In this document: positions 1 to 64,000 of the stretch, in pieces
Numbering within the stretch: position 1 is the first letter of the stretch
How the letters are laid out: each line of letters starts with the position of its first letter
Source of the DNA: Candidatus Hydrogenedentota bacterium
Lineage (GTDB): Bacteria > Hydrogenedentota > Hydrogenedentia > Hydrogenedentales > SLHB01
Length of the DNA stretch: 64,000 nucleotides
Reading direction: 5' to 3'
NCBI GenBank assembly: GCA_035450225.1
Contig: DAOTMJ010000007.1
Location: forward strand, 65,698-129,697
The notes under the pieces: model-generated
Databases searched by the model: none
Told to the model about the DNA's origin: nothing
What the model saw: the letters and a program-made list of their open reading frames with translations, nothing else
Translations under genes and position numbers: made by a program

Positions 1-976
1 TTATTATTATGTGGATTGGCACAAGGCGCCGAAAATCGGCAAAAAGGAAGCCTATTTCCACGCGATGTACCGGCAGGAGTTCCCGGCGGTCATGGGCTGC
101 AATTATCTGCTGGCCGAAATGGAAGGTTGCGGACATTATGTCGGCACCGTGCTCAACGTCCGGCAATTGACGACCAGCTGGTGGGGCGAAGGCGACGATT
201 TCTTTTTTATTGACGGCGCGAAAGAACCGCAGTTGCGCGGCACGGGCAGCGAGGATTACCTGTGCGACGGCTGGGGATTGCGAAAGATGTCGAACCCCTA
301 TTACGGCTGCCCGCTGATGGAAGGCTACGAACCGTATGCCCTCACGACGGCGTATCGCTGGCATATTCCCGACCCTGTCATCTTCAAAAAATCGCTCCGC
401 GTCGAGATTGAACACAAGGGTGTGACTTTCAATGCGGACGGCTCCATGAGGTCGGGATTTGAAGAACGGCCCGACGATTTTTCGTCCGTTGCGTTCTGGT
501 ATCAGACCGAACCGCATAAACCGTTTCCGGAAATGCCCGTGGGTTATGCGCGTCTGTACTATGATTTTTCGTCGGAGATTGAAGCGGAAGGGCTGATTTC
601 CAATGTGATAGCCAGCATGGGGCCGGTGCAGCCACAGGATGGCGGTTACAGCGGCGGCAGGCAGCTTTTCTGGACTCCGTCCGAAAAAGGCCAGACGCTC
701 GCCATACCGTTCGACGTGCAAGAGGCCGGCATGCGCAGTATGCTCTTGACCTTTACCCATTCGTGGGATTACGGCATTTTTCAAATTGAGTTGGACGGCA
801 AACCGATCGGCCATCCATTGGATTTGTACAGTGCGACGGTCTTCGTGCGCGACAAGATTTTTGGTCCAATCGAACTTGCGCCGGGCACGCACACGCTGAC
901 TCTCCGCAACATCGGTAAAAATGCCGAATCCAAAGGATATTTCCTCGGGCTGGACGGCATCTTGATGGGCAAATAG
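1..976 (+). CDS. DUF2961 / glycoside hydrolase family 172-like protein (5' end cut by window edge)
   Basis: ORF is open to the window start; WWGEGDDFFFIDG and RGTGSEDY motifs are typical of DUF2961/GH172 beta-sandwich hydrolases. Confidence 0.5.
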   Translation, partial: YYYVDWHKAPKIGKKEAYFHAMYRQEFPAVMGCNYLLAEMEGCGHYVGTVLNVRQLTTSWWGEGDDFFFIDGAKEPQLRGTGSEDYLCDGWGLRKMSNPYYGCPLMEGYEPYALTTAYRWHIPDPVIFKKSLRVEIEHKGVTFNADGSMRSGFEERPDDFSSVAFWYQTEPHKPFPEMPVGYARLYYDFSSEIEAEGLISNVIASMGPVQPQDGGYSGGRQLFWTPSEKGQTLAIPFDVQEAGMRSMLLTFTHSWDYGIFQIELDGKPIGHPLDLYSATVFVRDKIFGPIELAPGTHTLTLRNIGKNAESKGYFLGLDGILMGK

Positions 977-1002
977 ACGAAGCCAACACGGGAGACAACG
1001 CG

Positions 1003-2061
1003 ATGCCGAAGGAAACGATGAGTCCGCGCGAACGCTGGCTGGCCGTGTTGAACCGTCAGACGCCGGACCGCGTGCCGATGGACATTTGGATTACGCCGGA
1101 GGCGGCGGAACGGTTGCAGGCGCACATGGGATGCGACTGGGATGCCGTCATTGAGCGCCTGCACATCGATCCGCCGATGGGCGTCGGCGGGCGTTACATC
1201 GGACCGCCGCCGGAAGAGGGCAAGGACATTTGGGGCGTCGAGCATGCGATGGTGGATTACGGCACGGGCGCGTACCAAGAAGCCGTGACGGCGCCGCTGG
1301 CGCGGTTCAAGTCGGTCGAGGAAATCGAGGCGAACTACACGTGGCCGAATCCGGATCACTGGGACTATTCCCATTTGCCGGAACAGATCCGCGGCAACGA
1401 ACACCGGATCATCCGAGGCGGCGGATCGGAACCGGTTTACCAGTACAAGTTTCTGCGCGGCGACCATCAGGCTTTCATGGATTTTCTGGAGCATCCGGAC
1501 ATCGCGCACTATTGCATTGACAGAATTTTCGAGATTGCCTATCAGGACACGCTGCGGATTTTCGAGACGATTCCCGGACAGGTATCCATTACGTACGTCG
1601 CGGAGGATCTCGGCGGACAAGACGGCCTTATGTATGCGCCGGAGACGCTGCGCGAATTCGTGTTTCCCGGCATGAAACGCATGATGGATCTTACGCGGCA
1701 GAACGGATCGTTTGTGTTCACGCATTCGGACGGTTCGTTCCGCGAGGTCATCCCGGAATTGATTGAAATGGGCATGCAGGTTCTGAACCCGGTTCAATGG
1801 CGGTGCCGCGGCATGGAGCGCGAAGGTCTCAAACGGGATTTCGGCGCCCAACTCGTCTTTCACGGCGGCGTGGACAACCAATACACGCTGCCGTTTGGAA
1901 CGGTCGAGGAGGTTAGGCGGGAAGTGCTCGACAACTACCGCATCCTCGGTGCGGGCGGAGGCTACATCCTCGCGCCGTGCCACAATATTCAATCCGTCTC
2001 GCCGCCGGAAAATATCGTCGCCCTATACGAAACCGGTTATGAATACGGCTGGCAATCATGA
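1003..2061 (+). CDS. uroporphyrinogen decarboxylase (URO-D) family protein, MtaA/CmuA-like methyltransferase-type
   Basis: 352 aa; URO-D family N-terminus (MPKETMSPRERWLAVLNRQTPDRVPMD) and TIM-barrel length; 27 bp after the preceding gene. Confidence 0.65.
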   Translation: MPKETMSPRERWLAVLNRQTPDRVPMDIWITPEAAERLQAHMGCDWDAVIERLHIDPPMGVGGRYIGPPPEEGKDIWGVEHAMVDYGTGAYQEAVTAPLARFKSVEEIEANYTWPNPDHWDYSHLPEQIRGNEHRIIRGGGSEPVYQYKFLRGDHQAFMDFLEHPDIAHYCIDRIFEIAYQDTLRIFETIPGQVSITYVAEDLGGQDGLMYAPETLREFVFPGMKRMMDLTRQNGSFVFTHSDGSFREVIPELIEMGMQVLNPVQWRCRGMEREGLKRDFGAQLVFHGGVDNQYTLPFGTVEEVRREVLDNYRILGAGGGYILAPCHNIQSVSPPENIVALYETGYEYGWQS

Positions 2062-2073
2062 ATGCGGCAGCGG

Positions 2074-4023
2074 CTACGGCATGGGCGCGCGTGCCGTGGC
2101 GTCGTCAATGAAACCGTGATAGCGTCCGCGCCAGTAGGCGTCTATGAAGGCCGCGCCGCCGAGATCGCGCCGGGTGTTCTTGATGAACTGCAGCACGAGG
2201 TGTCCGTTTTCCCAGTGCTCGCCGCCGTCTTTCGATAGATACAATCCGGCCGGCGTGCCCGCGAACACCCAGTCCGTGTTTTCGGGCGTGAAGACCGTCA
2301 CCGCGCGGGGAATGCGCAGGCCGTCCGCCTTGAGTTGCCATGTCTTGCCGCCGTCCCCGCTCTTGAGCACGCCGTTGGCGTCCGGCTTGAAACGCCGTTC
2401 CCCTTCGCGAATTTCCGGCGCTTTCGCTGCTTTTTCCCACGTCTTTCCGATGTCTTTTTCCTTCGTGAAGACCGTTCGGTAGACCGCTTTTTCGCGAACC
2501 GCGTACAGCGTGTTCTGCTCGCCGGGTTCGATTTGCACGCCAACGGCCTTGCCTCCCTCTTCGGGAACGTCGAGCCGCCGCCACGAATATCCGCCCGTTG
2601 TCGAGACGCGGAATCCGTCGTCGCACGCCACATAGATCCACCGGATGCGCGGTCCCGCCGCCAATGCGCGCACCGGCGAGCCGATCCCCGCGTCCACGGG
2701 ATGCCAGCCCGCCGCCGTGGCGGCGCCGTCACGCGACTGGTACAGGTCGCCGTTCGTGTCGAAGGCGTACAGGACCACCGGATCCTCCGCCGGAACGGCC
2801 ACACCCATCACGATGCGGCTCAGCCAGCCGTCTTTGTTCAGCAGATGCCCCTTCCAGATGTATTCGTTGTCCCACACCGCGGCATACATCGGATACGGCG
2901 GTTTCAGATCGGGACGCAGGCTGTTCATCGTCGGCTCGAAGATCGTCTCCGTCGGATATGTTTGCAGCGTATACAACGCCTCCTTGAGCGCCTTGTCGCG
3001 TCCGGGCGCATCCGGCGCGAGACTGTAATAGATGTACGTAAACAGCGATTGCGCATCGTCCTTGTGATTCGACCAAATGCCTTCGAGTACGACCCGATAC
3101 GCAGCCAGCAATTCCGGATCCGTCTCGATGCGGAAAAGGTTTTCAAGGTGGCACAGGCAATGCTCGGCGTCGTCGTGATCCTTTTCCGTCCTGAAACTCG
3201 TCAGACCGCGCACATGAAATTTTTCGATGAGACGTTCGTACACGGCCTGGTATTTCGGATCGCCCGTGGCATGATGCGCGATTTTAGCGCCGCCGATGGC
3301 CATGAGAATTCGCGTGTTCAGCGTTTTGCCGTCGTGGAAACCGAGGATGGGCGTGTTGTGGACGCGGTCAATGTGCCAGATCTTGAAATCATTGTTCACC
3401 CAGTAACCGACCAGCGCGTCGATCGCCTCGCGACAACGAGCCTTCTGCGCGCCCTCCGCCGCCAAGTCGTAATAGTTGCCGAGACCGCGCGCCGACGCGC
3501 TGTAATTGTGGTGGCTTGGACTGCCCCGCCAGCGCAGATGGGCGTATTCGCCCGCGCCCTGTTGCCACGAGTCGTTCAGCCGTTCGATGCCGCGCTCTTC
3601 ATAGGATTCTCCATGGCCGATGGCATAGCCGCGCGCCTGCAATCCGCGGACGCCCGTCACGAGTTGACAGCGGTAGATGGATTCGAATAGTTCATCGGCC
3701 CGCGCCTTCGCTTTCGCGACGTCCTCCGCAGGCGCGCCCGACTTTTTGAGAAACGCATACCGGTACGACGCGCCGCCCAGGTAATTCGCCGTCCAGCACA
3801 CCGCGTGCGCGATGTTGCTGTTGCCCCGCGTGGACTGATCCACCGGCCCGCCGTCCAGCGGCACTTCAACCTGGGAAGGATACAGGCCAAGGATGTTGTG
3901 CCGCTCGACATTGTTCTTTTCGAGAATCCGCTCCTTCTCCTCCAGCGGCAATTTCCACGAATCACTAGCATGCACACAAAATGCGGCAAGACACACGCTC
4001 CAAAAAAACGGCATTGCCCGCAT
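2074..4023 (-). CDS. secreted hypothetical protein, alpha/alpha-toroid-like N-terminal half plus C-terminal BNR/Asp-box (SxDxGxTW) repeats
   Basis: N-terminal signal peptide MRAMPFFWSVCLAAFCVHA; Asp-box repeats SGDGGKTW, SKDGGEHW and DIGKTWE in the C-terminal part; N-terminal domain not recognised. Confidence 0.5.
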   Translation of the reverse strand: MRAMPFFWSVCLAAFCVHASDSWKLPLEEKERILEKNNVERHNILGLYPSQVEVPLDGGPVDQSTRGNSNIAHAVCWTANYLGGASYRYAFLKKSGAPAEDVAKAKARADELFESIYRCQLVTGVRGLQARGYAIGHGESYEERGIERLNDSWQQGAGEYAHLRWRGSPSHHNYSASARGLGNYYDLAAEGAQKARCREAIDALVGYWVNNDFKIWHIDRVHNTPILGFHDGKTLNTRILMAIGGAKIAHHATGDPKYQAVYERLIEKFHVRGLTSFRTEKDHDDAEHCLCHLENLFRIETDPELLAAYRVVLEGIWSNHKDDAQSLFTYIYYSLAPDAPGRDKALKEALYTLQTYPTETIFEPTMNSLRPDLKPPYPMYAAVWDNEYIWKGHLLNKDGWLSRIVMGVAVPAEDPVVLYAFDTNGDLYQSRDGAATAAGWHPVDAGIGSPVRALAAGPRIRWIYVACDDGFRVSTTGGYSWRRLDVPEEGGKAVGVQIEPGEQNTLYAVREKAVYRTVFTKEKDIGKTWEKAAKAPEIREGERRFKPDANGVLKSGDGGKTWQLKADGLRIPRAVTVFTPENTDWVFAGTPAGLYLSKDGGEHWENGHLVLQFIKNTRRDLGGAAFIDAYWRGRYHGFIDDATARAPMP

Positions 4024-4272
4024 AACCGCGATCCTCCCTCTCCGCGCATTGCCCGTTCCGCATGCGCGCCGTTTGCGTTCCGTCTGGACGCTCCGCTATA
4101 CTTTCCACAGTGGCCGTGAGCCGTAAAGCCGTCGTCAAGAGTAGTCGTTCTTTGTTCGCGACATCCACGCGCCGGGCATGGACGCCGCGGGGAAAGAACC
4201 CGGATATTCGACCACGGTTTTTCTTCCGAAGTTTCCCCACGCGGGAAAGCCGGTACGGCCATTCCGACACGG

Positions 4273-4349
4273 GCCGGGGTAGCTCAGTTGGTTAGAGCAC
4301 TGGATTGTGGATCCAGGGGTCCAGGGTTCAAGTCCCTGCCCCGGTACCA
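4273..4349 (+). tRNA. tRNA-His (anticodon GTG)
   Basis: Hand-folded cloverleaf: acceptor GCCGGGG/CCCCGGU, D-arm GCUC-AGUUGGUUA-GAGC, anticodon stem CUGGA/UCCAG with loop UUGUGGA (GUG), T-arm CAGGG-UUCAAGU-CCCUG, encoded CCA. There is an extra G at 4272 (possible G-1), but position 73 is A and pair 1:72 is G:U. Confidence 0.85.
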
Positions 4350-4529
4350 TCCCAATCGAGATCGAGCGCCATTCGTCGTTTCCGGTTTCCATGTTCAATA
4401 TCCGGACGCCTGTCGTCTTTTTGGGCCGGTGTTTTTTCGTCGTCCACACCGCCGTTTGCATCGTTTTCATTTGCCGGGCATAATATTTGGATGTTGGATG
4501 AATAATCGGGATTCAAGGAGACGCGAATC

Positions 4530-5300
4530 ATGAAACACAAAGTCGTTGCGATAGCGGTGGCGGTTCTGATCCTGGCGGGCGTGGCCGCCTGGCAACTGAT
4601 TCTGCCCGAGCGATTGACCGCGAGCACGCTGGAAAAGGCGGCACAGGTACAGAAACGCCTGGATCAGGAAATGGCCGGCAAGGCGCCCGCGAAGGCGCAG
4701 CCGGTGGAAACGGCCCAGGCCCAACCAACCCCAGCGCCCAAGCCGGCGGACCCCGCCAAACCGGCCGAAGGCGCGAAGGCGGCGGATCCGAATGTGTTCA
4801 AGGTAAAGTTCGAGTGTTCAAACGGCAATTTTGTGGTGGAGGTTCATCGGGACTGGGCGCCGCTGGGCGCGGAGCGGTTCGAACAACTGGTGAAGGAAGG
4901 GTTTTACAACGAGGCCCGTTTTTTCCGGGTGGTGCCGAATTTCGTGGTGCAGTTTGGTCTTGCGGCGGATCCGCAGGTCAGCGCGAAATGGCGTTCGCAA
5001 AATCTGAAGGACGATCCGGTCAAGCAGAGCAATACAGTGGGCACGATTACGTTCGCGACCGCCGGCCCCAATACGCGCACGACGCAGTTGTTCATCAATC
5101 TGGTTGACAACGCGCGCTTGGACGGCATGGGGTTCGCCCCCTTCGGGAAAGTCATCGAAGGCATGGACGTGGTCAAGGCGATTACGTCGCAATACGGCGA
5201 GATGCCGCAGCAGTACGCAATCGAAACGCAGGGCAACGCGTATCTGACGGCGCAGTTCCCGAACATGGATTATATCAAGAAGGCAACGATCGTTCCCTGA
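4530..5300 (+). CDS. peptidyl-prolyl cis-trans isomerase, cyclophilin type, membrane-anchored with Pro/Ala-rich linker
   Basis: N-terminal TM helix; cyclophilin core motifs FFRVVPNFVVQFG and TITFATAGPNTRTTQLFINL. Confidence 0.85.
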   Translation: MKHKVVAIAVAVLILAGVAAWQLILPERLTASTLEKAAQVQKRLDQEMAGKAPAKAQPVETAQAQPTPAPKPADPAKPAEGAKAADPNVFKVKFECSNGNFVVEVHRDWAPLGAERFEQLVKEGFYNEARFFRVVPNFVVQFGLAADPQVSAKWRSQNLKDDPVKQSNTVGTITFATAGPNTRTTQLFINLVDNARLDGMGFAPFGKVIEGMDVVKAITSQYGEMPQQYAIETQGNAYLTAQFPNMDYIKKATIVP

Positions 5301-5370
5301 TGGCGGCATTGGGCCCGGCGCGGGCGGATCGGCGCGCGCCATTGGCCGATGCGTTGAGGGAGGGAGAACC

Positions 5371-6351
5371 ATGGCGACTCCGGTGCGATGGGGCATCCTG
5401 GGCACGGCGCGAATCGGGCGGGCGGTGATGCGGGGCATCGGTATGGGCGTGTCGAGTTGTGTCCAGGCGGTGGCAAGCCGCAACTGGACGCGCGCTTCCG
5501 AATGGGCCAAGGAACACGGCATCCCGCGCGCGTTCGGTTCGTACGACGACTTGATCCGGTCGCGCGAGATTGACGTCCTTTACAATCCGCTGCCGAACAG
5601 CATGCATGCCGAGTGGACTCTCAAGTCGATTGAAGCGGGCATTCCGGTCCTGTGCGAGAAGCCGTTTGCGATCAATGCGCAACAGGCGCGGGAAATGGCG
5701 GCCGCCGCCAAGCGGAAAGGCGTGCTCTTGGCGGAGGCCTTCATGTACCGGTTTCATCCGATGTACGATGAAATTTTGGCGCGGATTGCCGCGGGCGCGA
5801 TTGGCGAGTTGGTCTCCATGCGAAGTTGTTTTACCTTCCGGCTGAGCGACCGCGAGACGAATATCCGCGCGTCGGCATCGTTGGCCGGCGGCGCCCTGAT
5901 GGACGTCGGCTGCTACTGCGTGAACCTCGCGCGGCTTGTCGCGGGTTGCGAACCCGTCCATGCGCAGGCGGTAAGCCGCCGCACCAGTGTGGACGACACG
6001 CTCATGGGCCAGCTTGTGTTTCCCGGGGGCATTTTGGCCCAATTCGAGTGCAGCATCGAAAACTATGCCCGGAGCCATGCCGATATTGTCGGGACGGAAG
6101 GCATGATCCATATACCCTCGCCATGGTTTCCGGGCGAGGACAAGGCCTGTTTTTTCATTCGGCGCGGCGGACACGAGGAAGTCGTGGAAACGCCCGGCGC
6201 CAACTGTTACCACCTCGAAGTCGAAGACTTCGTTCGCAGTTACAAGACGCATCAGCCGCCGCGCTGGACTCCGGAGGATGCCGTGGCCAACATGGCGGTG
6301 ATCGACGCGCTCTACCGATCGGCCGAGGAAGGAAAGACCGTGGCCGTTTGA
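5371..6351 (+). CDS. Gfo/Idh/MocA family NAD(P)-dependent oxidoreductase
   Basis: N-terminal Rossmann motif RWGILGTARIGR; conserved EKP motif (VLCEKPFA); 326 aa. Confidence 0.85.
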   Translation: MATPVRWGILGTARIGRAVMRGIGMGVSSCVQAVASRNWTRASEWAKEHGIPRAFGSYDDLIRSREIDVLYNPLPNSMHAEWTLKSIEAGIPVLCEKPFAINAQQAREMAAAAKRKGVLLAEAFMYRFHPMYDEILARIAAGAIGELVSMRSCFTFRLSDRETNIRASASLAGGALMDVGCYCVNLARLVAGCEPVHAQAVSRRTSVDDTLMGQLVFPGGILAQFECSIENYARSHADIVGTEGMIHIPSPWFPGEDKACFFIRRGGHEEVVETPGANCYHLEVEDFVRSYKTHQPPRWTPEDAVANMAVIDALYRSAEEGKTVAV

Positions 6352-6425
6352 TCGCCCGGCCCGGAAGGCAAGGGCGGAAACAGACGGCACGGGGGATTGG
6401 CGAAAATCAAGGAGAAGAAACCGGC

Positions 6426-7604
6426 ATGCACACGGCAAAGCGTTTGGAGAAGGTTCCGCCCTATCTGTTCATGACGTTGCGCAACAAGATCAACGCGGCT
6501 CGGGCGCAGGGTATAGATGTCGTCAGCCTGGCCATCGGCGATCCGGTGGATCCGACGCCGGATCGCGTCGTCGAAGCGCTTGCACGGGCCGCGCGCGATC
6601 CGGAAAACCACCGGTATCCCACGGACGAGGAATGGGGGATGCTGGCGTTTCGCGAGGCGGTGGCGCGGTGGTACGGGCGGCGCTACGGCGTGACGCTGGA
6701 TCCCGGAAAAGAGATCGTGGCCCTGATCGGGTCGAAGGAAGGCTGCCATCATTTCGCGTTGGGCGTGGTCAACGAGGGCGACACGGTGCTGGTGACGGAT
6801 CCGGGGTATCCGGGCTACAAGCCGAGCATCTGGTTCGTCGGCGCGGAACCCTATCCCGTCGCAATGCGCACGGAAAACGGGTTTCTGCCGAAACTCGATG
6901 ACATCCCGTCCGAGGTGGCGAAAAAGGCGTCGGCGTTCTACCTGAATTATCCGAACAATCCGACGGGGGCGGTGGCGACGCGCGCGTTTCTTGACGAATT
7001 GGTCGCCTTTGCCAAGAGTTACGATATCGCCATCTGTTACGACAATCCGTACAGCGAGGTGGTATTCGGCGTGGAGCGGCTGAGTTTTCTCAGTGTGGAC
7101 GGCGCGAAAGACGTGGGGGTCGAACTGAATTCGCTGTCGAAACCGTTCAACATGACGGGATGGCGCATCGGGATGGCCAGCGGCAACCCCGATCTTGTGG
7201 GCGCGATTGCCAAGGTGAAATCGAACACGGATTCCGGTATTTTCAACGCGATCCAATATGCGGGCATCGAGGCTTTGGACCATTGCGACGCATTCACCGA
7301 ACAGATGGTCGGCATTTATCAGGCGCGCCGCGCACGGATGCTGGCCGTGCTGCGCGCGCTGGGCTGGCGCTATGAGCCTCCGAAGGGCACGTTTTACCTG
7401 TGGGTACCCGTGCCGAAGGGCCATACATCCGCATCGTTTTGCGAGTTCCTGCTGGAACGCTGCGCGGTGGTTTCCGCGCCCGGCGCGGCCTACGGCGCGA
7501 ACGGCGAGGGGTACGTGCGTTTTTCGTTGACGGTCCGTGAGGATCGTCTCGACGAGGCCCTGCGGCGCATGTCGGAGCGATTGCCGAAACTGGAATTCGA
7601 TTAG
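6426..7604 (+). CDS. PLP-dependent aminotransferase, class I (LL-diaminopimelate aminotransferase-like)
   Basis: ATG at 6426 preceded by AAGGAGAAG; the long 5826 ORF is an upstream over-extension; motifs LNYPNNPTG and SKPFNMTGWRIG (PLP lysine region). Confidence 0.8.
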   Translation: MHTAKRLEKVPPYLFMTLRNKINAARAQGIDVVSLAIGDPVDPTPDRVVEALARAARDPENHRYPTDEEWGMLAFREAVARWYGRRYGVTLDPGKEIVALIGSKEGCHHFALGVVNEGDTVLVTDPGYPGYKPSIWFVGAEPYPVAMRTENGFLPKLDDIPSEVAKKASAFYLNYPNNPTGAVATRAFLDELVAFAKSYDIAICYDNPYSEVVFGVERLSFLSVDGAKDVGVELNSLSKPFNMTGWRIGMASGNPDLVGAIAKVKSNTDSGIFNAIQYAGIEALDHCDAFTEQMVGIYQARRARMLAVLRALGWRYEPPKGTFYLWVPVPKGHTSASFCEFLLERCAVVSAPGAAYGANGEGYVRFSLTVREDRLDEALRRMSERLPKLEFD

Positions 7605-7691
7605 CCGTGGTGGTAGTGTGAAAGCGCTGCGGCATGCTTTGGTTGTGCGATGCATGCCGCGCAAACGGGCAACCGGGAAAGGCCGGCGGCG

Positions 7692-8441
7692 ATGGGCAAT
7701 CTACATTATGCGTTGCAGTTGTATACCGTTCGCGATTATCTGGAAAAGGACGTGGCCGCCGCGCTCCAGAAAGTCCGCGAGTCCGGTTATACGCATGTCG
7801 AGGTGGCCGGCACCCATGGGCTGACGGCGGCCGAATTCAAAAAATGGCTCGATGCCGCGCACTTGAAACCGATGAGCGTTCACACCGGCTACGAGGACGT
7901 CGTCAACAACACGCCCGCCGTGGTCGAACTCGCCAATACGCTGGGCGTCAAGTATGTAGCCATCGGCGGCATCGATCGGGCGTTGACGCCCGACAAGGAG
8001 GGCTGGCAGGCCTGCGGCCGGGCGCTTGACGCCGGCGGCGCGCGGCTGCGCGAAGCGGGAATTATCCTCAACTACCACAACCATGCCCATGAATTCGACC
8101 GGATCGGCGGCGAGTATCCCTTCGACATTCTCATGGGATCGGCCAGCCCGGAAAATCTTGCGGCGCAGATAGACACCTTCTGGGTCCGCTACGCGGGACT
8201 GAATCCGGCGGGCCTTATTGCGCGGTATGCCGGACGCTGCCCGTTGCTGCACGTGAAAGACATGCTCGATATCAAATCGCGGGCGTTTACGGAAATGGGC
8301 AACGGGATTCTCGATTGGCGTGAAATATTCGCGGCAGCAGCCACCGCCGGCACGAAGTGGTATATCGTCGAACAGGACGTGTGCCCGCGGGATTCGATGG
8401 CCAGCGCCGCGATCAGCGCCCAGTTCATGGCAAGGTTCTAA
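7692..8441 (+). CDS. sugar phosphate isomerase/epimerase (xylose-isomerase-like TIM barrel) family protein
   Basis: AP-endonuclease-2/xylose-isomerase-like TIM pattern (LQLYTVRD ... HNHAHEF ... LHVKD); start taken at the internal ATG 7692 after a GGAAAGG RBS-like site. Confidence 0.75.
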   Translation: MGNLHYALQLYTVRDYLEKDVAAALQKVRESGYTHVEVAGTHGLTAAEFKKWLDAAHLKPMSVHTGYEDVVNNTPAVVELANTLGVKYVAIGGIDRALTPDKEGWQACGRALDAGGARLREAGIILNYHNHAHEFDRIGGEYPFDILMGSASPENLAAQIDTFWVRYAGLNPAGLIARYAGRCPLLHVKDMLDIKSRAFTEMGNGILDWREIFAAAATAGTKWYIVEQDVCPRDSMASAAISAQFMARF

Positions 8442-8450
8442 CGCACAGAG

Positions 8451-9383
8451 ATGAAAGATCCGCGTTCATTGTTTGGCGATCGATGCCCGGCATGCGCTAT
8501 GCGCCGCGATGCCATTCGCACGAGGGGTTTTTGGGGCGCCGCCTGCTTCATGCTTGCGTTCTTTTGCGTGGGCTGCGATCGATCCGTGATTTCCGGCATG
8601 GTGACCGATGTCCAGGGCCATCCACTGCCCGGCGTAGCCGTCATCGCGGATGCCGCGGCCGCCCAGACGATTACCAATGCGCTGGGCCGGTATGAATTGT
8701 CGGCGCCGCGGGGAATCGCCGGCATCCGGCTCGTGAAAGACGGGTACACGTCCGGCTATCTCGCTTTGGAAAGCAGCACGGGCCTGAGCGTGACGGCGCA
8801 AACGGTCGCCCTGTGGCCGCTTCCGCGGGGCGCGGGCGCGTACCTGGTTGAGGACTACCATTTTCGCGCCATGCCCCCCGGAGAACCGAAACCTTTTGCC
8901 ACCGAAACAGGCCCTGTGTATGCGATGCGCGTCGTGGCGGCGATCGCAACGACGGACCAGCCAAAACCGCTGATCGTCTGCCACAAAATGCCCGCCTACG
9001 ACCTTCGGCTGGCGCGTTTGCGCCGTGTGAAAGCAACCGGTCCGGAAGGCGGATTCGAGGTGTGGACGGCGGAATCCAACAACCCTGTCGAGGCGCTTCC
9101 CATTGACGAACCGGAGCGGGTCCTTGTGGAAATACGCCTGGTGGATGCGCTAACCCCCGGAACTTATGCCCTGCATTGGGGCGCGCTGGACGGACGCACG
9201 AGTACCGAATCCCGGGCCTTTCTGTTCACCGTCCAAGACCCGGACCAGCCGCCCGACATCGCCCCGGTTCCCGAAACCAAGCCCGACACACGAAAATCGC
9301 CCCCTGAACAACCGTCCCAAATGCCGGTTGAAAACGTGGATACGACCGCGGCGGATGCCGAGGCGGAAGCGCCGCCGCGTTGA
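8451..9383 (+). CDS. hypothetical lipoprotein with carboxypeptidase-regulatory-like (CarbopepD_reg) domain
   Basis: Signal/lipobox-like N-terminus (FMLAFFCVGC); GMVTDVQGHPLPGVAVIADAAAAQTITNALGRYEL matches CarbopepD_reg; Pro-rich C-terminus. Confidence 0.5.
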   Translation: MKDPRSLFGDRCPACAMRRDAIRTRGFWGAACFMLAFFCVGCDRSVISGMVTDVQGHPLPGVAVIADAAAAQTITNALGRYELSAPRGIAGIRLVKDGYTSGYLALESSTGLSVTAQTVALWPLPRGAGAYLVEDYHFRAMPPGEPKPFATETGPVYAMRVVAAIATTDQPKPLIVCHKMPAYDLRLARLRRVKATGPEGGFEVWTAESNNPVEALPIDEPERVLVEIRLVDALTPGTYALHWGALDGRTSTESRAFLFTVQDPDQPPDIAPVPETKPDTRKSPPEQPSQMPVENVDTTAADAEAEAPPR

Positions 9384-9398
9384 TTGCCGGCCGGAGCA

Positions 9399-9830
9399 TC
9401 AGAATTTTCGTTTTTCCAGACAAGCGCGAATCAGGGGGGGCGCGTTTGCGGCGAGATTTCGGAGCCGCGCCTCGTCCAGCATGTGGACGGAATCGTGAAT
9501 TTGAACATACCGGGAGGTCGGCAAAGTTCCAAGCGCATCGAATTGAGGGGCGTCGATCAGGTGTTCTTCATGCGATCTCTCCAGGAGTTCTTGATGCCAT
9601 GAGTCTGTCTTTTCGATGCCTTTCCCCTTTTGTTCGAGATCAAAGCGCAAGATTCTTTCGATGCCGGTCTATGCGTTCTGAAGAAGCGTTTCCGGTGGTA
9701 TGGTCTCGAATCGGGAAAGATCCGGCGTTGAGAGTGATTCCTCAATCATCGCAACGACTTTGAGAATATTCTCCTGCCCGCGCCGCGCGAATCCTTCTTC
9801 AGCGTTGATAAATGCGCACGCCTTTTTCAC
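9399..9830 (-). pseudogene. HEPN-like toxin candidate interrupted by an in-frame TAG (putative partner of the MNT nucleotidyltransferase)
   Basis: One reading frame runs from GTG 9830 to 9399 (about 143 codons, HEPN/HepT size) but has a TAG at 9669-9671. Upstream piece ...ENILKVVAMIEESLSTPDLSRFETIPPETLLQNA* and downstream piece TGIERILRFDLEQ...LLERSHEEHLID with an Rx4H pattern (RSHEEH). Confidence 0.3.
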
Positions 9831-10143
9831 GGATAATCGGCGATAAAGGCGGATCTGGCGAAAGATTGCTGAGATCCACCGGTTTCTGCAAGGCCAAAAT
9901 AAGACGGAAGTAAAAGGGGAAGAACCTTTCGGGCGCAACGCCTTCGACAGCCAAGTCAATATCTCTCGCGTCTTGCGCGTCGCCCAAGGCGGAACCAAAC
10001 AACCAAACGGTCTTGGCCCCAAACTCTCGTGCGCATGAGGCAATGGCTTCTATCTGTGCGTCGGCAAGCATGAGATATGCCCCGAGTGAATCATGAACGG
10101 ACTCAGGGTGTATATGTTCTCTCAAAAGATGCGCATACTTCAC
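9799..10143 (-). CDS. MNT-type nucleotidyltransferase (type II/VII toxin-antitoxin antitoxin-like)
   Basis: 114 aa; minimal nucleotidyltransferase signature VWLFGSALGDAQDARDIDLAVEG and C-terminal VDLSNL...PIIREKGVRIYQR. Confidence 0.65.
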   Translation of the reverse strand: MKYAHLLREHIHPESVHDSLGAYLMLADAQIEAIASCAREFGAKTVWLFGSALGDAQDARDIDLAVEGVAPERFFPFYFRLILALQKPVDLSNLSPDPPLSPIIREKGVRIYQR

Positions 10144-10216
10144 CGCGCAATGAAATGCCCGCGCCGGGGTGTTTTGTCTTTTCCGGCGCGGGCTGGGAGA
10201 TACGGGTTTCCGGGGT

Positions 10217-12052
10217 TTATTCGACGGTCACGCTCTTGGCGAGGTTGCGGGGCTGATCCACGTCGCAGCCGCGGTTGGTGGCGATGTAGTAGGCCAGCAG
10301 TTGCAGCGGGACGGCGACGACGATCGGGCTGAATGGCTCGTAGCAGTCGGGAACGTAGATGACGTCGGCGCTGTGTTTCTTGATGCCTTCGTCGCCGACG
10401 GTCGCCACGGACAGCACGATGCCGCTGCGGGCGCGGATTTCCTGGATGTTCGAGACCATCTTGTCGTAGGTTGCGCTTTGCGGGGCGATGCAGACAACCG
10501 GGAGTTGATCCGTAACGAGCGCAATGGGGCCGTGCTTCATTTCGCCGGCGCCGTAGCCTTCGGCGTGGATGTAGCTGATTTCCTTCAGTTTCAAAGCGCC
10601 CTCGAGCGCGCTCGGGAAATTGTAGTTGCGTCCGAGGAACAGCGCGCTCTGCGCGTCGCGGTATTTTGGATCCTGCGAGCACTTTTTGACGGTCTCATGG
10701 TTGTCGAGCACCCACTGGATTTTGTCGGGAATCGCGCGGAGATGCGCGATCATCTCGCGGGCTTCGGCCTTGCTCAGCGTTCCGCGGATTTCGGCGAGGT
10801 AGATGGTGAACAGCGAAAACGCGGTGATCTGCGACGTGTACGCCTTGGTCGAGGCGACGCCGATTTCGGGTCCGGCTTGGGTGTAGATGACGCCGTGCGA
10901 TTCGCGCGCGATGCTCGAACCGACGACGTTGACGATCGACACGACCTTCGCGCCCTTGCGTTTCGCGATGCGAATGGCTTCGAGCGTGTCGGCGGTTTCG
11001 CCGGACTGTGTCACGGGGATCACGATGGTGTTCGGGTAGACGATGGGATCGCGGTAGCGGTACTCGGAGGCGATATCCACTTCGACCGGCACCTGCGCGA
11101 ACTTTTCGATGAGATACTTGCCGACAAGGCCCGCGTGCCATGCCGTTCCGCACGACACGATGACGATCTTCTTGCAGTCCTTGAGTTCCTGCAAGTCGAG
11201 TTTCATATCGGCCAGTTGGACCTCGTCCGAACCTTCGTGGACGCGTCCGCGCAGGGTGTTGCGGATGACATCCGGTTGCTGAAAGATTTCCTTGAGCATG
11301 AAGTGCGGATAGCCTTCCTTCTCCGCCGCCGCGTCGTCCCAATCAACGGTCTTGACTTCGAGATTGACGGGCGCGCCGTGGATATCCTCGATTTTGTATC
11401 CGTCGCGGCGGATTTCGCAGACCTGCCCGTTGTCAATGTAGAGGACCTTGCGCGTGTACTTCATGATGGCGGGCACGTCGGATGCGATGTACGCCTCGTT
11501 GTCGCCAAGGCCGACGATCAGGGGGCTTCCGTGCCGCGCGGCGACCAGCACGTCCGGGTTGTCTTTGCAAACCACGCCGATGGCATACGCGCCCTCGACG
11601 TCGTGCAGCGCGCGCTTGACCGCCTCAAACAGGTTGCCCTTGTAATATTTCCGGACGAGATGCGCGATCGTCTCGGTGTCGGTCTGGCTGCGGAACGTGA
11701 CGCCCTCGGAGGTCAATTGTGCGCGGAGTTCCTGGTAGTTTTCGATGATGCCGTTGTGGACGACGGCGATTTCCTGCTGCATGTCGAAGTGCGGGTGGGA
11801 ATTGACCTCGCTCGGCACGCCGTGCGTCGCCCAGCGCGTGTGGCCGATGCCCAGCACGCCCGAAAGGCCCACTTGTTCGAGTTTTTTGTCCATGGCCACG
11901 AGTTTGCCGACGCTCTTGACGCAATCGAGTTTGCCGTCCTTGACCACCACGACGCCCGCGGAGTCGTACCCCCGGTATTCAAGGCGGTGCAGCCCGCTCA
12001 TGATGATTTCAACCGCGTTCTTGTTTCCGATATAGCCGACTATTCCACACAT
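10217..12052 (-). CDS. glmS: glutamine--fructose-6-phosphate aminotransferase (isomerising)
   Basis: 611 aa; N-terminal MCGIVGY (Ntn Cys) glutaminase domain plus two SIS domains; ends in the canonical VE. Confidence 0.95.
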   Translation of the reverse strand: MCGIVGYIGNKNAVEIIMSGLHRLEYRGYDSAGVVVVKDGKLDCVKSVGKLVAMDKKLEQVGLSGVLGIGHTRWATHGVPSEVNSHPHFDMQQEIAVVHNGIIENYQELRAQLTSEGVTFRSQTDTETIAHLVRKYYKGNLFEAVKRALHDVEGAYAIGVVCKDNPDVLVAARHGSPLIVGLGDNEAYIASDVPAIMKYTRKVLYIDNGQVCEIRRDGYKIEDIHGAPVNLEVKTVDWDDAAAEKEGYPHFMLKEIFQQPDVIRNTLRGRVHEGSDEVQLADMKLDLQELKDCKKIVIVSCGTAWHAGLVGKYLIEKFAQVPVEVDIASEYRYRDPIVYPNTIVIPVTQSGETADTLEAIRIAKRKGAKVVSIVNVVGSSIARESHGVIYTQAGPEIGVASTKAYTSQITAFSLFTIYLAEIRGTLSKAEAREMIAHLRAIPDKIQWVLDNHETVKKCSQDPKYRDAQSALFLGRNYNFPSALEGALKLKEISYIHAEGYGAGEMKHGPIALVTDQLPVVCIAPQSATYDKMVSNIQEIRARSGIVLSVATVGDEGIKKHSADVIYVPDCYEPFSPIVVAVPLQLLAYYIATNRGCDVDQPRNLAKSVTVE

Positions 12053-12126
12053 CGTATTCCTACTCCTTAATCGCGCGATCGCGCGACCCTTGCCCGTCCT
12101 TGCGCCGGAAACTTTTCCGGTCGTCG

Positions 12127-12888
12127 CTACAGGGCGATTGTTTGTTCCGCCAAACGCGACAACGCCGCGTGATTCGTCAAATCCCGGTGCAGCGGGGTCA
12201 CGCTGATTCGCCGGTTCTCAATGGCCTCGAAATCCGTGCCCGGTTCCGCGACATGGCTTGGTTCCGCGCCGCCAATCCAGTAATATTTGCCGCCGCGGGG
12301 ATCCGTTCGCCGCACGATTTCGTCGTTGTAGTGCCGGCGGCCCATCCGTGTGAAGGAGACGCCCGCAAATTCTTCGTAGTTCACGTCCGGCACGTTCACA
12401 TTCAACATCGTGTCCGGCGGCAAGCCGTGTTCAAGCACGTGCCGCGCCAATTTCGCCGCGAAACGTCCCGCCGGCTCGAAACATTTCGGCCTGTAACTCA
12501 CGTTTGATATCGCGAACGACGGCACGCCGAGCAACATGCCCTCGTACGCGCCGGCCACCGTGCCCGAATAGGTCACGTCGTCGCCGAGGTTTGCGCCGGG
12601 ATTGATGCCCGAAACGACCAAGTCCGGGCGCCGTCCCAACAAATCCCGCACGGCCAGCATGACGCAATCCGTCGGCGTGCCATCCACCATGAACCACCGA
12701 TCGCGGCCTTCCAAGGGCGACACCCGCAACGGCCGATGAAGCGACACGCCATGTCCCACCGCGCTCTGCTGGCGGTCCGGCGCATACACATGAACTTCCC
12801 CCACCGCTTCCAAGGCGTACGCAAGCGCTTCGAGCGAAGGTGCTCGAATGCCATCGTCGTTGGTGACAAGTATCAGGGGTTTGGCCAT
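12127..12888 (-). CDS. surE: 5'/3'-nucleotidase SurE
   Basis: MAKPLILVTNDDGIRAPS and GINPGANLGDDVTYSGTVAGA motifs; start taken at internal ATG 12888; directly downstream of glmS on the same strand. Confidence 0.9.
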   Translation of the reverse strand: MAKPLILVTNDDGIRAPSLEALAYALEAVGEVHVYAPDRQQSAVGHGVSLHRPLRVSPLEGRDRWFMVDGTPTDCVMLAVRDLLGRRPDLVVSGINPGANLGDDVTYSGTVAGAYEGMLLGVPSFAISNVSYRPKCFEPAGRFAAKLARHVLEHGLPPDTMLNVNVPDVNYEEFAGVSFTRMGRRHYNDEIVRRTDPRGGKYYWIGGAEPSHVAEPGTDFEAIENRRISVTPLHRDLTNHAALSRLAEQTIAL

Positions 12889-13054
12889 CTTTTTTGTGCG
12901 CGGGAAAGGACATGTCCGAAGCGCCAACCGCGTCATCTGTATAGCACACCGGGCCGGGATCTTTCAAATTGGACATTGCCGCTCCCGCCGTTTTCCCGCC
13001 GTTTTCCCGGCCCTTTCCGTGTTTCCGAAAACACAGGGGGGAAAACGTCACGGA

Positions 13055-17903
<4,849 letters not shown>

Positions 17904-18222
17904 TGCGCCTTTCCCAGCGTTGATGGCTGACGTGTTTTATAGCACGGCGCCAACGTAGCCGCAAAATTTAACACCTTAAAATCGGGCTTCCATAAAAACA
18001 ACAAGAAAGTTTTGGGCAATTTGCGCGACCAATTGAAGTTCCATAATTAAGCAAGTGCGAAAAGCGGTGGGTTTTGAGAGCGATTACGAGCAAGAAGAGA
18101 AACTGGGTTGTGGCCAACGCCCACGTCATTTTCTTTGTCGTCCCACGAACGTCATGCGTCTGAATCATCCCTCATGCGGCGCGTGCTATAATCGGCCGGA
18201 CTTCAACAGGAAAGGGTTGCTC

Positions 18223-18777
18223 ATGATGCTGGAACGCGGGAACATGCTGCTGTGCGTCATTGATCTTCAGGACGGCCTGCTGCCGAAAATCGCAGACGCC
18301 GAACGCGTGGTGGGACAGGCCATCCGGTTGATCCGGTTTGCGCGGTTGCTCGAAATCCCGATTCTCTGGACGGAACAGTACCCGAAGGGATTGGGACGCA
18401 CCACCGCGCGGGTGGCGGCTGAACTCAGCGAGTACGAGCCCATCGAAAAGGTGGCGTTCGGCTGTTTCGGCGCGGCGGAATTTGTCGAGGCCGTCGAAGC
18501 CGCGGAACGCGACCAAATCCTCGTGGCGGGCATTGAAACGCATGTGTGCGTGATGCAGACGGTGCTCGAGGGTCTCGAGATGGACTACGACATTTTCATC
18601 CCGCGCGACGCGGTCGGTTCGCGCAACCCCGGCGACGCCGAGGTGGCGCTCGAACGCATGCAGGTCGAAGGTGCGACGGTGGTGACCACGGAAATGGCCA
18701 TTTTCGAGATTCTGCGCGCCGCGGGCACGCCGGAGTTCAAGAAAACGTTGCCGTTGATCAAGCAGATTACAGGCTGA
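18223..18777 (+). CDS. isochorismatase-family cysteine hydrolase
   Basis: 184 aa from ATG 18223; isochorismatase-like pattern LLCVIDLQDG ... ILVAGIETHVCVMQT (catalytic Cys). Confidence 0.8.
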   Translation: MMLERGNMLLCVIDLQDGLLPKIADAERVVGQAIRLIRFARLLEIPILWTEQYPKGLGRTTARVAAELSEYEPIEKVAFGCFGAAEFVEAVEAAERDQILVAGIETHVCVMQTVLEGLEMDYDIFIPRDAVGSRNPGDAEVALERMQVEGATVVTTEMAIFEILRAAGTPEFKKTLPLIKQITG

Positions 18778-18866
18778 AGGTTCGGACGCGCGGGGGCCAT
18801 GAACCGGACGGGCCGGTTTTTCCCTTATCGGATTTTTCCCCCGGACAAGAATGAGGAGGACAACGA

Positions 18867-20072
18867 ATGATGGCGCTGACGGGAATTGTGGCGTGTTTGA
18901 CGATGTCGGCGGCGGAGCCGCTCACGGTCGCGTTCGACGACGACGGGATGATTACGATCAACGGCAAACGGACGTTGATCGTCGGTTCGTATTATGCGGC
19001 GAAATCGGATCGTCCCTTTGACGAAATGGCCGAGGCGGGGTTCAACCTGATTCATGTGGCGGCGGACCCGGACGCGCTGGACACGGCCCACGCGGCCGGC
19101 TTGATGGCGTGGGCCACCGTGGGCGCCATCGATCCCGACAAGCGCGACGAGAGTTCACAGGCGATAGCCGCCGCCGTGGATCGAATCAAGGAGCATCCGG
19201 CGCTCGCGCTCATCGAAACCGTTGACGAGCCGGCGTGGACCTTCATGAAGGCCGATCAGCGGGTGCCGTGGCAGGTGCTCGAAGAGACGTACCGGATCAT
19301 CAAGGCGCGGGATGCGCGCCATCTCGTCTACACAAACCAGGCCCCCACCAATCTCGTGAAAACCCTGCGGCAATACAATGCCGGCACGGACGTGGTCGCG
19401 TGCGACATCTACCCTGTCAACCCCGGATCGAAACCCGGTTTCGCGCTGTTTCCCGACGGCCATCAGGGCGATTTGAACAACGAACACATCAGCCAGGTCG
19501 GCGAATACGTGGACAAGATGCGGCAGGTGACGGGGCCGAATCGCCCCCTGCTCATGGTGCTGCAGGCGTTCGCATGGGAGGCGCTTGAGGACGAACCGGG
19601 CATCAAGGAGCGCCGCGAGGAAAAAATCCAGTATCCTTCTTATGCGCAAAGCCGGTTCATGGCGTTCCAGTCCTTGATCAAAAGCGCCAACGGCATCGTT
19701 TACTGGGGCAGCCATTCCATGCCGCAGCCGTCGCAGGCGTGGACCGATATCAAGCGCGTCGCGCGTGAGATCGCGGATCTGGCCGGACCGTTGTCCACGC
19801 GGACGGCGTCGCTAAGGCCCGGGATTGACTACCATGAAATGGGCCATTCCGTGGACGACGGCGTTCAGACGCTCGCGAAGGAACACGAGGGCCTTCTCTA
19901 CCTCTTCACCTGCAACGCCGACAAGAACTTCTGCAAGGCCACGCTGTCCGGACTGGACGGATGGACCTCGTGCACGGTGCTTAACGAAGACCGGACGCTT
20001 CCCGTCGAAAACGGCGCGATCACCGACACGTGGCGGCGCTTCGACGTTCATGTCTACAGGTTTGCGAAATAG
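18867..20072 (+). CDS. secreted hypothetical protein, TIM-barrel glycoside-hydrolase-like
   Basis: 401 aa with N-terminal signal-like segment; GH5/GH42-like (beta/alpha)8 pattern (EAGFNLIHV ... NQAPTNL ... ACDIYP); family not confidently assigned. Confidence 0.4.
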   Translation: MMALTGIVACLTMSAAEPLTVAFDDDGMITINGKRTLIVGSYYAAKSDRPFDEMAEAGFNLIHVAADPDALDTAHAAGLMAWATVGAIDPDKRDESSQAIAAAVDRIKEHPALALIETVDEPAWTFMKADQRVPWQVLEETYRIIKARDARHLVYTNQAPTNLVKTLRQYNAGTDVVACDIYPVNPGSKPGFALFPDGHQGDLNNEHISQVGEYVDKMRQVTGPNRPLLMVLQAFAWEALEDEPGIKERREEKIQYPSYAQSRFMAFQSLIKSANGIVYWGSHSMPQPSQAWTDIKRVAREIADLAGPLSTRTASLRPGIDYHEMGHSVDDGVQTLAKEHEGLLYLFTCNADKNFCKATLSGLDGWTSCTVLNEDRTLPVENGAITDTWRRFDVHVYRFAK

Positions 20073-20100
20073 CGCGGTTGGTTCCGCACGACAAGGCGGC

Positions 20101-20886
20101 CTACTCGCGCCGGAAGACGGGTTTGCGTTTCGAGGCGAAGGCGGTCATGCCTTCCTGTCCGTCGGGATGCTTGCCGCATAGCGCGATGGCTTCGCGTTCA
20201 CGTTCGAGTTGCATTTCGAGCGGTGTGTGGAACGAATCGTTCAGGCATTGTTTGACGATGCCGAACGCGTGCAGCGATCGTTCGGCGAGCGCGGAGGCCA
20301 TGGCCATCGCCTCGTCCAGCACGCGATCGTCGTCCGTCACCTTGGTCGCCAGTCCCCACGCGAGCGCCTGTTCAGATGTGATTGGCGCGTCCATGCCGGC
20401 GATCTCGAGCGTGCGCGCAAGGCCAATAAGGCGCGGCAGGGTATAGGTGCTGCCGCCGTCCATGCAGAGGCCCCACGAGGTGTACGCCTGTTTGAGCACG
20501 GCCGATTTGGCCATCACGCGGAAATCGCACGCGAGCGCCAGCGAGAGTCCCGCGCCCGCCGCGACGCCGTTGATGGCCGCGATCGCCGGTTTGTTCATGC
20601 GGCGAAGTTCGATCACGCTCTGGTGCAGGACCGGCGCCAGCACGTAGAGTTGCGATTCGGTTTTATCCGGTTCCGAGATGAGCATCCGCAGGTCCGCGCC
20701 GCTGCAGAAGGCCTTTCCCGTGCCGGTCAGGATGACGGCGCGGACTTTCGGATCGATTGCCACGTCCATCAGGCGATCCGCCAGAAGGCGCAGTAGGGAA
20801 CCGTCGAGTGCGTTGAACACGTCGGGGCGGTTGAAAACGATGCGGGCAATACTGCCCTCGAGGCTAAACAACAACGAATCGGACAT
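20101..20886 (-). CDS. enoyl-CoA hydratase/isomerase (crotonase) family protein
   Basis: Start ATG 20886 after GGGAGG; crotonase motifs ILTGTGKAFCSGADL and AAINGVAAGAGLSLALACDFRV. Confidence 0.85.
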   Translation of the reverse strand: MSDSLLFSLEGSIARIVFNRPDVFNALDGSLLRLLADRLMDVAIDPKVRAVILTGTGKAFCSGADLRMLISEPDKTESQLYVLAPVLHQSVIELRRMNKPAIAAINGVAAGAGLSLALACDFRVMAKSAVLKQAYTSWGLCMDGGSTYTLPRLIGLARTLEIAGMDAPITSEQALAWGLATKVTDDDRVLDEAMAMASALAERSLHAFGIVKQCLNDSFHTPLEMQLEREREAIALCGKHPDGQEGMTAFASKRKPVFRRE

Positions 20887-21100
20887 GACCTGTTCCTCCC
20901 GGTAAAAACGGTTTCTTTCGACGAACGACACAATACACAACGGCGCATGGCCATACAAGCCGCTTCCGGGGACCCCAATGCAATCCTTTTGCACAAGTCC
21001 GCCGGCCAAGCCTATACTTGCCCTGAAAAACAGCCGGACACGTTTCGGAAAACACTTGATCGGGTCGTGAAGAAGCAACCGCGGCCGGAATGACCCGGCC

Positions 21101-21784
21101 TTGAAGGAAACCATGAACATGAAAAACGCGCTGAGGGTTGGGATGCTGGTTGGTTTGTGCGCGGCCGCCATGGCCGCCGATGAGGACGCGGGATACGTCT
21201 CTTTGTTCAATGGAAAAGACTTGGCGGGCTGGGTCGGCGACACCCGGGGATATGTCGTCGAGAATGGCTGCATTGTCTGCAAGCCCGGCGGCAATTTGTT
21301 TACGGAGAAGGACTATGCGGATTTTGTGTTTCGTTTCGAGTTCAAACTTACGCCGGCCGCGAACAACGGCGTCGGGATTCGCGTACCCCTGGGCGATGGC
21401 AATCCCTCGTATACCGGCATGGAAATACAGATCCTCGATGATCGTCATCCCGACTATAAGGACATTCAGCCCTGGCAGGCGCATGGATCCGTCTACGGTA
21501 TCGTCGCGGCCAAGCGCGACCATTTGAAGCCGTGCGGCGAATGGAACGAGGAGGAAATCTTTGTGCAGGGCCGCCGTGTGAAGGTAACGCTGAACGGGAC
21601 GGTCATCGTGGACGCCGATCTCGACAAGGCCACCGAAAACGGCACGCTGGATCAGAAGGAACACCCCGGTCTCAAGAACAAAACGGGCCGTATCGGATTC
21701 CTTGGCCACGGCAGCGTGGTCGAATTCCGAAATCTGCGGATCAAGGATTTGGGCCAAAGCCCCGCGTCCGCCCCCAAACCGTAA
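21101..21784 (+). CDS. DUF1080 (3-keto-disaccharide hydrolase) family secreted protein
   Basis: Signal peptide; conserved LFNGKDLAGW ... GNLFTEKDYADFVFRFEFK ... NSGIGIRVP-like ... GRIGFLGHGSVVEFRNLRIKDL. Confidence 0.8.
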   Translation: MKETMNMKNALRVGMLVGLCAAAMAADEDAGYVSLFNGKDLAGWVGDTRGYVVENGCIVCKPGGNLFTEKDYADFVFRFEFKLTPAANNGVGIRVPLGDGNPSYTGMEIQILDDRHPDYKDIQPWQAHGSVYGIVAAKRDHLKPCGEWNEEEIFVQGRRVKVTLNGTVIVDADLDKATENGTLDQKEHPGLKNKTGRIGFLGHGSVVEFRNLRIKDLGQSPASAPKP

Positions 21785-21827
21785 TGTCCGCGCGACCTGA
21801 AACGGACGGCGGCCGGACGGCGCCCGC

Positions 21828-22790
21828 CTACGCCTGCTTGTCGTGCGCGGCGCTCCATTCCCTCGACCATGCGACGGCTTTTTCGATACCCTCGCGCAGC
21901 GGGGTTCGTGGGTTGTAGCCGAGCAGGGCGCGGGCCTTGCCGATATTGGCCACGTAATGCGTGACTTCGCCGACGCGCGAATCTTCGATGCGCAAATCGG
22001 GTTTCACGCCCAATGCCTCGCCAACATAGTTGGCCAGGGTAATCAGCGTCGAACCTTGGCCGTAGGCGAGATTGATGGTGTGGTTCGCGTCGCGCTTGGA
22101 CATGAGCAGTTCGATGCCCCGGTGAATGCCATCCACGCAGTCGTCCACATAGGTGAAATCGAGCGTCTTTTTTTCACCGAACACCGTGACCGGCTGGCCC
22201 TCGGCTATGCGCCGGATAAACAGCGGAATCACGCGTTCCATGCGTTCGATATCGTTGTCGTAACGGCCGTAGACGTTGCTGAACCGGAACACGAGATAAC
22301 GCAGCCCGTAGCATTGCGCATACGAATAGACCAGCGCCTCGCCGGCAATCTTGCTGGCCGAGTACGGGCTTTCCGTGAACGCGAAATCCGCGTGCGACTC
22401 CTCGGTGATGTACCTGTGGATATCGCCGTACACTTCCCGCGAACTGCTGAAAATGAACGGGATATTCCCGTTCTGCCGGCAGAATTCAAGCACGTTGAAT
22501 GTCATGGTGATGTTTTCGAGGGCGCGATCGGGCTGTTGAACCAGTTCATGCACCTTAGCATGCGCGGCCAGATGCACCACGACGTCGAGGTCCTCCGGAT
22601 AGTTTGCCTGCCCGATGCCGCCGTTGAAATTCCGGTATGCCGTGCTCAAGTCTTGCAGCAGCGTCGGAATGCGATCCGTCCATGTGTTGGGACGGATGTC
22701 CACGCCAAACACGAAATGCCCTTCATCGAGCAGCCGGAGTCCGAGATTCGTCCCTATCTGTCCGCTTGAACCCGTAATCAGAACACGCAT
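21828..22790 (-). CDS. NAD-dependent epimerase/dehydratase (SDR-extended) family protein
   Basis: MRVLITGSSGQIGTNL Rossmann N-terminus at ATG 22790; YxxxK (YSASKIAGE) active site. Confidence 0.85.
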   Translation of the reverse strand: MRVLITGSSGQIGTNLGLRLLDEGHFVFGVDIRPNTWTDRIPTLLQDLSTAYRNFNGGIGQANYPEDLDVVVHLAAHAKVHELVQQPDRALENITMTFNVLEFCRQNGNIPFIFSSSREVYGDIHRYITEESHADFAFTESPYSASKIAGEALVYSYAQCYGLRYLVFRFSNVYGRYDNDIERMERVIPLFIRRIAEGQPVTVFGEKKTLDFTYVDDCVDGIHRGIELLMSKRDANHTINLAYGQGSTLITLANYVGEALGVKPDLRIEDSRVGEVTHYVANIGKARALLGYNPRTPLREGIEKAVAWSREWSAAHDKQA

Positions 22791-22988
22791 TATCGTTGCT
22801 CCTTGCCCACACGGCCCGATTGTAGCGACATTGGCGTTCCGAGGCAACAGACAGGCGGGCAGGACTCATCGGACACGCCGCGACACCCTCCCGACCTTTT
22901 CCGGAGGCGGCGTTGCGTCCTTTTTCGGGAATGGAACGATCATGATATATTGCGGGACAGGCCAACCGCAAGCAAAGGTGTTCCGAGC

Positions 22989-25262
22989 ATGAACGTCGCG
23001 CAAGTCCTTGACCGTCTGAAACGGGATCCGGATTTCGTCAACAACCTGACCGAATGGCGCACGGAACCGGCGCGCCCGGCGCGGTACGCCGGATTCCCGG
23101 AAGCCCTGAACCCGAAACTGATCGAAGCGCTTCAGCGGCGCGGCATCCATGACCTGTACACGCATCAGCGGGAGGCCATCGAAGCGACGCTGGGGGGCGA
23201 AGATGTCTGCATTGTCACGCCGACGGCATCCGGAAAGACCCTTTGCTACAACGTGCCGGTCCTGAACCGCTTGCTGGAAAATCCCGAGGCGCGCGCGCTG
23301 TATCTGTTTCCGACCAAGGCGCTGTCGCAGGACCAGGTTCACGAACTGAAGCACACCATCGGGGATCTCGAGGTCCAAATCGGCGCGTACACGTTCGACG
23401 GCGACACGCCGGCGTCGGCCCGCAAGGCCATTCGCAGCGCGGGGCATATCGTCGTGACGAATCCCGACATGCTCCACACGGGGATTCTTCCCCACCATAC
23501 CATCTGGATCAAACTTTTCGAGAACCTCGAATTCATCGTCATTGACGAAATACACCATTACCGCGGCGTGTTCGGCAGCCATCTCGCGAACGTGCTGCGC
23601 CGGCTCAAGCGCATCTGCGCGTTCTACCGGTCGAATCCGCGGTTCATCTGCTGCAGCGCGACCATCAACAACCCAAAGGAGATTGCCGAGCGTATCGTGG
23701 AACGGCCCATCCATCTTGTGGACGACAACGGCGCGCCCTGCGGCGAGCGCCATTTCCTGTTTTTCAATCCGCCGGTCGTCAACGCGGAACTGGGCATTCG
23801 CAGGTCGTCCGTCAAGGAGGCCACCCGCATCGCCGCGCAATTGCTCATGAAAGACATCCAGTCCATCGTGTTCGCGCGCAGCCGGCTGAACGTCGAGGTC
23901 CTCACCACCTATCTCAAGGAAGCCGTCCAGCGCCTCGGCAAAAGCGCCGATCTGGTCAGCGGCTACCGCGGCGGCTATTTGCCGACGGAGCGTCGGGCTA
24001 TCGAAAAGGGTTTGCGCGAGGGCAAGATTATGACGGTCGTGAGCACGAATGCGCTCGAACTCGGTATTGACATCGGATCGCTCGACGTCTGCATCATGAC
24101 GGGGTATCCCGGCAACGTCGCGAGCACGTGGCAGCAGGCCGGACGCGCGGGGCGCCGCTCGACGGTCTCGCTGGTGGTCATGGTGGCGTCGAGCGCGCCG
24201 CTCGACCAGTACATCGTGAGCCATCCCGATTATTTTTTCGGCCAGCCCCCGGAAAGCGCGACGGTGGATCCGAACAACCTCATCATCGTGACGAGCCACA
24301 TCAAGTGCGCGGCCTTCGAGTTGCCCTTCGTGGACGGGGAATCCTTCGGCCTCGATCCGGCGTCAACGACCGGAATTCTCGAATATCTCGCCGAAAACCG
24401 CATCCTGCGCCACGTCAGGGACAAGTGGCACTGGTGCGCCGACACCTATCCCGCCGAGGATATCAGCCTGCGCACCGCCGCGCCCGGCAATGTCGTGATC
24501 CTCGACCAGTCCGACAATGGCCGGGTCATCGGTGAAATAGACCTGTTCAACGCGCCCGTGGAGGTTTATGAAAACGCGGTGTACCTTCACCAGACCGCCC
24601 AATACACGATCGAACGGCTCGATCTCGACGATCGCAAGGCTTATGCGCGGCCCATCGAAGTGGACTACTACACCGACGCGCAGATCAAGGTGGACCTCAA
24701 GGTGCTCGACACGTTCAAACACGAGCGACTGTCGAGGGCGGACAAGGTTTCGGGCGAACTGAGCGTGACATGGTTGCCGACCATGTACAAAAAAATCCGC
24801 TTCGGCACGCATGAAAATGTCGGCTGGGGCGAAATCCATCTTCCCGAAACGACAATGCACACGACCGGCTATTGGATTGAATTTCCCGAAAATGCCGGGG
24901 AAGAGGCCGGGCTTGGAGAAAAGGCGCTCGGCGAATCGTTGCACGCTTTGGCCAACACGTTGCGGCAGGTCGCGCCGGTGCAGGTGCTGTGCGACCTAAC
25001 CGATATCCGCGCCCATGCGATGGTCCGCGCGCCCTTTTCCGGACGCCCGGCTGTTTACCTCTACGAGGGATATCCCGGCGGCGTCGGCATCAGCGACAAA
25101 TTATTCACCCATCACGACCGCCTGCTCGATGCGGCGATATCCCTGCTCGCGGAATGCTCCTGCAAGGAAGGCTGTCCGAGTTGCGTGGGCACGGCGCTCG
25201 AAGTGGGCCGCCACGGCAAACGCGGGGCGCTCAAACTGGCGCATCTGGCCCGGGGCGAATGA
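22989..25262 (+). CDS. DEAD/DEAH-box (DExH) helicase with C-terminal DUF1998 zinc-ribbon domain (MrfA/YprA-like)
   Basis: Walker A TPTASGKT, DEIH box (VIDEIHHY), helicase C motifs (QQAGRAGRR), C-terminal 4-Cys cluster CSCKEGCPSCVG characteristic of DUF1998. Confidence 0.8.
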   Translation: MNVAQVLDRLKRDPDFVNNLTEWRTEPARPARYAGFPEALNPKLIEALQRRGIHDLYTHQREAIEATLGGEDVCIVTPTASGKTLCYNVPVLNRLLENPEARALYLFPTKALSQDQVHELKHTIGDLEVQIGAYTFDGDTPASARKAIRSAGHIVVTNPDMLHTGILPHHTIWIKLFENLEFIVIDEIHHYRGVFGSHLANVLRRLKRICAFYRSNPRFICCSATINNPKEIAERIVERPIHLVDDNGAPCGERHFLFFNPPVVNAELGIRRSSVKEATRIAAQLLMKDIQSIVFARSRLNVEVLTTYLKEAVQRLGKSADLVSGYRGGYLPTERRAIEKGLREGKIMTVVSTNALELGIDIGSLDVCIMTGYPGNVASTWQQAGRAGRRSTVSLVVMVASSAPLDQYIVSHPDYFFGQPPESATVDPNNLIIVTSHIKCAAFELPFVDGESFGLDPASTTGILEYLAENRILRHVRDKWHWCADTYPAEDISLRTAAPGNVVILDQSDNGRVIGEIDLFNAPVEVYENAVYLHQTAQYTIERLDLDDRKAYARPIEVDYYTDAQIKVDLKVLDTFKHERLSRADKVSGELSVTWLPTMYKKIRFGTHENVGWGEIHLPETTMHTTGYWIEFPENAGEEAGLGEKALGESLHALANTLRQVAPVQVLCDLTDIRAHAMVRAPFSGRPAVYLYEGYPGGVGISDKLFTHHDRLLDAAISLLAECSCKEGCPSCVGTALEVGRHGKRGALKLAHLARGE

Positions 25263-25302
25263 AACACCGGTCTCGTCTGAAAGCAGCGCCCAATCCGCTG
25301 TA

Positions 25303-27114
25303 TTACCAACGCCCTTTGTCCAGAAAACGTTCGCGGCATTCCGCCAGAATGCGTCTCGTTTCCTCGCCGGCGCACGGCGGCGCGATGGTATAACCGAACC
25401 GCACATTCCGTCCCCGGGCATACAGGACAAGACAATCCGCGGGATGGGCCTCGCCGAACCGTGGACAATGCCATCCCTGCAGCGGGTTTTCCACGCCATG
25501 CACGTGTTCGACGGATGAGACGCCGAAAGGCCGGATCAGGGTTTCGCCGGAACCGGCCGCGGCCACGTATCCGTCGCCGCGCGGTTCAAGCCACACGTCG
25601 GGATGAAAATGGATAAAACTCTCCGCCTCGCAGGGCCGGGGACCGTCCACGCGGTCGCCTATCAGCCACGCGCCGCCGAAAATGAAATGGATTTCGCGCG
25701 TGTGCCGGAACGGCGCAAAGCCGTCGTGCGACGCAACCAGTCGCCATCCATAAGCGGCCGCGCTCCATTCCCGCGAAAGAAGGCGGTAACGCCGCCCGAT
25801 GCGAAACACATCCCAGCATTCCATGGGTTCGCGCCGATCGACGGCAACCGTGTTATGCGCGCGAACGCTCCGGCAGTAGGCGCGCATGGGATTCGCCTCG
25901 TATACCGGGTTTCCGGAGTCCACGACAATCCGCCGGCCCGCAACGCTCAATTCGTAACTGAACGGGTCGGCATGCGCGTGGCCGGGCTGGTAGGACGGTT
26001 CCACCGGCGCGGCCTTGGCAATCATCCATGCCGCGCCGTGCGCCGTGCGCATTACGTAGAAACCCGACGGTTCGAGCGCGTCGGCGCCGTCGGCGATCGG
26101 CGGCGCGCCGTGCCCGCATATCGCGGATGCCGTCGAATGGAGCGCAAGGGGGGGCATGCACGTGCCGAGCGCCGCGTCGCCGAACAGCGGGATTTCGCCG
26201 TCGGGGTGTGTCACGCGGGGAAGGAAATCCGCCATGCGCGAAATCGCATCGCGCAGAAACGGCGGTTTCATTTGGATCGCGGCATGGGCGATCAGGTTGC
26301 CTTCAAGGACGTGCGCATGATACATCGCGCTGCGTTCGTAGTGCCCGCCGTCGTCCAGTATCTGTTCCGCGAGCGTGCGGGCAAGCAGGCGGAGACCCTT
26401 ATCAATCCAGCGTTGTCCTTCCGGCGACGCGGCCATCAGCGCGCCGGCCACAATCAGGCCCTGCGCGTCGCGCACAAGGTGGTTCGCCTCGACGTCGTAT
26501 TCGATGCTTCGGCTCAGCCAGCGCGCCTGCGCCGCCCAACTGTCCAGGACCGCAGGGTCCGGCGGCCCGAACGCGGCGAAGGCCAGCGCCCAATTCATGA
26601 GCCGCGTGGCGATCGGATAGGCGTCCCACGCATCGCGCGCGCCGGGGGGATGCCGGGCGATCCAATCGTGTATCCAAGTCATGACGCGCCGGGCGTCGTC
26701 GGCTTCGTTTCGTCCGCACGCGCCGACCTGCGCAAGCGGGCGCACGTACTCGAACCAGTGAACCGCGCTTCGTCCCGGTCGAGGGGACTGCGCCAGCCGA
26801 TCCCAATCCCACGCGCCGGTTGCCTCGGCGTTCAGGGCCTTGAGATGGCCCGCGCGCAACGCCGCCAGGATCGTCTCGCCCGCAGGCGCTTTTTCTTCCG
26901 CCGTGCGCAGAAAATCCCGCAGCCGATCCAGGGCGCCCGCGTCGAACGATGCGACCGGCGAGGTTTGCGCCACGCGCGGACGGATGCCTGCCCGGCGTCG
27001 CGCAAGATACCACGCCCGCCATGCCGCCTGTTTCGGCTTGAGCCATCGCACCGTGCGCAAGAATCTGCCGGGGTTGTGCATCGCCTGTCTTTCCGTCATG
27101 GGCCTTTTACGCAT
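25303..27114 (-). CDS. heparinase II/III-like family protein (polysaccharide lyase/epimerase fold)
   Basis: 603 aa; N-terminal alpha/alpha toroid motifs (NWALAFAAFG, DGGHYERSAMYH) and C-terminal Hepar_II_III motif GHAHADPFSYELSVAGRRIVVDSG. Confidence 0.75.
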   Translation of the reverse strand: MRKRPMTERQAMHNPGRFLRTVRWLKPKQAAWRAWYLARRRAGIRPRVAQTSPVASFDAGALDRLRDFLRTAEEKAPAGETILAALRAGHLKALNAEATGAWDWDRLAQSPRPGRSAVHWFEYVRPLAQVGACGRNEADDARRVMTWIHDWIARHPPGARDAWDAYPIATRLMNWALAFAAFGPPDPAVLDSWAAQARWLSRSIEYDVEANHLVRDAQGLIVAGALMAASPEGQRWIDKGLRLLARTLAEQILDDGGHYERSAMYHAHVLEGNLIAHAAIQMKPPFLRDAISRMADFLPRVTHPDGEIPLFGDAALGTCMPPLALHSTASAICGHGAPPIADGADALEPSGFYVMRTAHGAAWMIAKAAPVEPSYQPGHAHADPFSYELSVAGRRIVVDSGNPVYEANPMRAYCRSVRAHNTVAVDRREPMECWDVFRIGRRYRLLSREWSAAAYGWRLVASHDGFAPFRHTREIHFIFGGAWLIGDRVDGPRPCEAESFIHFHPDVWLEPRGDGYVAAAGSGETLIRPFGVSSVEHVHGVENPLQGWHCPRFGEAHPADCLVLYARGRNVRFGYTIAPPCAGEETRRILAECRERFLDKGRW

Positions 27115-27199
27115 TGTAGAGCATTGCGCCGTACCGATTGCACCTTGCCCGCCGCGAGACGGTGGATGAAATGGACGTTATTGGGCATGAAACACGCGA

Positions 27200-28495
27200 T
27201 TACAGACGCTGCATCGTGTAGAGATGCGCGCGCACGCCGGGGCCGGCCTTTCGAATCGCATGCAGATCGCCCAGCGCTTTGGCGCTGCCGCACCGGCCAT
27301 GCAACGGGGACAGGTACAACTGCCCCTCGAAGCCGGTTTCGCCGATCGCCTCGACAATCCCGCGGCAGTCGTATCCATCGGCGGCGATAAAATTTCCCGA
27401 AACGCGCACTTTGCCCCGTTTCCGGTTGATGGTTCCGGCTTTTTCCATGCCCCGCAGCACGTCCGCCGCCGTTTGCCGTTTGCCGAGGCGGGCCAGGGCG
27501 TCGTCCGTTGCGGCTTCCCAGCCCACGTTGACGCCTATGCATTCGAAGGGCAGCGATTCGAGCCTGTCGAAAAAGCCGTCCGGCTGTTCCAGAAAATTCC
27601 GGTTCGTTGCGAACATGAACAGGTTGGATCCGGCATGATACGACGCATCGCAACGAAAAACGTCGAACGCCCGGCGCGCGGCGTATTCAATCCACGGTGA
27701 CGCCATCGCGTCGCATTCGCCGAATACGACCGTGTTGTAATTGTACAAGTCGTCGCCATACAGATGCGCAAGGGCGCCGATCTGCCTGTCAATATCTTCC
27801 CGGCTCCGGACGGCGAACTCCGAATCGCCCCGCACCGAACAGAACTCGCACGTATTCGAACAGCCGTCCATCAGTTTGACAAGTAAAACCTGATAATCAA
27901 CGCCAATCGTTTCCGGCGGCAGAACGTCCATGCGCCCGTGTATTTCGTGGAGCCGGTCCGCGACCGCCTGCAATTGTTCCCGGTCGTGAATGGCGGCTTT
28001 TTCGAGGAAAGCCCACAACCGGCGCGTGCCGGTCTCGCCCGGTTCGCATCCCGGTTCGGGAAGCGCTTCGGGCCGGTTTTCCAGGATGCGCCGGATCGAA
28101 ACAATCAGCCCGTCGAACGCATCGAGCGCGGCGCGAACATGCGATCCCCGCACGCCCTCGTGGTGTTGCAGCATGGGCGGATCACAGCGGCCGTTGATGG
28201 CCCACACGACATCCCCGACAATTTCCGCCGGTTGCGGGAGCCGTCCCGGCGCCCATGCGCGATCATAGTAGATCCAGTCGTTGGCCATCGTGCGCTGAAT
28301 CCAGTCCCAACTGTGCGGCGAGGCGAACCCGTCAATCCGATGGATTCTTCCCTCCAAATCGAAATGGAACGTATAGGCGCCCGACACGATCTGAACGGGC
28401 AAGCCAACCCAGTCCGGCAAGCCGGCCCGGTTGAAATACCGGTCGCCGCCATGATCCAATCGCACCACGATATCTTCGACGCGGAATTCCGCCAT
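27200..28495 (-). CDS. radical SAM domain protein with unrecognised ~200-aa N-terminal domain
   Basis: CX3CX2C motif (DGCSNTCEFCS) near residue 210 followed by a partial-TIM-barrel-length segment; no SPASM/twitch Cys cluster; 85 bp upstream of, and co-oriented with, the heparinase-like gene. Confidence 0.6.
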   Translation of the reverse strand: MAEFRVEDIVVRLDHGGDRYFNRAGLPDWVGLPVQIVSGAYTFHFDLEGRIHRIDGFASPHSWDWIQRTMANDWIYYDRAWAPGRLPQPAEIVGDVVWAINGRCDPPMLQHHEGVRGSHVRAALDAFDGLIVSIRRILENRPEALPEPGCEPGETGTRRLWAFLEKAAIHDREQLQAVADRLHEIHGRMDVLPPETIGVDYQVLLVKLMDGCSNTCEFCSVRGDSEFAVRSREDIDRQIGALAHLYGDDLYNYNTVVFGECDAMASPWIEYAARRAFDVFRCDASYHAGSNLFMFATNRNFLEQPDGFFDRLESLPFECIGVNVGWEAATDDALARLGKRQTAADVLRGMEKAGTINRKRGKVRVSGNFIAADGYDCRGIVEAIGETGFEGQLYLSPLHGRCGSAKALGDLHAIRKAGPGVRAHLYTMQRL

Positions 28496-28644
28496 GATGT
28501 CCTCATGCGTCCCGGCCGCCAGGGTTCAGTCAAGGGCCGTTGCGCCTATTCTCATGGAAAAGCGGAAACCGTGCAAGAATTCGTGGCGTCGGCGGTTTCC
28601 ATCTTGATATTATGGGCATGGAATCGGTACGGAGGGATGAGAAC

Positions 28645-29532
28645 ATGAAGCGTCTTTTTTTCTTGGCAACGGCGGCCTTGTTGCCGCTGCCGTTGTATGC
28701 GCTGCCCGTCGCCGCAACCACGGCGGCCGGCCGGATAGACATCCATGTGGACGGCCGGTTGTTCACGGCATACAAGTTCGACGGGGCGCAAAAATACCCT
28801 TATTTCTGGCCCGTGAACGGACCCGCGTCGAACAGGCCGGTAACGACGGAGACCTCCGAACCCTATCCGCACCATCATTCGCTGTTTTTCGGCTGCGACC
28901 GCGTCAACGGCGGCAATTACTGGCAGGAAGGCAATGATCGCGGGCAGATTGTGTCGCAGGGGCCGAAGGTCGTCGAAGCCCATGGCGAACAAGTTGTGTT
29001 CACCGACGAGTGCCTGTGGAGCCGGCCCGGCCAAGAGCCGATTATGCGCGACACGCGCCGGGTGACGGTGGCCGTACCGGATGAAACGCACCGGATCATT
29101 GATTTTGCCATCGTGCTCGAACCGCTGGTGGATGTCCGGATCGAGAAAACAAACCACTCCCTGTTTTCGGCGCGGATGGCGCCGGAACTCAGTGTGGCCT
29201 CCGGCGGCACGCTGGTCAATGCGGAAGGCGCGTCCGGGGAGAAGGGCACTTTTGGCGTGAAATCGCCCTGGTGCGATTATTCGGGCATGCGCGATGGCGT
29301 GACGGAAGGCCTCGCCATCTTCCAGCATCCGGGCAACCGCTGGTATCCGGCCCCGTGGTTCACGCGGGATTACGGGTTCTTTTCGCCGACTCCCATGTTC
29401 TGGATCGAAAACGACGTCCTCGAACTTCCGAAAGGCGAAAAACTCGAATTGCGATATCGCGTGGTCGTTCATTCCGGCAACGCCGAGGCCGCCGGAATCG
29501 CGGACCTGTTCAAGCGCTACGCCCGTCCGTGA
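28645..29532 (+). CDS. PmoA-like / DUF6807 family secreted protein
   Basis: ATG 28645 after GGAGGG; signal peptide MKRLFFLATAALLPLPLYA; conserved PYFWPVNGP ... PHHHSLFFGCDRVNGGNYW pattern seen in PVC 'PmoA family' proteins. Confidence 0.55.
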   Translation: MKRLFFLATAALLPLPLYALPVAATTAAGRIDIHVDGRLFTAYKFDGAQKYPYFWPVNGPASNRPVTTETSEPYPHHHSLFFGCDRVNGGNYWQEGNDRGQIVSQGPKVVEAHGEQVVFTDECLWSRPGQEPIMRDTRRVTVAVPDETHRIIDFAIVLEPLVDVRIEKTNHSLFSARMAPELSVASGGTLVNAEGASGEKGTFGVKSPWCDYSGMRDGVTEGLAIFQHPGNRWYPAPWFTRDYGFFSPTPMFWIENDVLELPKGEKLELRYRVVVHSGNAEAAGIADLFKRYARP

Positions 29533-30843
29533 CTACACTTCCCAGCCGGGGCGGCGCGCATAGGATAGCATGCGGTTGGCCTGTTCGTCCTTGGGGAAAC
29601 GTTCCGCCACGGGGTCCCAAATCATCGTGCGTTTGAGCTGGGTGGCGATGCCGGCAAGCAGCACAAGACTCATCGAGCGATGCGCCGTTTCGGCGTCGCA
29701 GGTGGTCCGTTTGCGGGTCCGGATGCATTCGAGGAAATTGCCCGCATGGCTTTTGCTGGGATAGGCACGGCGGTCGGACGGCTTGAGCGCCGCGCCGAGG
29801 ATGGAAGCGGGTTTCGATGTGATGTTCTCGCGATCCACGGCGATGTAGCCTTCCGTGCCGACGTAACAGGCGCCGCCGACGCCGCCGACGCCTTCGGACG
29901 GATGACGGCACGCATGCACCACGACGCCGTTGCCGTAGCGCAGGACAGCGTGATCGTTTTCGTACGCGATTTCGACGGGCCCGGGGCAGTCTTCCTCAAG
30001 CACCCATTGAACCACGTCGTAATGGTGCGGTCCCCAATTGGGGTCGCCGTACGCAAAGAGGCCGCAGTGGGCGTTGCCGCCCGTGTAAGGCTGCCAGGGT
30101 CCCGGCCCGACGTAAATGTCCCAGTCGAGATCTTCAGGCACAGGGATGCCCGGATCGTACACGTTTTGCAGGTTCGCGCTGAAACCGCCGCCCGGGCTGT
30201 ACGCATAGATTTCTTTCAATTGTCCGATGTAACCGTTCCGGACGAGTTCGTAGGCGCGCCTGAATTTGCCGTCGTATTCGGATCGCTGCTGCGTGCCGGC
30301 CTGGTACACACGGGCGTAACGTTTCATCGTTTTCGCGAGGAGGCGTCCTTCCTCGATGGTCATGGCGACGGGTTTTTCACTGTACACGTCCTTGCCGTGT
30401 TTGGCCGTCATGATGGCCATCGGCGCATGCCAGTGAAACGGCAGCGCCATCAGCACGGCGTCCAGGTCGTCGCGGGCGAGGAGGTCGCGGAAATCGCGGT
30501 ACGCTTCGCACGACGTATGCGAGCCGCTCCCCGCCAGTTGGGCGTAATGCTGGTTCACGCGATCCTTGGCGCTTTCCCGCTTGGGTTTCCACACGTCGCA
30601 TACGCCGATCACCTGAACGTCCGGGCGGCCAAGATAGCCGCCGGCCACATAGGTCCACGATCCGCCGAACAGGTGGCCGGACCCCTGGCCGCCAAGACCG
30701 ATGAATCCCATTGCGATGCGATCGCCGGGCGCCACGGAACCGCCCCGGCCCAACACCCGCGCCGGAACGATCATGGGGCCTGTGGTTGCCGCCAGCGCGC
30801 CCGCCAGGAAACCGCGCCGCGAAAGCACCTTGCTTTTCATCAT
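29533..30843 (-). CDS. Gfo/Idh/MocA family oxidoreductase with twin-arginine (Tat) signal peptide
   Basis: N-terminal SRRGFLAGALAAT Tat motif; Rossmann GFIGLGGQG; EKP motif; start ATG overlaps the stop of the upstream gene (ATGA). Confidence 0.85.
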   Translation of the reverse strand: MMKSKVLSRRGFLAGALAATTGPMIVPARVLGRGGSVAPGDRIAMGFIGLGGQGSGHLFGGSWTYVAGGYLGRPDVQVIGVCDVWKPKRESAKDRVNQHYAQLAGSGSHTSCEAYRDFRDLLARDDLDAVLMALPFHWHAPMAIMTAKHGKDVYSEKPVAMTIEEGRLLAKTMKRYARVYQAGTQQRSEYDGKFRRAYELVRNGYIGQLKEIYAYSPGGGFSANLQNVYDPGIPVPEDLDWDIYVGPGPWQPYTGGNAHCGLFAYGDPNWGPHHYDVVQWVLEEDCPGPVEIAYENDHAVLRYGNGVVVHACRHPSEGVGGVGGACYVGTEGYIAVDRENITSKPASILGAALKPSDRRAYPSKSHAGNFLECIRTRKRTTCDAETAHRSMSLVLLAGIATQLKRTMIWDPVAERFPKDEQANRMLSYARRPGWEV

Positions 30844-33800
30844 TTGCCTCTCCTCTGCAGGAAGACGTGAACGCCTTTTTTATTCGAGGTCACCACATCC
30901 AGTAGGCCGTCGCCGTCGAAATCGCACACTTCAAACTGGGTGCCCACGCCGGAATCGTTGTCAATTTCGTGCAGACGGTACTCGAATTTCCCCGGTTCCG
31001 TCCGTTTCAGTTCCAGCCAGCACAGGACGGCCGGTTCGTGGCAACCGGGATCGTGGCCGCAATGGGCGTAATACCGTTTGCCGGTAACCAAGTCCTGCAA
31101 CCCGTCGTTGTTGATGTCGGCTAGAATCAGGGCGTGCGTTTGCGAAATGCCTTTGTGAATTTCGTGCTGCTCGAACGTGGCCGCGCTGTTTTCGTTGCGC
31201 TGTTCGAACCACCATATACCGTATTCATGGGCGGAACTCGTGATCACATCGTTGTCGCCGTCGCCGTCCACATCGTAAACGACCATGTTGGCGCACGCCG
31301 GACCCAATCGGGCCGGATGAAATCCCCAATCGGGCCGGGTCCGATCCGGCGGCCCTTCCCACCAGCCTTCGGTCGAGAGGATGTCCATGCGCCCGTCGCC
31401 GTTGAGATCGCCCATGCCGAGGCCGTGGCCGAATTGGGCGAACGATCCCATCTGATGCGACATCGGAAACGCCAGCCAGGGCGCCCGTTTGTCCTGTCCG
31501 GTGCGGAACCATGTGACCCGGTTGTTCATCGCGAACACGGGGACGGGTTTTCCGTCGTCGAGAAGATCGCCGAAGATGGGCGTTTCGCCGCACGCCGACG
31601 TGGCCAGCAGATATTCCGGCCAATGCCCCGCGCCTTCGCCCGGATTGCGGTACCAGTAGGCGGGACCGCCCGGCATGCCGATAACGATTGAATCGGTCCA
31701 GCCGTCTTCGTCCACATCCGCCGCAAAGTTGGCGAAGCACCGGCTGTAACCGGTGTTCGGATCGTATGTTTGCGGCGGCCGGATCTCGCGAGGCGTCCAG
31801 TCCGGCGACTTGTACCACAGGTCGCCGGCCAGAATGTCGTTGAATCCGTCTCGATCAATATCCGCCACAGCCACGCCCTCGGAACGGAACAGGGGATCCA
31901 CGACGATATGCTTGAAACGCACCTTGTCCCCCGGAACGGCGACGGCCGTCAACGCCCGCATAACATCCATCAACGGCGTCAGCGCGGCCGGGGAAACACC
32001 GGCTTTCCGCGCGCGGACCAGCACGCCGGACGCGGATCCGCGGACCTCGTCGGCATGGGATGTCAGCAACGACTTGGCGATTTGGCCCCACGCCGAAACC
32101 GCTTCCGCGACGACATCGTCCTGGGGCAGGTAGCGCTCGACGGTTTTCAGCGCCGTAAGGGTGGGACATCCTCCCAACGCGCCGAGGAAAAGCCGTTTTT
32201 CCTCCGGCCGTTCAGCAACCGCCAGCGCGCGAGTCAAGGCGTCTTCGCGTATCGGTTGCTCAATGTCCTTGCCGCTGGATCCCAGCCGGGCGATGCCGCG
32301 GAAGATCAAAACGCGGTGGGTCAGGTCGGTTGTCTTGTCCAAAAGCCCCAGGAGAACCGGCATCGCTTCAGGATTTTCCGTTTCGGACAAGGCGCGGATG
32401 GCGGCGTCTTTTGGCGCGGCATCCCCGCCGGTCGCGGCGTTTTCGAGCGCTTTCAAGAGCGATCCATGGGGCACTTTCCCGCAAACATCCAATAGCGCGC
32501 AACGAAACGCCGGATTTTCTTTTTTCAAGCCATTCAGCAGGGCGTCGGCAAACTCGGCCGGCACGCCAAGACGTATCCCCAGCGCCGTCAAGGTGCGTTT
32601 TATGGCCGCCCGTTCCCGGTCATTTTCGGCTCGCTCCATGGCTTGGCAGATTAGTTCCGCATCTTGGGCCGCACCGGTTTCGGCCAGCGCTTGGGCGGCT
32701 GCGGTGCGCACGGCGGCCTCCGGGCTTTGGACGAGCCTCCGCAGGGCCGGCGCCACGGCTTCATCCCGCCGCTGCCCCATGGCCTTTGCCAACACGCTGG
32801 TTTCGGCCGCGCCGGCGCCTTCTATTGCCGCAAGAAGCGCCGCCGACACGTCCGGCGCGTTGAGTTGCGCTAAGGCTTGCTGGGCGGCGCTTCGATTCGG
32901 CTCGCCGGCATGCGCCGCCGCCTTGACCAGCGCGGGAACCGCTGAACCGTCGCCGACGATTGCCAGCGCTTGGATGGCCGCCGCCGCAATCGCCGGATCG
33001 GCATGGGCGGCCATGGGCGCCAGCGCCGGCGCGGCGGCCTTGTCGCCACGTTGCGCCAAGGCTTCGATCAGTCCGGGCAGAACCGCTTCCGGCACACGAT
33101 CCAGCAGGGCGGCGAAGGCTTGGGTGTCTTTTGGGTTTCCATGTTCGCGGACCGCGGGCAAGGCGGCGTCCCACAACGCCGGCACATTGCCCAACAGCGC
33201 CTTTTCAACGAGTTTATCCGCCTCGCGCGGGCTGGTGCGTATCAGGCCGAGATACGCCGCTGTGCCGGCATATCCGTGGCCGCATTGTTTGAAGACCTCT
33301 TTGTAGATGGCGCGCGCGGATCGGGGATGCTTGTCGCCCAGGCGCTCCGCGCAGCTCATCAGGGCGTCCAAGGCGGCCATTTTGAAGCGTCCTTCACCGT
33401 TCCGTGCGGCCTTTTTCAGCGCCGACACGGCCTTGTGACCGCCGATGCGTCCCAGCGCCAGCGCCGCGGACATCGCAATGACGGGATCGTCGTCCTTCAG
33501 GGAACGCGCCAGCGCCGGAACGTCCCCCGCGTTGCGAAACGTGCCGAGCGATTCGATTATCCCCGCCTTGACGACGCCCGAAGATACGCCCAGCGCCTTG
33601 CGGAGGGCATCCCGGGCTTCCGGATAGGGCATGGCGGCAAGGGCCAGCCGCGCCGGATGGGACAATTTTTCGTCCGTCAGGCAGGCGGCCAGCAGCGGAA
33701 CGCTTTTAGCCGTGCCCACGCGTTTCAGCTCTTCGCAGGCCTTTTCCTTGCCCGCGATGGCGCCGGGCTGGGCAAGGACGGCAAGGAAAAACTGTTCCTC

Positions 33801-34424
33801 GTCCATTCCGTTTACCCAGACGGGCGTCCCGCCGATTTTTTCACCGCATTGGGCGGTCAGCGTTGCGGCGATCAGGTTGATTGTCACGGCCGCATCGGCA
33901 TTCTCGATTTCAATTGCCGACACCGGGATGTCCGGGCGCGGATTCCGGGCTGAAAAGCGCCAGAACGCGATGGGCTGCTTGCGATCGCCGTGCATGAGGG
34001 TGTCGGCGTGGGCCTGCGCGGCAAACGCCAGGGGCCCCGGTTTCCACCAGTCGCTGATCGTGAGGCCGCCGCGGATGGGAATCGCGGCCCGTTCCCCATC
34101 CGTGTAAATCAGCGTGTAGGAACCGATCCGATCCCCCGCGTTTTCCGTGAAATGCAGGAAATGAATGCCCGCGCAGACCGTCGGGGCAATTTCGACGCGC
34201 TTTTTCTCCCCCGCGCGCACGGACACGCGCGCATCCGCCGTCAGGAAGGAAATGCCGTCTATTTCTCTCGCGCCCGGCTCGAATTGACAGAACATACCGC
34301 GCAGTCCCGGAACAGAAATCGAACCCAGATCCACCGGGGTCGAATCCAGTCCCGCGGCCCACGATGCAAACATCCCGACGGCTATGCCGGCCACAACAAC
34401 GCGTTGCCACCCGATTGATTTCAT
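30840..34424 (-). CDS. large secreted multidomain protein: unknown N-terminal domain, central HEAT/PBS-lyase-like repeats, C-terminal FG-GAP/VCBS (ASPIC-UnbV-like) beta-propeller repeats
   Basis: Signal peptide at ATG 34424 (MKSIGWQRVVVAGIAVGMFASWAAG); Ala/Leu-rich HEAT-like repeats in the middle; DxDGDG-type repeats (DIDRDGFNDI, DVDEDGWTD, DLNGDGRMD, DVDGDGDNDV, DINNDGLQD, DFDGDGLLD) in the last ~450 aa. Confidence 0.7.
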   Translation of the reverse strand: MKSIGWQRVVVAGIAVGMFASWAAGLDSTPVDLGSISVPGLRGMFCQFEPGAREIDGISFLTADARVSVRAGEKKRVEIAPTVCAGIHFLHFTENAGDRIGSYTLIYTDGERAAIPIRGGLTISDWWKPGPLAFAAQAHADTLMHGDRKQPIAFWRFSARNPRPDIPVSAIEIENADAAVTINLIAATLTAQCGEKIGGTPVWVNGMDEEQFFLAVLAQPGAIAGKEKACEELKRVGTAKSVPLLAACLTDEKLSHPARLALAAMPYPEARDALRKALGVSSGVVKAGIIESLGTFRNAGDVPALARSLKDDDPVIAMSAALALGRIGGHKAVSALKKAARNGEGRFKMAALDALMSCAERLGDKHPRSARAIYKEVFKQCGHGYAGTAAYLGLIRTSPREADKLVEKALLGNVPALWDAALPAVREHGNPKDTQAFAALLDRVPEAVLPGLIEALAQRGDKAAAPALAPMAAHADPAIAAAAIQALAIVGDGSAVPALVKAAAHAGEPNRSAAQQALAQLNAPDVSAALLAAIEGAGAAETSVLAKAMGQRRDEAVAPALRRLVQSPEAAVRTAAAQALAETGAAQDAELICQAMERAENDRERAAIKRTLTALGIRLGVPAEFADALLNGLKKENPAFRCALLDVCGKVPHGSLLKALENAATGGDAAPKDAAIRALSETENPEAMPVLLGLLDKTTDLTHRVLIFRGIARLGSSGKDIEQPIREDALTRALAVAERPEEKRLFLGALGGCPTLTALKTVERYLPQDDVVAEAVSAWGQIAKSLLTSHADEVRGSASGVLVRARKAGVSPAALTPLMDVMRALTAVAVPGDKVRFKHIVVDPLFRSEGVAVADIDRDGFNDILAGDLWYKSPDWTPREIRPPQTYDPNTGYSRCFANFAADVDEDGWTDSIVIGMPGGPAYWYRNPGEGAGHWPEYLLATSACGETPIFGDLLDDGKPVPVFAMNNRVTWFRTGQDKRAPWLAFPMSHQMGSFAQFGHGLGMGDLNGDGRMDILSTEGWWEGPPDRTRPDWGFHPARLGPACANMVVYDVDGDGDNDVITSSAHEYGIWWFEQRNENSAATFEQHEIHKGISQTHALILADINNDGLQDLVTGKRYYAHCGHDPGCHEPAVLCWLELKRTEPGKFEYRLHEIDNDSGVGTQFEVCDFDGDGLLDVVTSNKKGVHVFLQRRGK

Positions 34425-34568
34425 GAACACTTGTTTTCTCCCGATGCCTTCCTGCAAGGGACATAATCCGTCCGTGCAACGGCAAGGCATCATCATAGGC
34501 ACAGGGACGCGGACACGCAAAATTTCCTCCACGCGAAGTCAGCCGGGTTTACAACCCCCACCTCGCGC

Positions 34569-34723
34569 TCGTGCTCGTGCTCGTAATAGCAGTTGATCGG
34601 AGAAACTTGTTCGCGCCGGTTGCATGCGTTTCAACAAACAATAAAGTATGATGATAGTAGTGTAACATAATTATATAGCCCCGTGTAAAGTTTTTGAGGA
34701 TTCGATTACGAGCACGAGCACGA
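34569..34723. repeat. AT-rich 117-bp core flanked by perfect 19-bp inverted repeats (TCGTGCTCGTGCTCGTAAT / ATTACGAGCACGAGCACGA)
   Basis: Direct reading: left arm 34569-34587, right arm 34705-34723; core is strongly AT-rich relative to flanks and carries a TTGCAT-N16-TAAAGT promoter-like motif (34620-34647). Confidence 0.6.
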
Positions 34724-34730
34724 ACCTACG

Positions 34731-34752
34731 GGCCCCTTATGGGGGCTTTTCT
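34731..34752 (+). terminator. candidate Rho-independent terminator (GCCCC-UUAUG-GGGGC + UUUU), plus-strand orientation
   Basis: 5-bp GC stem 34732-34736/34742-34746, loop TTATG, T-run 34747-34750; lies just after the right inverted repeat. Confidence 0.4.
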
Positions 34753-34800
34753 CAAGCCACCGGTTTGCCGGTGGTCGTTGACTTCTCCGGTCCTGCCGGG

Positions 34801-35541
34801 TTATCGCAGAAACCACGGAAGCAGCCCCATGAGTAGGGCCACCGTCAGCGGAATCAGGAGATTGTCGTCGGGATAGAACCGGAAAAGCCAGACGGTGGTC
34901 TTGTGGGCGATGAGGCGCTGCACGCGGCGGGTCACGGGATGCAGAAGCAGCACCCAGTATTTCGTGTAGCTTTCGACGACGGCGACGACCAGACCGATGA
35001 CGAGCAGATGTTCCGGCGCGAAAGGCCCATGCAAGGCCCAACTGACGATCCACAAGGCTAAAAAACTCGCAATCACAAAGGAAAACGCCCCGTAGACCCG
35101 CGCGTATTCGATGCCCCGCCGCGCCAGGCGATGGCGGGTCCATGCCGCCGCCGGATCCGCCACGCCAAGGACCATTATCGAGGCGACCAGGGTGGATTCG
35201 CGGCAGAGTCCAAACCGGTAGAGCGTCACCAGGATGGCCGCCGCCAAGAGGTAATACGTCGTCGCGTTGAAATGATTTTTCTCGACGCGGCGCATCAGTT
35301 TTCCGTAAAACGGCAGCCGGGCCACCGCCTCGTTCGATCGCGGTGAATAGAAACGGATGAGGTCAATGCCCAACGCGATGGCGGTTTCGGCCCATGCGAA
35401 GATCACCATGATATCCGCGCCGGGAATTACGCCATTCAGGTCTTTCCATAGATAGAAAATGGCGATCATCAGTAGGCAGCCGGCAAAATGCCATAGCTTC
35501 CGCATCGCATTCCATTCGTATTCTCGTTCCACATGTGTCAT
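34801..35541 (-). CDS. polytopic integral membrane protein (dolichol/phytol-kinase or CDP-alcohol-like cytidylyltransferase superfamily candidate)
   Basis: 246 aa with ~7 predicted hydrophobic helices; 23 bp downstream of the DUF72 gene on the same strand; family call is weak. Confidence 0.4.
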   Translation of the reverse strand: MTHVEREYEWNAMRKLWHFAGCLLMIAIFYLWKDLNGVIPGADIMVIFAWAETAIALGIDLIRFYSPRSNEAVARLPFYGKLMRRVEKNHFNATTYYLLAAAILVTLYRFGLCRESTLVASIMVLGVADPAAAWTRHRLARRGIEYARVYGAFSFVIASFLALWIVSWALHGPFAPEHLLVIGLVVAVVESYTKYWVLLLHPVTRRVQRLIAHKTTVWLFRFYPDDNLLIPLTVALLMGLLPWFLR

Positions 35542-35564
35542 GGCGTATTTCGACCCTGGATGAT

Positions 35565-36506
35565 TTATCCCCCGGCGGCGTTTTTGGTTCCCGTAGATTG
35601 CGGCGCCGGGCTTTCCCCGGTTCCGGCCTCCGGGCCGGCGTCCCTGAACAGGCGTTTCAGCCGCGGGTATTCGTCAATCAGATGGCGCGGAACGACGACC
35701 TCTTTGACGCCGAGATCGTGTTGGATTTCAAGCGCGTTCACCACGGCTTGGCCGCGATAATGATTATTCGTGATGACATAGATTTCATCCGCCTGGCCGC
35801 GCATGGAGGCGATCCGCGCGATCCAGGGCGCCAGTTCACCCGGCGAATAGAGGTAGTCGTACCGGGCATTGCGGCCCGCGTCCTCGCGGAACCAGTTGGC
35901 CTCGTTGCGGCCGTGAAACCGCACATACGCCAGCGGCGCCGTCACATGCGCGGACGGTCCAATCGAACCGGCGATTTGTGGCTGATCGATGTTGCAGAAG
36001 GCGGCCCGGCGATTGCGTAGGCCGGTGTGGACCTCCCCACGATCCCATGAGTCGTGCCGGAGTTCGACGGCTAGGGGAAACCCGTCGAACCATTCGAGAA
36101 GCCGCGCCAGCCATGCGCGGTTGTCCGGGGTCCGCTTGAAACGCCATGGAAACTGGATCAGCAGCGCCCCAAACCGGCCTGCCTCGACAAGCGGCGCCAG
36201 ACCCTCCCGGACGGCCCTAACGTCGTCTTCCGAAGGCTCCGGGTCGCGGGTATGGGTAAAGCGTTCCCACAGTTTCGCCGTAAACTTGAACCGTGGATGG
36301 TCCGACACGTGCCGGACCCACGACGCGGCATGCCGCGCATCGGGCGGCCGGTAGAACGTCGCGTTGATTTCGATGGTGTCGAACCATTGCGCCAGATAGG
36401 CCGCCGGATGCTGCCCGCGCCCCGTTCCCGCCGGGTACACAATCCCCTTCCAGTCCTCATACGACCAGCCCGCCGGTCCCACGCGTATCGCTGCATTCGA
36501 CGCCAT
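35565..36506 (-). CDS. DUF72 (UPF0759) family protein
   Basis: Start ATG 36506 (MASNAAIRVGPAGWSYEDW); conserved WFDTIEINATFYR and LLIQFPWRFK motifs of DUF72. Confidence 0.8.
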   Translation of the reverse strand: MASNAAIRVGPAGWSYEDWKGIVYPAGTGRGQHPAAYLAQWFDTIEINATFYRPPDARHAASWVRHVSDHPRFKFTAKLWERFTHTRDPEPSEDDVRAVREGLAPLVEAGRFGALLIQFPWRFKRTPDNRAWLARLLEWFDGFPLAVELRHDSWDRGEVHTGLRNRRAAFCNIDQPQIAGSIGPSAHVTAPLAYVRFHGRNEANWFREDAGRNARYDYLYSPGELAPWIARIASMRGQADEIYVITNNHYRGQAVVNALEIQHDLGVKEVVVPRHLIDEYPRLKRLFRDAGPEAGTGESPAPQSTGTKNAAGG

Positions 36507-36789
36507 GCGGCCATTATACTCCCAAAAGGCGAAACGGCCTTTTGTTTGCATGCAACCGCCTGTTGACAGGAATAACCCGGTATGGTAGTCTGGATTTGTG
36601 GAAAATAGAACGAAAGGGAGCGGACGGCCCTTGGGGGTCTGGCCGTTCCTTTCTGTGTTGAATAGAGTGATGTATGGGCGATGCGGCCGGACATCACCAT
36701 CCAGAGCCGTTCAAGATGTGCCCAAGAGGCGTGGATCACCTCATCCAAGACAGGGGTAGTTATGTGCCTTTTGCATACCTTGCCCCTTT

Positions 36790-37977
36790 TTGGTTGATGT
36801 TGGCGAGCGTTATTGCAAAAAAAACCAGAAAGTTTGCGATCAAGTGAAAAAAGTAGGCAAACGCAAACCCACTGAAGCGCGGGAAAACGGTCTTCAGTAC
36901 ACAGCCAAGGCTCCTACTTCCCAAAAAACATTTCGTTTCATAGATCTATTTTGCGGGATAGGCGGCTTCCGAATTGCTTTTGAGAAAGCCGGGTGCAAGT
37001 GTTTGTGGTCCTGTGACTGGGACAAACATGCACAAATCACATATGAGGCTAATTTCGGTGAAAAACCCGCAGGGGATATTCATTCCATTGCCGTTGCCGA
37101 TATTCCAAACCATGACATACTATGTGCCGGTTTTCCTTGCCAGCCTTTTAGCATTGCCGGAGTGTCCAAAAAAAACAGTTTGGGGCGAAGGCATGGTTTT
37201 GAAGATGAATATCAAGGAAATTTGTTTTTCTCCATAGCGGAGATTATTGATTATCACAAACCGGCGGCGTTTGTTTTGGAAAATGTAAAAAACCTCAAGA
37301 GTCACGATGGAGGGCGTACTTTTGATGTTATCCATCGTACACTTACCCAGGCGCTTGGTTATACTGTTTACTACAAGGTCATTGATGCCAAGAACGTGGT
37401 TCCACAACATCGTGAACGAGTCTTTTTGGTGGGTTTTCGTCCTTGGTGTTGGTTCGATTTTCCTGAATTTCCCGAAAATGGTCCGGTGCTTGCCTCAATC
37501 CTTGAAACAGAAGTTTCTTCCAATTACACGCTAACGGAACACCTTTGGCAATATCTGCAGGATTATGCGAAGAAGCATCAGGCGGCCGGAAATGGTTTTG
37601 GGTATGGACTGTGCTCGGGCCAAGATGTTGCCAGAACGCTGAGCGCACGTTATTATAAGGATGGGTCGGAAATTCTAATCTCCCAAGGCCAAGACAAGGT
37701 TCCACGGCGATTGACGCCCCGCGAGTGCGCAAGGCTTATGGGATTTCCCGATCATTTCAAAATTCCTGTTTCCGACACGCAGGCATACAAACAATTTGGA
37801 AATTCCGTGGTTGTCCCTGTCGTTGAAAAAATTGCGGCCAATGTTGTAAACGCGCTGACGAGAGGCAGCGACTATCAGCCAGAGATGGTGCTCTGCGCCG
37901 ACAAAAAAACTGCATACGCATTCGGTGGCATTCGCAACAGGAATGGAAAAAACAGGAAAAAGGAAAACTCAAAATGA
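36790..37977 (+). CDS. dcm: DNA (cytosine-5)-methyltransferase (Dcm-type)
   Basis: Motif [12 protein letters not shown], motif [10 protein letters not shown], motif [10 protein letters not shown], motif [15 protein letters not shown], motif [10 protein letters not shown]. Start uncertain: TTG 36790 or in-frame GTG 36844. Confidence 0.9.
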
Positions 37978-38957
37978 GGGGGCCGTCCATTGATCGTTTT
38001 CTCAGAAGCAACGAGTGGGATATGCCCTTTTTCAAGCGACTTGCACATAATGACACCGGAAGAGCGCGCGGGCACCAAGGGGGGATTGTTATACCAAAGG
38101 AGTTAAGAAAGTATTTTCCAAGGCTGGATGAGTCCGGCGTGTCCATGTTTTCCCCCACATGCGATCGCCATTTGCAGGCAGAGTTATATGTTGGAACAAC
38201 ATATGTCGGCATTGTGCGAACAAGATACCAGATCCAGACATGGGGTGGGACTCGCCAGCCGGAATCGCGTATTACCGAAAATCTTGCCGAACTAAGAGGC
38301 CATGCAAATGCTGGCGATTTGCTCATTTTCCAAAGACGGGCCGATTCTACGGATCGTTTTCGTCTGTTGCTTCTTAAACAGGGGACAAACGCATACGATC
38401 TTGTCGGCAATCTGGTGGCATCGCGACGTTGGGGGCCTCTTTATTCCCAAGATCTTCCTGTTTCACAAGAGGATTTACAAGTTGCCCATTCAAACATCGA
38501 GACGCTTTCGCGTTCCGAGTTTACATTGCTTGCCCCAAGAATCCAACGCGTTGAAGCCCGTCACACGCGCATAGCCCGGAGCGCCGCATTTAGGGACCGG
38601 ATCAGGATGGAATACGGGTATAAATGCTGTGTGACAGGGATCAATCTTATGACCCCAACGCAGATGCACGAGGTTGAATCGGCGCATGTGGTTCCAATAA
38701 GCGAAGGCGGCACCGATGACATACGCAACGGTATTGCCCTGATTCAAACCTTGCATTGGGCTTTTGACCGGGGTTTGTTTGGGATTTCTTCCCGTCGCCA
38801 AGTCTACATTCCCAACCGGATTCTGGAAATGCCGGAAAACGACTTTCTCCGGCAGTTTCATGGCAAATCCATTTCCGAGGCAACGACACAGGATTTTCAC
38901 GTTCACAAAGATGCTTTGGAGTGGCACCTCGAACATCGTGTCAGGCAGTGGGAATAG
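37974..38957 (+). CDS. putative Type II restriction endonuclease: EcoRII-N-like effector DNA-binding domain fused to HNH nuclease
   Basis: ATG overlaps dcm stop (ATGA). N-terminus [30 protein letters not shown] and ...[11 protein letters not shown]...GDLLIFQ resemble the EcoRII N-terminal domain (recalled from memory); C-terminus CCVTGI...[37 protein letters not shown] is an HNH motif. Confidence 0.7.
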
Positions 38958-39051
38958 GATTTCGTGGAAATAGAAACAACCGGCATTCCCGTGCCGCTTG
39001 CAAGAATCGTTATTCGTGGATATTTGGGCAAAAGAAAAACGTTCGGATATC

Positions 39052-39453
39052 ATGTCCCGCATTCGCTCCCGCGGAAACAAAAGAACCGAACTTCGTTTGA
39101 TTGAAATACTTCGACAGTACAAAATTACAGGATGGAAAAGAAGCCAAAATGTTTTCGGGAAACCGGATTTTGTTTTTTGGAAAGAACGGGTAGCGGTATT
39201 TGTGGACGGATGCTTCTGGCATCGCTGCCCGAAGTGCTATCGTGCCCCTTCAACAAACCAGGCCTTTTGGAATTCGAAAATGGCACGCAATGTGGCAAGG
39301 GATCGTGAGGTTTTGAACGTTCTCAAAAGGGGAAGATGGGTTGTGCTGCGAATCTGGGAACACCAGTTAGTTCATGCGGGACGTGTCGCATGGCGCATAA
39401 ATCATGCGTTGCATAAGGGTTTCAAAAGACTGGAGACAGGGAAAAAGACCTGA
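39052..39453 (+). CDS. vsr: very short patch repair endonuclease (T/G mismatch-specific)
   Basis: ATG 39052 (MSRIRSRGNKRTELRLIE); Vsr signature FVDGCFWHRCPKCY; classic genomic partner of dcm. Confidence 0.85.
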   Translation: MSRIRSRGNKRTELRLIEILRQYKITGWKRSQNVFGKPDFVFWKERVAVFVDGCFWHRCPKCYRAPSTNQAFWNSKMARNVARDREVLNVLKRGRWVVLRIWEHQLVHAGRVAWRINHALHKGFKRLETGKKT

Positions 39454-39701
39454 ACTCGTCCGATTAGTCTTAGTAGCCGGAAAGGAATAAAGGTCGCAGC
39501 TTATGGTATGGGCAAATTACAATCGCGATTGAAACATGCAATGAATTCGCGTTCTGCATGAAGCGAGTTGCTACCTTTATTTATTTCCACCGCCTTAGTG
39601 CTTTGATCGTTTCGTTTTTTGCGTCGTTTCCATTATGATTCAAGGCACGGCCGTGCCTGCGGCGAGGCAGGCATGTCATCGTGAAAGCGTTTTGAAACGA
39701 C

Positions 39702-40916
39702 GTGAAGATCCTGATTCTAACCCAATATTTTCCGCCGGAATTCGGCGCGGCGGCCACGCGCAACTCGGAACATGCCCGCTTCTGGGCCGAGGCCGGTCAT
39801 GCGGTCGAAGTATGCACCGGCATGCCGAACTATCCCGCCGGCGTCGTCCACGAGGCCTATCGCGGGAAATGGTACGTGCGCGAGGAAAAGGACGGCTACG
39901 TTGTTCACCGCGCGTGGATCTACGCGACGCCGAACCGCGCGGTATGGCGGCGGGCGCTGGCTTCGCTCACTTTCCTTGTTTCGGGCCTGATCTGCGGCGT
40001 GTGCAAATGCCGGCGCCCGGATGTCGTCATTGCCTCGTCGGGACCGTTCTTCGTGGGGCCTTTGGGCTGGCTGCTCAGCGTGATCAAGCGCGCCGCGTTT
40101 GTCTTTGAAGTGCGCGACCTGCTGCCGCAGCAGGCGATTGATGTCGGCATGATCCGAAATCCCCTCGCCATTGCGCTCCTGAAAAGCATCGAGGCGTTCC
40201 TCTACCGGCGCGCGAAACGGATCGTCGCCGTCGCGCCCGCCTCGGCGAAGGCGCTGGCGGACCGCGGATTCGACGCGAACACAATCGTCACCATCGAAAA
40301 CGGCATCCGATCCGATTTCTTCGTGCCCGCCCCGCGCGAGAATGACATCCGCGCGCAGTATGGCTGGCAGGATCGCTTCATCGCGATGTATATCGGCGCG
40401 CACGGCGTGTCGCAGGGATTGTTCACGCTGCTTGAAGCCGCCGAGCGCCTCGCGGATCTCGAGGATGTGCGCTTCGTGTTCGTGGGCGATGGGGCCGACA
40501 AGCCCCGCATGGTGGAGTGGGCGAAAACCCGCGGACTGCGCAATGTCGAATTCCTCCCCCTGCAGGACAAGGATCTCATGCCTGCGTTCTACGCCGCCGC
40601 CGACGCGTGTTTCGTGCCCTTGCGCAAAGGCGATTACTTTCGCATCAACATTCCGTCCAAAATCTTCGAGATCATGGCGTGCGCGCGCCCCGTCATCCTC
40701 GGCGCCGAAGGACAGGCCCTCGACATTCTCCAGCAAGCGGGGGGCGGCATTCCCGTCGCTCCCGAAGATCCGGAAGCGTTCGCCGAAGCCGTCCGCCGCC
40801 TTCGCGCGGATCCCGCGCTGGCCGGTTCGCTCGGCGCGAACGGCCGCGCCTACGTCGTCGAACATTTCGATCGCCGCCGCAAGGCCGCGGACTATATCAA
40901 AGCGCTCACGATGTAA
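39702..40916 (+). CDS. glycosyltransferase family 4 (WcaI-like)
   Basis: GTG start; MKILILTQYFPPEFGAAATR N-terminus and C-terminal E-x7-E region (FVPLRKGDYFRINIPSKIFEIMACARPVI) typical of GT4. Confidence 0.85.
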   Translation: MKILILTQYFPPEFGAAATRNSEHARFWAEAGHAVEVCTGMPNYPAGVVHEAYRGKWYVREEKDGYVVHRAWIYATPNRAVWRRALASLTFLVSGLICGVCKCRRPDVVIASSGPFFVGPLGWLLSVIKRAAFVFEVRDLLPQQAIDVGMIRNPLAIALLKSIEAFLYRRAKRIVAVAPASAKALADRGFDANTIVTIENGIRSDFFVPAPRENDIRAQYGWQDRFIAMYIGAHGVSQGLFTLLEAAERLADLEDVRFVFVGDGADKPRMVEWAKTRGLRNVEFLPLQDKDLMPAFYAAADACFVPLRKGDYFRINIPSKIFEIMACARPVILGAEGQALDILQQAGGGIPVAPEDPEAFAEAVRRLRADPALAGSLGANGRAYVVEHFDRRRKAADYIKALTM

Positions 40917-40942
40917 TCCCGCGGAAGATCGGCGGGCCTTGT

Positions 40943-42775
40943 TTATCCTTCCCGGCGCAATGACTTGATGAGTTCGAGCAGTCGGTCTCCGACGTTTACA
41001 TGGCGGAGAATGCCGTGCTTGTCAATCAGCACGATTTGGGGGATGTAATGGATATCGTAGGCGCCGAAGGTCCGGAACGGTTCGGCGTCGCGGCCCACGG
41101 GGAATTCGATCCGGTATTCCTCGACATATCGCCGCACTTCGGCGGGTTCCTTGCCGCCGTCATGGATGCCGACAAGGGCCACCTCCGCATCGTCCTTGAG
41201 CAACACGTGGATTGCACGCAGTTCCTCGATGGTGTTGCGTCCCGCGGATCGTTCGTCGAATCCGCCCCAAAACAACAGGACGATCACGCGGCCCTTGAGC
41301 GATTCGAGCGTCAGGGGTTCCGAATTGAACCAGGTATCGCATGCGATGGGCGGCGCCGGACGATCCAGCATGTCCGTGAAGGGGTTGTCTCCCGGCAAGG
41401 TTTCGGCGCGCCGGGGATCGGCGTCGAAGGGTTTGAGTGTTGCCTGCAACGGTTTGGGGTCATCCAAGGTTGCGTTGAAATCCACGCGCCAGAAACGATC
41501 GGCGTGCTCGGCGCGAAACGGGACGGTGCGGTCGGGCGGCGCCTGCCGCAGGACAATGCGGAACCGTCCTTCGGTGTCCGGCAAGGCCCAAAGCGGCGGA
41601 TCCATTCCCCGCGTGGCGATGAGCACGCGCGATTCGGGTTGTCCTTCGGGCCCCGTGATCGCGCCTTCGATGATCGGCAATGCCTTCAACCGGACCGGCG
41701 CCAGTTCGAGTTTCAATGGATTCTCGGCCGCAATCCGAATATCGCCCCGGTGCTCGGTTTCATAGCCGTCCGGCGGCATGATGCGCAGGCGGCCTTCGAC
41801 GGGCGGCGCGCCCACTTCGAAACGCCCGTCCTGCCTCGTCAAGGTTTCGGCGCACAGTTCGTTTTCGATCCAATACGAAACCGGCGTTCCCGGACACGGT
41901 TTTCCATCGGGATACTGGATTACCCCGGACAACAGGCGCGGCGCTTCAAGTACGATATTCACGACGTTTTGTTTTTCGTCCGCGCCGGCCGAAATGCCCG
42001 CCGATCGCGGCGGGGCATAGGCGTGATGCGCCACCGCGACAAAGTAATCGCCGGGGAGGACCGTGACATGGTAATAACCGTCGGGATCGGTCAGTGCTTC
42101 CGCGGCGACACGCTGCGCGCCGGCGCCCGTGCGCAGAACGGTCACGCATGCACGCGCCACGCCGGCGCCGTTGTCCGCCGTGACGCGTCCCCGCAGTTTC
42201 ACGCCCGAATTGAGGATAATCGTCTGTTCCTTGTCCGAAACGGGCAGATACGCCACATGCGAATCGGCGTAGTCGCGATGCCCCACCACGAATTGGACGT
42301 GGCCGCCCTTGAGAAGCGCCGGAATCGCCAAGCGACCCTCGGCGTCGCTGCGCATCGGGGGAAATCCGTCCGTGCCCAAGCCGGACACCGGCACGTCGAA
42401 GGCGTCGGACACACGGAGATGGCGGATAAAGGCGCCCGCCACCGGTTCGAACGATTCGTTCTTGACACGTATTGCCAGCGAGGCCGCTTCGCCTAGCGCG
42501 AGAGTTACCGAACCGGAGCCGATGACGGCCGCCGTGTGGCCGCCGAGCGAGAAGCCCTCCTGGTAGGCCACAAGGACGGCGGGGCGCGGCGCCACGCCGC
42601 CGAATGCGAATGCACCGCCCGCATCCGTATCCACATGACGCGCCGTGTAATCCTGCCACAGCCATACCCGCGCGCCCGGCACGGGTTTTCCTTCCGGGCC
42701 AACGACCGCGCCGGTCACGTCGAAGGCGAACGCCGTTCCCGTGAAAAGAATCCAAAGGCAAAGAATCGTTAACAT
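40943..42775 (-). CDS. secreted protein with repeated carboxypeptidase-regulatory-like domains fused to a C-terminal TlpA/AhpC-TSA-like thioredoxin-fold domain
   Basis: Signal peptide at ATG 42775 (MLTILCLWILFTGTAFA); several CarbopepD_reg-like modules (GAVVGPEGKPVPGARVWL..., GRVTADNGAGVARACVTV...); C-terminal redoxin-like segment (GRVIVLLFWGGFDER... C..) but a clean CxxC is not obvious. Confidence 0.5.
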   Translation of the reverse strand: MLTILCLWILFTGTAFAFDVTGAVVGPEGKPVPGARVWLWQDYTARHVDTDAGGAFAFGGVAPRPAVLVAYQEGFSLGGHTAAVIGSGSVTLALGEAASLAIRVKNESFEPVAGAFIRHLRVSDAFDVPVSGLGTDGFPPMRSDAEGRLAIPALLKGGHVQFVVGHRDYADSHVAYLPVSDKEQTIILNSGVKLRGRVTADNGAGVARACVTVLRTGAGAQRVAAEALTDPDGYYHVTVLPGDYFVAVAHHAYAPPRSAGISAGADEKQNVVNIVLEAPRLLSGVIQYPDGKPCPGTPVSYWIENELCAETLTRQDGRFEVGAPPVEGRLRIMPPDGYETEHRGDIRIAAENPLKLELAPVRLKALPIIEGAITGPEGQPESRVLIATRGMDPPLWALPDTEGRFRIVLRQAPPDRTVPFRAEHADRFWRVDFNATLDDPKPLQATLKPFDADPRRAETLPGDNPFTDMLDRPAPPIACDTWFNSEPLTLESLKGRVIVLLFWGGFDERSAGRNTIEELRAIHVLLKDDAEVALVGIHDGGKEPAEVRRYVEEYRIEFPVGRDAEPFRTFGAYDIHYIPQIVLIDKHGILRHVNVGDRLLELIKSLRREG

Positions 42776-42906
42776 GGCTGATGCGGGGCGAGCCGTCGTG
42801 CCGTTGAGGCGTTTTTCGGCATGGCAACTGTTCATTCGACACTCCGGTATGCGTATAATGGCGACGCGGATCATTATAGCCGCTTGGCAACCCCAAGGAG
42901 AATGCC

Positions 42907-43764
42907 ATGTTTCACGCGCTTTGGCTGACCGCCGTGCTGGCGGCATCCGGCGATGCCATCGTTTCCGGAAGCGTTGAAAAAATCGCCACGGGATTCCAGT
43001 TTACCGAAGGGCCGCTGTGGACCGCGGAGACAGGCCTGATATTCAGCGACATTCCTGCCGACACGATTTTCCGCGCAGACCAATCGGTGTTTCGCAAACC
43101 CAGCGGAAATTCCAACGGTCTCGGCGCCGATCGCGAGGGCCGGCTGATTGCCTGCGAACATGGCAACCGCCGCGTCTCGCGCACCGAAAAGGACGGAAAC
43201 GTCGTAACGCTGGCCGATCGCTACCTGGGACGGCGCCTGAACAGTCCGAACGATCTCGCCATTCGCTCCGATGGACGCCTCTTCTTCACCGACCCGCCCT
43301 ATGGCGTCAAGCCGGAAGACCGCGAACTGCCGTTCTGCGGAGTGTACTCGATTGCGCCGGACGGAACCCTGACGCTGCTTTCCGTTTATTTCCGGTCGCC
43401 CAACGGCCTCGCGTTTTCACCGGATGAGAAAACGCTGTACATCGGCGATTCCGCGGACGATTTCATCGAGGCCTTCGACGTCTCGGAGGACGGCCGCCTG
43501 ATCAACGGCCGGTTCTTCGCCAACGTACCCACGCCCGACGGCATGAAAGTGGATGGCCGTGGGCGGTTGTGGGTAACCGCGAAAGACGGCGTTCGCGTGT
43601 ACAATCCGGATGGTCAATTGGCCGCGACCGTGGCCGTGCCGGAACAACCGTCCAATTGCGCGTTCGGCGATCCCGGCGGCGGAACGCTTTACATCACGGC
43701 GCGCACGAGCGTGTACAAGGCGCTTTGCGCCGGACTGGACGAAACAAAGGGGGAGAAGCCGTGA
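42907..43764 (+). CDS. SMP-30/gluconolactonase/LRE-like family lactonase
   Basis: 285 aa six-bladed-propeller lactonase pattern (EGPLW ... NSPNDLAIRSDGRLFFTDP ... PNGLAFSPDEKTLYIGDS). Confidence 0.85.
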   Translation: MFHALWLTAVLAASGDAIVSGSVEKIATGFQFTEGPLWTAETGLIFSDIPADTIFRADQSVFRKPSGNSNGLGADREGRLIACEHGNRRVSRTEKDGNVVTLADRYLGRRLNSPNDLAIRSDGRLFFTDPPYGVKPEDRELPFCGVYSIAPDGTLTLLSVYFRSPNGLAFSPDEKTLYIGDSADDFIEAFDVSEDGRLINGRFFANVPTPDGMKVDGRGRLWVTAKDGVRVYNPDGQLAATVAVPEQPSNCAFGDPGGGTLYITARTSVYKALCAGLDETKGEKP

Positions 43765-44870
43765 AAATCGTGTCCGTCGAGGCGTTTCCCGCGCCGCCGC
43801 GGTGGGTTTTTTGCAAGATTCAAACGGACGAGGGTATTACCGGCTGGGGCGAGGCCAGCCTTGAAGGCCACGCCGCGACCCAGGTGGCCGCGGTGCATCA
43901 ACAGCGCCCGATTCTAATCGGCGAGGATCCCCGGCGCATCGAATACCTGTGGCAGGGCATGTACCGCGCGGGATTCTATCGGGGCGGACCGGTCATGATG
44001 AGCGCAATCAGCGGCATTGACCAAGCCCTGTGGGACATTTTCGGAAAGTCGGCGGGCCTGCCCGTTTACCAGTTGCTCGGCGGGGCGTGCCGCGACAAGG
44101 TGCGCGTGTACGGCGGATGCGGCGGCGACACGCCGGAAGCCGTTCGCGACAGCGCGCGGGCATGCGTCGAGTCGGGATTCTCGGCGATGAAATTCTGTCC
44201 CTGCGACGAGATGGAAATCGTGGACGGTCTCGATACGATCAAAAAGGTCGAGGCGCGCATGGCGGCGGCTCGCGAGGGCGCGGGCGATGCCGACATTGCG
44301 CTGGATTTCCACGGGCGCGTGTCGCCCGCCATGGCGATTGCGCTGGCGGATGCGCTGAAGCCCTACCGTCCGTATTTCATCGAGGAACCGGTCCAGTGCG
44401 AGAATGTGGACGCGCTCGTCCGCGTGGCGCGGGCGACCCCGATTCCCATCGCGACCGGCGAGCGGCTGTACGGCCGCCATGGATTCCGGGAAGTCATCGA
44501 AAAAGAGGCCGCGGCCATCCTGCAGCCGGATCTGTGCCATGCGGGCGGGATTACCGAGGCGCGCAAAATCGCCGCAATGGCCGAAACCCACTACATGGCC
44601 GTCGCGCCACATTGTCCATTGGGCCCGATAGCACTCGCGGCCTGCATCCAGTTCGCGATGTGCACGCCGAACTTTCTCATCCAGGAGCACGGCCATCTCG
44701 GCGAAGGTTATATCCGGAATCCGTTTTCCGACAAGGGCGGCTACCTGTCCGTGCCCGACGCCCCCGGCCTCGGCATCGAGGTGGACGAAGACGCCGTGCG
44801 CGCCATGCCCTGGACCGAGTGGGAAACGCCGCGCCTGTTCCATTCGGACGGCAGCGTCGCGGACTGGTAA
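43761..44870 (+). CDS. dgoD: D-galactonate dehydratase (enolase superfamily, MR/MLE family)
   Basis: GTG 43761 after AAAGGGGGAG, overlapping the lactonase stop by 4 nt; VKIVSVEAFPAPPRWVFCKIQTDEGITGWGEASLEG and YRGGPVMMSAISGIDQALWDI closely match DgoD. Confidence 0.85.
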   Translation: MKIVSVEAFPAPPRWVFCKIQTDEGITGWGEASLEGHAATQVAAVHQQRPILIGEDPRRIEYLWQGMYRAGFYRGGPVMMSAISGIDQALWDIFGKSAGLPVYQLLGGACRDKVRVYGGCGGDTPEAVRDSARACVESGFSAMKFCPCDEMEIVDGLDTIKKVEARMAAAREGAGDADIALDFHGRVSPAMAIALADALKPYRPYFIEEPVQCENVDALVRVARATPIPIATGERLYGRHGFREVIEKEAAAILQPDLCHAGGITEARKIAAMAETHYMAVAPHCPLGPIALAACIQFAMCTPNFLIQEHGHLGEGYIRNPFSDKGGYLSVPDAPGLGIEVDEDAVRAMPWTEWETPRLFHSDGSVADW

Positions 44871-44901
44871 ACGAAAAAAAACGAGAGAGGAACCTGAAAC
44901 C

Positions 44902-46680
44902 ATGTTGTTGTCCGTATGTATCGCCATGGGTTTCGTGGCCGCGCAGCCGTTGATCGTTCTCGATATGGAAAAGTGCCTGGCCGGCATGGGCGGCGACACG
45001 GTTCTCAAGTACGATGCGCTGAAGTTCGCGGGTGCGCTACAGGGTCTCGTCAACCGCGAAGAACCGCGCCTGCTCCTCCGTTTTCTTGGCGGGATGGGAC
45101 CCAACGGCCCCATCAATGTGGACGACTACTGGCTGTCGCGCATGCGGGAATCGTGGCTGTCGGATCGTCCCGTGGAACGTATCGAAACCCTCGATGCGTT
45201 GTTCGACCGTTTTCCGGAAGCGTCGGGCGGCGTCGTATTGTGGGATCAGGAAGTGCCCGCGACGGCCAATGTCGCCTCGACGGTTTGCGGCGTCAAAGGC
45301 TGGCTGCCGGTCCGCGCGGATGGTGAACTGTACAAACGTCTTGTAGACGCCGGCCCAAAACTGCCGGTCAAAATGTCGCTTGTAGGCCTGTTTGACGGAT
45401 CGGAGACGGGCAGCAAAAAATGCGACGCGTACCGCTGGGCGCAGCGCGAGTTTCTCGACAAGGGCCTCTGCAACGACGCCCTGATGGCGTACTATATTGA
45501 CGGATATTCCCAGGAACCCGGCAAGCCGGGCTTTCATTATCCCGACCTCGCCAACGCCGGCCTCGTAAATGCGGATTACTATATTGCGCGCAGGGCGTTC
45601 TTCTTCGATCTGAGTCCGTGGGACGACGAGGCGCCCGTTGACGATCCTGGGCAGAAACCGGGCACGGACTGCGCCACGTTGCGCGGCCTACTCGCCTCGC
45701 TCCACCGATTGAACGGCGGAAAAAAGATGGCCACCGTGGGCGGATTCGTCCCATGGAACCTGAAATACACGAACTTCGGCCCGGCGGGCAGCCAGCACGA
45801 ACCCGTCCCCGCCGAATGGACCTATGCCGCGATCCTGTCGTCGTACAATGCCATCATGGACGCCGACGCGCTGGGGCTTGTGGGCATGGCGAATGCCTCG
45901 GCCTACGGCCATTTCCCCTTGAAAAAGCGGTACAAACAGAATCCGCGCCCTGCGCCGCAACCGCTCGAACCCAAGACCTATGTGCTCGTCTATATGGGCG
46001 ATTACGATTCGGCGGCATGGCTTTCGAGCAGCATTCCGAACGTGTGGGACGATCCCGCCCGGGGTTCGATGCCGATCGCATGGGCCTTCAATCCCAACCT
46101 CGCCGACCGCGCGCCGTACGTGTTCGACTATGTTTACCGCACAAAATCGCCGAACGACTGGTTTATCGCGGGCGATTCCGGCGCGGGTTATCTGAACCCG
46201 AATCTACTCGCCGGCGACCGGCTCGGCAGCGGGTTGCCCGATGCGCTGGAACTCTGGACACGGCACAACAAGGCCTATTTCAAACGGTTTGATTATTCGA
46301 TTACCGGTTTCGTGATCAACGGGTTCCACGGCAACATGCCGCTTCGCATCCAGGAAGCGTACACGCGTTTTTCGCCCGACGGCGTCGGCATGCAGTTGGG
46401 ATTCAAGAAATCCGTTGTGGGAAAAACGCCTTTCGTGCGGCATGTTTCCGACATCTATCCGGACCTGAACGACCTCGACAAGACCGCCGCGCAAATGGCG
46501 CATTTCGCACGGTCCGGGAAACCGCAATTCCTGATCTATCGCATGATTCTGCAAAAGCCCTCAACGCTCGCCGCCGTTCGCGATCGCCTGGAAACAAAAT
46601 ACCCCGAACACCGCTGGCTGTTCTGCGACCCGTATACCTTCTTCGACCTCTACCGCCGCGCCATCCCAAGCCAAAAGTGA
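44902..46680 (+). CDS. hypothetical secreted protein (592 aa), function unknown
   Basis: Long ORF with good coding periodicity, RBS-like GAGAGAGG upstream, N-terminal hydrophobic segment; no family recognised. Confidence 0.4.
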   Translation: MLLSVCIAMGFVAAQPLIVLDMEKCLAGMGGDTVLKYDALKFAGALQGLVNREEPRLLLRFLGGMGPNGPINVDDYWLSRMRESWLSDRPVERIETLDALFDRFPEASGGVVLWDQEVPATANVASTVCGVKGWLPVRADGELYKRLVDAGPKLPVKMSLVGLFDGSETGSKKCDAYRWAQREFLDKGLCNDALMAYYIDGYSQEPGKPGFHYPDLANAGLVNADYYIARRAFFFDLSPWDDEAPVDDPGQKPGTDCATLRGLLASLHRLNGGKKMATVGGFVPWNLKYTNFGPAGSQHEPVPAEWTYAAILSSYNAIMDADALGLVGMANASAYGHFPLKKRYKQNPRPAPQPLEPKTYVLVYMGDYDSAAWLSSSIPNVWDDPARGSMPIAWAFNPNLADRAPYVFDYVYRTKSPNDWFIAGDSGAGYLNPNLLAGDRLGSGLPDALELWTRHNKAYFKRFDYSITGFVINGFHGNMPLRIQEAYTRFSPDGVGMQLGFKKSVVGKTPFVRHVSDIYPDLNDLDKTAAQMAHFARSGKPQFLIYRMILQKPSTLAAVRDRLETKYPEHRWLFCDPYTFFDLYRRAIPSQK

Positions 46681-46687
46681 GGCGAAT

Positions 46688-46852
46688 CTATCCGTTGAAG
46701 GGCGAGAATTTTTCTTTTCCCACGCCGCAAATCGGGCAGACCCAGTCGTCCGGGATGTCTTCCCACTTGGTGCCCGGCTCGATGCCTGAATCCGGATGGC
46801 CCTCCTCCGGATCGTAAACCCAAAGGCAGATATCGCAAATGTACTTCTGCAT
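46688..46852 (-). CDS. rubredoxin (54 aa), absent from the supplied ORF track
   Basis: Hand translation: [54 protein letters not shown] with CxxC...CPxCG iron-binding motifs; GGAGGTG RBS 7 nt upstream of the ATG. Confidence 0.85.
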
Positions 46853-46917
46853 GTTTTCACCTCCGGCCCGTGCCGTTTCTCGTTCCGGCGGCCATTATAA
46901 TCATCGCGCGCCGCCGG

Positions 46918-46965
46918 AACAAAAACCGCGCCGGTTCCGTTTGCAGGCAAGCGGAACCGGCGCGG
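46918..46965 (-). terminator. Rho-independent terminator (14-bp perfect GC-rich stem, minus-strand U-run)
   Basis: Stem 46926-46939 CCGCGCCGGTTCCG pairs with 46952-46965 CGGAACCGGCGCGG; on the minus strand it is followed by TTTTTGTT (plus-strand AACAAAAA 46918-46925); immediately after the vWA gene stop. Confidence 0.6.
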
Positions 46966-46980
46966 CGGATTGCGTTGGCG

Positions 46981-49392
46981 TCACGTCGCGGGCGGTTCGA
47001 CGCGCGTGACAAAATCGAGGTTGCAGACCGCCAGGAGGTCCTGAATGCGCACGCGGGCCAGGATGCGTTTGCCTGAAACTGTTTGCGAAACAACGCGGAC
47101 GCCGAGTTGTTCGAGTCTCGCGACGTTTTCCGGCGTGAGATCGCTTACGCGAATCACGACGTTCACATAGCCGTATTCCACCTTGACGGCGCCTTGCCGA
47201 TACGAGCCGTTGACGACTTTGCTTTCGAGGGAAGTCAGCGCCGAGTCGAGTTTCGGATGGGTGTACGATGCCGTTCCGGCAGCCGCCGTTTCCTGTCTGG
47301 CCGCTTGCCGGTTTGCACGACTGCCGCTCGTCATTGCCGGAACCGAGCCGGGCAGCGCTTCGCAGACGGCATCCGAGTCAATCCCGCTTTTGGCGGGCGC
47401 ATACGCGGCGCGTGGCGCATATCCTAAACCCTTGCCGCATGCGCGCGCGTCCCGTTCCCCGAACACGCCTTCGTAACTGACGCCGTCAGTCATTTCGACG
47501 GGCACGTCCACGCGCTGCGTTTGTCCGCCCTGGTTGACGATTTTTTCCTCGACGGCGACGAAACTCGTGAATGGCGTCATAATGCAAAACGTGACGCCGA
47601 GATCCGTAATCGCCTGCTCGATGTCCGGACGGGGGCGGCCCTGCTGCATGCCGCGCCAGTCGTCGTTCATGAGCGCATCCACGTGCGCCCGCGCCCACAG
47701 CGGCGCGAGCATGTCGTGTTCCGGCGCCTCGCGGGGCAATTCAAGGGATATCGCGCGTTCGAAGGGACCGGCGGACGTCCGGCCGCGCAGTACGACGGTT
47801 CCGTGCGCCGGTCCGTCGTACCGCCCGCACAGCACGAGGGGTTCGGCGGCGAACAGGTCGGGGATCGCGTCCGGCGACGGATGGATATCGTACAGGGGCG
47901 CACCGTTCAGATTGACGGTGATGTCGGTCAGGACGGGGCTGTGAATGCGCTCATGGAAACGCCGGACGGCCTCGTCGGATTTCGATTCGAGCGTTACGAT
48001 CTCGGCGGCGCCGCGTCCCGTGCGGGCCATGCCTTCGATGAGGAAGCGGTTGACGCCGTTGCCGATGCCGAACGCGAACACGCGCGCCTGATTCGCGTTG
48101 TCCTTTATCGCGCCGAGGATTTCCATGTCGTTTCCGATAAAGCCATCGGTCATGAAACAAACGGTGCGGAGGCGTTCGGGATCGCGCGGTCCGCCGAGCG
48201 CGGCGAGGATCGCGGGCATCATCTCGGTGCCGCCGCCGCCCTGGAGTCGTTCAAGGTAGCGTAACGCCGCTGCGCGGTTCCCATCCGTGTTTGGCACGAC
48301 GTTCGGAAAACAGTAGCCCGTGCCGCCCGCGAACGAAATCAGGTTGAACGTGTCGTGCGGATTCATCTGTTCGATGCAGCGTTTCATCGTTTCCTTGGCC
48401 TTTTCGATGGGAAAGCCGCTCATCGAACCGCTGCAATCAATGACGAAGATCATTTCCTTCGGCGTGGCCTGTTCCGGCGCGACGCGTTCCGGCGGCTGAA
48501 GGAAAAGCATGAAGAATCCGCCGCGCACGCTGCTGTGCGCGAGGACCGCGTCGCGGACGTCCGGCGCGGACACTGCGTATCGAAGAATGAAATCGCGGTT
48601 GGGGATGTCTTTGCGGGCACGCAATTGCACGACGGCCTGTTGCGGCGCGGGACGTTCGATGTCCACTTCATGTAGTTCGGACTGGACGTCCTGGATGGGC
48701 AGACCCGCGTCAATGTTGACCTTCACGGAAATGTCGTGTCCGGCGCGCGTCCCTTCCGGCGTAACGGGTGGCGTAATCCTCGACGCATCGGGAACCTGGG
48801 TTGTTCCGGCGACGCGGCCTTTGAGGGAATTCGGGGCCGACGAGCCGGGGATGTAGCGCGGCCCGACGACCATCGGATAGGCGAACGTGTATTGTCCGTC
48901 GCGGAACGGCAGCCTTTCGACATAGGATATCTCGATTTCGATCCGGTCGCCCGGGAGAATGTTCGCCACGGACTGTGTGAAAATGTTCGGGCGATCCTGA
49001 TCGAGCAGGCTTGCCGTCTTGCCCGCCTGGCGTGCCGCGTCGTACATGCGCCGCGCTTCCCCCCGTGGTTTTACAATGCCCTTGATGACCCGATCGCCGA
49101 TATGCATCGTCATGCGATCCACTGCCGCGTTTTCCGGAAGCGGAAACGTGTAGACGGCTTCGATGGGCGTCGTGAACGTGTTCCCGAATTGTTGCGTGAC
49201 GGTCACGCGGGCGATGAATCCGGCAATGTCCGCCGCGACATTCGTGTGCTGCAACGGGCACGCGCCGAGCGGGCGGTTGTCGCGGTCCATGGCATACAGG
49301 CCGCCTTCCGTGGGCGCTTCGGCAAATACCGCGCACGCCGCCAGCAACAACAGGGCGGCGGCGCCTATCGTGGTTTGTTGAATCGTGTTCAT
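46981..49392 (-). CDS. VIT domain plus von Willebrand factor type A (vWA) domain secreted protein
   Basis: Signal peptide at ATG 49392 (MNTIQQTTIGAAALLLLAACAVFA); VIT-like N-terminal region; MIDAS motif in FVIDCSGSMSG with downstream T and D residues. Confidence 0.8.
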   Translation of the reverse strand: MNTIQQTTIGAAALLLLAACAVFAEAPTEGGLYAMDRDNRPLGACPLQHTNVAADIAGFIARVTVTQQFGNTFTTPIEAVYTFPLPENAAVDRMTMHIGDRVIKGIVKPRGEARRMYDAARQAGKTASLLDQDRPNIFTQSVANILPGDRIEIEISYVERLPFRDGQYTFAYPMVVGPRYIPGSSAPNSLKGRVAGTTQVPDASRITPPVTPEGTRAGHDISVKVNIDAGLPIQDVQSELHEVDIERPAPQQAVVQLRARKDIPNRDFILRYAVSAPDVRDAVLAHSSVRGGFFMLFLQPPERVAPEQATPKEMIFVIDCSGSMSGFPIEKAKETMKRCIEQMNPHDTFNLISFAGGTGYCFPNVVPNTDGNRAAALRYLERLQGGGGTEMMPAILAALGGPRDPERLRTVCFMTDGFIGNDMEILGAIKDNANQARVFAFGIGNGVNRFLIEGMARTGRGAAEIVTLESKSDEAVRRFHERIHSPVLTDITVNLNGAPLYDIHPSPDAIPDLFAAEPLVLCGRYDGPAHGTVVLRGRTSAGPFERAISLELPREAPEHDMLAPLWARAHVDALMNDDWRGMQQGRPRPDIEQAITDLGVTFCIMTPFTSFVAVEEKIVNQGGQTQRVDVPVEMTDGVSYEGVFGERDARACGKGLGYAPRAAYAPAKSGIDSDAVCEALPGSVPAMTSGSRANRQAARQETAAAGTASYTHPKLDSALTSLESKVVNGSYRQGAVKVEYGYVNVVIRVSDLTPENVARLEQLGVRVVSQTVSGKRILARVRIQDLLAVCNLDFVTRVEPPAT

Positions 49393-49530
49393 GGGCGTTT
49401 CCTTTCGTGTTCCCGCCGGGCGGGTTTTATCGTCTTTTCGCTTCATTCGACACCGTTGAACGCGCAAGGTTCGCGAAAAACGGCCCTTGTGTGGTAAAGT
49501 CGAATCAAAACAGGCAAGGGAGGATGCACG

Positions 49531-50157
49531 TTGGCGACATTGAACGCGTTGGTGGCCGTGGGTTGTTTGGTCGTCGTTCAACTGACCAATCCGGCGTTGA
49601 CGGCCGGTTCGGTCGCCGTACCGCCCGGCGGCGGCGCGGCTGTCCCCATTACGTTGCAAACCAACGGAACGGCACCCTCCGTTGCGGCCATGAAACTTTA
49701 TTTCGATGCGGCCGCCATTCAGTTTGTGTCCGCGGAAGAAGGCCCGGCGGCCGTGGCCGCCGGCAAAACGGTTTCATCCAACGTGCCGGAAACCGGCGTC
49801 CTCCATCTTGTGTTTTGGGGAATCAATGCCAACGCCATGCCGAACGGCGCCCTTGCCACGCTCCATTTTACGGCGTTGCCCAACGCGTCCTTGGGTGATT
49901 ATCCGCTGTCCTTCGACAATGCCAGCATGTCGGATGTAAACGGATTCCCGCTTGCGCCATTGGTTGTCCATGGCGTTATCCGCGTTCAGGAAGGCGGCGA
50001 GGGAGAGGGCGAAGGGGAAGGAGAGGGAGAGGGGGAAGGGGAAAACGGTTGTGTCGGTCTTGCGGGAAGCAGCGGCGCCTCGACGCCCCCGGTCTTTTGG
50101 GCGTTTCTTTTTATCATGCCCGTTGCATGGAAAAAATTCGGGAAGCGGGCCGCCTGA
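49531..50157 (+). CDS. cohesin-like domain protein with (Gly-Glu)n linker and C-terminal hydrophobic+basic sorting-signal-like tail
   Basis: TTG start 8 nt after AAGGGAGG; cohesin-like beta-sandwich pattern (AVPITLQT...MKLYFDAAAIQFVSAEEG...LHFTALP...YPLSFDN...); C-terminus PPVFWAFLFIMPVAWKKFGKRAA. Confidence 0.5.
   Translation: MATLNALVAVGCLVVVQLTNPALTAGSVAVPPGGGAAVPITLQTNGTAPSVAAMKLYFDAAAIQFVSAEEGPAAVAAGKTVSSNVPETGVLHLVFWGINANAMPNGALATLHFTALPNASLGDYPLSFDNASMSDVNGFPLAPLVVHGVIRVQEGGEGEGEGEGEGEGEGENGCVGLAGSSGASTPPVFWAFLFIMPVAWKKFGKRAA
49990..50043 (+). repeat. (GGN-GAR)n simple repeat encoding (Gly-Glu)9
   Basis: Direct reading of purine-rich gag/gga/ggg/gaa iterations inside the cohesin-like ORF. 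Confidence 0.8.
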
Positions 50158-50425
50158 TCAAAAGGCAAGATGTCATGGCTGTCCAAATAAGACTGACAGG
50201 GGCATTGCCCACAACCCGGTTTCTCTTCGTGCCCGTCATCGTGCTCGACGATCGCGGATTGATGTTTCCGATTTCCAATCCCAACAAACCGGGCGTGATG
50301 GCGGACCGTCGCCGGAAACCCGTTTGATCTTGTTTCCGGGCTTATGCGAAACCGGCTTGGATGACATTGCGCGTGCGAGGTGGTATTATCCGTTGTGAAA
50401 CGTGTGGCATGCGGCGGGAGACCCC

Positions 50426-51364
50426 ATGAGACAGATTCTGGCGCGGCATTCGCCGCTGGTTATTCTGGCGGGACTGTGCATCGTCGTCGCGGTGTTGTCG
50501 CCGGAATTCCGGACCGCCGACAACCTCAAGAGCGTGGCCTATCGCACGGCGGTGGTCGGCATTATCGCGACTGGGCAAATCCTTGTGATACTGACGGCCG
50601 GCATTGACTTGTCGGTCGGGAGCGTGGCGGCGTTGTCGGGCGTCGTCGCGTGCACCCTCATGAAAAATTATGCGTTGCCCGTGCCGCTGGTCATTGGATC
50701 GGGCCTTCTGACCGGACTGGCCTGTGGTCTCCTCAACGGATTTTTCGCGGCCAAGGGACGAATCCCGCCGTTTATCGTCACGCTTGGCATGATGATGGCG
50801 GCGCGCGGCGGCGCGTTGCTGCTTTCGGGCGGACGCCAGATTTCCGCCATCTCGGACACGTTCGCGATTATTGGCGGCATGCGCGGATGGTGGATTCCCG
50901 TCGGAATCACCCTGACCATAGCCGCCGTGTTTTCCGTGGTGTTGACGTTTACCCGCTTTGGCCGTGCGCTCTACGCCATCGGCGGCAATCTCAACGCCGC
51001 GCGCCTGTCGGGAATACCGGTTGATCGCATGCGAATCGGCGCGTTTGTGCTGTGCGGGATGCTGACGGGATTCGCGGGCGTCATGCTCGCGTCACGCACC
51101 GGCGTCGCCTCGCCCAACGCCGCCGACGGCGGCGAACTCGACGCGATCGCGGCATGCGTGATCGGCGGGGGCAGCCTGATGGGCGGCGAAGGCGGCTGCG
51201 TCGGCACGCTGGCCGGCGCGCTTATCATGAACGTGCTCGTCAACTTCTGCAACCTCAAAAACATCAATCCCGCGTGGCAGAAAGTTCTCGTGGGCGCGCT
51301 GATCGTGATCTTGGTATACTACGACAACCTGCGCAAGCGCAGGGCCGGCCTTCTAAAGGAATAG
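50426..51364 (+). CDS. sugar ABC transporter permease (RbsC/branched-chain-type BPD_transp_2 family)
   Basis: ATG 50426 after GGGAG; ~9 TM helices; conserved LTAGIDLSVGSV and GGSLMGGEGGCVGTLAGALIM motifs. Confidence 0.85.
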   Translation: MRQILARHSPLVILAGLCIVVAVLSPEFRTADNLKSVAYRTAVVGIIATGQILVILTAGIDLSVGSVAALSGVVACTLMKNYALPVPLVIGSGLLTGLACGLLNGFFAAKGRIPPFIVTLGMMMAARGGALLLSGGRQISAISDTFAIIGGMRGWWIPVGITLTIAAVFSVVLTFTRFGRALYAIGGNLNAARLSGIPVDRMRIGAFVLCGMLTGFAGVMLASRTGVASPNAADGGELDAIAACVIGGGSLMGGEGGCVGTLAGALIMNVLVNFCNLKNINPAWQKVLVGALIVILVYYDNLRKRRAGLLKE

Positions 51365-51385
51365 GCGGCTTGTCGCTTTTCTTTG

Positions 51386-51415
51386 CTTCTTTCTTTTCCC
51401 GTGAAAAGAAAGAAG
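51386..51415. promoter_or_regulatory. perfect 12-bp AT-rich hairpin (CTTCTTTCTTTT-cccgtg-AAAAGAAAGAAG) between permease and binding-protein genes
   Basis: Direct reading; located 22 nt after the permease stop and 11 nt before the binding-protein RBS. Confidence 0.3.
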
Positions 51416-51438
51416 AAACTTCTTTGGAGGACAGAATT

Positions 51439-52428
51439 ATGAAACGGAATGCTCTTGGTCTCATTGTATTGGCTCTTTTCGCGGGTTGTGGCGGACAGGT
51501 TTCCGCGCCGCCGCCGCAACCGTCCGCAGCAGCAACACCGGCCAAGAAGGACCGTCTCGAAATCGGCGTCGTTCCCAAGGGAATCTCGCATCAATTCTGG
51601 CTCACCGTCAAGGCCGGCGCCGACGCGGCCGGCAAGGAATTCAACGCCAACATCCGCTGGCAGGGACCCGACAAGGAAACCGAAATAGACAAACAGGTCA
51701 ACATCCTTGAAGACATGATCAGCCGCAAAGTGGACGCGATCGTCATGGCGGCCTGCGATGAAAACGGGCTTACGAATGTCATCAGGAAAGCCGTTGACGC
51801 CAAAATTCCCGTTATCACCATTGACTCCGGCGTCAATTCGGATCTTCCGGTCTCTCTGGTCGCCACCGACAATATCGCCGGCGCCAAGGCCGCCGCCCAC
51901 GAACTCGCCCGCCTCATCGGAAACGAGGGCGAAGTCGGACTCATGCCCTTCATTCCCGGCGCCGCCACCTCCGAACTGCGCGAACAGGGATTCAAGGAAG
52001 CCCTCCAGGATCTTCCGGGTCTGAAACTCGTGGCGACGCTTTACTGCCAGAGCGACGTCGCCAAGGGCATGAACGCCACCCAAGACATGATGACTGCCAA
52101 TCCCGGCCTCAAGGGTCTCTTCGCGGCCAACGAACCCGGCGCCATCGGCGCCGCCCAAGCCGTCAAGGCCGCCGGAAAAGCGGGCCAAATCAAAATCGTC
52201 GCCTTCGACGCTTCCGACGAGGAAATCCAAATGCTCAATGACGGTTCCCTCCAGGCCCTCATCGTGCAAAACCCCTTCCAGATGGGTTACCTCGGCGTCA
52301 AGGCCGCCATTGACGCCGTCAACGGAAGGCCCGTCGAAAAACGCATAGATACCGGCGTCACGGTTGTAACCAAGGACAACCTCAACCAGCCGGATATTCA
52401 GAAACTGCTCTACCCCTTGGGGAAATAG
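51439..52428 (+). CDS. sugar ABC transporter periplasmic substrate-binding lipoprotein (RbsB-like, Peripla_BP_4)
   Basis: ATG 51439 after GGAGGA; lipobox LALFAGC; LEIGVVPKGISHQFW and DAIVMAACD/ITIDSG motifs of type-I periplasmic binding proteins. Confidence 0.85.
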   Translation: MKRNALGLIVLALFAGCGGQVSAPPPQPSAAATPAKKDRLEIGVVPKGISHQFWLTVKAGADAAGKEFNANIRWQGPDKETEIDKQVNILEDMISRKVDAIVMAACDENGLTNVIRKAVDAKIPVITIDSGVNSDLPVSLVATDNIAGAKAAAHELARLIGNEGEVGLMPFIPGAATSELREQGFKEALQDLPGLKLVATLYCQSDVAKGMNATQDMMTANPGLKGLFAANEPGAIGAAQAVKAAGKAGQIKIVAFDASDEEIQMLNDGSLQALIVQNPFQMGYLGVKAAIDAVNGRPVEKRIDTGVTVVTKDNLNQPDIQKLLYPLGK

Positions 52429-53018
52429 CGCCGCACCGGCGCTTGCCGGCGTAACGCCGAAGCGGACACACGCCGTTGTGTGTGTTCACGTCATCACCCG
52501 CCAAGTCCTCTTCAATCCTTGGGCCAAGGATCGCGGATGATCTTTGGGAGACCCTTTTTCCCCTCCTGGTTCATGTTGACTGAAACGAATGAACGAAATG
52601 GCAAGAAAAAAGGACGAAAACATACCCATTGAATTTGTGAAAAAGAGTATCAAGTGCTTGGGGTTGAAGTACTTATAATCTTCGGGGCGATTTTCCGCAA
52701 ATTTGTATTGACTTCCGGCGAAGAATGGTATATTACAAAGAGAAGAGGAAGTAAACGGTTGTGAAGAAAAGGTAACACACGGGCCGTCATGCTTTCCTAT
52801 GCTATACGGTGTATTTTCGGCGAGCCGATTCCGAAAGCAAGACGGCGGGGGTTGCTTTTTCCCTTATTCACAACGGCGCGCATGTGAATTTTTTCGCGCG
52901 GTCGAAAATGTAACGCCGAGGGGTTCACAGGCGCGAAAAGTGGCATGCAGGAGGGAAGTTGTCAGGTAGTCAGCGTAGTTCAACCCAGGGCATTCGATAC
53001 GATAAGGAGACCTGTACC

Positions 53019-54038
53019 ATGCGCAACAAAGGTTTTACACTCATCGAATTACTGGTAGTTATCGCCATCATCGGCATCCTCGCGGCGATCCTCTTGCCCG
53101 CGCTGGCGCGAGCCCGTGAATCGGCCCGCCGTTCGAGTTGCCAGAACAACCTCAAGCAGTGGGGGTTGGTGTACAAGATGTACGCCAACGAGGCGGGATC
53201 GGGCAAATACCCGCCGATGGAACTGGAGATTGCCCCGCGGGAAGACACCGGCGAGTGGAAACTGTTTGTGGGGGCGGGGCCGCGCGTCAAGAGCATCTTT
53301 CCCGAATACCTGACCGATCCCTCGATCATCGTCTGCCCGTCCGATGCCGAAGACAAGATAGACGATCTAAAGGCCGAGAACGACATTCCCCAAATCAATC
53401 TGACGAAGGGTCAATGGCATATCGGGTACTTCCTGGGCAGCGGCAACGGCGTGAACGACATTGATAAAAGTTACGCCTATTTCGGCTGGGTGCTCGACCT
53501 CATGGGCGACAATCCGGAAGATGTCCGGACGGCGGGCGAACTGAACGTGGACATAATCGCGAGCGCGTTGGGCGCCAATATCCCCGGCGATGTCCTTGTT
53601 CCGGCGCAACTGGTCAAGGCGCTCCTGCAATTGGCCGAGAATCCACAAGTCGTGACCGCGCTGGCCTCGCCCGGCCCGCAGTATGCCGAATTGGTCAAGA
53701 GCATGGTTGACAGCGATGTGAACAACAACCCCAATACCAATACGCTGCTCGGATGGGGCAACGGCCACGGCAACACGATCTACCGCCTGCGCGAGGGCAT
53801 CGAGCGGTTCCTGGTGACGGACATCAACAATCCGGCGGCCACGGCCCGTGCGCAGAGCGCGGTGTTCATCATGCTCGATCAACTGGGCACGGCCGGCACC
53901 GCCGCGCTGTACAACCACATCCCCGGCGGCTGCAACGTCCTGTATCTGGATGGACACGTGACGTTCATCAGGTATCCCGGCGATCAGCCCGTGAACGAAT
54001 ACCTTGCCCATATCATGGCGCTGTTCTCGATCAATTGA
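53019..54038 (+). CDS. DUF1559 / H-X9-DG domain protein with prepilin-type N-terminal cleavage/methylation signal
   Basis: ATG 53019 after AAGGAGA; N-terminus [26 protein letters not shown]; C-terminal [12 protein letters not shown] (H-X9-DG). Confidence 0.85.
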
Positions 54039-54043
54039 CGCGG

Positions 54044-55666
54044 TTACAACGCGATCAGCGACGGTTCGTATCCTTCGGGCGTTTCGTGGCCGAGCAGGGC
54101 CAGCAGCGTCGCGGCGACGTTGCCGAGACCGGGCGCGGGGACATTTGCGAGTGAAAGACGGTTGGATCCGCTGAAGTCTTTCACGATGAAGGGAACGGGA
54201 TTGAGCGTGTGCGCCACCATGGGCTCACGCTTTCCTTTTTTCTCCGTGAACATGCAGTCGGCGTTGCCGTGATCCGCCGTAACGACGAGCACGCCGTTGG
54301 CCGCCTCGACGGCGGGCAAAAGCCGGCCAAGGGCAAGGTCCACGGATTCAACCGCGATGCGCACGGCGGGGACGATCCCGGTGTGGCCGACCATGTCGCC
54401 GTTGGCGTAGTTCATGCGGATGAACTTGTATTTGCCCGACGCAATGGCTTCGAGGACATTGTCGGTGATTTCGGCGGACTTCATCCACGGACGCAGATGG
54501 AATTGGATTCGGTCCGATGGGATTTCGACATATTTTTCGAGGCGTTCGTCAATATACCCGGAATTGTTTCCGTTCCAGAAATAGGTCACGTGGCCGAATT
54601 TCTGCGTCTCGGAGATTGCAAACGATGTGACGCCCGCCGCGCAGAGGTATTGGCCGATGGTGCGGTCGATCGCGGGCGGTTCGACAAGGTAATTCTTCGG
54701 GATCAGGGCGTCGCCGTCGTACTGCATCAAGCCCGCGTAGAAGACCTTCGGGCGCCGCTTGCGGTCGAATTCGGCAAAATCGTCCTCGTCGAACGCGCGC
54801 GATATTTCAATCGCGCGGTCCCCGCGAAAGTTGAAGAACACCACCGCGTCGCCGTCCTCGATGGTTCCCACGGGTTTGCCGTTTTCGGTGATGACGAAAC
54901 TGTCGAGATACTGATCGGTGCTGGCCGGATCCTCGGCATAATACGTCCGGACGGCCTCCGCGGCGGATGCGAAGGCGCGGCCCTCGCCGAGCACGTGAGT
55001 TTTCCAGCCGCGTTCCACGACGCCCCAATTCGCGCCGTAGCGATCCATCGTGGTGACCATGCGGCCGCCGCCGGACGCGATGCGGTAATCCTTGCCCCCT
55101 GCATTCAATTCCGCCAGTTTCGCTTCAAGAATGTCGAGGTAGCCAAGCGCGCTGCGCTCGCCGACGTCGCGTCCGTCGAGCAGCGGATGCACGCGCACGC
55201 GCGCGACGCCCTCCTGCGCGCAACGGTCGAGAAGCGCGAGCAATTGGTCAATGTGGCTGTGAACGTTTCCGTCGGACAGTAGGCCGATAAAATGGATCGT
55301 GCCGCCCCGCGCCGCTTGGTCCACGACCTTTTTCCACGCGGATCCCGCAAACAAGGCTCCGCTGGCGATCGCCTCGTTGACCAGTTTGGCGCCCTGCGCG
55401 AACACGCGCCCCGCGCCCAGCGCGTTGTGGCCCACTTCCGAGTTGCCCATGTCGTCGTCGCTGGGCAGGCCGACCGCCGTTCCGTGCGCTTTCAACCGCG
55501 TGAACAGCGGCTCGGCGAACAACGAGTCCAACACCGGTGTATAGGCCATGTACACGCCGTCGGATTCATCGCGCTTGCCGATGCCGACGCCGTCCATGAT
55601 CACCAGAACCAGCGGGCCGGGAAAGGGGGTGTAACGGCTTGATGGTTTGAGGGAAAGCGAGGCCAC
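54044..55666 (-). CDS. gpmI: 2,3-bisphosphoglycerate-independent phosphoglycerate mutase
   Basis: 540 aa; LVIMDGVGIG, SEVGHNALGAGR, and C-terminal TADHGNAD motifs of iPGM. Confidence 0.95.
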   Translation of the reverse strand: MASLSLKPSSRYTPFPGPLVLVIMDGVGIGKRDESDGVYMAYTPVLDSLFAEPLFTRLKAHGTAVGLPSDDDMGNSEVGHNALGAGRVFAQGAKLVNEAIASGALFAGSAWKKVVDQAARGGTIHFIGLLSDGNVHSHIDQLLALLDRCAQEGVARVRVHPLLDGRDVGERSALGYLDILEAKLAELNAGGKDYRIASGGGRMVTTMDRYGANWGVVERGWKTHVLGEGRAFASAAEAVRTYYAEDPASTDQYLDSFVITENGKPVGTIEDGDAVVFFNFRGDRAIEISRAFDEDDFAEFDRKRRPKVFYAGLMQYDGDALIPKNYLVEPPAIDRTIGQYLCAAGVTSFAISETQKFGHVTYFWNGNNSGYIDERLEKYVEIPSDRIQFHLRPWMKSAEITDNVLEAIASGKYKFIRMNYANGDMVGHTGIVPAVRIAVESVDLALGRLLPAVEAANGVLVVTADHGNADCMFTEKKGKREPMVAHTLNPVPFIVKDFSGSNRLSLANVPAPGLGNVAATLLALLGHETPEGYEPSLIAL

Positions 55667-55804
55667 GATAGGTATCCTTCTTGTTTCGTCCAGGGATGCG
55701 TATGCTTCCGTTTGCCTGTTTTCGTGCTCGTGTTTGTCGTCGGTGTCGTCGTCGAATGCGGCATGGCTTCGATGACGATTACCCGCACGAAAAAAGGCCG
55801 TATC

Positions 55805-56803
55805 TCAATCGAGCGGTTCGATCCAGATATTTCGGTACTGAACCGCGTTATGGTGATCCTGCAACAACAGGACGCCTTTGGGGGCTTCGACGCCGCTGAC
55901 GCCGCCGGGGGTCGTTCCGTCGAGTTCGACGTTGTCGTGAATTACGGTTCCGTTCAACTCGACCCTGATGACGGCGTTTTTGGTTTTATTGCCCGCCGCG
56001 TCGAATTTCGGCGCGTGGAACGTGATGTCGTAGGTCTGCCATTCCGTCGGCGGCAGGCAGGCATTGGTTTTCGGCACGGCCTTTTTGTAGATGCCGCCGC
56101 ATTCATTGTCGGCGGTCGGCAGCCCGAAACTGTCGAGCACCTGGACTTCATAGCGCCCGAAGACGTACACGCCGCTGTTGCCGCGGGCTTGTCCGCGCTT
56201 GTCGGCCATGAGCGGCGTGCGGAATTCGAGATGAATCCGGTGATCGCCGAATTCCTGCTTGGACACGATATTGCCCTTGCCGACCTGCATTGCGCCGCCC
56301 TCGACGATGGTCCACGGCTTCTCGGTTGGCTGCCATGCGTCGAGATTCGTGCCGTCGAACAGCACGATGCCGTTTGCGGGCGGTTTCGCGCCCAACGACG
56401 GCGGCTGAATATAGACATGATCCAGTTTGAACGCGCCCGGCGCGTCCTTTCCCTTGAATTTGCCGGTAATATGCGCGCCGTCCCCCTTGGCCGTCAGTTT
56501 GCACATGCCGCCGAAGTCCGCGCCCAGATCCAATTCACAATCTACCGTGAACTTCTTACCATCGAACGATCCGCGGGCCAGCGCCGATACCGGTTTGCCG
56601 GCCTTGTCCGCGAGTTCGACAAATACGCGGTACAGGCCCCTGCCGTCCGCGACAATCTTGGCCGACAACGGCGTGTTTTGCCAGGCCTTGTCCGTGAACA
56701 GGCCGCGCCATGTGCCCTGAACGGGATCCGTTGCCTGCTGCGCCGCGGCCACTACCGTCACAAGAATCAAGGCCGCCATCCATCCGAGAACCCTGTATCT
56801 CAT
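55805..56803 (-). CDS. DUF1080 (3-keto-disaccharide hydrolase) domain protein with extra N-terminal beta-sandwich domain
   Basis: Signal peptide at ATG 56803 (MRYRVLGWMAALILVTVVAAAQQA); C-terminal half LFDGTNLDAW ... SGVYVFGRYEVQVLDSF ... NIWIEPL matches DUF1080. Confidence 0.75.
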   Translation of the reverse strand: MRYRVLGWMAALILVTVVAAAQQATDPVQGTWRGLFTDKAWQNTPLSAKIVADGRGLYRVFVELADKAGKPVSALARGSFDGKKFTVDCELDLGADFGGMCKLTAKGDGAHITGKFKGKDAPGAFKLDHVYIQPPSLGAKPPANGIVLFDGTNLDAWQPTEKPWTIVEGGAMQVGKGNIVSKQEFGDHRIHLEFRTPLMADKRGQARGNSGVYVFGRYEVQVLDSFGLPTADNECGGIYKKAVPKTNACLPPTEWQTYDITFHAPKFDAAGNKTKNAVIRVELNGTVIHDNVELDGTTPGGVSGVEAPKGVLLLQDHHNAVQYRNIWIEPLD

Positions 56804-57116
56804 TTTGCGTTTCCTCCGCACAAGTGGTTGTTTCAAAAAACGCGGCGATCCTATCACAGCACCATCCGGCGCGCAATGTGGATATCGTTTCCGCATGGAT
56901 TTTCCAGATGAGCGAAGGGGGGCGAAAGGATCATCATGGACGAAAATCGCGGTACGATCCCGTTTTTGCTTTCACAACCCCGCCAACATCTTCGGTTGCG
57001 CCCCGTCCACTGGTTTCATGATCGCGTCATTCTAAACGCACCCGTTTTTCTTTTTTACATTGTTAATCTTGCTTTTTTTGGAAATATCAGTTAGACTATT
57101 GCTGCTTGGGGAAGGA

Positions 57117-58079
57117 ATGGCCGGCAAAGAGGTACGGCTTATGGTGAAGTGCCCCAGCCATTCCCGGAGTGAAGTTGTGGGATATTGCAGCGTTTGCGGC
57201 ACGTTCGGCTGTAAAGAGTGCCTGACGCAATTCGAGGGGGAGTTTTTTTGTGCAAAACACTACCGCCCCATTGCCCAGCGCCTCGAACAGGAGCAACGTC
57301 TCGAGGAGAGGCGGCACCAGCACCCCCGCCAGCGGCTCGTCGTGCGGTTTGCGGACGGGCGGCGCGCCTATGGCGTCTGTTTTTCCATGGTGCTTACCGA
57401 CGAGGGGTTTCATCTGGACCTTACCGACGCATCCGGGGTTCCGCTGGGCAAGACGGAAAAGATCAACTTCAAGGATCTGAAGGCGGTTTTTCATGTCAAA
57501 AGTTTCGACGGAAAGCCCGCCACGCCCGTCCCCTACAAGGCCTTCACCCCCGAAGGGCCGGAACTGGTCGTGGTATTTCGCGACGGAGAAATCGTACGCG
57601 GTTTTTCGCCCCAACGCCACAACACCCGGGATCCCCGTTTCTATCTGATCTCGAAGGATCCAAACGACAACAACATCAGCATCCTCGTTGAACGGACTGC
57701 GGTCGAGGCCGTCTATACGGCTGAAGAATACGAGGAGATGCTTGCACGAAAACGCGAGACATCCCGCGAAAACGCCTTGCCGGAAAACATCTCGCATGAG
57801 GAAGCGATGGGGGACTTCCATTTCGAAATGCGCGAATACGAAACCGCGCTGCAATGCTACCAGCAGGCCCTGTCCAAGTTTCCCCGTTCACCCCGCCTAA
57901 TCAAAAAGACCGTCTTGGCCCTTTATGACACCGGCGTCCAGTACATCAAGCGGCGCGAGTACGACAAGGCACTGCACCACATGGAACAGGCGCTTCGGCT
58001 GGCGCCCCACAATGAATCCGTGGTAAAAAAGGTGGCGCAACTCAAACACGTCTTGAAGAAACAGGAACAGAACGTGTAA
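57117..58079 (+). CDS. hypothetical protein with N-terminal B-box/zinc-ribbon-like Cys cluster and C-terminal TPR-like helical repeats
   Basis: ATG 57117 after GGGAAGGA; CPSHS...CSVCGTFGCKEC...C..H Cys/His pattern; C-terminal YETALQCYQQAL / YDKALHHMEQALRLAP TPR-like pairs. Confidence 0.4.
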   Translation: MAGKEVRLMVKCPSHSRSEVVGYCSVCGTFGCKECLTQFEGEFFCAKHYRPIAQRLEQEQRLEERRHQHPRQRLVVRFADGRRAYGVCFSMVLTDEGFHLDLTDASGVPLGKTEKINFKDLKAVFHVKSFDGKPATPVPYKAFTPEGPELVVVFRDGEIVRGFSPQRHNTRDPRFYLISKDPNDNNISILVERTAVEAVYTAEEYEEMLARKRETSRENALPENISHEEAMGDFHFEMREYETALQCYQQALSKFPRSPRLIKKTVLALYDTGVQYIKRREYDKALHHMEQALRLAPHNESVVKKVAQLKHVLKKQEQNV

Positions 58080-58089
58080 CATGGGGGTA

Positions 58090-58120
58090 GGCGCCTGAAA
58101 CGGCGCCGTGGATTTTTTTT
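58090..58120 (+). terminator. candidate Rho-independent terminator/attenuator (GGCGCC-UGAAAC-GGCGCC ... U8)
   Basis: 6-bp GC stem 58090-58095/58102-58107 and T8 run 58113-58120, between the B-box gene stop (58079) and the phosphoesterase ATG (58135); 5-nt spacer before the U-run weakens it. Confidence 0.4.
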
Positions 58121-58134
58121 GCAGTGATTATTGT

Positions 58135-58866
58135 ATGCGCATTGCCATTATAGCCGATATTCATGCCAATCTGGAGGCGGCCTCGGCGGTTTTGGCCGAA
58201 ATTGACAGGCTGAACCCCGACAAGACCGTCTGCTTGGGCGACCTTGCCGGCTACAATTCCCAGCCGAACGAGGTCATCGAACTGATTCGCGCGCGGGAAA
58301 TTCCGACGCTGATGGGCAATCACGACGCCGCCGCGTGCGGAAACGAGGATACATGGTTCTTTCGGTCCTCGGCCAAGAAAGCCATTGACTGGCAGGCCGG
58401 CCAACTCCGCGAAGACAACCGCGAATGGCTCAAGGCCCTGCCCGTGCAACTGGCCTTCGACCGGGTTTGTCTGGGCGTGCACGGTTCGCCGGGCAACCGC
58501 GATGACTACATTGTGGATTGGCTGGACGCCATGCGCCAGTTGTCCCATCTGAAGAATCCCGACACCATGGTCTGTTTCTTCGGCCATAGCCATCGGGCGT
58601 CGTTCTTTTCGGAGCGCGGCGGCCATTTTGCCACGACCGCCGGAACCGTCCATGAATTACGGCCCCGAAACCGATACTTCATCAATCCCGGCGCCGTCGG
58701 CCAGCCCCGCGACCGGGATCCCCGCGCCGCTTTCGGACTGTTCGACAGCGATCGCATGACCTTCGAGTTCTGCCGTGTCGAATACGACGTGGCCGCCGCC
58801 GCGCAAAAAAACATCAAAGCGGGGCTTCCCTCGGATTTGGCCGCCCGTCTTATCAAAGGCGTCTGA
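58135..58866 (+). CDS. metallophosphoesterase (calcineurin-like, YfcE/MJ0936-type)
   Basis: MRIAIIADIHAN ... CLGDLAGY ... GNHD ... GHSH motifs. Confidence 0.8.
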   Translation: MRIAIIADIHANLEAASAVLAEIDRLNPDKTVCLGDLAGYNSQPNEVIELIRAREIPTLMGNHDAAACGNEDTWFFRSSAKKAIDWQAGQLREDNREWLKALPVQLAFDRVCLGVHGSPGNRDDYIVDWLDAMRQLSHLKNPDTMVCFFGHSHRASFFSERGGHFATTAGTVHELRPRNRYFINPGAVGQPRDRDPRAAFGLFDSDRMTFEFCRVEYDVAAAAQKNIKAGLPSDLAARLIKGV

Positions 58867-59124
58867 TTGTATTGAACGCCAAACGATTTTGCCGCAGGCG
58901 GCCACCGCGTTCCGGCGGGAATTTTATCGGCCTGTTTCTTCCGGAAAGTCGTCTGAACCATTCGTCCGGCATCGCTGCATGAGCCGGAGTGCTGTTTCAC
59001 GCTCATTGAGCATTCGACGGTCGCAATGAGCGCCGGAATGTCCTTCTTGCAGATGGCAAAGACCTGCGCCCAACGTGTAAGACACGAATTATTCGCGTCG
59101 GCAGAAAGACGAATACCCCCGCTG

Positions 59125-59610
59125 TTATGACAGCGTTTCGCCGAGGATCTTGTCCGCCTGTTTCGCGCGAAACGCATTGAGTTTTTCGGATAATTCCGGT
59201 CGGGTGAGCGCGAGGATGGCGATGGCGAGCAGGGCGGCATTGACGGCGCCGGCCTTGCCGACGGCCAGCGTGCCGACGGGGATGCCCGCGGGCATCTGGA
59301 CCATCGAGAGAAGCGAGTCGAGCCCCTGCAATGCGCTGGCCATGGGCACGCCGAGGACGGGCTTGATCGTGCGCGACGCCATGACGCCGGCCAGGTGCGC
59401 CGCGCCGCCCGCCGCGCCGATGAACACTTCGCAGCCGCGGGCGGTCGCATCGGCCATGTAGGCTTCCAAAGCGTCGGGCGTGCGGTGGGCCGACAGCACG
59501 CGGGCCTCGTTCGGGACACCAAATTCGGACAGTGTCTCCGCGGCATGGCGCATGACGTCCCAGTCGGATTTGCTGCCCATGATAACGGCTACAAGAAGGT
59601 CGTTGCTCAT
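59125..59610 (-). CDS. purE: N5-carboxyaminoimidazole ribonucleotide mutase
   Basis: 161 aa; VAVIMGSKSDWDVM and FIGAAGGAAHLAGVMA PurE signatures. Confidence 0.9.
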   Translation of the reverse strand: MSNDLLVAVIMGSKSDWDVMRHAAETLSEFGVPNEARVLSAHRTPDALEAYMADATARGCEVFIGAAGGAAHLAGVMASRTIKPVLGVPMASALQGLDSLLSMVQMPAGIPVGTLAVGKAGAVNAALLAIAILALTRPELSEKLNAFRAKQADKILGETLS

Positions 59611-59658
59611 GTTGATGCGGGCCTCCTTTATGTGAAGTAGTCAGTAGTCAGTAGTATA

Positions 59659-60699
59659 TTATGTCCGCTTGAACGCCGACAATGTTTTCCATGCGCAACG
59701 TTCCCATGTGTATTCCGAGGCGGCCTGTTTTCCGTATCGGACGCGCGCCTGTCGTTGTTCCGGTTGTTCGTCGAGCGCCCAGCGGATGCCGGCAATGATG
59801 GAATGGGTGCTTTCCGGGTTGAAATAGATGGGTGTGTCGCCGGCCACCTCGGCGATGCCGCCGGTGCGCGACGTGACGACCGGCGCGCCCGACCGCATCG
59901 CCTCGAGCACGGTCACGCCGCTGCCTTCGTATAGGGACGGCTGAATGAACACGTCACAATGCTGATACAACCCGGCGAGGTGCGTCGCGGGGCACGATTC
60001 GATGCGCATGACGCGGGGACCCCAATCGGCCGGCTCGGCCTCGGCGGGTTGTCCCACGACGACCAGCCCGTGCGGAAAATCGTCTTTTAGAATGTCGAAG
60101 ACTTCACGGAGCCGCTTGAGATTGCGATAGGCGCGCGTCGCGCCGACAACCAGGAAGTAGGGCTTTTGAATGAAGCAGGTCTGCGGCTTTGCGAACACTT
60201 CCGAGACGCCCAGCGGCGCGACCACCACCTTGTTCAGCGGAATACCCAGCAGTTCGAGGTACTTCCGCTGAACGAATCCGGAAGGCGCGACGATGGCGGC
60301 GGCGTTTTCGCAGACACGTTTCACCGTTTTGATCCGGACGGCCCGCTTGCGCGCGGATTCCTCCGCGTCCTCTTCCCATGCGTAGAGGTCGAGCGCGAAC
60401 ACGACAATCGGGATGCTGCTTTTGGCGGGGGCCGATTCAAGCGGCGTGAACAAGACATCGGCATTTCGCTGTCGGGCGGCGCGTTCGACGCGGCTTTCAA
60501 GACCCGAGAAAAGTCCCGCGCCGGCAAGGCATTCGCGATCCCAGCCGTCGAAACTGTCGTGGTTGTCCGGATCCGTAATCAACACGAAACGCGTGTCCGG
60601 CTGGACGTCGCGCATCGTGGCGAGCACGTTGCGGATATAGTGTTCCGCGCCGCCGCCGCGGCCCGGCTTCAATCCCGCCAAGTTGACACCGACCATCAT
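59659..60699 (-). CDS. glycosyltransferase family 4 (group 1)
   Basis: 346 aa; C-terminal GT4 motif VFIQPSLYEGSGVTVLEAMRSGAPVVTSRTGGIAEV. Confidence 0.85.
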   Translation of the reverse strand: MMVGVNLAGLKPGRGGGAEHYIRNVLATMRDVQPDTRFVLITDPDNHDSFDGWDRECLAGAGLFSGLESRVERAARQRNADVLFTPLESAPAKSSIPIVVFALDLYAWEEDAEESARKRAVRIKTVKRVCENAAAIVAPSGFVQRKYLELLGIPLNKVVVAPLGVSEVFAKPQTCFIQKPYFLVVGATRAYRNLKRLREVFDILKDDFPHGLVVVGQPAEAEPADWGPRVMRIESCPATHLAGLYQHCDVFIQPSLYEGSGVTVLEAMRSGAPVVTSRTGGIAEVAGDTPIYFNPESTHSIIAGIRWALDEQPEQRQARVRYGKQAASEYTWERCAWKTLSAFKRT

Positions 60700-61048
60700 G
60701 GGCTATAAGGCCACCGACCAAAGGTTTTGGGACAAAGGGTTATGGATCTTGAGCATACCGGGATCTTGCCTGTTTTTCCCGGTGTTGAACAAACACAAGG
60801 AATTCCTTGAACCTGAAACGCGGGACGGACTGGCCCGTCGGTCTTTTTCGGAAATGCGCCAAGCCGGCGGTTGGACCGGCTGGACAGCCTGTCCCACGCT
60901 TTCGTGCCTATTTCAGTCATGTCGCGACTCCCTGAACAATGCTTCAATGCGAGTCCGTTATCCATTCCAACGAAAAACGGCTTTTTTATGAATTTTCAAG
61001 TTGAGAGAGCGTCCAAGAATTCGGCACTCCTAACTTCCAGATCCCAAC

Positions 61049-61441
61049 TCATTCCACATATCCGAGATCGGCCAGTCGTTTCCGAATCGCTTCTTCTTCT
61101 TCGGGCGTATACTGCACGCCATCCATGCGCAAGAGATCTCGCTCGGCCAACTCATCCAGTATTTTCTCGGCCGCAAAATCCGGCGTGTCGTGCTCGTCAA
61201 CCTCCATTTCGAGCACGTTGCCTTCGGGGCGGATATCCGGCGCCGTCACAACGGCGAACACGCCATTGCGGCTGAGTAACCCGCACACGAACGCCGCGCG
61301 CTTCACGCCGCCCAGACGCTTGATCATGTCCTCGTCAATCCGCTCGGCGTTGCGTCCCAATTCGATTAGGCGAAACACGAGCGCCTGGGCGGTGGCCCCG
61401 GCCTCGGTTCCTCTCAGGCAAATGGTTGCGCCTTTTTCCAT
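61049..61441 (-). CDS. APS-kinase-like protein with degenerate P-loop (probably catalytically inactive)
   Basis: Aligns by eye to CysC: ICLRGTEAGATAQALVFRLIELG vs [27 protein letters not shown] and IDEDMIKRLGG vs LDGDNVRHGL, but the GxxGxGK(S/T) lysine/serine are replaced (GTEAGAT); only 130 aa. Confidence 0.5.
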   Translation of the reverse strand: MEKGATICLRGTEAGATAQALVFRLIELGRNAERIDEDMIKRLGGVKRAAFVCGLLSRNGVFAVVTAPDIRPEGNVLEMEVDEHDTPDFAAEKILDELAERDLLRMDGVQYTPEEEEAIRKRLADLGYVE

Positions 61442-61444
61442 GGC

Positions 61445-62836
61445 TTACCCAATAACCTTTCCCTGCATGTCTTCCGGCACGGCCACGCCGGACAATTCGA
61501 GGATTGTCGGGGCCACGTCCATCAATTGCAGTCCCTTCAATTCCTCACCCTTCCGGCCCATTCCATCGTCCATAATAAAAATGCCGTCGAAATCGTGGTT
61601 CGCATCGTCCGGCCCCGTGTCGTTTTCAAATGTATAGATACCGTCGAACCCGACCGCGCCGACCGACCGCCAGTCCAGTCCGCCGAAATAGACGAACAAG
61701 TCGGGCGGCACGCCGTTGACTTCCCTGTACAGGTCGCGGGGCCTCAATGCGCGGTTGCCGAGCAGCCGTCCGTCGGGGCCAGGCATTGCCTCGATGGCCG
61801 CGATCAGTTCATTCAGGCATACGTCGTATTCCGCCGCGGGGATGACGCCCTGTGGTTCGCGGCCTTCCACGTTGAGAAAGACACGCCCGTAATACCCGCC
61901 CGAGGCCCATGCCCGCGTATGCGGCCAGTCTATTCTACAGTCTTCGATGCGCGTTCGGCCATTCGGTGGTTCGGCCAGACCCAGCCAGCCGTTTTCGATG
62001 AGCCACTGGTTGATGCATATACCGCCCTGCATGGCCTTCGCGCCATGGTCCGACACCACCATCACGGCGGTTTCGTCGCCGGCCAGCGCCAGCAATTCGC
62101 CGAGACGCGCATCCAGCGCCTGGTAGTAATCGCGAAAGACCTGCGCATATGGATTGCCCGGCTCGAATTTTGGATGCCGCGGGTCACAGTATTTCCAGAA
62201 TGCGTGATGCAGGCGATCCACGCCCATTTCGACCATCATGAAAAAGTCCCACGGTTTGTCCGCCATCAGAAAGCGCGCCGCGTCGAACCGGTTGTGCATC
62301 AACGCGAAGATGCGATCGCGCAGGGCCGCCTTTTCGTTTGTCCGGAAGTCCTTGACGTCGAGCAGGTACGACCCTACGGCTTGTTCCAGTTCGTCCTTGA
62401 GCGTCTTCGGATAGGTGTAATCGGCCCGTGTGTCCGGGGTGAGAAAATCGGCGACGAGCCAGCCGTTCACCGGCCTTACCGGATACGTTTGCGGCACGCC
62501 TAGTACGACGACCTTCCGTCCCTTGCGCGAGAGAATATCCCACACGCGCTTGGCGCGGATGGAGGAAGCATTTGCGGTAACCATGCCTTCGTAGGAATAG
62601 TCGCGGCGGTTTCGGAACCCGTAACAGCCCAGCACGCCCGGATCTTTGCCCGAGGTCATGCACGCCCACGCCGGCACGGTGATCGGCGGATCGCAACTGC
62701 GCAGACGGCCCCAACAGCCTTTCGCGGCGAGCCGTTGCAGATTGGGCAGGTCGAACCGATCCGGACCGAAGACGAATCGAGGCGCCGCGCAGTCCAGTCC
62801 GACGACGAGAATCCGTTTTGCCTTGCGGCCGGCCAT
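61445..62836 (-). CDS. alkaline-phosphatase-superfamily type I phosphodiesterase / nucleotide pyrophosphatase family protein
   Basis: 463 aa; N-terminal metal-site pattern VGLDCAAP and PITVPAWACMTSG (Thr nucleophile context), later DHG (VVSDHGA); stop overlaps the start region of the downstream APS-kinase-like gene by spacing of 3 nt and its own start abuts sat. Confidence 0.65.
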   Translation of the reverse strand: MAGRKAKRILVVGLDCAAPRFVFGPDRFDLPNLQRLAAKGCWGRLRSCDPPITVPAWACMTSGKDPGVLGCYGFRNRRDYSYEGMVTANASSIRAKRVWDILSRKGRKVVVLGVPQTYPVRPVNGWLVADFLTPDTRADYTYPKTLKDELEQAVGSYLLDVKDFRTNEKAALRDRIFALMHNRFDAARFLMADKPWDFFMMVEMGVDRLHHAFWKYCDPRHPKFEPGNPYAQVFRDYYQALDARLGELLALAGDETAVMVVSDHGAKAMQGGICINQWLIENGWLGLAEPPNGRTRIEDCRIDWPHTRAWASGGYYGRVFLNVEGREPQGVIPAAEYDVCLNELIAAIEAMPGPDGRLLGNRALRPRDLYREVNGVPPDLFVYFGGLDWRSVGAVGFDGIYTFENDTGPDDANHDFDGIFIMDDGMGRKGEELKGLQLMDVAPTILELSGVAVPEDMQGKVIG

Positions 62837-63993
62837 CAGTCGCCCGCGCCCTGCGCCCAGGCGATCAGAATCTTCGCGACTTCGGGGCGCGTGAACTCGA
62901 CCGGCGGCATTTCACCGGCCTTGAGCATTTCCCGGACCTTCGTTCCGCTCAGGAACACGTGGTGGCTCTTGTCGTGCGGGCACGTTTTGATGGAAGCCAT
63001 GTTGCCGCAGGCCTTGCAGAAGAATGAATGCTCGAAAAAGAGCGGCGTGATCCCGATTTCCGCCGGATCGAATTCATCGAAAATGTAATGCGCGTCATAA
63101 GATCCATAATAGTTCCCGACGCCCGCATGATCGCGGCCCACAATGAAATGCGTGCAGCCGTAATTCTTGCGGATAATCGCGTGCATGATCGCCTCGCGCG
63201 GACCGGCGTAGCGCATGTTGACCGGCATCAGCGACAACATGGCATGGTTTTTGGGATAGTAGATGTCGAGAATGGTCGTGTAACACTGCATCCGCACGTC
63301 GCCGGGAATGTCGTCGCTCTTTGTCGTGCCCATGAGCGGATGCAGCAGAAGGCCGTCGCAGATTTCCATCGCGACTTTTTGGAGATACTCATGCGCGCGA
63401 TGGACGGGATTGCGCGTCTGAAACGCGACAATCCGCTTCCAGCCGCGTTCCTCGAAGGCGGCGCGTGTTTCGCGGGGCGTAAGGTTGTATTCTTGGAATT
63501 CGATTTCCCGCGCCTTGAGCACGTCGAGTTCACCCGCAAGGAAAATGGGGCCGAGCGACATCGTGTACGCCACGCCCGGATGGTTCATGTCCGTCGTGCG
63601 GTAGACCTTTTCGCAGATATACGCGTGGTCCATCGAAAACTTTTCCGCGAGATGCAGAATGGCGGCCACGTCGCCCATGTCGTCCACGATGGCCGCATCG
63701 CCGCCAATCACCAGCCCGTCCGCGGTGGCCTGATCGACCGCCAGCAGGATCGGAATCGTCCACGGCAGGCCGTCGCGCAGATACATCGTGTCGAGGACGC
63801 GGCGGGTTTCCGCTTCGCCCATGAAGCCCGTCAGTGGGCTGAACATGCCTTTCGCGATGCAGTCAATATCGAACGCCGTGTAGGCGTCCACGACAATGCG
63901 CGGCAGTGCCGCCGCGCGTTTTGACGCCTCGGCCAGCGCGTCGCCCTTTAACAACCGATCAATCAATTGACCGCCATGTGGTGCTATGGACAT
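62836..63993 (-). CDS. sat: sulfate adenylyltransferase (ATP sulfurylase)
   Basis: 385 aa; QTRNPVHRAHE and GRDHAGV motifs; start at 63993 close to the window end. Confidence 0.9.
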   Translation of the reverse strand: MSIAPHGGQLIDRLLKGDALAEASKRAAALPRIVVDAYTAFDIDCIAKGMFSPLTGFMGEAETRRVLDTMYLRDGLPWTIPILLAVDQATADGLVIGGDAAIVDDMGDVAAILHLAEKFSMDHAYICEKVYRTTDMNHPGVAYTMSLGPIFLAGELDVLKAREIEFQEYNLTPRETRAAFEERGWKRIVAFQTRNPVHRAHEYLQKVAMEICDGLLLHPLMGTTKSDDIPGDVRMQCYTTILDIYYPKNHAMLSLMPVNMRYAGPREAIMHAIIRKNYGCTHFIVGRDHAGVGNYYGSYDAHYIFDEFDPAEIGITPLFFEHSFFCKACGNMASIKTCPHDKSHHVFLSGTKVREMLKAGEMPPVEFTRPEVAKILIAWAQGAGD

Positions 63994-64000
63994 TCCCGAT

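Follow-up and report, generated by a model that had tools for sequence, protein, structure and literature searches.

The reviewed restriction enzymes that recognize CCWGG or CCNGG (EcoRII, PspGI, Ecl18kI, MvaI, and UbaLAI) all have catalytic domains of the PD-(D/E)XK type (PMC5766183). The EcoRII-N domain of EcoRII reads bases through the N-arm residues N28, H36, and Q37, and it no longer binds when the inner cytosine of the site is m5C (PMC2770665). As UbaLAI illustrates, domains of the EcoRII-N type have been recombined with different nucleases among CCWGG enzymes (PMC5766183), and in both EcoRII and UbaLAI, the two characterized CCWGG enzymes with a B3 domain, this domain acts as an effector and does not read the site alone (PMC2770665, PMC5766183). 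Restriction-modification (R-M) systems with an m5C methyltransferase can also carry Vsr, encoded by the genes designated "V." in REBASE nomenclature (PMC4081073).

The locus described here lies in a 64,000-nucleotide stretch of a Candidatus Hydrogenedentota contig (the window), where a DUF72 gene and a GT4 glycosyltransferase gene are separated by three genes encoding a C5-cytosine DNA methyltransferase (M), a predicted restriction endonuclease (R), and a very-short-patch repair endonuclease (V). We consider it likely that this segment is a horizontally acquired, self-contained CCWGG-specific Type II R-M operon of ~3.05 kb, together with Vsr, in the DUF72-GT4 intergenic region. An initial annotation had interpreted the segment in much the same way, as an insertion of three co-oriented, tightly packed genes between these two host genes. 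That interpretation was largely right: both flanking genes were confirmed, and all three ORFs are on the + strand (36790 to 37977, 37974 to 38957, and 38998 to 39453).

The limits of the island were set by loss of homology to a relative, found by a metagenome scan (L088), that was the only island-free genome recovered. Using blastn and local alignment, positions 34796 to 36527 and 39600 to 49536 of the window aligned with L088 at 87% nucleotide identity, and the GT4 proteins were 95.5% identical. In L088 the DUF72 and GT4 genes are adjacent, the arrangement that the initial annotation had proposed to look for in relatives, and 22 bp stand where the window has 3,072 bp. This makes the segment an insertion/deletion polymorphism, with the island placed at 36528 to 39599 (no strand assigned). 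Since its first ~19 bp (36528 to 36546) may still match the 22 bp of L088, the inserted DNA amounts to ~3.05 to 3.07 kb. The extent first proposed, 36560 to 39690, was about right, but the limits are better given as ~36528 or 36547 on the left and 39599 on the right. The left flanking gene is the host DUF72 gene (35565 to 36551, − strand). Since homology to L088 stops at 36527, its true start is probably the ATG near 36506 that begins MASNAAIRVG. GT4 (39702 to 40916, + strand) is divergent from it on the right.

Composition set the island apart from the rest of the window and bore out the description of the segment as AT-rich relative to its flanks. GC content was 48.0% in positions 36528 to 39599 and 60.9% in the rest of the 64 kb. 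Measured in 400-nt steps, GC was 0.43 to 0.52 over ~36600 to 39800 and 0.60 to 0.66 on either side, and across all 64 kb only the one 2-kb step at the island fell below 0.56. Third-position GC (GC3) values of M, R, and V were 0.44, 0.52, and 0.47, compared with 0.729 ± 0.047 (minimum, 0.61) for 36 host ORFs, and each of the three genes had a codon-usage distance of 0.29, compared with 0.127 ± 0.04 (maximum, 0.21) for host ORFs. This strongly atypical composition argues for gain of the segment.

The proposal that the module is probably mobile fared less evenly. Its composition, the empty site, and the spread of the cassette across phyla favor mobility, but neither a mobility gene nor a target-site duplication nor a second insertion site turned up. 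As first noted, the ORF list of the island contained no integrase or transposase. Searches for direct or inverted repeats marking the ends returned nothing above chance-level 7-bp matches (for example, ACCGCCT at 36555 and 39589, about the chance expectation), and no target-site duplication was found there. Ten loci of the window's species aligned over the island with at most 1 mismatch each and carried it always at the same place; none of the loci aligned in this way had this copy at a second insertion site. A tRNA scan found no tRNA near the island, the single tRNA of the 64-kb window being located 32 kb away (4273 to 4349). The segment is a genomic island by composition and by presence/absence, and not by an integrase, repeats, or a tRNA.

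Two noncoding regions complete the island. The leader (36547 to 36789, + strand), upstream of M, contains a strong stem-loop at ~36612 to 36652, and the AT-rich tail (39454 to 39599, + strand) contains an imperfect inverted repeat (39479 to 39501 and 39566 to 39588). Folding of neither differed significantly from that of shuffled sequences (z-scores of −1.8 and −0.64, respectively). In the leader, none of the ORFs had family support, and neither an Rfam match nor a consensus promoter was seen; a search upstream of M for a controller (C) protein gave only short unsupported ORFs. An Rfam scan at a permissive E-value found no RNA family, and a promoter/terminator scan found fewer promoter-like sites than in shuffled sequence.

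The first gene, M (36790 to 37977, + strand), is assigned by profile and motif evidence to the C5-cytosine DNA methyltransferases (PF00145, TIGR00675). It matched PF00145 at an E-value of 2e-89 and 300.6 bits (cutoff, 22) over profile positions 1 to 322 of 324 and matched TIGR00675 at 315 bits (cutoff, 100.65). Motifs I (FCGIGG), IV (GFPCQPFS), VI (ENV), VIII (QHRER), IX, and X (GNSV) were all located, at residues 54, 114, 164, 206, 311, and 337, in agreement with the initial report of an intact enzyme. There is no in-frame ATG ahead of motif I, and therefore M starts at either TTG 36790 (395 amino acids [aa]) or GTG 36844 (377 aa). Most gene callers chose GTG 36844.

Several comparisons point to CCWGG as the predicted target of M, the specificity that had been guessed at the outset. 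M was 52% identical to Escherichia coli Dcm overall and 63% identical in the catalytic core, and its target-recognition region (TRD, between motifs VIII and IX) was 56% identical (50 of 89 residues). Homology of this region to that of a proven CCWGG enzyme predicts the same specificity for M. The best matches among Protein Data Bank sequences were 3lx6 and 3me5 (both at 1e-96), with M.HhaI at 1e-67. Against PRK10458, the NCBIfam model for Dcm, M scored 388 bits in two stretches, below the cutoff of 710, which a protein can reach only with the N-terminal extension and insertions of Dcm, and an N-terminus of ~85 aa and several insertions of E. coli Dcm are absent from M. M is accordingly classed, from sequence, as Dcm-like but no Dcm orthologue by NCBI's criterion. 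Its best PADLOC model was DrmMII (515 bits), a DISARM methyltransferase that reportedly methylates CCWGG, which also backs the CCWGG guess. Membership of M in a DISARM system was rejected: DrmA (helicase), DrmB (DUF1998), and DrmC (PLD) are absent, and the neighbors are DUF72 and GT4.

Of special concern was the second gene, R (37974 to 38957, + strand; 327 aa), the start codon of which overlaps the stop codon of M as ATGA at 37974 to 37977, as first described. The initial call of a restriction endonuclease held as far as a nuclease is concerned, and the protein is now better described as a fusion than as a classical EcoRII or PD-(D/E)XK enzyme. Residues ~15 to 150 make up a B3 pseudobarrel DNA-binding domain like that of EcoRII-N, and residues ~160 to 327 make up a McrA-type HNH nuclease domain (HNH_2). 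Scores were 26.3 bits against PF09217 (EcoRII-N; cutoff, 25) and 43 bits against PF13391 (HNH_2), and phmmer matched 3hqf (E = 9e-4) and 1na6. In a Foldseek search with the AlphaFold model (pLDDT 92.3), the structure nearest to the B3 half was 3hqf_A, an EcoRII-N/DNA complex (E = 1.8e-7; TMt 0.63), with further matches to BfiI-C (significant) and the UbaLAI B3 domain (5o63). The HNH half was nearest to TagI, VcaM4I, and ScoMcrA and also matched EcoKMcrA. Its putative catalytic residues, H238, N252, and H261, were invariant in a 45-sequence alignment. R thus has the EcoRII-N effector domain and lacks EcoRII-C, the PspGI-like PD-(D/E)XK domain, and assignment to the EcoRII family or to classical PD-(D/E)XK enzymes was therefore rejected. 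A search of open-access literature found no characterized enzyme that joins EcoRII-N to HNH, which is no proof of absence.

Conservation in the B3 domain was divided between its two arms. N26, H34, and Q35 of R are the counterparts of N28, H36, and Q37 in EcoRII-N, and each was conserved in 90% or more of family members. The C-arm readers of EcoRII-N and UbaLAI-N (Y85, R94, E96, and R98) are not recognisably conserved, an invariant R84-Y85-Q86-x-Q88-T89-W90 standing in their place, and the domain could therefore read a different or modified site. The R family comprises roughly 100 sequence clusters. B3 domains of this type also occur fused to AAA_21/AAA_15 and GHKL-type ATPases, and the HNH module also occurs with other N-terminal domains.

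The third gene, V (38998 to 39453, + strand), was correctly named at the outset as encoding Vsr, an endonuclease that nicks at T:G mismatches. The predicted protein scored 102.1 bits against TIGR00632, above the curated cutoff of 97.85, and 67.3 bits against PF03852. It was 35% identical to E. coli Vsr and kept the PDF motif, with the catalytic Asp, and the GCFWH motif. The start is either TTG 38998 or GTG 39016.

The cassette of M and R recurs in Verrucomicrobia, in a Phycisphaerales metagenome-assembled genome, on a Thauera plasmid, and on one viral contig. Seven independent homologous loci were examined; M adjoined R in every one, and six also carried Vsr. In 8 contexts, drawn from four or more phyla or replicon types, the two genes were adjacent every time, and the partner of R always belonged to the Dcm-like lineage (53 to 75% identity). 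The start of R also overlaps the stop of M in two other groups of loci (L081 to L084 and L173 to L175), the second of which is alone in having a helicase and MZB/DUF1998 upstream of the cassette. Gene order is M-R-V in the window and M-V-R on the Thauera plasmid pTha01. In two loci (L185 and L186), R seemed to occur without M, which had been called at only 79 aa. This was rejected as a gene-calling difference, their DNA having at most 1 mismatch to the window. A phage origin was also rejected, given that 2.9 million viral contigs contained a single full-length homologue. Adjacent, apparently co-transcribed, and co-occurring across genomes, M and R have the features expected of a Type II R-M gene pair.

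The cassettes themselves avoid CCWGG. Pooled over eight of them, 24 sites were observed where 56.7 were expected (z = −4.3), a statistic that does not come from independent samples because the eight are homologous. CCWGG was the most depleted of 60 palindromes, followed by GATC (z = −2.9), and CCSGG, at a ratio of 0.77, was not the outlier. This avoidance adds to the backing for the CCWGG prediction. Depletion of CCWGG across the host (0.62) was rejected as support: the island-free relative has practically the same ratio (0.64), and host depletion is therefore uninformative about the island.

Taken as an R-M operon, the island would work as follows. M would methylate CCWGG sites of the host chromosome at their inner cytosine. 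R, whose translation would be coupled to that of M by the ATGA overlap, would read unmethylated CCWGG with its B3 domain and cut there or close by with an HNH domain that has no sequence specificity, so that incoming unmethylated DNA would be destroyed. V would nick 5′ of the T in T:G mismatches left by deamination of 5-methylcytosine, leading to short-patch repair and offsetting the mutagenic cost of having M. A further proposal, which we advance tentatively as possible but somewhat short of probable, is that the R family constitutes an uncharacterized Type II class in which unmethylated CCWGG is read by an EcoRII-N-like B3 domain alone and cutting is left to an unspecific McrA-type HNH domain tethered to it.

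Two other accounts of R have to be weighed. The protein could be a modification-dependent (Type IV, McrA/TagI-like) nuclease that only happens to lie beside an orphan Dcm-Vsr pair, is not the cognate partner of M, and targets foreign DNA modified in some other way. Its nearest structural relatives in the HNH half (TagI, VcaM4I, ScoMcrA, and EcoKMcrA) are all modification dependent, the same module is found with other N-terminal domains, and R has a subthreshold match to the phosphorothioate-dependent endonuclease model NF045808 (73.3 bits; cutoff, 180). That match covers only the HNH part, however, and profile and fold searches found no SRA, PUA, SBD, or similar modification-reader domain in R, so that the combination typical of McrA/ScoMcrA-like Type IV enzymes, such a reader plus HNH with NF045808 above cutoff, is not seen. 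The reader that R does have is of the EcoRII-N type, binding of which is abolished rather than promoted by m5C in EcoRII. The unfailing company of a Dcm-like M, the overlap of R with M in three sets of loci, and the avoidance of CCWGG by the cassettes also speak against a Type IV enzyme, which we regard as quite improbable. Somewhat less improbable, yet still unlikely, is a genuine R-M system with Vsr that has another specificity (CCNGG or a longer or degenerate site), or in which HNH has its own specificity and B3 serves as an allosteric effector, as in Type IIE enzymes like EcoRII and UbaLAI. The unconserved C-arm contacts, the failure of M to reach the PRK10458 cutoff, and the effector role of B3 in both characterized enzymes would fit such a system. 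Against it, the TRD is nearly as similar to that of Dcm as the catalytic core is, and the avoidance outlier is CCWGG and not CCSGG. McrA-type HNH domains are, moreover, generally unspecific.

The direction of the polymorphism also has an alternative, namely that the segment was ancestral between DUF72 and GT4 and that the L088 lineage lost it by deletion. In its favor are the single island-free relative, the lack of a target-site duplication or mobility gene, and the uniform presence of the island in the ten loci of the species. GC3 and codon usage, however, still differ widely from those of the host and show no amelioration, and the closest homologues of the cassette come from unrelated phyla and from a plasmid. 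Among GTDB genomes searched via DUF72, the closest locus (L001, 78% identity) did not have conserved neighbors, and in the three distant Hydrogenedentota loci (L001 to L003) no match to M, R, or V was found near DUF72, synteny there likewise not being conserved. We consider deletion very improbable and horizontal gain the probable history.

Seen as a genomic feature, the island is a textbook case of a small, compositionally foreign R-M cassette in an intergenic region: the site is cleanly empty in a sister lineage, and the island has no mobility gene. It could be used as a well-documented example of the mobility of R-M genes in the little-studied phylum Hydrogenedentota. In the R family, an EcoRII-N reader is joined to an HNH domain of a kind that is known elsewhere from modification-dependent enzymes. 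If the proposal of a new Type II class is true, R would be the first CCWGG enzyme without a PD-(D/E)XK fold, a "reader plus cutter" in the manner of BfiI built from different parts and probably cutting outside the site or at its edge, and the McrA-type HNH module would be at work in an enzyme that is sensitive to methylation and not dependent on it. Characterization of R could reveal a Dcm-sensitive enzyme with a new cleavage geometry and would add a data point on the shuffling of reader and cutter modules among defense nucleases.

Among the closest known systems, EcoRII together with the dcm-vsr pair of E. coli has these parts in common with the island: a Dcm-type methyltransferase, Vsr, a nuclease with an EcoRII-N-like domain, and a predicted CCWGG target. 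It differs in that the catalytic half of R is HNH where EcoRII has the PD-(D/E)XK domain EcoRII-C, in that the island genes form one co-oriented M-R-V operon, and in that M lacks the N-terminal extension of Dcm. UbaLAI, a monomeric Type IIE enzyme (CC/WGG) with an MvaI-like PD-(D/E)XK domain, shares the EcoRII-N-type domain and its fold but has a different catalytic fold and a catalytic domain that itself also recognizes CCWGG. The Type IIS enzymes BfiI and BmrI, as well as R.NgoAVII, would resemble R in design only, as a B3 pseudobarrel reader tethered to a nuclease of low specificity; compared with BfiI and BmrI, R has an HNH rather than a PLD nuclease, the reverse domain order, with B3 at the N terminus, and another target. 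The Type IV enzymes with McrA-type HNH (EcoKMcrA, TagI, ScoMcrA, and VcaM4I) share the layout of an N-terminal reader and C-terminal HNH_2, but they bind 5mC, 5hmC, or phosphorothioate and have no cognate methyltransferase, whereas R has a reader of the EcoRII-N type and a translationally coupled methyltransferase. With other m5C R-M systems that carry Vsr, the island shares the logic of an m5C methylase accompanied by a T:G mismatch endonuclease of its own, and in this respect it is one more example of a known arrangement.

GC content fell to 0.43 to 0.52 between about positions 36600 and 39800, compared to 0.60 to 0.66 outside (400-nt windows), and at 2-kb resolution this was the sole stretch of the 64-kb window with GC below 0.56. 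Overall, the island segment was 48.0% GC versus 60.9% in the remainder of the window. Codon usage, compared with 36 long ORFs from the window outside the island, agreed with the AT-rich segment described in the initial annotation. The three island genes had GC3 values of 0.44, 0.52, and 0.47 and a synonymous-codon distance of 0.29 each, outside the range of the host ORFs (GC3 of 0.729 ± 0.047, minimum 0.61; distance of 0.127 ± 0.04, maximum 0.21). As reported initially, the genes are co-oriented and tightly packed on the forward strand, between a DUF72 gene (35565 to 36551, minus strand) and a GT4 glycosyltransferase gene (39702 to 40916, plus strand). They encode a Dcm-like m5C methyltransferase, M (36790 to 37977), a predicted restriction endonuclease of 327 amino acids, R (37974 to 38957), and a Vsr endonuclease, V (38998 to 39453). 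The M stop and R start overlap as ATGA (37974 to 37977), and R and V are separated by 40 bp.

A GC-rich, strong stem-loop (36612 to 36652, GAAAGGGAGCGGACGGCC...GGCCGTTCCTTTC) lies just within the left island end, between DUF72 and M, and may function as an insulator or as a terminator in both directions; folding of the whole leader upstream of M was not significant (z = −1.8). The AT-rich tail 3' of vsr, near the right junction, contains an imperfect inverted repeat (39479 to 39501 and 39566 to 39588; 23 nt, 83% complementary, 64-nt spacer) that folded no better than shuffled sequence.

The methyltransferase is intact, as first claimed. PF00145 spans M over the whole profile (E = 2e-89), TIGR00675 also matches, and motifs I, IV, VI, VIII, IX, and X were each located explicitly. 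M shares 52% identity with E. coli Dcm, with 106 of 168 residues identical in the N-terminal core and 50 of 89 in the target-recognition region (motifs VIII to IX). Its best solved-structure relatives, 3lx6 and 3me5, both far above M.HhaI, are titled “cytosine-specific methyltransferase,” and one is 482 residues, near Dcm length. Because M is without the Dcm N-terminal extension, it scored below the NCBIfam Dcm model cutoff (388 versus 710 bits); its best PADLOC model was DrmMII. The start codon is TTG at 36790 or GTG at 36844, as no in-frame ATG is present 5' of motif I. Different pipelines called M as 377, 345, or 79 amino acids and often missed vsr on island DNA (window positions 36790 to 36940; retrieved copies L180 to L187, with at most one mismatch to the window), and gene callers trained on the host seem to be defeated by the atypical composition of the island. 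The third gene proved to be Vsr, exceeding the curated model cutoff (102.1 versus 97.85 bits) and sharing its PDF and GCFWH motifs with E. coli Vsr.

These results confirm the initial observation and support its interpretation as an R-M island with Vsr, with two corrections, one to the nuclease type and one to the term “mobile.” The second gene stands as a predicted restriction endonuclease gene, but its product is not EcoRII-like. In R, Pfam placed HNH_2 at residues 218 to 271 and EcoRII-N, with a low score that still passed the threshold, at residues 18 to 126, and phmmer matched residues 18 to 92 to EcoRII itself (3hqf and 1na6). When an AlphaFold model built from 45 homologues (pLDDT 92.3, pTM 0.86) was compared to the PDB using Foldseek, the first match of the N-domain was the EcoRII-N/DNA complex 3hqf_A (TMt 0.63, rmsd 3.4 Å), followed by BfiI-C, the UbaLAI B3 domain, and plant B3 domains, while the C-terminal half matched TagI, VcaM4I, ScoMcrA, and EcoKMcrA. 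Based on these matches of its two halves, R is a fusion of an EcoRII-N-like B3 domain with a McrA-type HNH domain and not a PD-(D/E)XK enzyme of the EcoRII type. The HNH triad (H238, N252, and H261) and many further positions are invariant in the family alignment, and all family-invariant positions are intact in the window's R.

Each half of R also occurs elsewhere. Domains 35 to 46% identical to R over residues ~10 to 165 are joined to an AAA_21/AAA_15 ATPase (P0205, 728 amino acids), a GHKL HATPase_c_3 (P0260, 896 amino acids), or a C-terminal region without an assigned family (P0256, 554 amino acids), and R-like HNH halves follow other N-domains in P0257, P0264, and P0266.

A Dcm-like target-recognition region, EcoRII-N-type reader residues, and site avoidance in cassettes make CCWGG a fairly likely target of the M/R system. 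Three N-arm residues of EcoRII-N (N28, H36, and Q37) contact the left CC and the central base pair as base readers, and EcoRII-N no longer binds when the inner C is m5C (PMC2770665). Their counterparts in R, as aligned by phmmer, are N26, H34, and Q35, all three of which are conserved in 90% or more of family members. The C-arm readers common to EcoRII-N and UbaLAI-N (Y85/Y84, E96/E89, and R98/R91) are not recognizably conserved in the R family, which instead has its own invariant motif, R84-Y85-Q86-x-Q88-T89-W90. Eight pooled cassettes (21 kb), homologous and hence non-independent samples, contained 24 CCWGG sites versus 56.7 expected from a maximal-order Markov model (z = −4.3). Among the 60 palindromes of 4, 5, or 6 nt that were expected eight or more times, CCWGG showed the strongest depletion, followed by GATC (z = −2.9); the CCSGG ratio was 0.77. 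Host DNA (the window minus the island) had 86 CCWGG sites versus 138.7 expected (ratio 0.62), with TGWCA (0.58) and AGWCT (0.59) about as low. Because an island-free relative, L088, shows the same depletion (30 versus 47 expected, ratio 0.64), depletion in the host predates or is independent of the island, and was rejected as a sign of it.

In the proposed mechanism, M would methylate the host's own sites, R would be made after M via translational coupling, the B3 domain would bind unmethylated sites for cleavage by the HNH domain, and V would repair T:G mismatches arising from m5C deamination. The related HNH domains of TagI, McrA, and ScoMcrA obtain specificity from an N-terminal reader. The unspecific nuclease of BfiI likewise depends on a B3 domain as its sole reader (PMC5766183, PMC4081073). 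By analogy with these enzymes, R probably acts as a reader-plus-cutter. A less likely alternative, which has precedent in EcoRII and UbaLAI, is a Type IIE arrangement, with site recognition by the catalytic domain itself and an effector role for the B3 domain.

A metagenome scan using the DUF72 protein as the query yielded three informative loci. The island is present in L087 and L090 (99.8% and 99.7% identical to the window) and absent from L088 (Ga0209381_1001487; 87% nucleotide identity), which aligns collinearly with 34796 to 36527 and 39600 to 49536 and in which the membrane protein, DUF72, GT4, and the two genes that follow all have orthologues. The DUF72-GT4 adjacency proposed as a check in the initial annotation is found in L088, with 22 bp (AGTAAAAAACAGACCCCTTTTC) in place of the window's 3072 bp. 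Since part of this 22 bp appears homologous to 36528 to 36546, the foreign DNA is ~3.05 kb, roughly 36547 to 39599. An exact-protein lookup of R (22 contigs from ENA, JGI, NCBI, and Logan samples) returned eight loci, all in the same DUF72...GT4 context. As island DNA had at most one mismatch in 10 of 10 aligned loci (these eight, L087, and L090), the island is fixed in the window's species and lacking in the sister lineage (one empty-site genome, L088). Homology with L088 stops at 36527, leaving the first eight codons of the listed DUF72 ORF (MQTKGRFA) outside it; an ATG near 36506 (MASNAAIRVG) is the probable conserved start, which would place the insertion within the promoter region or 5' leader of DUF72. 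The host is a relative of Hydrogenedentota; the best genome match of the DUF72 protein was a Candidatus Hydrogenedentes MAG (78% identity).

With this single empty-site genome as the comparison, loss from the L088 lineage could also explain the pattern, but the un-ameliorated composition of the segment and the presence of the closest homologous cassettes in other phyla fit better with gain in the window's lineage. The description “mobile” holds only through composition, the empty site in L088, and cassette spread across phyla. In agreement with the initial annotation, no integrase or transposase was found at the island, nor was a tRNA or convincing flanking repeat.

A word-indexed search returned 398 R relatives, the best 120 of these at E ≤ 1e-100, with a best non-self identity of 57%. 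When 1.84 billion cluster representatives were searched exhaustively, 100 clusters matched at E ≤ 1e-30, the majority of them full-length (305 to 335 amino acids). The order is M-R-V in Oleiharenicola lentus (L085), M-R-ORF-V in a Verrucomicrobiae MAG (L081, 123-aa ORF), a Phycisphaerales MAG (L172, 98-aa ORF), and metagenome contigs L173 to L175 (123-aa ORF), and dcm-vsr-HNH on Thauera aminoaromatica plasmid pTha01 (L168). A viral contig (L176) has R on one strand and M and V on the other, and in GCA_002418705.1 (L169) Vsr is replaced by an HhH-GPD glycosylase after M-R. M belonged to the same Dcm-like lineage at every examined context (53 to 75% identity to the window's M), and constant pairing of M and R with a T:G repair function is the prediction of a cognate R-M-V system.

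The L169 glycosylase (7274 to 7972; PF00730, E = 2e-10), at the locus of the closest R homologue, may be a non-homologous replacement of Vsr with the same T:G repair function, and such a gene also lies 3' of M-R in L170 and L171. The 98- to 123-aa ORF (L081, 7036 to 7407; L172, 7094 to 7390; L173, 7025 to 7396) is 60 to 65% identical between copies, had no Pfam family, and is absent from the window. Cassettes at L173 to L175 and L085 are in defense islands. The former is flanked (1 to 4561 and 8028 to 12828) by a DISARM-like helicase and MZB/DUF1998 pair and an Alw26I-type R-M with an HTH controller, and the latter is downstream of a HATPase_c_3, DUF4420, and Z1 gene set (1 to 4635). The window cassette has housekeeping-type neighbors.

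Low-GC R-M islands without mobility genes are commonplace. The m5C Type II R-M arrangement with Vsr is also long known, and REBASE designates such repair genes “V.” (PMC4081073). A full-text search of open-access papers found no description of an EcoRII-N plus HNH enzyme, and R family members are already annotated in databases as “HNH endonuclease” or “restriction endonuclease.” The element that departs from known systems is the nuclease architecture of R, EcoRII-N plus HNH: the characterized CCWGG/CCNGG enzymes in a review all have PD-(D/E)XK domains (PMC5766183), whereas the predicted catalytic domain of R is HNH.

Follow-up and report, generated by a model that had tools for sequence, protein, structure and literature searches.

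A predicted CCWGG-targeting Type II restriction endonuclease family that joins an EcoRII-N-like reader to a TagI-like HNH nuclease

What might be the function of a protein that is encoded between homologs of dcm and vsr, and whose EcoRII-N-like N-terminal region is paired with an HNH motif rather than with the PD-(D/E)XK core of EcoRII itself? CCWGG, the Dcm sequence, is among the best-studied restriction targets, and EcoRII, PspGI, MvaI and UbaLAI represent four ways of cutting it. The gene that raises this question (R) lies in a 64,000-nucleotide stretch of DNA from a Candidatus Hydrogenedentota bacterium (the window, whose first letter is position 1), and an earlier note, made from the letters of this stretch, had proposed that its product is an unusual and possibly undescribed chimera. 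The reading favored here, its mechanism included, is that R probably encodes the endonuclease in a Type II restriction-modification cassette of three genes (M-R-V) targeting CCWGG. The features on which the argument draws are as follows:

36700..39600, no strand: low-GC island with the M-R-V cassette (GC ~46-51% vs ~60% in the flanks, composition profile)
36790..37977, + strand: M gene, C5-cytosine DNA methyltransferase, Dcm-like, putatively CCWGG-specific (coordinates of the longest open reading frame from TTG; true start uncertain)
37974..38957, + strand: R gene, 327 aa, ATG start; putative two-module restriction endonuclease (EcoRII-N-like reader and TagI-like HNH nuclease)
38016..38447, + strand: N-terminal DNA-binding pseudobarrel of R (EcoRII-N/B3-like), aa ~15-158
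38448..38540, + strand: connecting segment of R, aa ~159-189, with one long helix at aa 165-179 (DSSP on the AlphaFold2 model)
38541..38954, + strand: C-terminal HNH nuclease module of R (TagI/VcaM4I/ScoMcrA type), aa ~190-327
38676..38768, + strand: beta-beta-alpha-Me catalytic core of R, aa 235-265 (H238, D248, N252, H261, D265)
38998..39453, + strand: V gene, very-short-patch repair endonuclease (Vsr)

The open reading frame of R had been delimited exactly in the earlier note, and all of the peptide stretches quoted there are found in the translation, i.e., 29 residues at aa 21-49, ten residues at aa 94-103, GDLLIFQ at aa 114-120, CCVTG at aa 218-222, and 12 residues at aa 238-249 that are followed by N252 and H261. 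The AlphaFold2 single-chain model (pLDDT 92.8, pTM 0.86) consists of two separate modules with a helical segment between them, each of the modules matching different PDB families in the fold search. Both of the domains named in the note are present, their sizes being somewhat different from those it gave: by fold, the N-terminal domain spans aa ~15-158 rather than some 170 residues, and the HNH module comprises ~140 aa rather than just the last 90. The connecting segment is variable in the family alignment and has no Pfam match over aa ~159-189, and neither EcoRII-C nor PD-(D/E)XK matches to R were found in Pfam, NCBIfam or PADLOC. A PD-(D/E)XK core hidden within aa 136-215 was considered as well and rejected, as this region holds the helical connector and shows no profile or fold match. 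The claimed pairing of an EcoRII-N-like domain with an HNH nuclease in place of a PD-(D/E)XK one is supported. The pTM value suggests that the packing of reader and nuclease in the predicted structure may be fixed, which would also fit cutting within or right at the site.

The N-terminal region was indeed recognized as EcoRII-N-like, even though the PF09217 (EcoRII-N) match at aa 18-126 is marginal (26.3 bits vs a cut-off of 25, E 7e-6); precomputed PF09217 matches are also present in many R homologs, and the best Foldseek matches of the R model are to EcoRII (1na6/3hqf, E 3e-7), the structural match to 1na6 involving the N-domain only. In the predicted structure, the domain has a seven-stranded pseudobarrel fold with an N-arm (residues N26, H34 and Q35) and a C-arm (residues Y85, R94, E97 and R99). 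EcoRII-N contacts the bases of CCWGG through N28, H36, Q37, Y85, R94, E96 and R98, and no longer binds when the inner C of either strand is 5mC (PMC2770665). Sequence identity between the R and EcoRII N-domains is only ~19%, and all seven of these base contacts are identical in R according to the profile alignment (N26, H34, Q35, Y85, R94, E97 and R99). Among 185 family members, the contact residues are retained in 174 (N26), 154 (H34), 174 (Q35), 170 (Y85), 182 (R94), 185 (E97) and 184 (R99) sequences, with H34 replaced by Asn in 27 and Y85 by Phe/Trp in 14 of the 185, so that CCWGG specificity may vary within the family. The DNA-contact arms of the reader are the most conserved surface of the R family in the family alignment.

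A reading in which the CCWGG contacts are lost arose from a single-sequence phmmer comparison against the PDB, which set EcoRII R98 on Q86 and E96 on R84 of R, and was rejected because a family profile built from 50 sequences, together with the invariance pattern, showed this alignment of the C-arm to be an artefact. The correspondence between RQPESRIT of R and RNEKRIT of EcoRII, which the earlier note had put forward, turned out to be right: phmmer had misregistered it and the family profile restored it. The E-values of the family profile against the PDB (~1e-4) are close to that of a T-box match that is evidently spurious, and sequence evidence by itself is hence weak, the case resting on the fold and on residue conservation. 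With these taken together, it is strongly supported that the N-terminal pseudobarrel of R is closely related to EcoRII-N in structure and sequence, with every CCWGG-reading residue kept. No SRA, EVE or SBD match was found for the reader in Pfam, NCBIfam or the fold searches.

As to the C-terminal half, the HNH motif noticed earlier is borne out by PF13391 (HNH_2) at aa 218-271, with 43 bits against a cut-off of 21, and the fold of the whole ~140-aa module in the model is TagI-like (Foldseek match to TagI, E 3e-5). TagI, VcaM4I and ScoMcrA/SBD-HNH are the closest relatives of this half both by sequence and by fold. The catalytic residues of TagI (H229, D241, N245, H254 and D258; PMC6212794) align in the profile alignment to H238, D248, N252, H261 and D265 of R, of which H238, N252 and D265 are each conserved in 184, H261 in all 185, and D248 in 170 of the 185 members. 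There is strong support for the C-terminal half being a TagI-type HNH module that is predicted to be catalytically intact. The best NCBIfam match of R is a phosphorothioate-dependent enzyme model with a score below its cut-off, and NF045808 matches R through the C-terminal HNH part only. In TagI, the HNH domains dimerize and cut away from the site bound by the reader (PMC6212794); for SBD-HNH enzymes, the distance of the cut from the site is N4-N7, and removal of the reader turns them into non-specific nickases (PMC7461809); and the TagI/VcaM4I/ScoMcrA/SBD-HNH modules have weak 2-4 nt preferences, their targeting depending on the reader (PMC7461809, PMC6212794).

The flanking of R by dcm and vsr homologs, also as claimed before, is well founded on both sides. 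M scores 300.6 bits with PF00145, 315 bits with TIGR00675 and 388 bits with PRK10458 (Dcm), and shares 52% identity with E. coli K-12 Dcm at aa 47-339, variable target-recognition region included, which makes it strongly supported, by sequence comparison, as a Dcm orthologue-like enzyme. V scores 102.1 bits with TIGR00632 (cut-off 97.85) and 67 bits with PF03852, and is 35% identical to E. coli Vsr. The TGA stop of M overlaps the ATG start of R (ATGA), and R is translationally coupled to M. The best PADLOC model for M, DrmMII (515 bits), was rejected as decisive proof of CCWGG specificity because the specificities of DrmMII enzymes differ (CCWGG in class 2, MTCGAK in Serratia class 1). Identity to Dcm is likewise not sufficient to separate CCWGG from CCNGG, given that M.PcaI, which shares 38% identity with Dcm, has CCNGG specificity (PMC8989522). 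The island as a whole has a GC content of 47.8%, and its low GC relative to the flanks suggests horizontal acquisition; no flanking long repeats, tRNA or integrase were found in its surroundings, a search for signs of mobile elements nearby (repeats, tRNA, Rfam) gave nothing convincing, and promoter/terminator counts were within shuffle expectation.

Some help with the target comes from the host DNA. Of all 512 pentamer classes, CCWGG is depleted most strongly in the 64-kb window outside the island (86 observed vs 139.5 expected, z -6.5), and it is again in first place in the pooled homolog loci, 411 kb in total (O/E 0.66, z -14.5), where CCSGG has an O/E of 0.98. As CCWGG is depleted while CCSGG is not, W is favored for the specificity of the methyltransferase. 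In the control loci with HNH-only relatives (n = 9 of at least 6 kb), CCWGG is mildly depleted too (O/E 0.83, rank 9), and with a control set this small and itself mildly depleted, the comparison is supportive only. The depletion fits restriction and/or methylation pressure.

Is the R protein, then, an isolated chimera? It is not: there are 398 R matches among 90%-identity clusters, HNH-fused representatives make up 79 of the 150 best 50%-identity clusters, and 50 two-domain loci (47 from a 68-locus species-genome scan plus L001, L003 and L005) span at least eight major lineages and many phyla. R is a member of a conserved family widespread in environmental bacteria, and the Pfam domain pair is already in databases, where its members are named only “HNH endonuclease” or “restriction endonuclease”. 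The part of the claim that held the protein to be possibly undescribed has fared better, as a search of the literature found no paper on, or biochemical study of, the EcoRII-N plus HNH architecture, which is not covered in PMC7461809, PMC8989522, PMC12065111, PMC6765204, PMC12707154 or PMC4081073. A Dcm-like methyltransferase is encoded at 46 of the 50 two-domain loci, at a median gap of 144 nt and in at least six gene orders; of the four loci without one, three end within ~0.5 kb of R and the other (L017) has only 0.46 kb downstream. It is strongly supported that R and the Dcm-like methyltransferase have been inherited together across phyla. Vsr is linked at 34 of the 50 loci, and at 15 loci M and R occur without a Vsr match. 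The EcoRII-N-like and HNH modules each also occur without the other; the same HNH half is found in many proteins that have neither the N-domain nor a neighboring methyltransferase, the HNH-only relatives being without a Dcm-like one. Cultured carriers of the family include Oleiharenicola lentus (WP_129046657.1), Thauera aminoaromatica MZ1T with plasmid pTha01 (WP_012592908.1), Pseudomonas sp. MMS21 TM103 and Aquisalinus luteolus, and on plasmid pTha01 a dcm-vsr-HNH cassette adjoins partition and replication genes.

On sequence and model evidence, R is most likely a CCWGG-specific Type II restriction enzyme that is blocked by Dcm-type methylation. The specificity of the family members is inferred, and so are their sensitivity to methylation, their oligomeric state and the position of the cut. 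M would put a methyl group on the inner cytosine of host DNA (C5mCWGG), which would prevent binding by the R reader, as shown for EcoRII-N, and would thus spare the host DNA, whereas on unmethylated foreign DNA the reader would dock on CCWGG and tether the HNH module. The latter probably acts as a dimer via the HNH halves, as in TagI, and would make a double-strand break close to CCWGG, probably a few nucleotides outside it, in a Type IIS-like manner comparable to BfiI and the SBD-HNH enzymes; cleavage at a distance is proposed by analogy. A single reader monomer takes up a site completely, so a dimer would come with two readers that are separate, and a second site may therefore stimulate cleavage; two-site (Type IIE/IIF-like) behavior is plausible if the HNH modules of R dimerize as those of TagI do. 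Vsr, for its part, would correct the T:G mismatches that arise from deamination of the methylated cytosines (5-methylcytosine).

The main point of contention is the role of the EcoRII-N-like domain, which had been called an “effector” when the protein was tentatively placed in Type IIE/IIP. Under such a scheme, the HNH dimer itself would recognize and cut within CCWGG, the N-terminal domain being only an allosteric effector/tether bound to a second copy of the site. In both of the characterized enzymes combining an EcoRII-N-like domain with CCWGG specificity, EcoRII and UbaLAI, this domain indeed serves as an accessory effector, the site being read by the catalytic domain itself (PMC2770665; PMC5766183). 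Sequence-specific Type IIP HNH enzymes are also known (e.g., Hpy99I and PacI; PMC4081073), and the pTM of the R model suggests a defined inter-domain geometry. The HNH kin (TagI, VcaM4I, ScoMcrA/SBD-HNH), however, have weak preferences, depend on their readers for targeting and cut at a distance, the same HNH half is common in proteins lacking the N-domain and a neighboring methyltransferase, and it is the contact arms of the reader that the family has conserved most. The label is not established, and a true Type IIE (or IIP) enzyme seems unlikely, though it is the best placed of the alternatives. Because the HNH half is homologous to weakly specific modules cutting at a distance, the EcoRII-N domain is, by analogy, more probably the sole specificity determinant than a mere effector, as is the reader of BfiI, which would make R Type IIS-like.

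A primary role other than defense could also be imagined, with R being either a site-specific nickase that works with Vsr and Dcm in repair/recombination or the toxic component of a selfish addiction cassette that serves mainly to maintain itself: the cassette sits in a low-GC island and, in Thauera, on a plasmid beside partition and replication genes, nickase activity is known from truncated relatives of this HNH module, and Vsr is frequently linked. This is, nevertheless, very unlikely, since R is linked more tightly to the methyltransferase than to Vsr and is found with M at loci that have no Vsr match, and since the CCWGG depletion fits restriction and/or methylation pressure. Addiction behavior is known from ordinary Type II systems and is, as such, not an alternative mechanism. 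The least probable of all, with hardly any chance of being right, is a modification-dependent (Type IV or IIM) endonuclease attacking C5mCWGG DNA, for even though all of the characterized close HNH relatives (TagI, VcaM4I, ScoMcrA, EcoKMcrA and the SBD-HNH enzymes) depend on modification and the best, sub-threshold NCBIfam match is to a phosphorothioate-dependent enzyme, coupling to and co-inheritance with a Dcm-like methyltransferase would be suicidal for a cutter of methylated DNA, the reader is of the EcoRII-N type, whose binding 5mC abolishes, and not SRA, EVE or SBD, and Q35 and Y85, the residues behind 5mC exclusion, are conserved.

How would a CCWGG-reading Type II enzyme of this kind relate to the known systems? 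EcoRII (Type IIE, CCWGG; PDB 1na6, 3hqf) has a PD-(D/E)XK EcoRII-C catalytic domain that is missing in R, whose nuclease is of the HNH type, and the N-domain of EcoRII acts as an autoinhibitory effector, its C-domain reading the site by base flipping, whereas the N-domain of R is probably its only sequence reader. Having no EcoRII-C (with its K328-D329-R330 recognition helix), matching 1na6 in the N-domain only and being HNH in the C-terminal half, R is not a member of the EcoRII family. In UbaLAI (monomeric Type IIE, CC/WGG; PDB 5o63), the partner is an MvaI-like PD-(D/E)XK catalytic domain that is itself CCWGG-specific, whereas in R it is an HNH module without known intrinsic site specificity. 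In BfiI, too, a B3-like reader is attached to a nuclease, in this case a non-specific one (PMC4081073); in BfiI/BmrI (Type IIS; PDB 2c1l, 3zi5), however, the nuclease is a metal-independent PLD one, as opposed to the predicted metal-dependent HNH of R, and the BfiI reader is C-terminal and recognizes ACTGGG, whereas that of R is N-terminal and presumably recognizes CCWGG. MnlI/HpyAV belong to Type IIS, their catalytic site is of the HNH type and their cuts fall 5-7 nt outside an asymmetric site (PMC4081073); their recognition domains are unrelated to the R reader. The reader-HNH enzymes of Type IV/IIM (TagI, VcaM4I, ScoMcrA and EcoWI) have SRA, EVE or SBD readers that require modified DNA and no cognate methyltransferase; R has no modification-sensing reader and is accompanied by a Dcm-like methyltransferase at nearly all of the loci, and by analogy its reader of unmodified CCWGG would be blocked by methylation, so that the logic would be inverted from Type IV to Type II.

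One may go further and suggest, if only tentatively and at somewhat less than even chances, that R would be the first Type II enzyme to be built on the reader-HNH cleavage module of modification-dependent (Type IV/IIM) enzymes, with a methylation-blocked B3-like reader and a cut at a short fixed distance outside unmethylated CCWGG, and that the same reader subfamily may serve GHKL and ABC-type ATPase defense proteins as a portable “unmethylated CCWGG sensor”. Since both of the domains, the target and the restriction-modification logic are already known, the gain is incremental rather than conceptual. HNH-based cutting of CCWGG would, nonetheless, be a fifth solution to the problem and extend a textbook comparison, and a CCWGG reader that cuts outside its site and is sensitive to Dcm-type methylation would add a new specificity to the available reagents. 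The family is also easy to test, there being cultured carriers and, in E. coli dcm+/dcm- strains, a ready genetic assay. It would link two classes that are usually treated apart, joining the reader-linker-HNH layout of Type IV/IIM enzymes to a methylation-blocked reader and a cognate methyltransferase, and might be a clean natural example of a module swap that inverts the logic of a restriction enzyme. If the Type IIS-like reading of CCWGG is true, it would provide a new cleavage specificity for a classic site, as well as direct evidence for the exchange of one nuclease cassette between Type II and Type IV enzymes simply through a swap of readers.

The 327-aa candidate restriction endonuclease gene, R, was found at exactly the coordinates claimed for it in the earlier note, its translation holding every peptide quoted there, and it lies between genes for a Dcm-like methyltransferase (M) and a Vsr endonuclease (V):

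36790..37977, + strand: M, 395-aa ORF, C5-cytosine methyltransferase (PF00145, 300.6 bits; TIGR00675, 315 bits)
37974..38957, + strand: R, ATG start, 327 aa
38998..39453: V, Vsr endonuclease gene downstream of R (TIGR00632, 102.1 bits, above the cut-off)

Pfam places EcoRII-N (PF09217) on aa 18-126 of R at 26.3 bits, barely above the curated cut-off of 25; HNH_2 (PF13391) scores 43 bits over aa 218-271. As the EcoRII-N score is marginal, independent evidence was sought. AlphaFold2, given an alignment of 50 family sequences, modelled R with high confidence (mean pLDDT 92.8, pTM 0.86). In the model, an N-domain of seven strands in a barrel-like arrangement is followed by a helical connector and a C-terminal helical/beta-beta-alpha module, the fold-based limits being about aa 15-158 for the N-domain and about aa 190-327 for the HNH module. 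No PD-(D/E)XK domain was detectable in R by profile (Pfam, NCBIfam, PADLOC) or by fold. The pairing of an EcoRII-N-like domain with an HNH nuclease proposed in the earlier note thus stands, as an N-terminal EcoRII-N match is present and the PD-(D/E)XK core that would have spoken against it went undetected.

In the EcoRII-N/DNA crystal structure, base-specific contacts are made by Asn28, His36 and Gln37 of the N-arm and by Tyr85, Arg94, Glu96 and Arg98 of the C-arm, the central T:A pair being read by Gln37, Asn28, Arg98 and Tyr85, and a 5-methyl group on the inner cytosine of either strand abolishes binding because it leads to clashes in which Gln37 and Tyr85 take part (PMC2770665). The family profile aligns these seven residues one-to-one with N26, H34, Q35, Y85, R94, E97 and R99 of R, in line with the correspondence drawn in the earlier note; a single-sequence phmmer alignment had placed the C-arm out of register and was superseded by the profile. 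Across 185 full-length family members (24-56% identity to R), these are the best-conserved positions of the N-domain (N26 in 174, H34 in 154, Q35 in 174, Y85 in 170, R94 in 182, E97 in 185 and R99 in 184), with H34 replaced by Asn in 27 of the 185 and Y85 by Phe or Trp in 14. Because the contact residues are kept, and given the methylation data for EcoRII-N, we infer that the N-domain of R binds CCWGG only where Dcm-type methylation is absent.

As for the C-terminal half, aa 190-276 of R align in the family profile with residues 183-270 of TagI, whose catalytic set comprises the nucleophile-activating His229, Asp241, Asn245 and the metal ligands His254 and Asp258 (PMC6212794). Their counterparts in R are H238, D248, N252, H261 and D265, retained in 184, 170, 184, 185 and 184 of the 185 members, respectively, which marks the nuclease as TagI-type and, judged by its residues, catalytically intact. 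The NCBIfam model for phosphorothioate-dependent restriction enzymes matches aa 196-320 solely via its own C-terminal HNH part and, at 73 bits, falls short of its cut-off (180), and PADLOC returned a generic HNH model only. Many plasmid proteins annotated as “HNH endonuclease” share only aa ~135-325 of R (tblastn against plasmids), so the HNH half is a module that spreads independently of the N-domain.

The stop codon of M, TGA, overlaps the ATG of R (…AAAATGAGG…), and such an overlap of adjacent genes is a typical mark of translational coupling. The M-R-V stretch has a GC content of 46-51% vs about 60% in both flanks, and searches at the borders of this island turned up neither tRNA genes nor long flanking repeats nor Rfam families. 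Over aa 47-339, M shares 52% identity with E. coli K-12 Dcm, including long identical runs within the variable target-recognition region, and V is 35% identical to E. coli Vsr.

Relatives of R number 398 at E <= 1e-3 among 90%-identity clusters; the best 120 of them are all full-length and 48-57% identical to R, bar one 270-aa, 100%-identical fragment, and carry no database name more specific than “HNH endonuclease” or “putative restriction endonuclease”. A genome scan (one genome per species) gave 68 loci, 47 of which, together with L001, L003 and L005, made up the 50 two-domain loci assessed, spanning Verrucomicrobiota, Planctomycetota, Bacteroidota, Ignavibacteria, Terriglobia, Lentisphaerae and alpha-, beta- and gamma-proteobacteria. 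In 46 of the 50, a methyltransferase sharing 52-76% identity with M is encoded near R (median gap 144 nt), and 34 have Vsr, whereas no such Dcm-like methyltransferase was found at the loci matching the HNH half only (L061-L073). Gene order varies (M>R> at 13 loci, M>R>V> at 12, M>V>R> at 12, R>V<M< at 5, plus others; dcm-vsr-HNH on Thauera aminoaromatica plasmid pTha01), and as M and R are kept together nonetheless, their linkage is maintained by selection, not just by one operon's shared ancestry. At three of the four loci without a methyltransferase the contig ends within about 0.5 kb of R. L017 (Bacteroidetes JAFDZY010000345.1) has none in 1.6 kb upstream and extends only 0.46 kb downstream; L014 (Flavobacteriales JADZAC010000014.1), with 2.2 kb of upstream sequence, carries a 32-aa Dcm-like remnant (1985-2080) upstream of an apparently intact R. 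The gaps at L017 and L014 could come from misassembly, from the use of another methyltransferase or from decay of the system. L003 and L010 (Phycisphaerales JADYZN010000014.1) have an extra 98-aa ORF without a Pfam match between R and Vsr (7094-7390 in L003). Elsewhere in the window, a 1230-aa ORF unrelated to R (30840-34532, − strand) combines a HEAT-repeat-like middle with C-terminal FG-GAP/VCBS-like repeats, a type typical of Verrucomicrobiota/Planctomycetota, which matches the lineages from which the closest R homologs come.

Under a third-order Markov model, CCWGG is the most depleted of the 512 reverse-complement pentamer classes in the window outside the island (1-36700, 39600-64000), with 86 sites observed vs 139.5 expected (z -6.5), the O/E of CCSGG and GGWCC being 0.88 and 0.86. 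The pooled homolog loci (411 kb, 47 loci) likewise rank CCWGG first (O/E 0.66, z -14.5; CCSGG O/E 0.98), with milder depletion in the small set of HNH-only control loci (O/E 0.83, rank 9). Supportive rather than decisive, the depletion fits restriction avoidance, loss through 5mC deamination, or both, specifically at CCWGG, and its pattern favours W over N as the central base. The second most depleted pentamer in the window outside the island is ATCGA (O/E 0.70) and the most over-represented CTCGA (O/E 1.40), skews that might point to another methylation or restriction system in the genome.

The two modules with their residue conservation, and the co-inheritance of a Dcm-like partner with R, are directly seen or strongly supported. 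In the mechanism proposed, M would make C5mCWGG on host DNA, sparing it since the reader of R could not bind methylated sites, and on unmethylated DNA the reader would dock on CCWGG and bring in the HNH module to make a break. The HNH domains of TagI dimerise to form one DNA-binding site, and cleavage lies away from the reader-bound base, leaving 3' overhangs of 1 nt, with site preference limited to RYN/RY (PMC6212794); SBD-HNH enzymes cut N4-N7 from the site, and SprMcrA without its reader is a non-specific nickase (PMC7461809); BfiI, a B3-like reader joined to a non-specific dimerising nuclease, is a Type IIS enzyme binding two sites (PMC4081073). Because these relatives of the HNH module and BfiI behave in this way, we favour R as a probable Type IIS-like enzyme with the EcoRII-N domain as its specificity determinant, and second-site stimulation of cleavage is possible, as one reader monomer covers the whole site and a dimer would have two readers. 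That the HNH dimer itself reads CCWGG while the N-domain serves solely as an effector, the arrangement in EcoRII and UbaLAI, seems unlikely, even if the high pTM may point to a fixed placement of the two domains. With a coupled methyltransferase and a reader of the EcoRII-N kind, R is very unlikely to depend on modified DNA.

With 160 representatives when 1.84 billion proteins are clustered at 50%, the reader subfamily is small. Of its best 150 representatives, 79 carry an HNH fusion, 55 measure less than 200 aa (fragments or stand-alone copies), eight are 200-340 aa long, lack a detectable HNH half and are possibly truncated, and eight are longer proteins without HNH. The last include P0149 (728 aa), in which the reader (PF09217, 27.6 bits, aa 17-105) is joined to ABC-type ATPase domains (AAA_21/AAA_15) of an OLD/AbiEii-like ATPase, another effector partner for the subfamily, and P0220 (896 aa), a fusion to a GHKL ATPase. 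A 1127-aa GHKL fusion (HATPase_c_3 and HATPase_c) with intact reader contact motifs is encoded in Duganella guangzhouensis FT80W (L053, 4980-8363), where tblastn detected neither a Dcm-like M nor a Vsr gene up to 5 kb away; these GHKL fusions may represent a different, ATPase-based defence protein sensing unmethylated CCWGG. In Duganella sp. S19_KUP01_CR8 (L055, 1636-5462), the gene order is:

1636-2697: Dcm-like M
2818-3195: Vsr
3410..4936: MvaI/BcnI-family protein, 508 aa (PF15515, 87 bits)
4893..5462: stand-alone EcoRII-N-like ORF of the same subfamily as the N-domain of R (PF09217, 26.9 bits)

The last two, a domain pair that UbaLAI holds in one protein and that is here encoded as two genes, possibly form a two-subunit CCWGG enzyme.

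On the features tested, R belongs to both the EcoRII-N/B3-like superfamily and the HNH_2/TagI-like module family, and the cassette has the genomic make-up of a Type II R-M system. R is not a member of the EcoRII family, because it lacks, as tests showed, the EcoRII-C domain that defines that family, nor of the Type IV reader-HNH families, from which its different reader and cognate methyltransferase set it apart; the closest functional likeness is BfiI, with its B3-like reader and non-specific nuclease, and UbaLAI is a precedent for a CCWGG reader moved between catalytic domains. No description of an EcoRII-N-HNH enzyme was found in the literature searched, and neither PADLOC nor NCBIfam has a dedicated model for it; as the EcoRII-N/HNH_2 Pfam pair is visible in precomputed annotations, the architecture is “seen but not described”. 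What is new in R is the combination of two well-known modules on a classic site, following ordinary R-M logic.

Follow-up and report, generated by a model that had tools for sequence, protein, structure and literature searches.

The locus described here raises the question of what becomes of activated sulfate when the gene standing in the place of APS kinase encodes a protein that has lost the kinase's catalytic parts. To our knowledge, in every characterised case of biological sulfation, and in most cases of sulfate assimilation, the path leads from ATP sulfurylase (Sat) to either an APS kinase or an APS reductase. In the window, a 64,000-nucleotide stretch of Candidatus Hydrogenedentota DNA, a cassette of four genes lies on the minus strand: sat (62836-63993, 385 aa), an alkaline phosphatase (AlkP)-superfamily NPP/PhnA-like enzyme (61445-62836, 463 aa), a small gene for a 130-aa protein (61049-61441) and a GT4 glycosyltransferase of the GT-B type (59659-60699, 346 aa). 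The TGA of sat overlaps the ATG of the AlkP gene by one base (cTGATGg), and 3 nt separate the AlkP stop codon from the small gene's start (TAAgccATG). The first three ORFs and the 1-nt overlap agree with what a sequence-only reading of this DNA had proposed. Between the small gene and the GT4 gene lies an intergenic spacer of 349 nt (60700-61048), compared with approximately 14-70 nt at most other loci. It gave no match in an Rfam search over 58500-64000, and promoter-like or terminator-like sites in our scan did not exceed the shuffled expectation.

The two outer genes of the cassette were readily assigned. Sat exceeds the curated thresholds for ATP sulfurylase (NF003166, 537 bits, cutoff 387; TIGR00339, 425 bits, cutoff 323), matches PF01747 (2.5e-99, 331 bits) as well as PUA_2 in Pfam, and displays the catalytic motifs QTRNPVHRAH and GRDHAG in its translation. 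Both GT-B domains of the glycosyltransferase score above threshold (PF00534, 79.6 bits, 2.6e-22; PF13692, 69.5 bits; PF13439, 34.1 bits), which places it in GT4. All of its NCBIfam matches fall far under their cutoffs, so that no specific subfamily was reached; the closest PDB sequences are MshA, sucrose-phosphate synthase and GlgM. A role in anti-phage defence, an idea that came from a PF20706 'GT4-conflict' match, was dropped after PADLOC recognized none of the four cassette proteins at E <= 0.01.

The second gene product belongs to the NPP/type I phosphodiesterase branch of the AlkP superfamily according to its PF01663 score (1.6e-39, 136.9 bits, cutoff 23), Thr nucleophile, two-metal ligands and NPP-like fold. 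Its AF2 model is confident (pLDDT 94.3), and Foldseek placed Xac NPP, phosphonoacetate hydrolase and ENPP1/3/5/6 on top, at 12-17% identity; a homolog detectable by sequence was not found in the PDB, even when a family profile was searched against the PDB sequences. D15, T53, D207, H211, D263, H264, D410 and H414 are invariant in 34 orthologs, as are many Arg residues. The AlkP core, the Thr nucleophile and the two-metal ligands are shared with the Xanthomonas NPP (2gsn/7mw8) and with PhnA (3szy/1ei6). Besides its low identity to these enzymes (12-17%, TM 0.54-0.60), the cassette enzyme differs from them in being about 80 aa longer, in having no signal-peptide-like N-terminus and in carrying a [ST]-x-[PV]-x-W motif of its own. 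The formylglycine sulfatase motif C/S-x-P-x-R is absent, with T-V-P-A-W found instead, and the match to PF00884 remains below threshold (12.1 bits, cutoff 25).

The 130-aa protein is almost certainly a conserved, catalytically dead and stripped-down descendant of APS kinase, an assignment that required family profiles and structure. The protein itself has no Pfam match, PF01583 included, and against NF002059 it reaches only 20.7 bits over 29 residues, far from the curated cutoff of 244; Pfam, NCBIfam and single-sequence PDB searches returned sub-threshold APS-kinase hints only. Aligned by hhalign as a family with active, tail-bearing APS kinases, it matches over 130 columns (99.6%, E 1.6e-24). 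Its AF2 model (pLDDT 90.2) displays an APS-kinase-type P-loop NTPase fold with a sheet of four strands rather than five, and the best 27 Foldseek matches in the PDB are all APS kinases or APS-kinase domains, led by 8a8h_A (E 1.1e-5, TMq 0.62). The earlier identification of a P-loop-dead APS-kinase derivative is thereby borne out, while its details need correction. The Walker A Lys and Ser had been described as replaced. They are indeed missing, yet not by mere substitution: the consensus GxxxxGK[ST] is absent, and the remnant GTEAGAT (residues 11-17, 61391-61411, minus strand) forms a loop that is 3 residues shorter and holds neither Lys nor Ser/Thr. G11 is the only invariant residue of this loop in a 41-sequence family alignment, and a Walker A motif is likewise missing from all of about 100 representative relatives below 150 aa in length. 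Likewise, the protein had been taken for an N-terminal half without the lid. According to the hhalign comparison with active kinases, the lid is lost together with strand 4 (approximately 55 aa), as are 13 aa of the APS-binding segment LGFSxxDRxxNxRR (gaps of 5 and 8), but the protein does not end there: the last strand and the C-terminal helix of the kinase are kept, followed by an extra tail of 20 aa. Given these deletions, no kinase activity on APS to yield PAPS is predicted.

Relatives of the 130-aa protein number 176 among 1.84 billion representatives, with no fusion protein among them. The family forms about 85 clusters at 90% identity, and its named members are nearly all from Hydrogenedentes MAGs. 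It is covered by no Pfam or NCBIfam model, the sources label the protein 'hypothetical protein', and we found neither the cassette nor the tail described in the literature that we searched, all of which agrees with the initial impression that a stand-alone dead kinase is unusual. The family alignment has 21 invariant columns. Together with the many loci and the coding-type GC content by codon position (0.70/0.39/0.70, as in other called genes), these columns point to purifying selection on the family as a protein.

In order to compare gene order, 29 GTDB loci (one representative genome per species) and 42 metagenome loci were inspected. The conserved unit across the uncultured phylum Hydrogenedentota is made up of four genes, namely sat, the NPP-like enzyme, the dead kinase and GT4. 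At the GTDB loci the small gene is accompanied by AlkP in 29/29 cases, by sat upstream in 27/28 and by GT4 in 25/27, while the flanks vary. GT4 follows closely downstream of the small gene at about 60 of 64 informative loci, including all informative metagenome loci, the exceptions being L014, L016, L021 and L027. AlkP is missing beside the small gene at eleven loci, ten of which read sat-small gene-GT4. The three-gene block proposed from the sequence is therefore conserved, but it is part of a block of four from which the phosphodiesterase can be missing. The surroundings often hold GT-C/PMT_2, GT2 and Wzx genes, for example PMT_2 at L046, L047, L069 and L039, GT2 with Wzx at L055, Wzx with Wzy at L007, and Wzx with a glycosyltransferase at L039.

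Comparison with other phyla showed that the 130-aa family stems from active, tail-bearing APS kinases occupying the same operon slot. These kinases, from Poribacteria, Krumholzibacteriota, Eisenbacteria and others, align end to end with the 130-aa protein and have the tail in common (117 of 118 sequences), but unlike it they retain the lid and GxxxxGK[ST] (118/118). In their clusters, too, the kinase gene has an AlkP ortholog as its neighbour, about 460 aa long and 39-49% identical: the order is sat-AlkP-APS kinase at L039 and L042 and AlkP-APS kinase at L038 and L040, and at L037 sat-APS kinase has AlkP divergent alongside. The slot of the dead kinase is thus that of CysC in related clusters, as had been suspected. 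An ortholog of the cassette GT4 was found beside an active tail-bearing kinase at none of six loci examined, and the clusters of these kinases often carry ribbon-helix-helix (RHH) proteins with the tail and envelope-facing AlkP paralogs. Proteins sharing the tail can be arranged in a series from active kinases of about 200 aa through P-loop-dead forms of about 180 aa and the 130-aa family to forms of about 105 aa, in which even less of the kinase core is left. At L039 the converse loss is seen: next to an active kinase, the AlkP ortholog no longer has the nucleophile or two of the metal ligands. This reciprocal loss of catalytic residues suggests that both proteins have structural roles.

What has been conserved most strongly in the 130-aa protein is the motif DTPDFAAEK (residues 85-93, 61163-61189, minus strand) and the C-terminal tail YTPEEEEAIRKRLADLGYVE (residues 111-130, 61052-61111, minus strand). 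The motif is specific to the family and lies at the junction of the last strand and the C-terminal helix, with D85, T86, P87, F89, A90, A91, E92 and K93 invariant in the 41 sequences. Across the compared loci Thr86 is kept in 52/52 with AlkP versus 3/11 without (Fisher p ~4e-8, phylogeny ignored), a pattern which suggests that the 130-aa protein is coupled to AlkP. The tail, acidic and amphipathic in character, follows the consensus Y-T-P-E-E-E-E-x-I-R-x-R-L-x-x-L-G-Y-I-E, in which Y111, E116, R122, L123, L126, G127 and Y128 are invariant. RHH-like proteins and one sulfatase of related clusters carry it as well, so that it behaves as a portable motif. Its resemblance to the C-terminal helix of the kinase (BLOSUM62 score of 28 versus -18, partly a result of anchoring on LGYI) is suggestive of a duplicate of that helix. 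Binding of the tail to AlkP is made less plausible by its conservation at loci without AlkP, and binding to GT4 by its presence on active kinases without that GT4.

Neither an active cysC nor cysH, sir, apr, cysQ or a sulfotransferase gene was found within the window by tblastn and Pfam, the cassette itself included as regards the sulfotransferase. The search for cysH and sir was also negative in the 10 kb beyond, and no active cysC was present at any Hydrogenedentota locus that we fetched. For one Hydrogenedentota MAG, a complete or nearly complete assimilatory sulfate reduction pathway and sulfotransferase genes have been reported, and MAGs of the phylum are described as rich in sulfatases and as degrading sulfated polysaccharides (PMC10866078). 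Because its kinase appears dead, the cassette alone would end at APS and be unable to make PAPS, though an active cysC may lie elsewhere in the genome.

We somewhat favour the view that the 130-aa protein is a non-catalytic adaptor or scaffold of a sulfate-activation module. Its DTPDF surface would be tied to the NPP-like enzyme, and its tail would dock on a partner common to all architectures, for which ATP sulfurylase or a second copy of the protein itself is most plausible by elimination. Precedent for an assembly of Sat, a further enzyme and a kinase may be seen in the Sat-APS kinase of Aquifex aeolicus (2gks), human PAPSS1 and the fusions of ATP sulfurylase with pyrophosphatase, in all of which sulfate activation is physically coupled to an enzyme that removes the product; the cassette differs from them in its separate genes, its dead kinase and an NPP-like AlkP instead of a family I/II pyrophosphatase. 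The NPP-like enzyme might perform an accessory step that handles APS or pyrophosphate. Plain hydrolysis of APS or PAPS would turn the operon into a futile cycle, and since cassettes without AlkP exist, the case for this enzyme as a universal partner is weakened, and in a pathway common to all cassettes APS cannot be consumed by it alone. Our proposal that the activated sulfate is used to sulfate an envelope glycoconjugate is tentative and draws on the near-obligate linkage to GT4 and on the GT-C/PMT_2, GT2 and Wzx neighbours. Taken as a whole, our best reading, on which our judgement is evenly balanced, is a dead-kinase adaptor in a sulfate-activation module that is linked to genes for envelope glycans. 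A bolder version appears improbable to us: a sulfation independent of PAPS, in which APS would pass via the dead-kinase adaptor to the NPP-like enzyme, with a Thr-linked intermediate, or to a GT4-dependent step and finally to a sulfated envelope glycoconjugate. The literature that we searched held no precedent for an AlkP-fold or APS-dependent sulfotransferase.

Other explanations of the cassette have to be weighed against the adaptor reading. The lost catalytic parts and the universal annotation as a hypothetical protein of no Pfam or NCBIfam family might be taken to mean that the 130-aa ORF is mis-called or a pseudogene in decay, without function, but this idea is effectively refuted by conservation, the ORF being intact and of similar length, its 21 invariant residues recurring at 29 GTDB loci and on dozens of metagenome contigs at 38-81% identity, its operon position fixed, its model confident and its codon-position GC of the coding type. 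The 130-aa protein could also be a regulatory subunit that binds PAPS, APS or AMP and controls Sat allosterically, as in fungi. This is quite unlikely, although sat lies upstream at nearly all GTDB loci and directly adjoins the small gene at 10/11 loci without AlkP. The DTP motif, moreover, occupies what we take to be the position of the adenine-ring contact of P-loop kinases, which speaks for such a regulator. The C-terminal domain of the ATP sulfurylase of Penicillium chrysogenum (1i2d/1m8p, both among the Foldseek matches of our model) is, like the 130-aa protein, an inactive APS-kinase fold associated with Sat, and in fungal ATP sulfurylase this domain is non-catalytic and regulatory (PMC2275785). 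However, the full-length, PAPS-binding domain of the fungal enzyme is part of the Sat polypeptide, whereas the 130-aa protein has its own gene, separated from the upstream sat by the AlkP gene; it has lost strand 4, the lid and the APS/PAPS-binding segment, its P-loop is gone and unconserved, and it has gained the tail and DTPDFAAEK. Conservation in that tail and surface motif instead of a pocket-forming set, as well as the still smaller core of the 105-aa forms, argues against the allosteric PAPS-binding analogy that the sequence-only reading had drawn.

A further possibility, to which we give some weight while regarding it as rather unlikely, is ordinary sulfate assimilation with a pull, in which the NPP-like enzyme would hydrolyse pyrophosphate or a phosphoanhydride by-product and so drive Sat, the dead kinase would be a leftover structural subunit, APS would go to a reductase encoded elsewhere and GT4 would be incidental. 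In stramenopiles and haptophytes, ATP sulfurylase is fused to an inorganic pyrophosphatase that pulls the unfavourable Sat reaction (PMC2275785). The translational coupling of sat and AlkP, the retention of AlkP beside active as well as dead kinases and its many invariant Arg residues, which suit a polyanionic substrate, are in line with this, and its absence from some lineages and degeneration at L039 would fit a job that a housekeeping pyrophosphatase can take over. Yet the closest folds, NPP and PhnA, are diesterases or C-P hydrolases and not pyrophosphatases, the reductase genes cysH and sir were missing from the searched region, and the persistence of GT4 amid changing flanks is left unexplained. 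We are similarly doubtful, and more so, that AlkP is a CysQ-like PAP phosphatase or a Thr-type sulfatase that supplies Sat with sulfate, a sulfur-salvage partner in a cassette that would depend on an active CysC elsewhere. A PAP phosphatase would be well placed in the ancestral slot, which has sat on one side and an active cysC on the other. Weak matches of both termini to choline-sulfatase, arylsulfatase and SGSH_C hint at a sulfatase, and the reported degradation of sulfated polysaccharides in the phylum (PMC10866078) would provide a context. These sulfatase models are far under their cutoffs, though, the formylglycine motif is replaced as described above, the window and the fetched Hydrogenedentota loci are devoid of an active cysC, and it is not obvious why a PAP phosphatase would stay linked with Sat (63-86% identity) once the neighbouring kinase had died.

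According to our analysis, a whole phylum keeps Sat linked to a non-working kinase, an uncharacterised NPP-like enzyme and a glycosyltransferase. The kinase series, from active through P-loop-dead and lid-less to minimal proteins of about 105 aa, is a clean natural example of the passage from enzyme to pseudoenzyme, and in the gene clusters of sulfur metabolism the tail found on kinase, DNA-binding and sulfatase proteins has the appearance of a docking code. In the bolder, PAPS-independent version, it would direct the kinase, the regulator and the sulfatase to a common hub. The uncharacterised COG3379-type AlkP enzymes of about 460 aa, with thousands of homologs, are flagged as candidates for sulfur pathways, and the cassette offers a small expressible set in which to seek sulfation at the level of APS or a new pull on ATP sulfurylase. 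Should the PAPS-independent route be true, it would constitute a new AlkP-fold sulfotransferase chemistry in which APS takes the place of PAPS as donor.

Three ORFs of the same direction on the minus strand fill positions 61049-63993, as the sequence-only reading had described. The ATP sulfurylase gene sat (62836-63993, minus strand, 385 aa) matches PF01747 (2.5e-99) together with a PUA-like domain, NF003166 at 537 bits (cutoff 387) and TIGR00339 at 425 bits. The motifs QTRNPVHRAH and GRDHAG are present in its translation, and its product is predicted to be a canonical homo-oligomeric-type ATP sulfurylase. The following gene (61445-62836, minus strand) encodes an NPP-like enzyme of the AlkP superfamily, here called AlkP (463 aa; PF01663, type I phosphodiesterase/nucleotide pyrophosphatase, 1.6e-39). 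It overlaps sat by 1 nt as had been noted, the sat TGA and the AlkP ATG having one base in common (cTGATGg). The small ORF (61049-61441, minus strand, 130 aa) begins three bases past the AlkP TAA, and its codon-position GC of 0.70/0.39/0.70 is like that of the window's other called genes. The window edge lies 7 nt upstream of sat. Just past this right end, a PaaK (phenylacetate-CoA ligase)-like gene (6065-7357 of L001, the window's genome) ends 92 nt upstream of sat; other loci do not conserve this acyl-CoA ligase upstream of sat. Between the small gene and the glycosyltransferase gene GT4 lies a spacer (60700-61048) of 349 nt, versus ~14-70 nt in most other loci; it matched no Rfam family, and its promoter and terminator signals were not above chance.

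Taken alone, the 130-aa protein matched no Pfam family, and all hints of an APS kinase were sub-threshold. Similarity to APS kinase was nevertheless established by profile-profile comparison, in which an alignment of 41 family members matched one of active APS kinases over the full length (99.6% probability, E 1.6e-24) and also matched a single active kinase, P0086 (98.1%, E 8.9e-14). An AF2 model built on the family alignment (pLDDT 90.2, pTM 0.76) was compared with the PDB by Foldseek, and the top 27 matches were all APS kinases or APS-kinase domains. According to the alignment of the two families, the Walker A loop has lost three residues including the Lys and Ser/Thr, the APS-binding segment lacks 5+8 residues, and a helix, strand 4 and the lid, ~55 further residues in all, are missing. 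G11 is the sole invariant residue of the former P-loop among the 41 members, and the term 'P-loop-degenerate' was thus well chosen. The protein had also been described as an N-terminal half without the C-terminal lid. The lid is indeed lost, but the deletion is internal, and the protein keeps strands 1-3 together with the last strand and the C-terminal helix. Judged by its sequence, it is incapable of kinase activity, and purifying selection acts on it. Conservation is strongest at two sites, namely the invariant D85-T-P-x-F-A-A-E-K93 at a strand-helix junction and a 20-residue tail (residues 111-130), Y-T-P-E-E-E-E-x-I-R-x-R-L-x-x-L-G-Y-I-E. Both appear unrelated to catalysis, and the DTPDFAAEK junction and the tail constitute the conserved surfaces of the protein.

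A tblastn survey of GTDB species representatives was evaluated, comprising 30 non-redundant loci of the Hydrogenedentota type. With shared ancestry uncorrected, the gene directly upstream of the small one is AlkP in 29/29 informative loci, sat upstream of AlkP in 27/28, and GT4 downstream of the small gene in 25/27. The three-gene block proposed earlier is therefore conserved, but was drawn too short, the conserved unit being four genes including GT4. Flanks outside this block vary from locus to locus. Identity to the window proteins in the GTDB loci is 68-91% for Sat, 63-86% for AlkP, 34-68% for the small protein and 29-83% for GT4. A metagenome scan with the ~105-aa forms yielded 42 further loci, with GT4 downstream in all informative ones; the small gene is almost always followed by GT4. 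The AlkP gene is absent in 11 loci, ten of which have sat directly next to the small gene in the order sat-small-GT4 (L046, L047, L049, L053-L056, L060, L067 and L069), while L043 consists of small-GT4 only, without sat upstream. The small proteins of these AlkP-less loci are diverse among themselves, most measuring ~103-109 aa. The Thr of DTPDF is present in 52/52 AlkP-bearing and in 3/11 AlkP-less loci, being replaced in most of the latter (Fisher p about 4e-8, uncorrected for phylogeny). The constraint on DTPDFAAEK depends on the presence of AlkP, and the tail is conserved in both kinds of loci. The cassette was also seen, with Sat 82% identical, on a contig assigned to 'Candidatus Bathyarchaeia archaeon' (DATKVG010000064.1; L006/L031), beside multiheme cytochrome genes, and on several 'uncultured Nitrospiraceae' MAGs (L010-L012, L015, L022 and L032). 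These cases probably reflect Hydrogenedentota-like contigs that were mis-binned or mislabeled, not genuine transfer.

Among 1.84 billion representatives, an exhaustive profile search retrieved 176 relatives. Walker A is found in 0 of ~100 relatives shorter than 150 aa; those of 154-263 aa are mixed, with the motif intact in ~20 and degenerate in ~15. The tail is present in nearly all. A profile built from the Walker-A-intact relatives led to thousands of APS kinases, and the best 118 of these bear Walker A in 118/118 and the tail in 117/118 cases. Named sources of such tail-bearing active kinases are Poribacteria, Krumholzibacteriota, Eisenbacteria, Deltaproteobacteria and unclassified bacteria. 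In 5/6 contexts examined, a ~460-aa AlkP gene orthologous to that of the window (39-49% identity) lies immediately before the active kinase gene (APSK), or as a divergent neighbor in one of the five. The gene order is (RHH-like)-sat-AlkP-APSK in L039 and L042 and AlkP-APSK in L038 and L040; AlkP is divergent from sat-APSK in L037, and the kinase of L041 (Poribacteria) stands alone. Since the active kinases share the operon position after an orthologous AlkP, the 130-aa gene fills the CysC slot of an older sat-AlkP-cysC module, and represents a degenerate CysC with an active one as its ancestor.

The tail is similar to the kinase's own C-terminal helix (consensus ETVEESVNKIIRTLELLGYI versus EYSPEEEEKIKKRLKDLGYI, in a test biased by LGYI anchoring) and may be a tandem duplication of it. 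Within the window, only the 130-aa protein bears the tail. In the active-kinase clusters it also occurs on small ribbon-helix-helix (RHH)-like proteins of 61-74 aa (for example ...EEIAAIKKRLKNLGYL), located at 6170-6394 of L038, 5145-5366 and 12226-12417 of L039, 14214-14399 of L040 and 5203-5427 of L042; their RHH_1 matches are sub-threshold (E 0.0014-0.03). A PF00884 sulfatase in L039 (13308-15266, minus strand) likewise ends in ...MDRLRALGYIE. The pattern common to RHH-like proteins, sulfatase and APS kinases is ..EE..I..RL..LGY[IL]. Unrelated proteins of one neighborhood that share a short C-terminal helix are to be expected if this helix docks onto a common partner, and the tail looks like a portable motif of this kind. 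AlkP is disfavored as this partner, as the tail persists without it, and so is GT4, as kinases without GT4 keep the tail. By elimination, the partner would more probably be Sat, a second tail or the product of a gene located elsewhere. An accessory set recurs beside the active module (L038 67-5647, minus strand; L039 8694-13253; L040 8709-15355). It contains three Ser-nucleophile AlkP paralogs (about 430, 710 and 650 aa), a second RHH-tail protein and a ~272-aa membrane protein without any Pfam family; the ~710-aa paralogs and the 666-aa paralog of L038 have signal/TM or lipoprotein N-termini.

The structure model of AlkP (pLDDT 94.3) has Xanthomonas NPP, phosphonoacetate hydrolase and ENPP1/3/5/6 as nearest folds, at 12-17% identity and TM 0.54-0.60; no related solved structure was detectable by sequence, profile search included. 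The catalytic set D15, T53, D207, H211, D263-H264, D410 and H414 is invariant in 34 orthologs, the predicted nucleophile T53 sitting in PPITVPAW. Neither a signal-peptide-like N-terminus nor a formylglycine motif was found, and homologs number in the thousands, annotated merely as 'AlkP superfamily phosphohydrolase/phosphomutase'. Plain hydrolysis of APS by this enzyme would render the operon futile. The enzyme could carry out an APS-consuming transfer, or act as PAP phosphatase or as Thr-type sulfatase. It could also exert a pyrophosphate-type 'pull' on Sat, for which ATP sulfurylase-pyrophosphatase fusions offer a precedent (PMC2275785). The existence of AlkP-less cassettes argues that the enzyme is accessory rather than a core step. 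Between sat and the active tail-bearing kinase of L039, AlkP (6561-7940) no longer has its nucleophile or two of its metal ligands (T53M, H211R, D263E), a single case so far, with AlkP intact in L038, L040 and L042. L039 with its catalytically degenerate AlkP and active kinase mirrors the window, where the kinase is dead and AlkP intact, which suggests structural roles for both the kinase-derived protein and AlkP.

Both GT-B halves are present in the GT4 product according to Pfam, and its closest PDB sequences are MshA, sucrose-phosphate synthases and GlgM; no specific NCBIfam subfamily was reached. In AlkP-less cassettes, a PMT_2/ArnT-like GT-C glycosyltransferase often comes after GT4 (L046, L047 and L069); such an enzyme is also found near the L039 cluster. 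L055 carries GT2 and a Wzx flippase, and L007 Wzx and Wzy. These neighbors in related loci point to envelope glycans. Elsewhere in the window, a heparinase II/III-like lyase (PF07940/PF16889, weak HepC similarity) adjoins a 431-aa radical SAM protein (25303-28495), and this pair and a 1333-aa GH2 enzyme (13055-17056) fit a polysaccharide-degrading lifestyle. An HNH/EcoRII-N endonuclease comes after a Dcm-type C5 cytosine methylase (36790-38957; GC3 0.44-0.51 versus ~0.75 elsewhere), and the two probably form a restriction-modification island gained by horizontal transfer. Searches of the rest of the 64-kb window for cysC, cysH, sir, apr, cysQ and sulfotransferase genes found none, and no sulfur genes lie within 10 kb of contig beyond it. 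Near-complete assimilatory sulfate reduction and sulfotransferase genes have been reported for a Hydrogenedentota MAG (PMC10866078).

The 130-aa protein had been likened to the allosteric PAPS-binding modules of fungi. With the binding site deleted, this comparison is not supported, and a PAPS sensor of the fungal style is unlikely. Catalytically dead APS-kinase domains have been described as regulatory parts of fusion proteins, whereas the present one is stand-alone, lid-less and tail-bearing, in a phylum-wide four-gene cassette. In agreement with the earlier remark that a stand-alone form is unusual, no description of it was found in the literature searched, Pfam, NCBIfam or PADLOC. New sulfation chemistry at the level of APS within the cassette seems improbable to us. 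We posit that the 130-aa protein is a pseudoenzyme that would persist as the adaptor of an assembly of Sat and AlkP, and that the output of the cassette would be APS, not PAPS. The neighboring glycan genes suggest that the sulfate may finally be placed on an envelope glycoconjugate.
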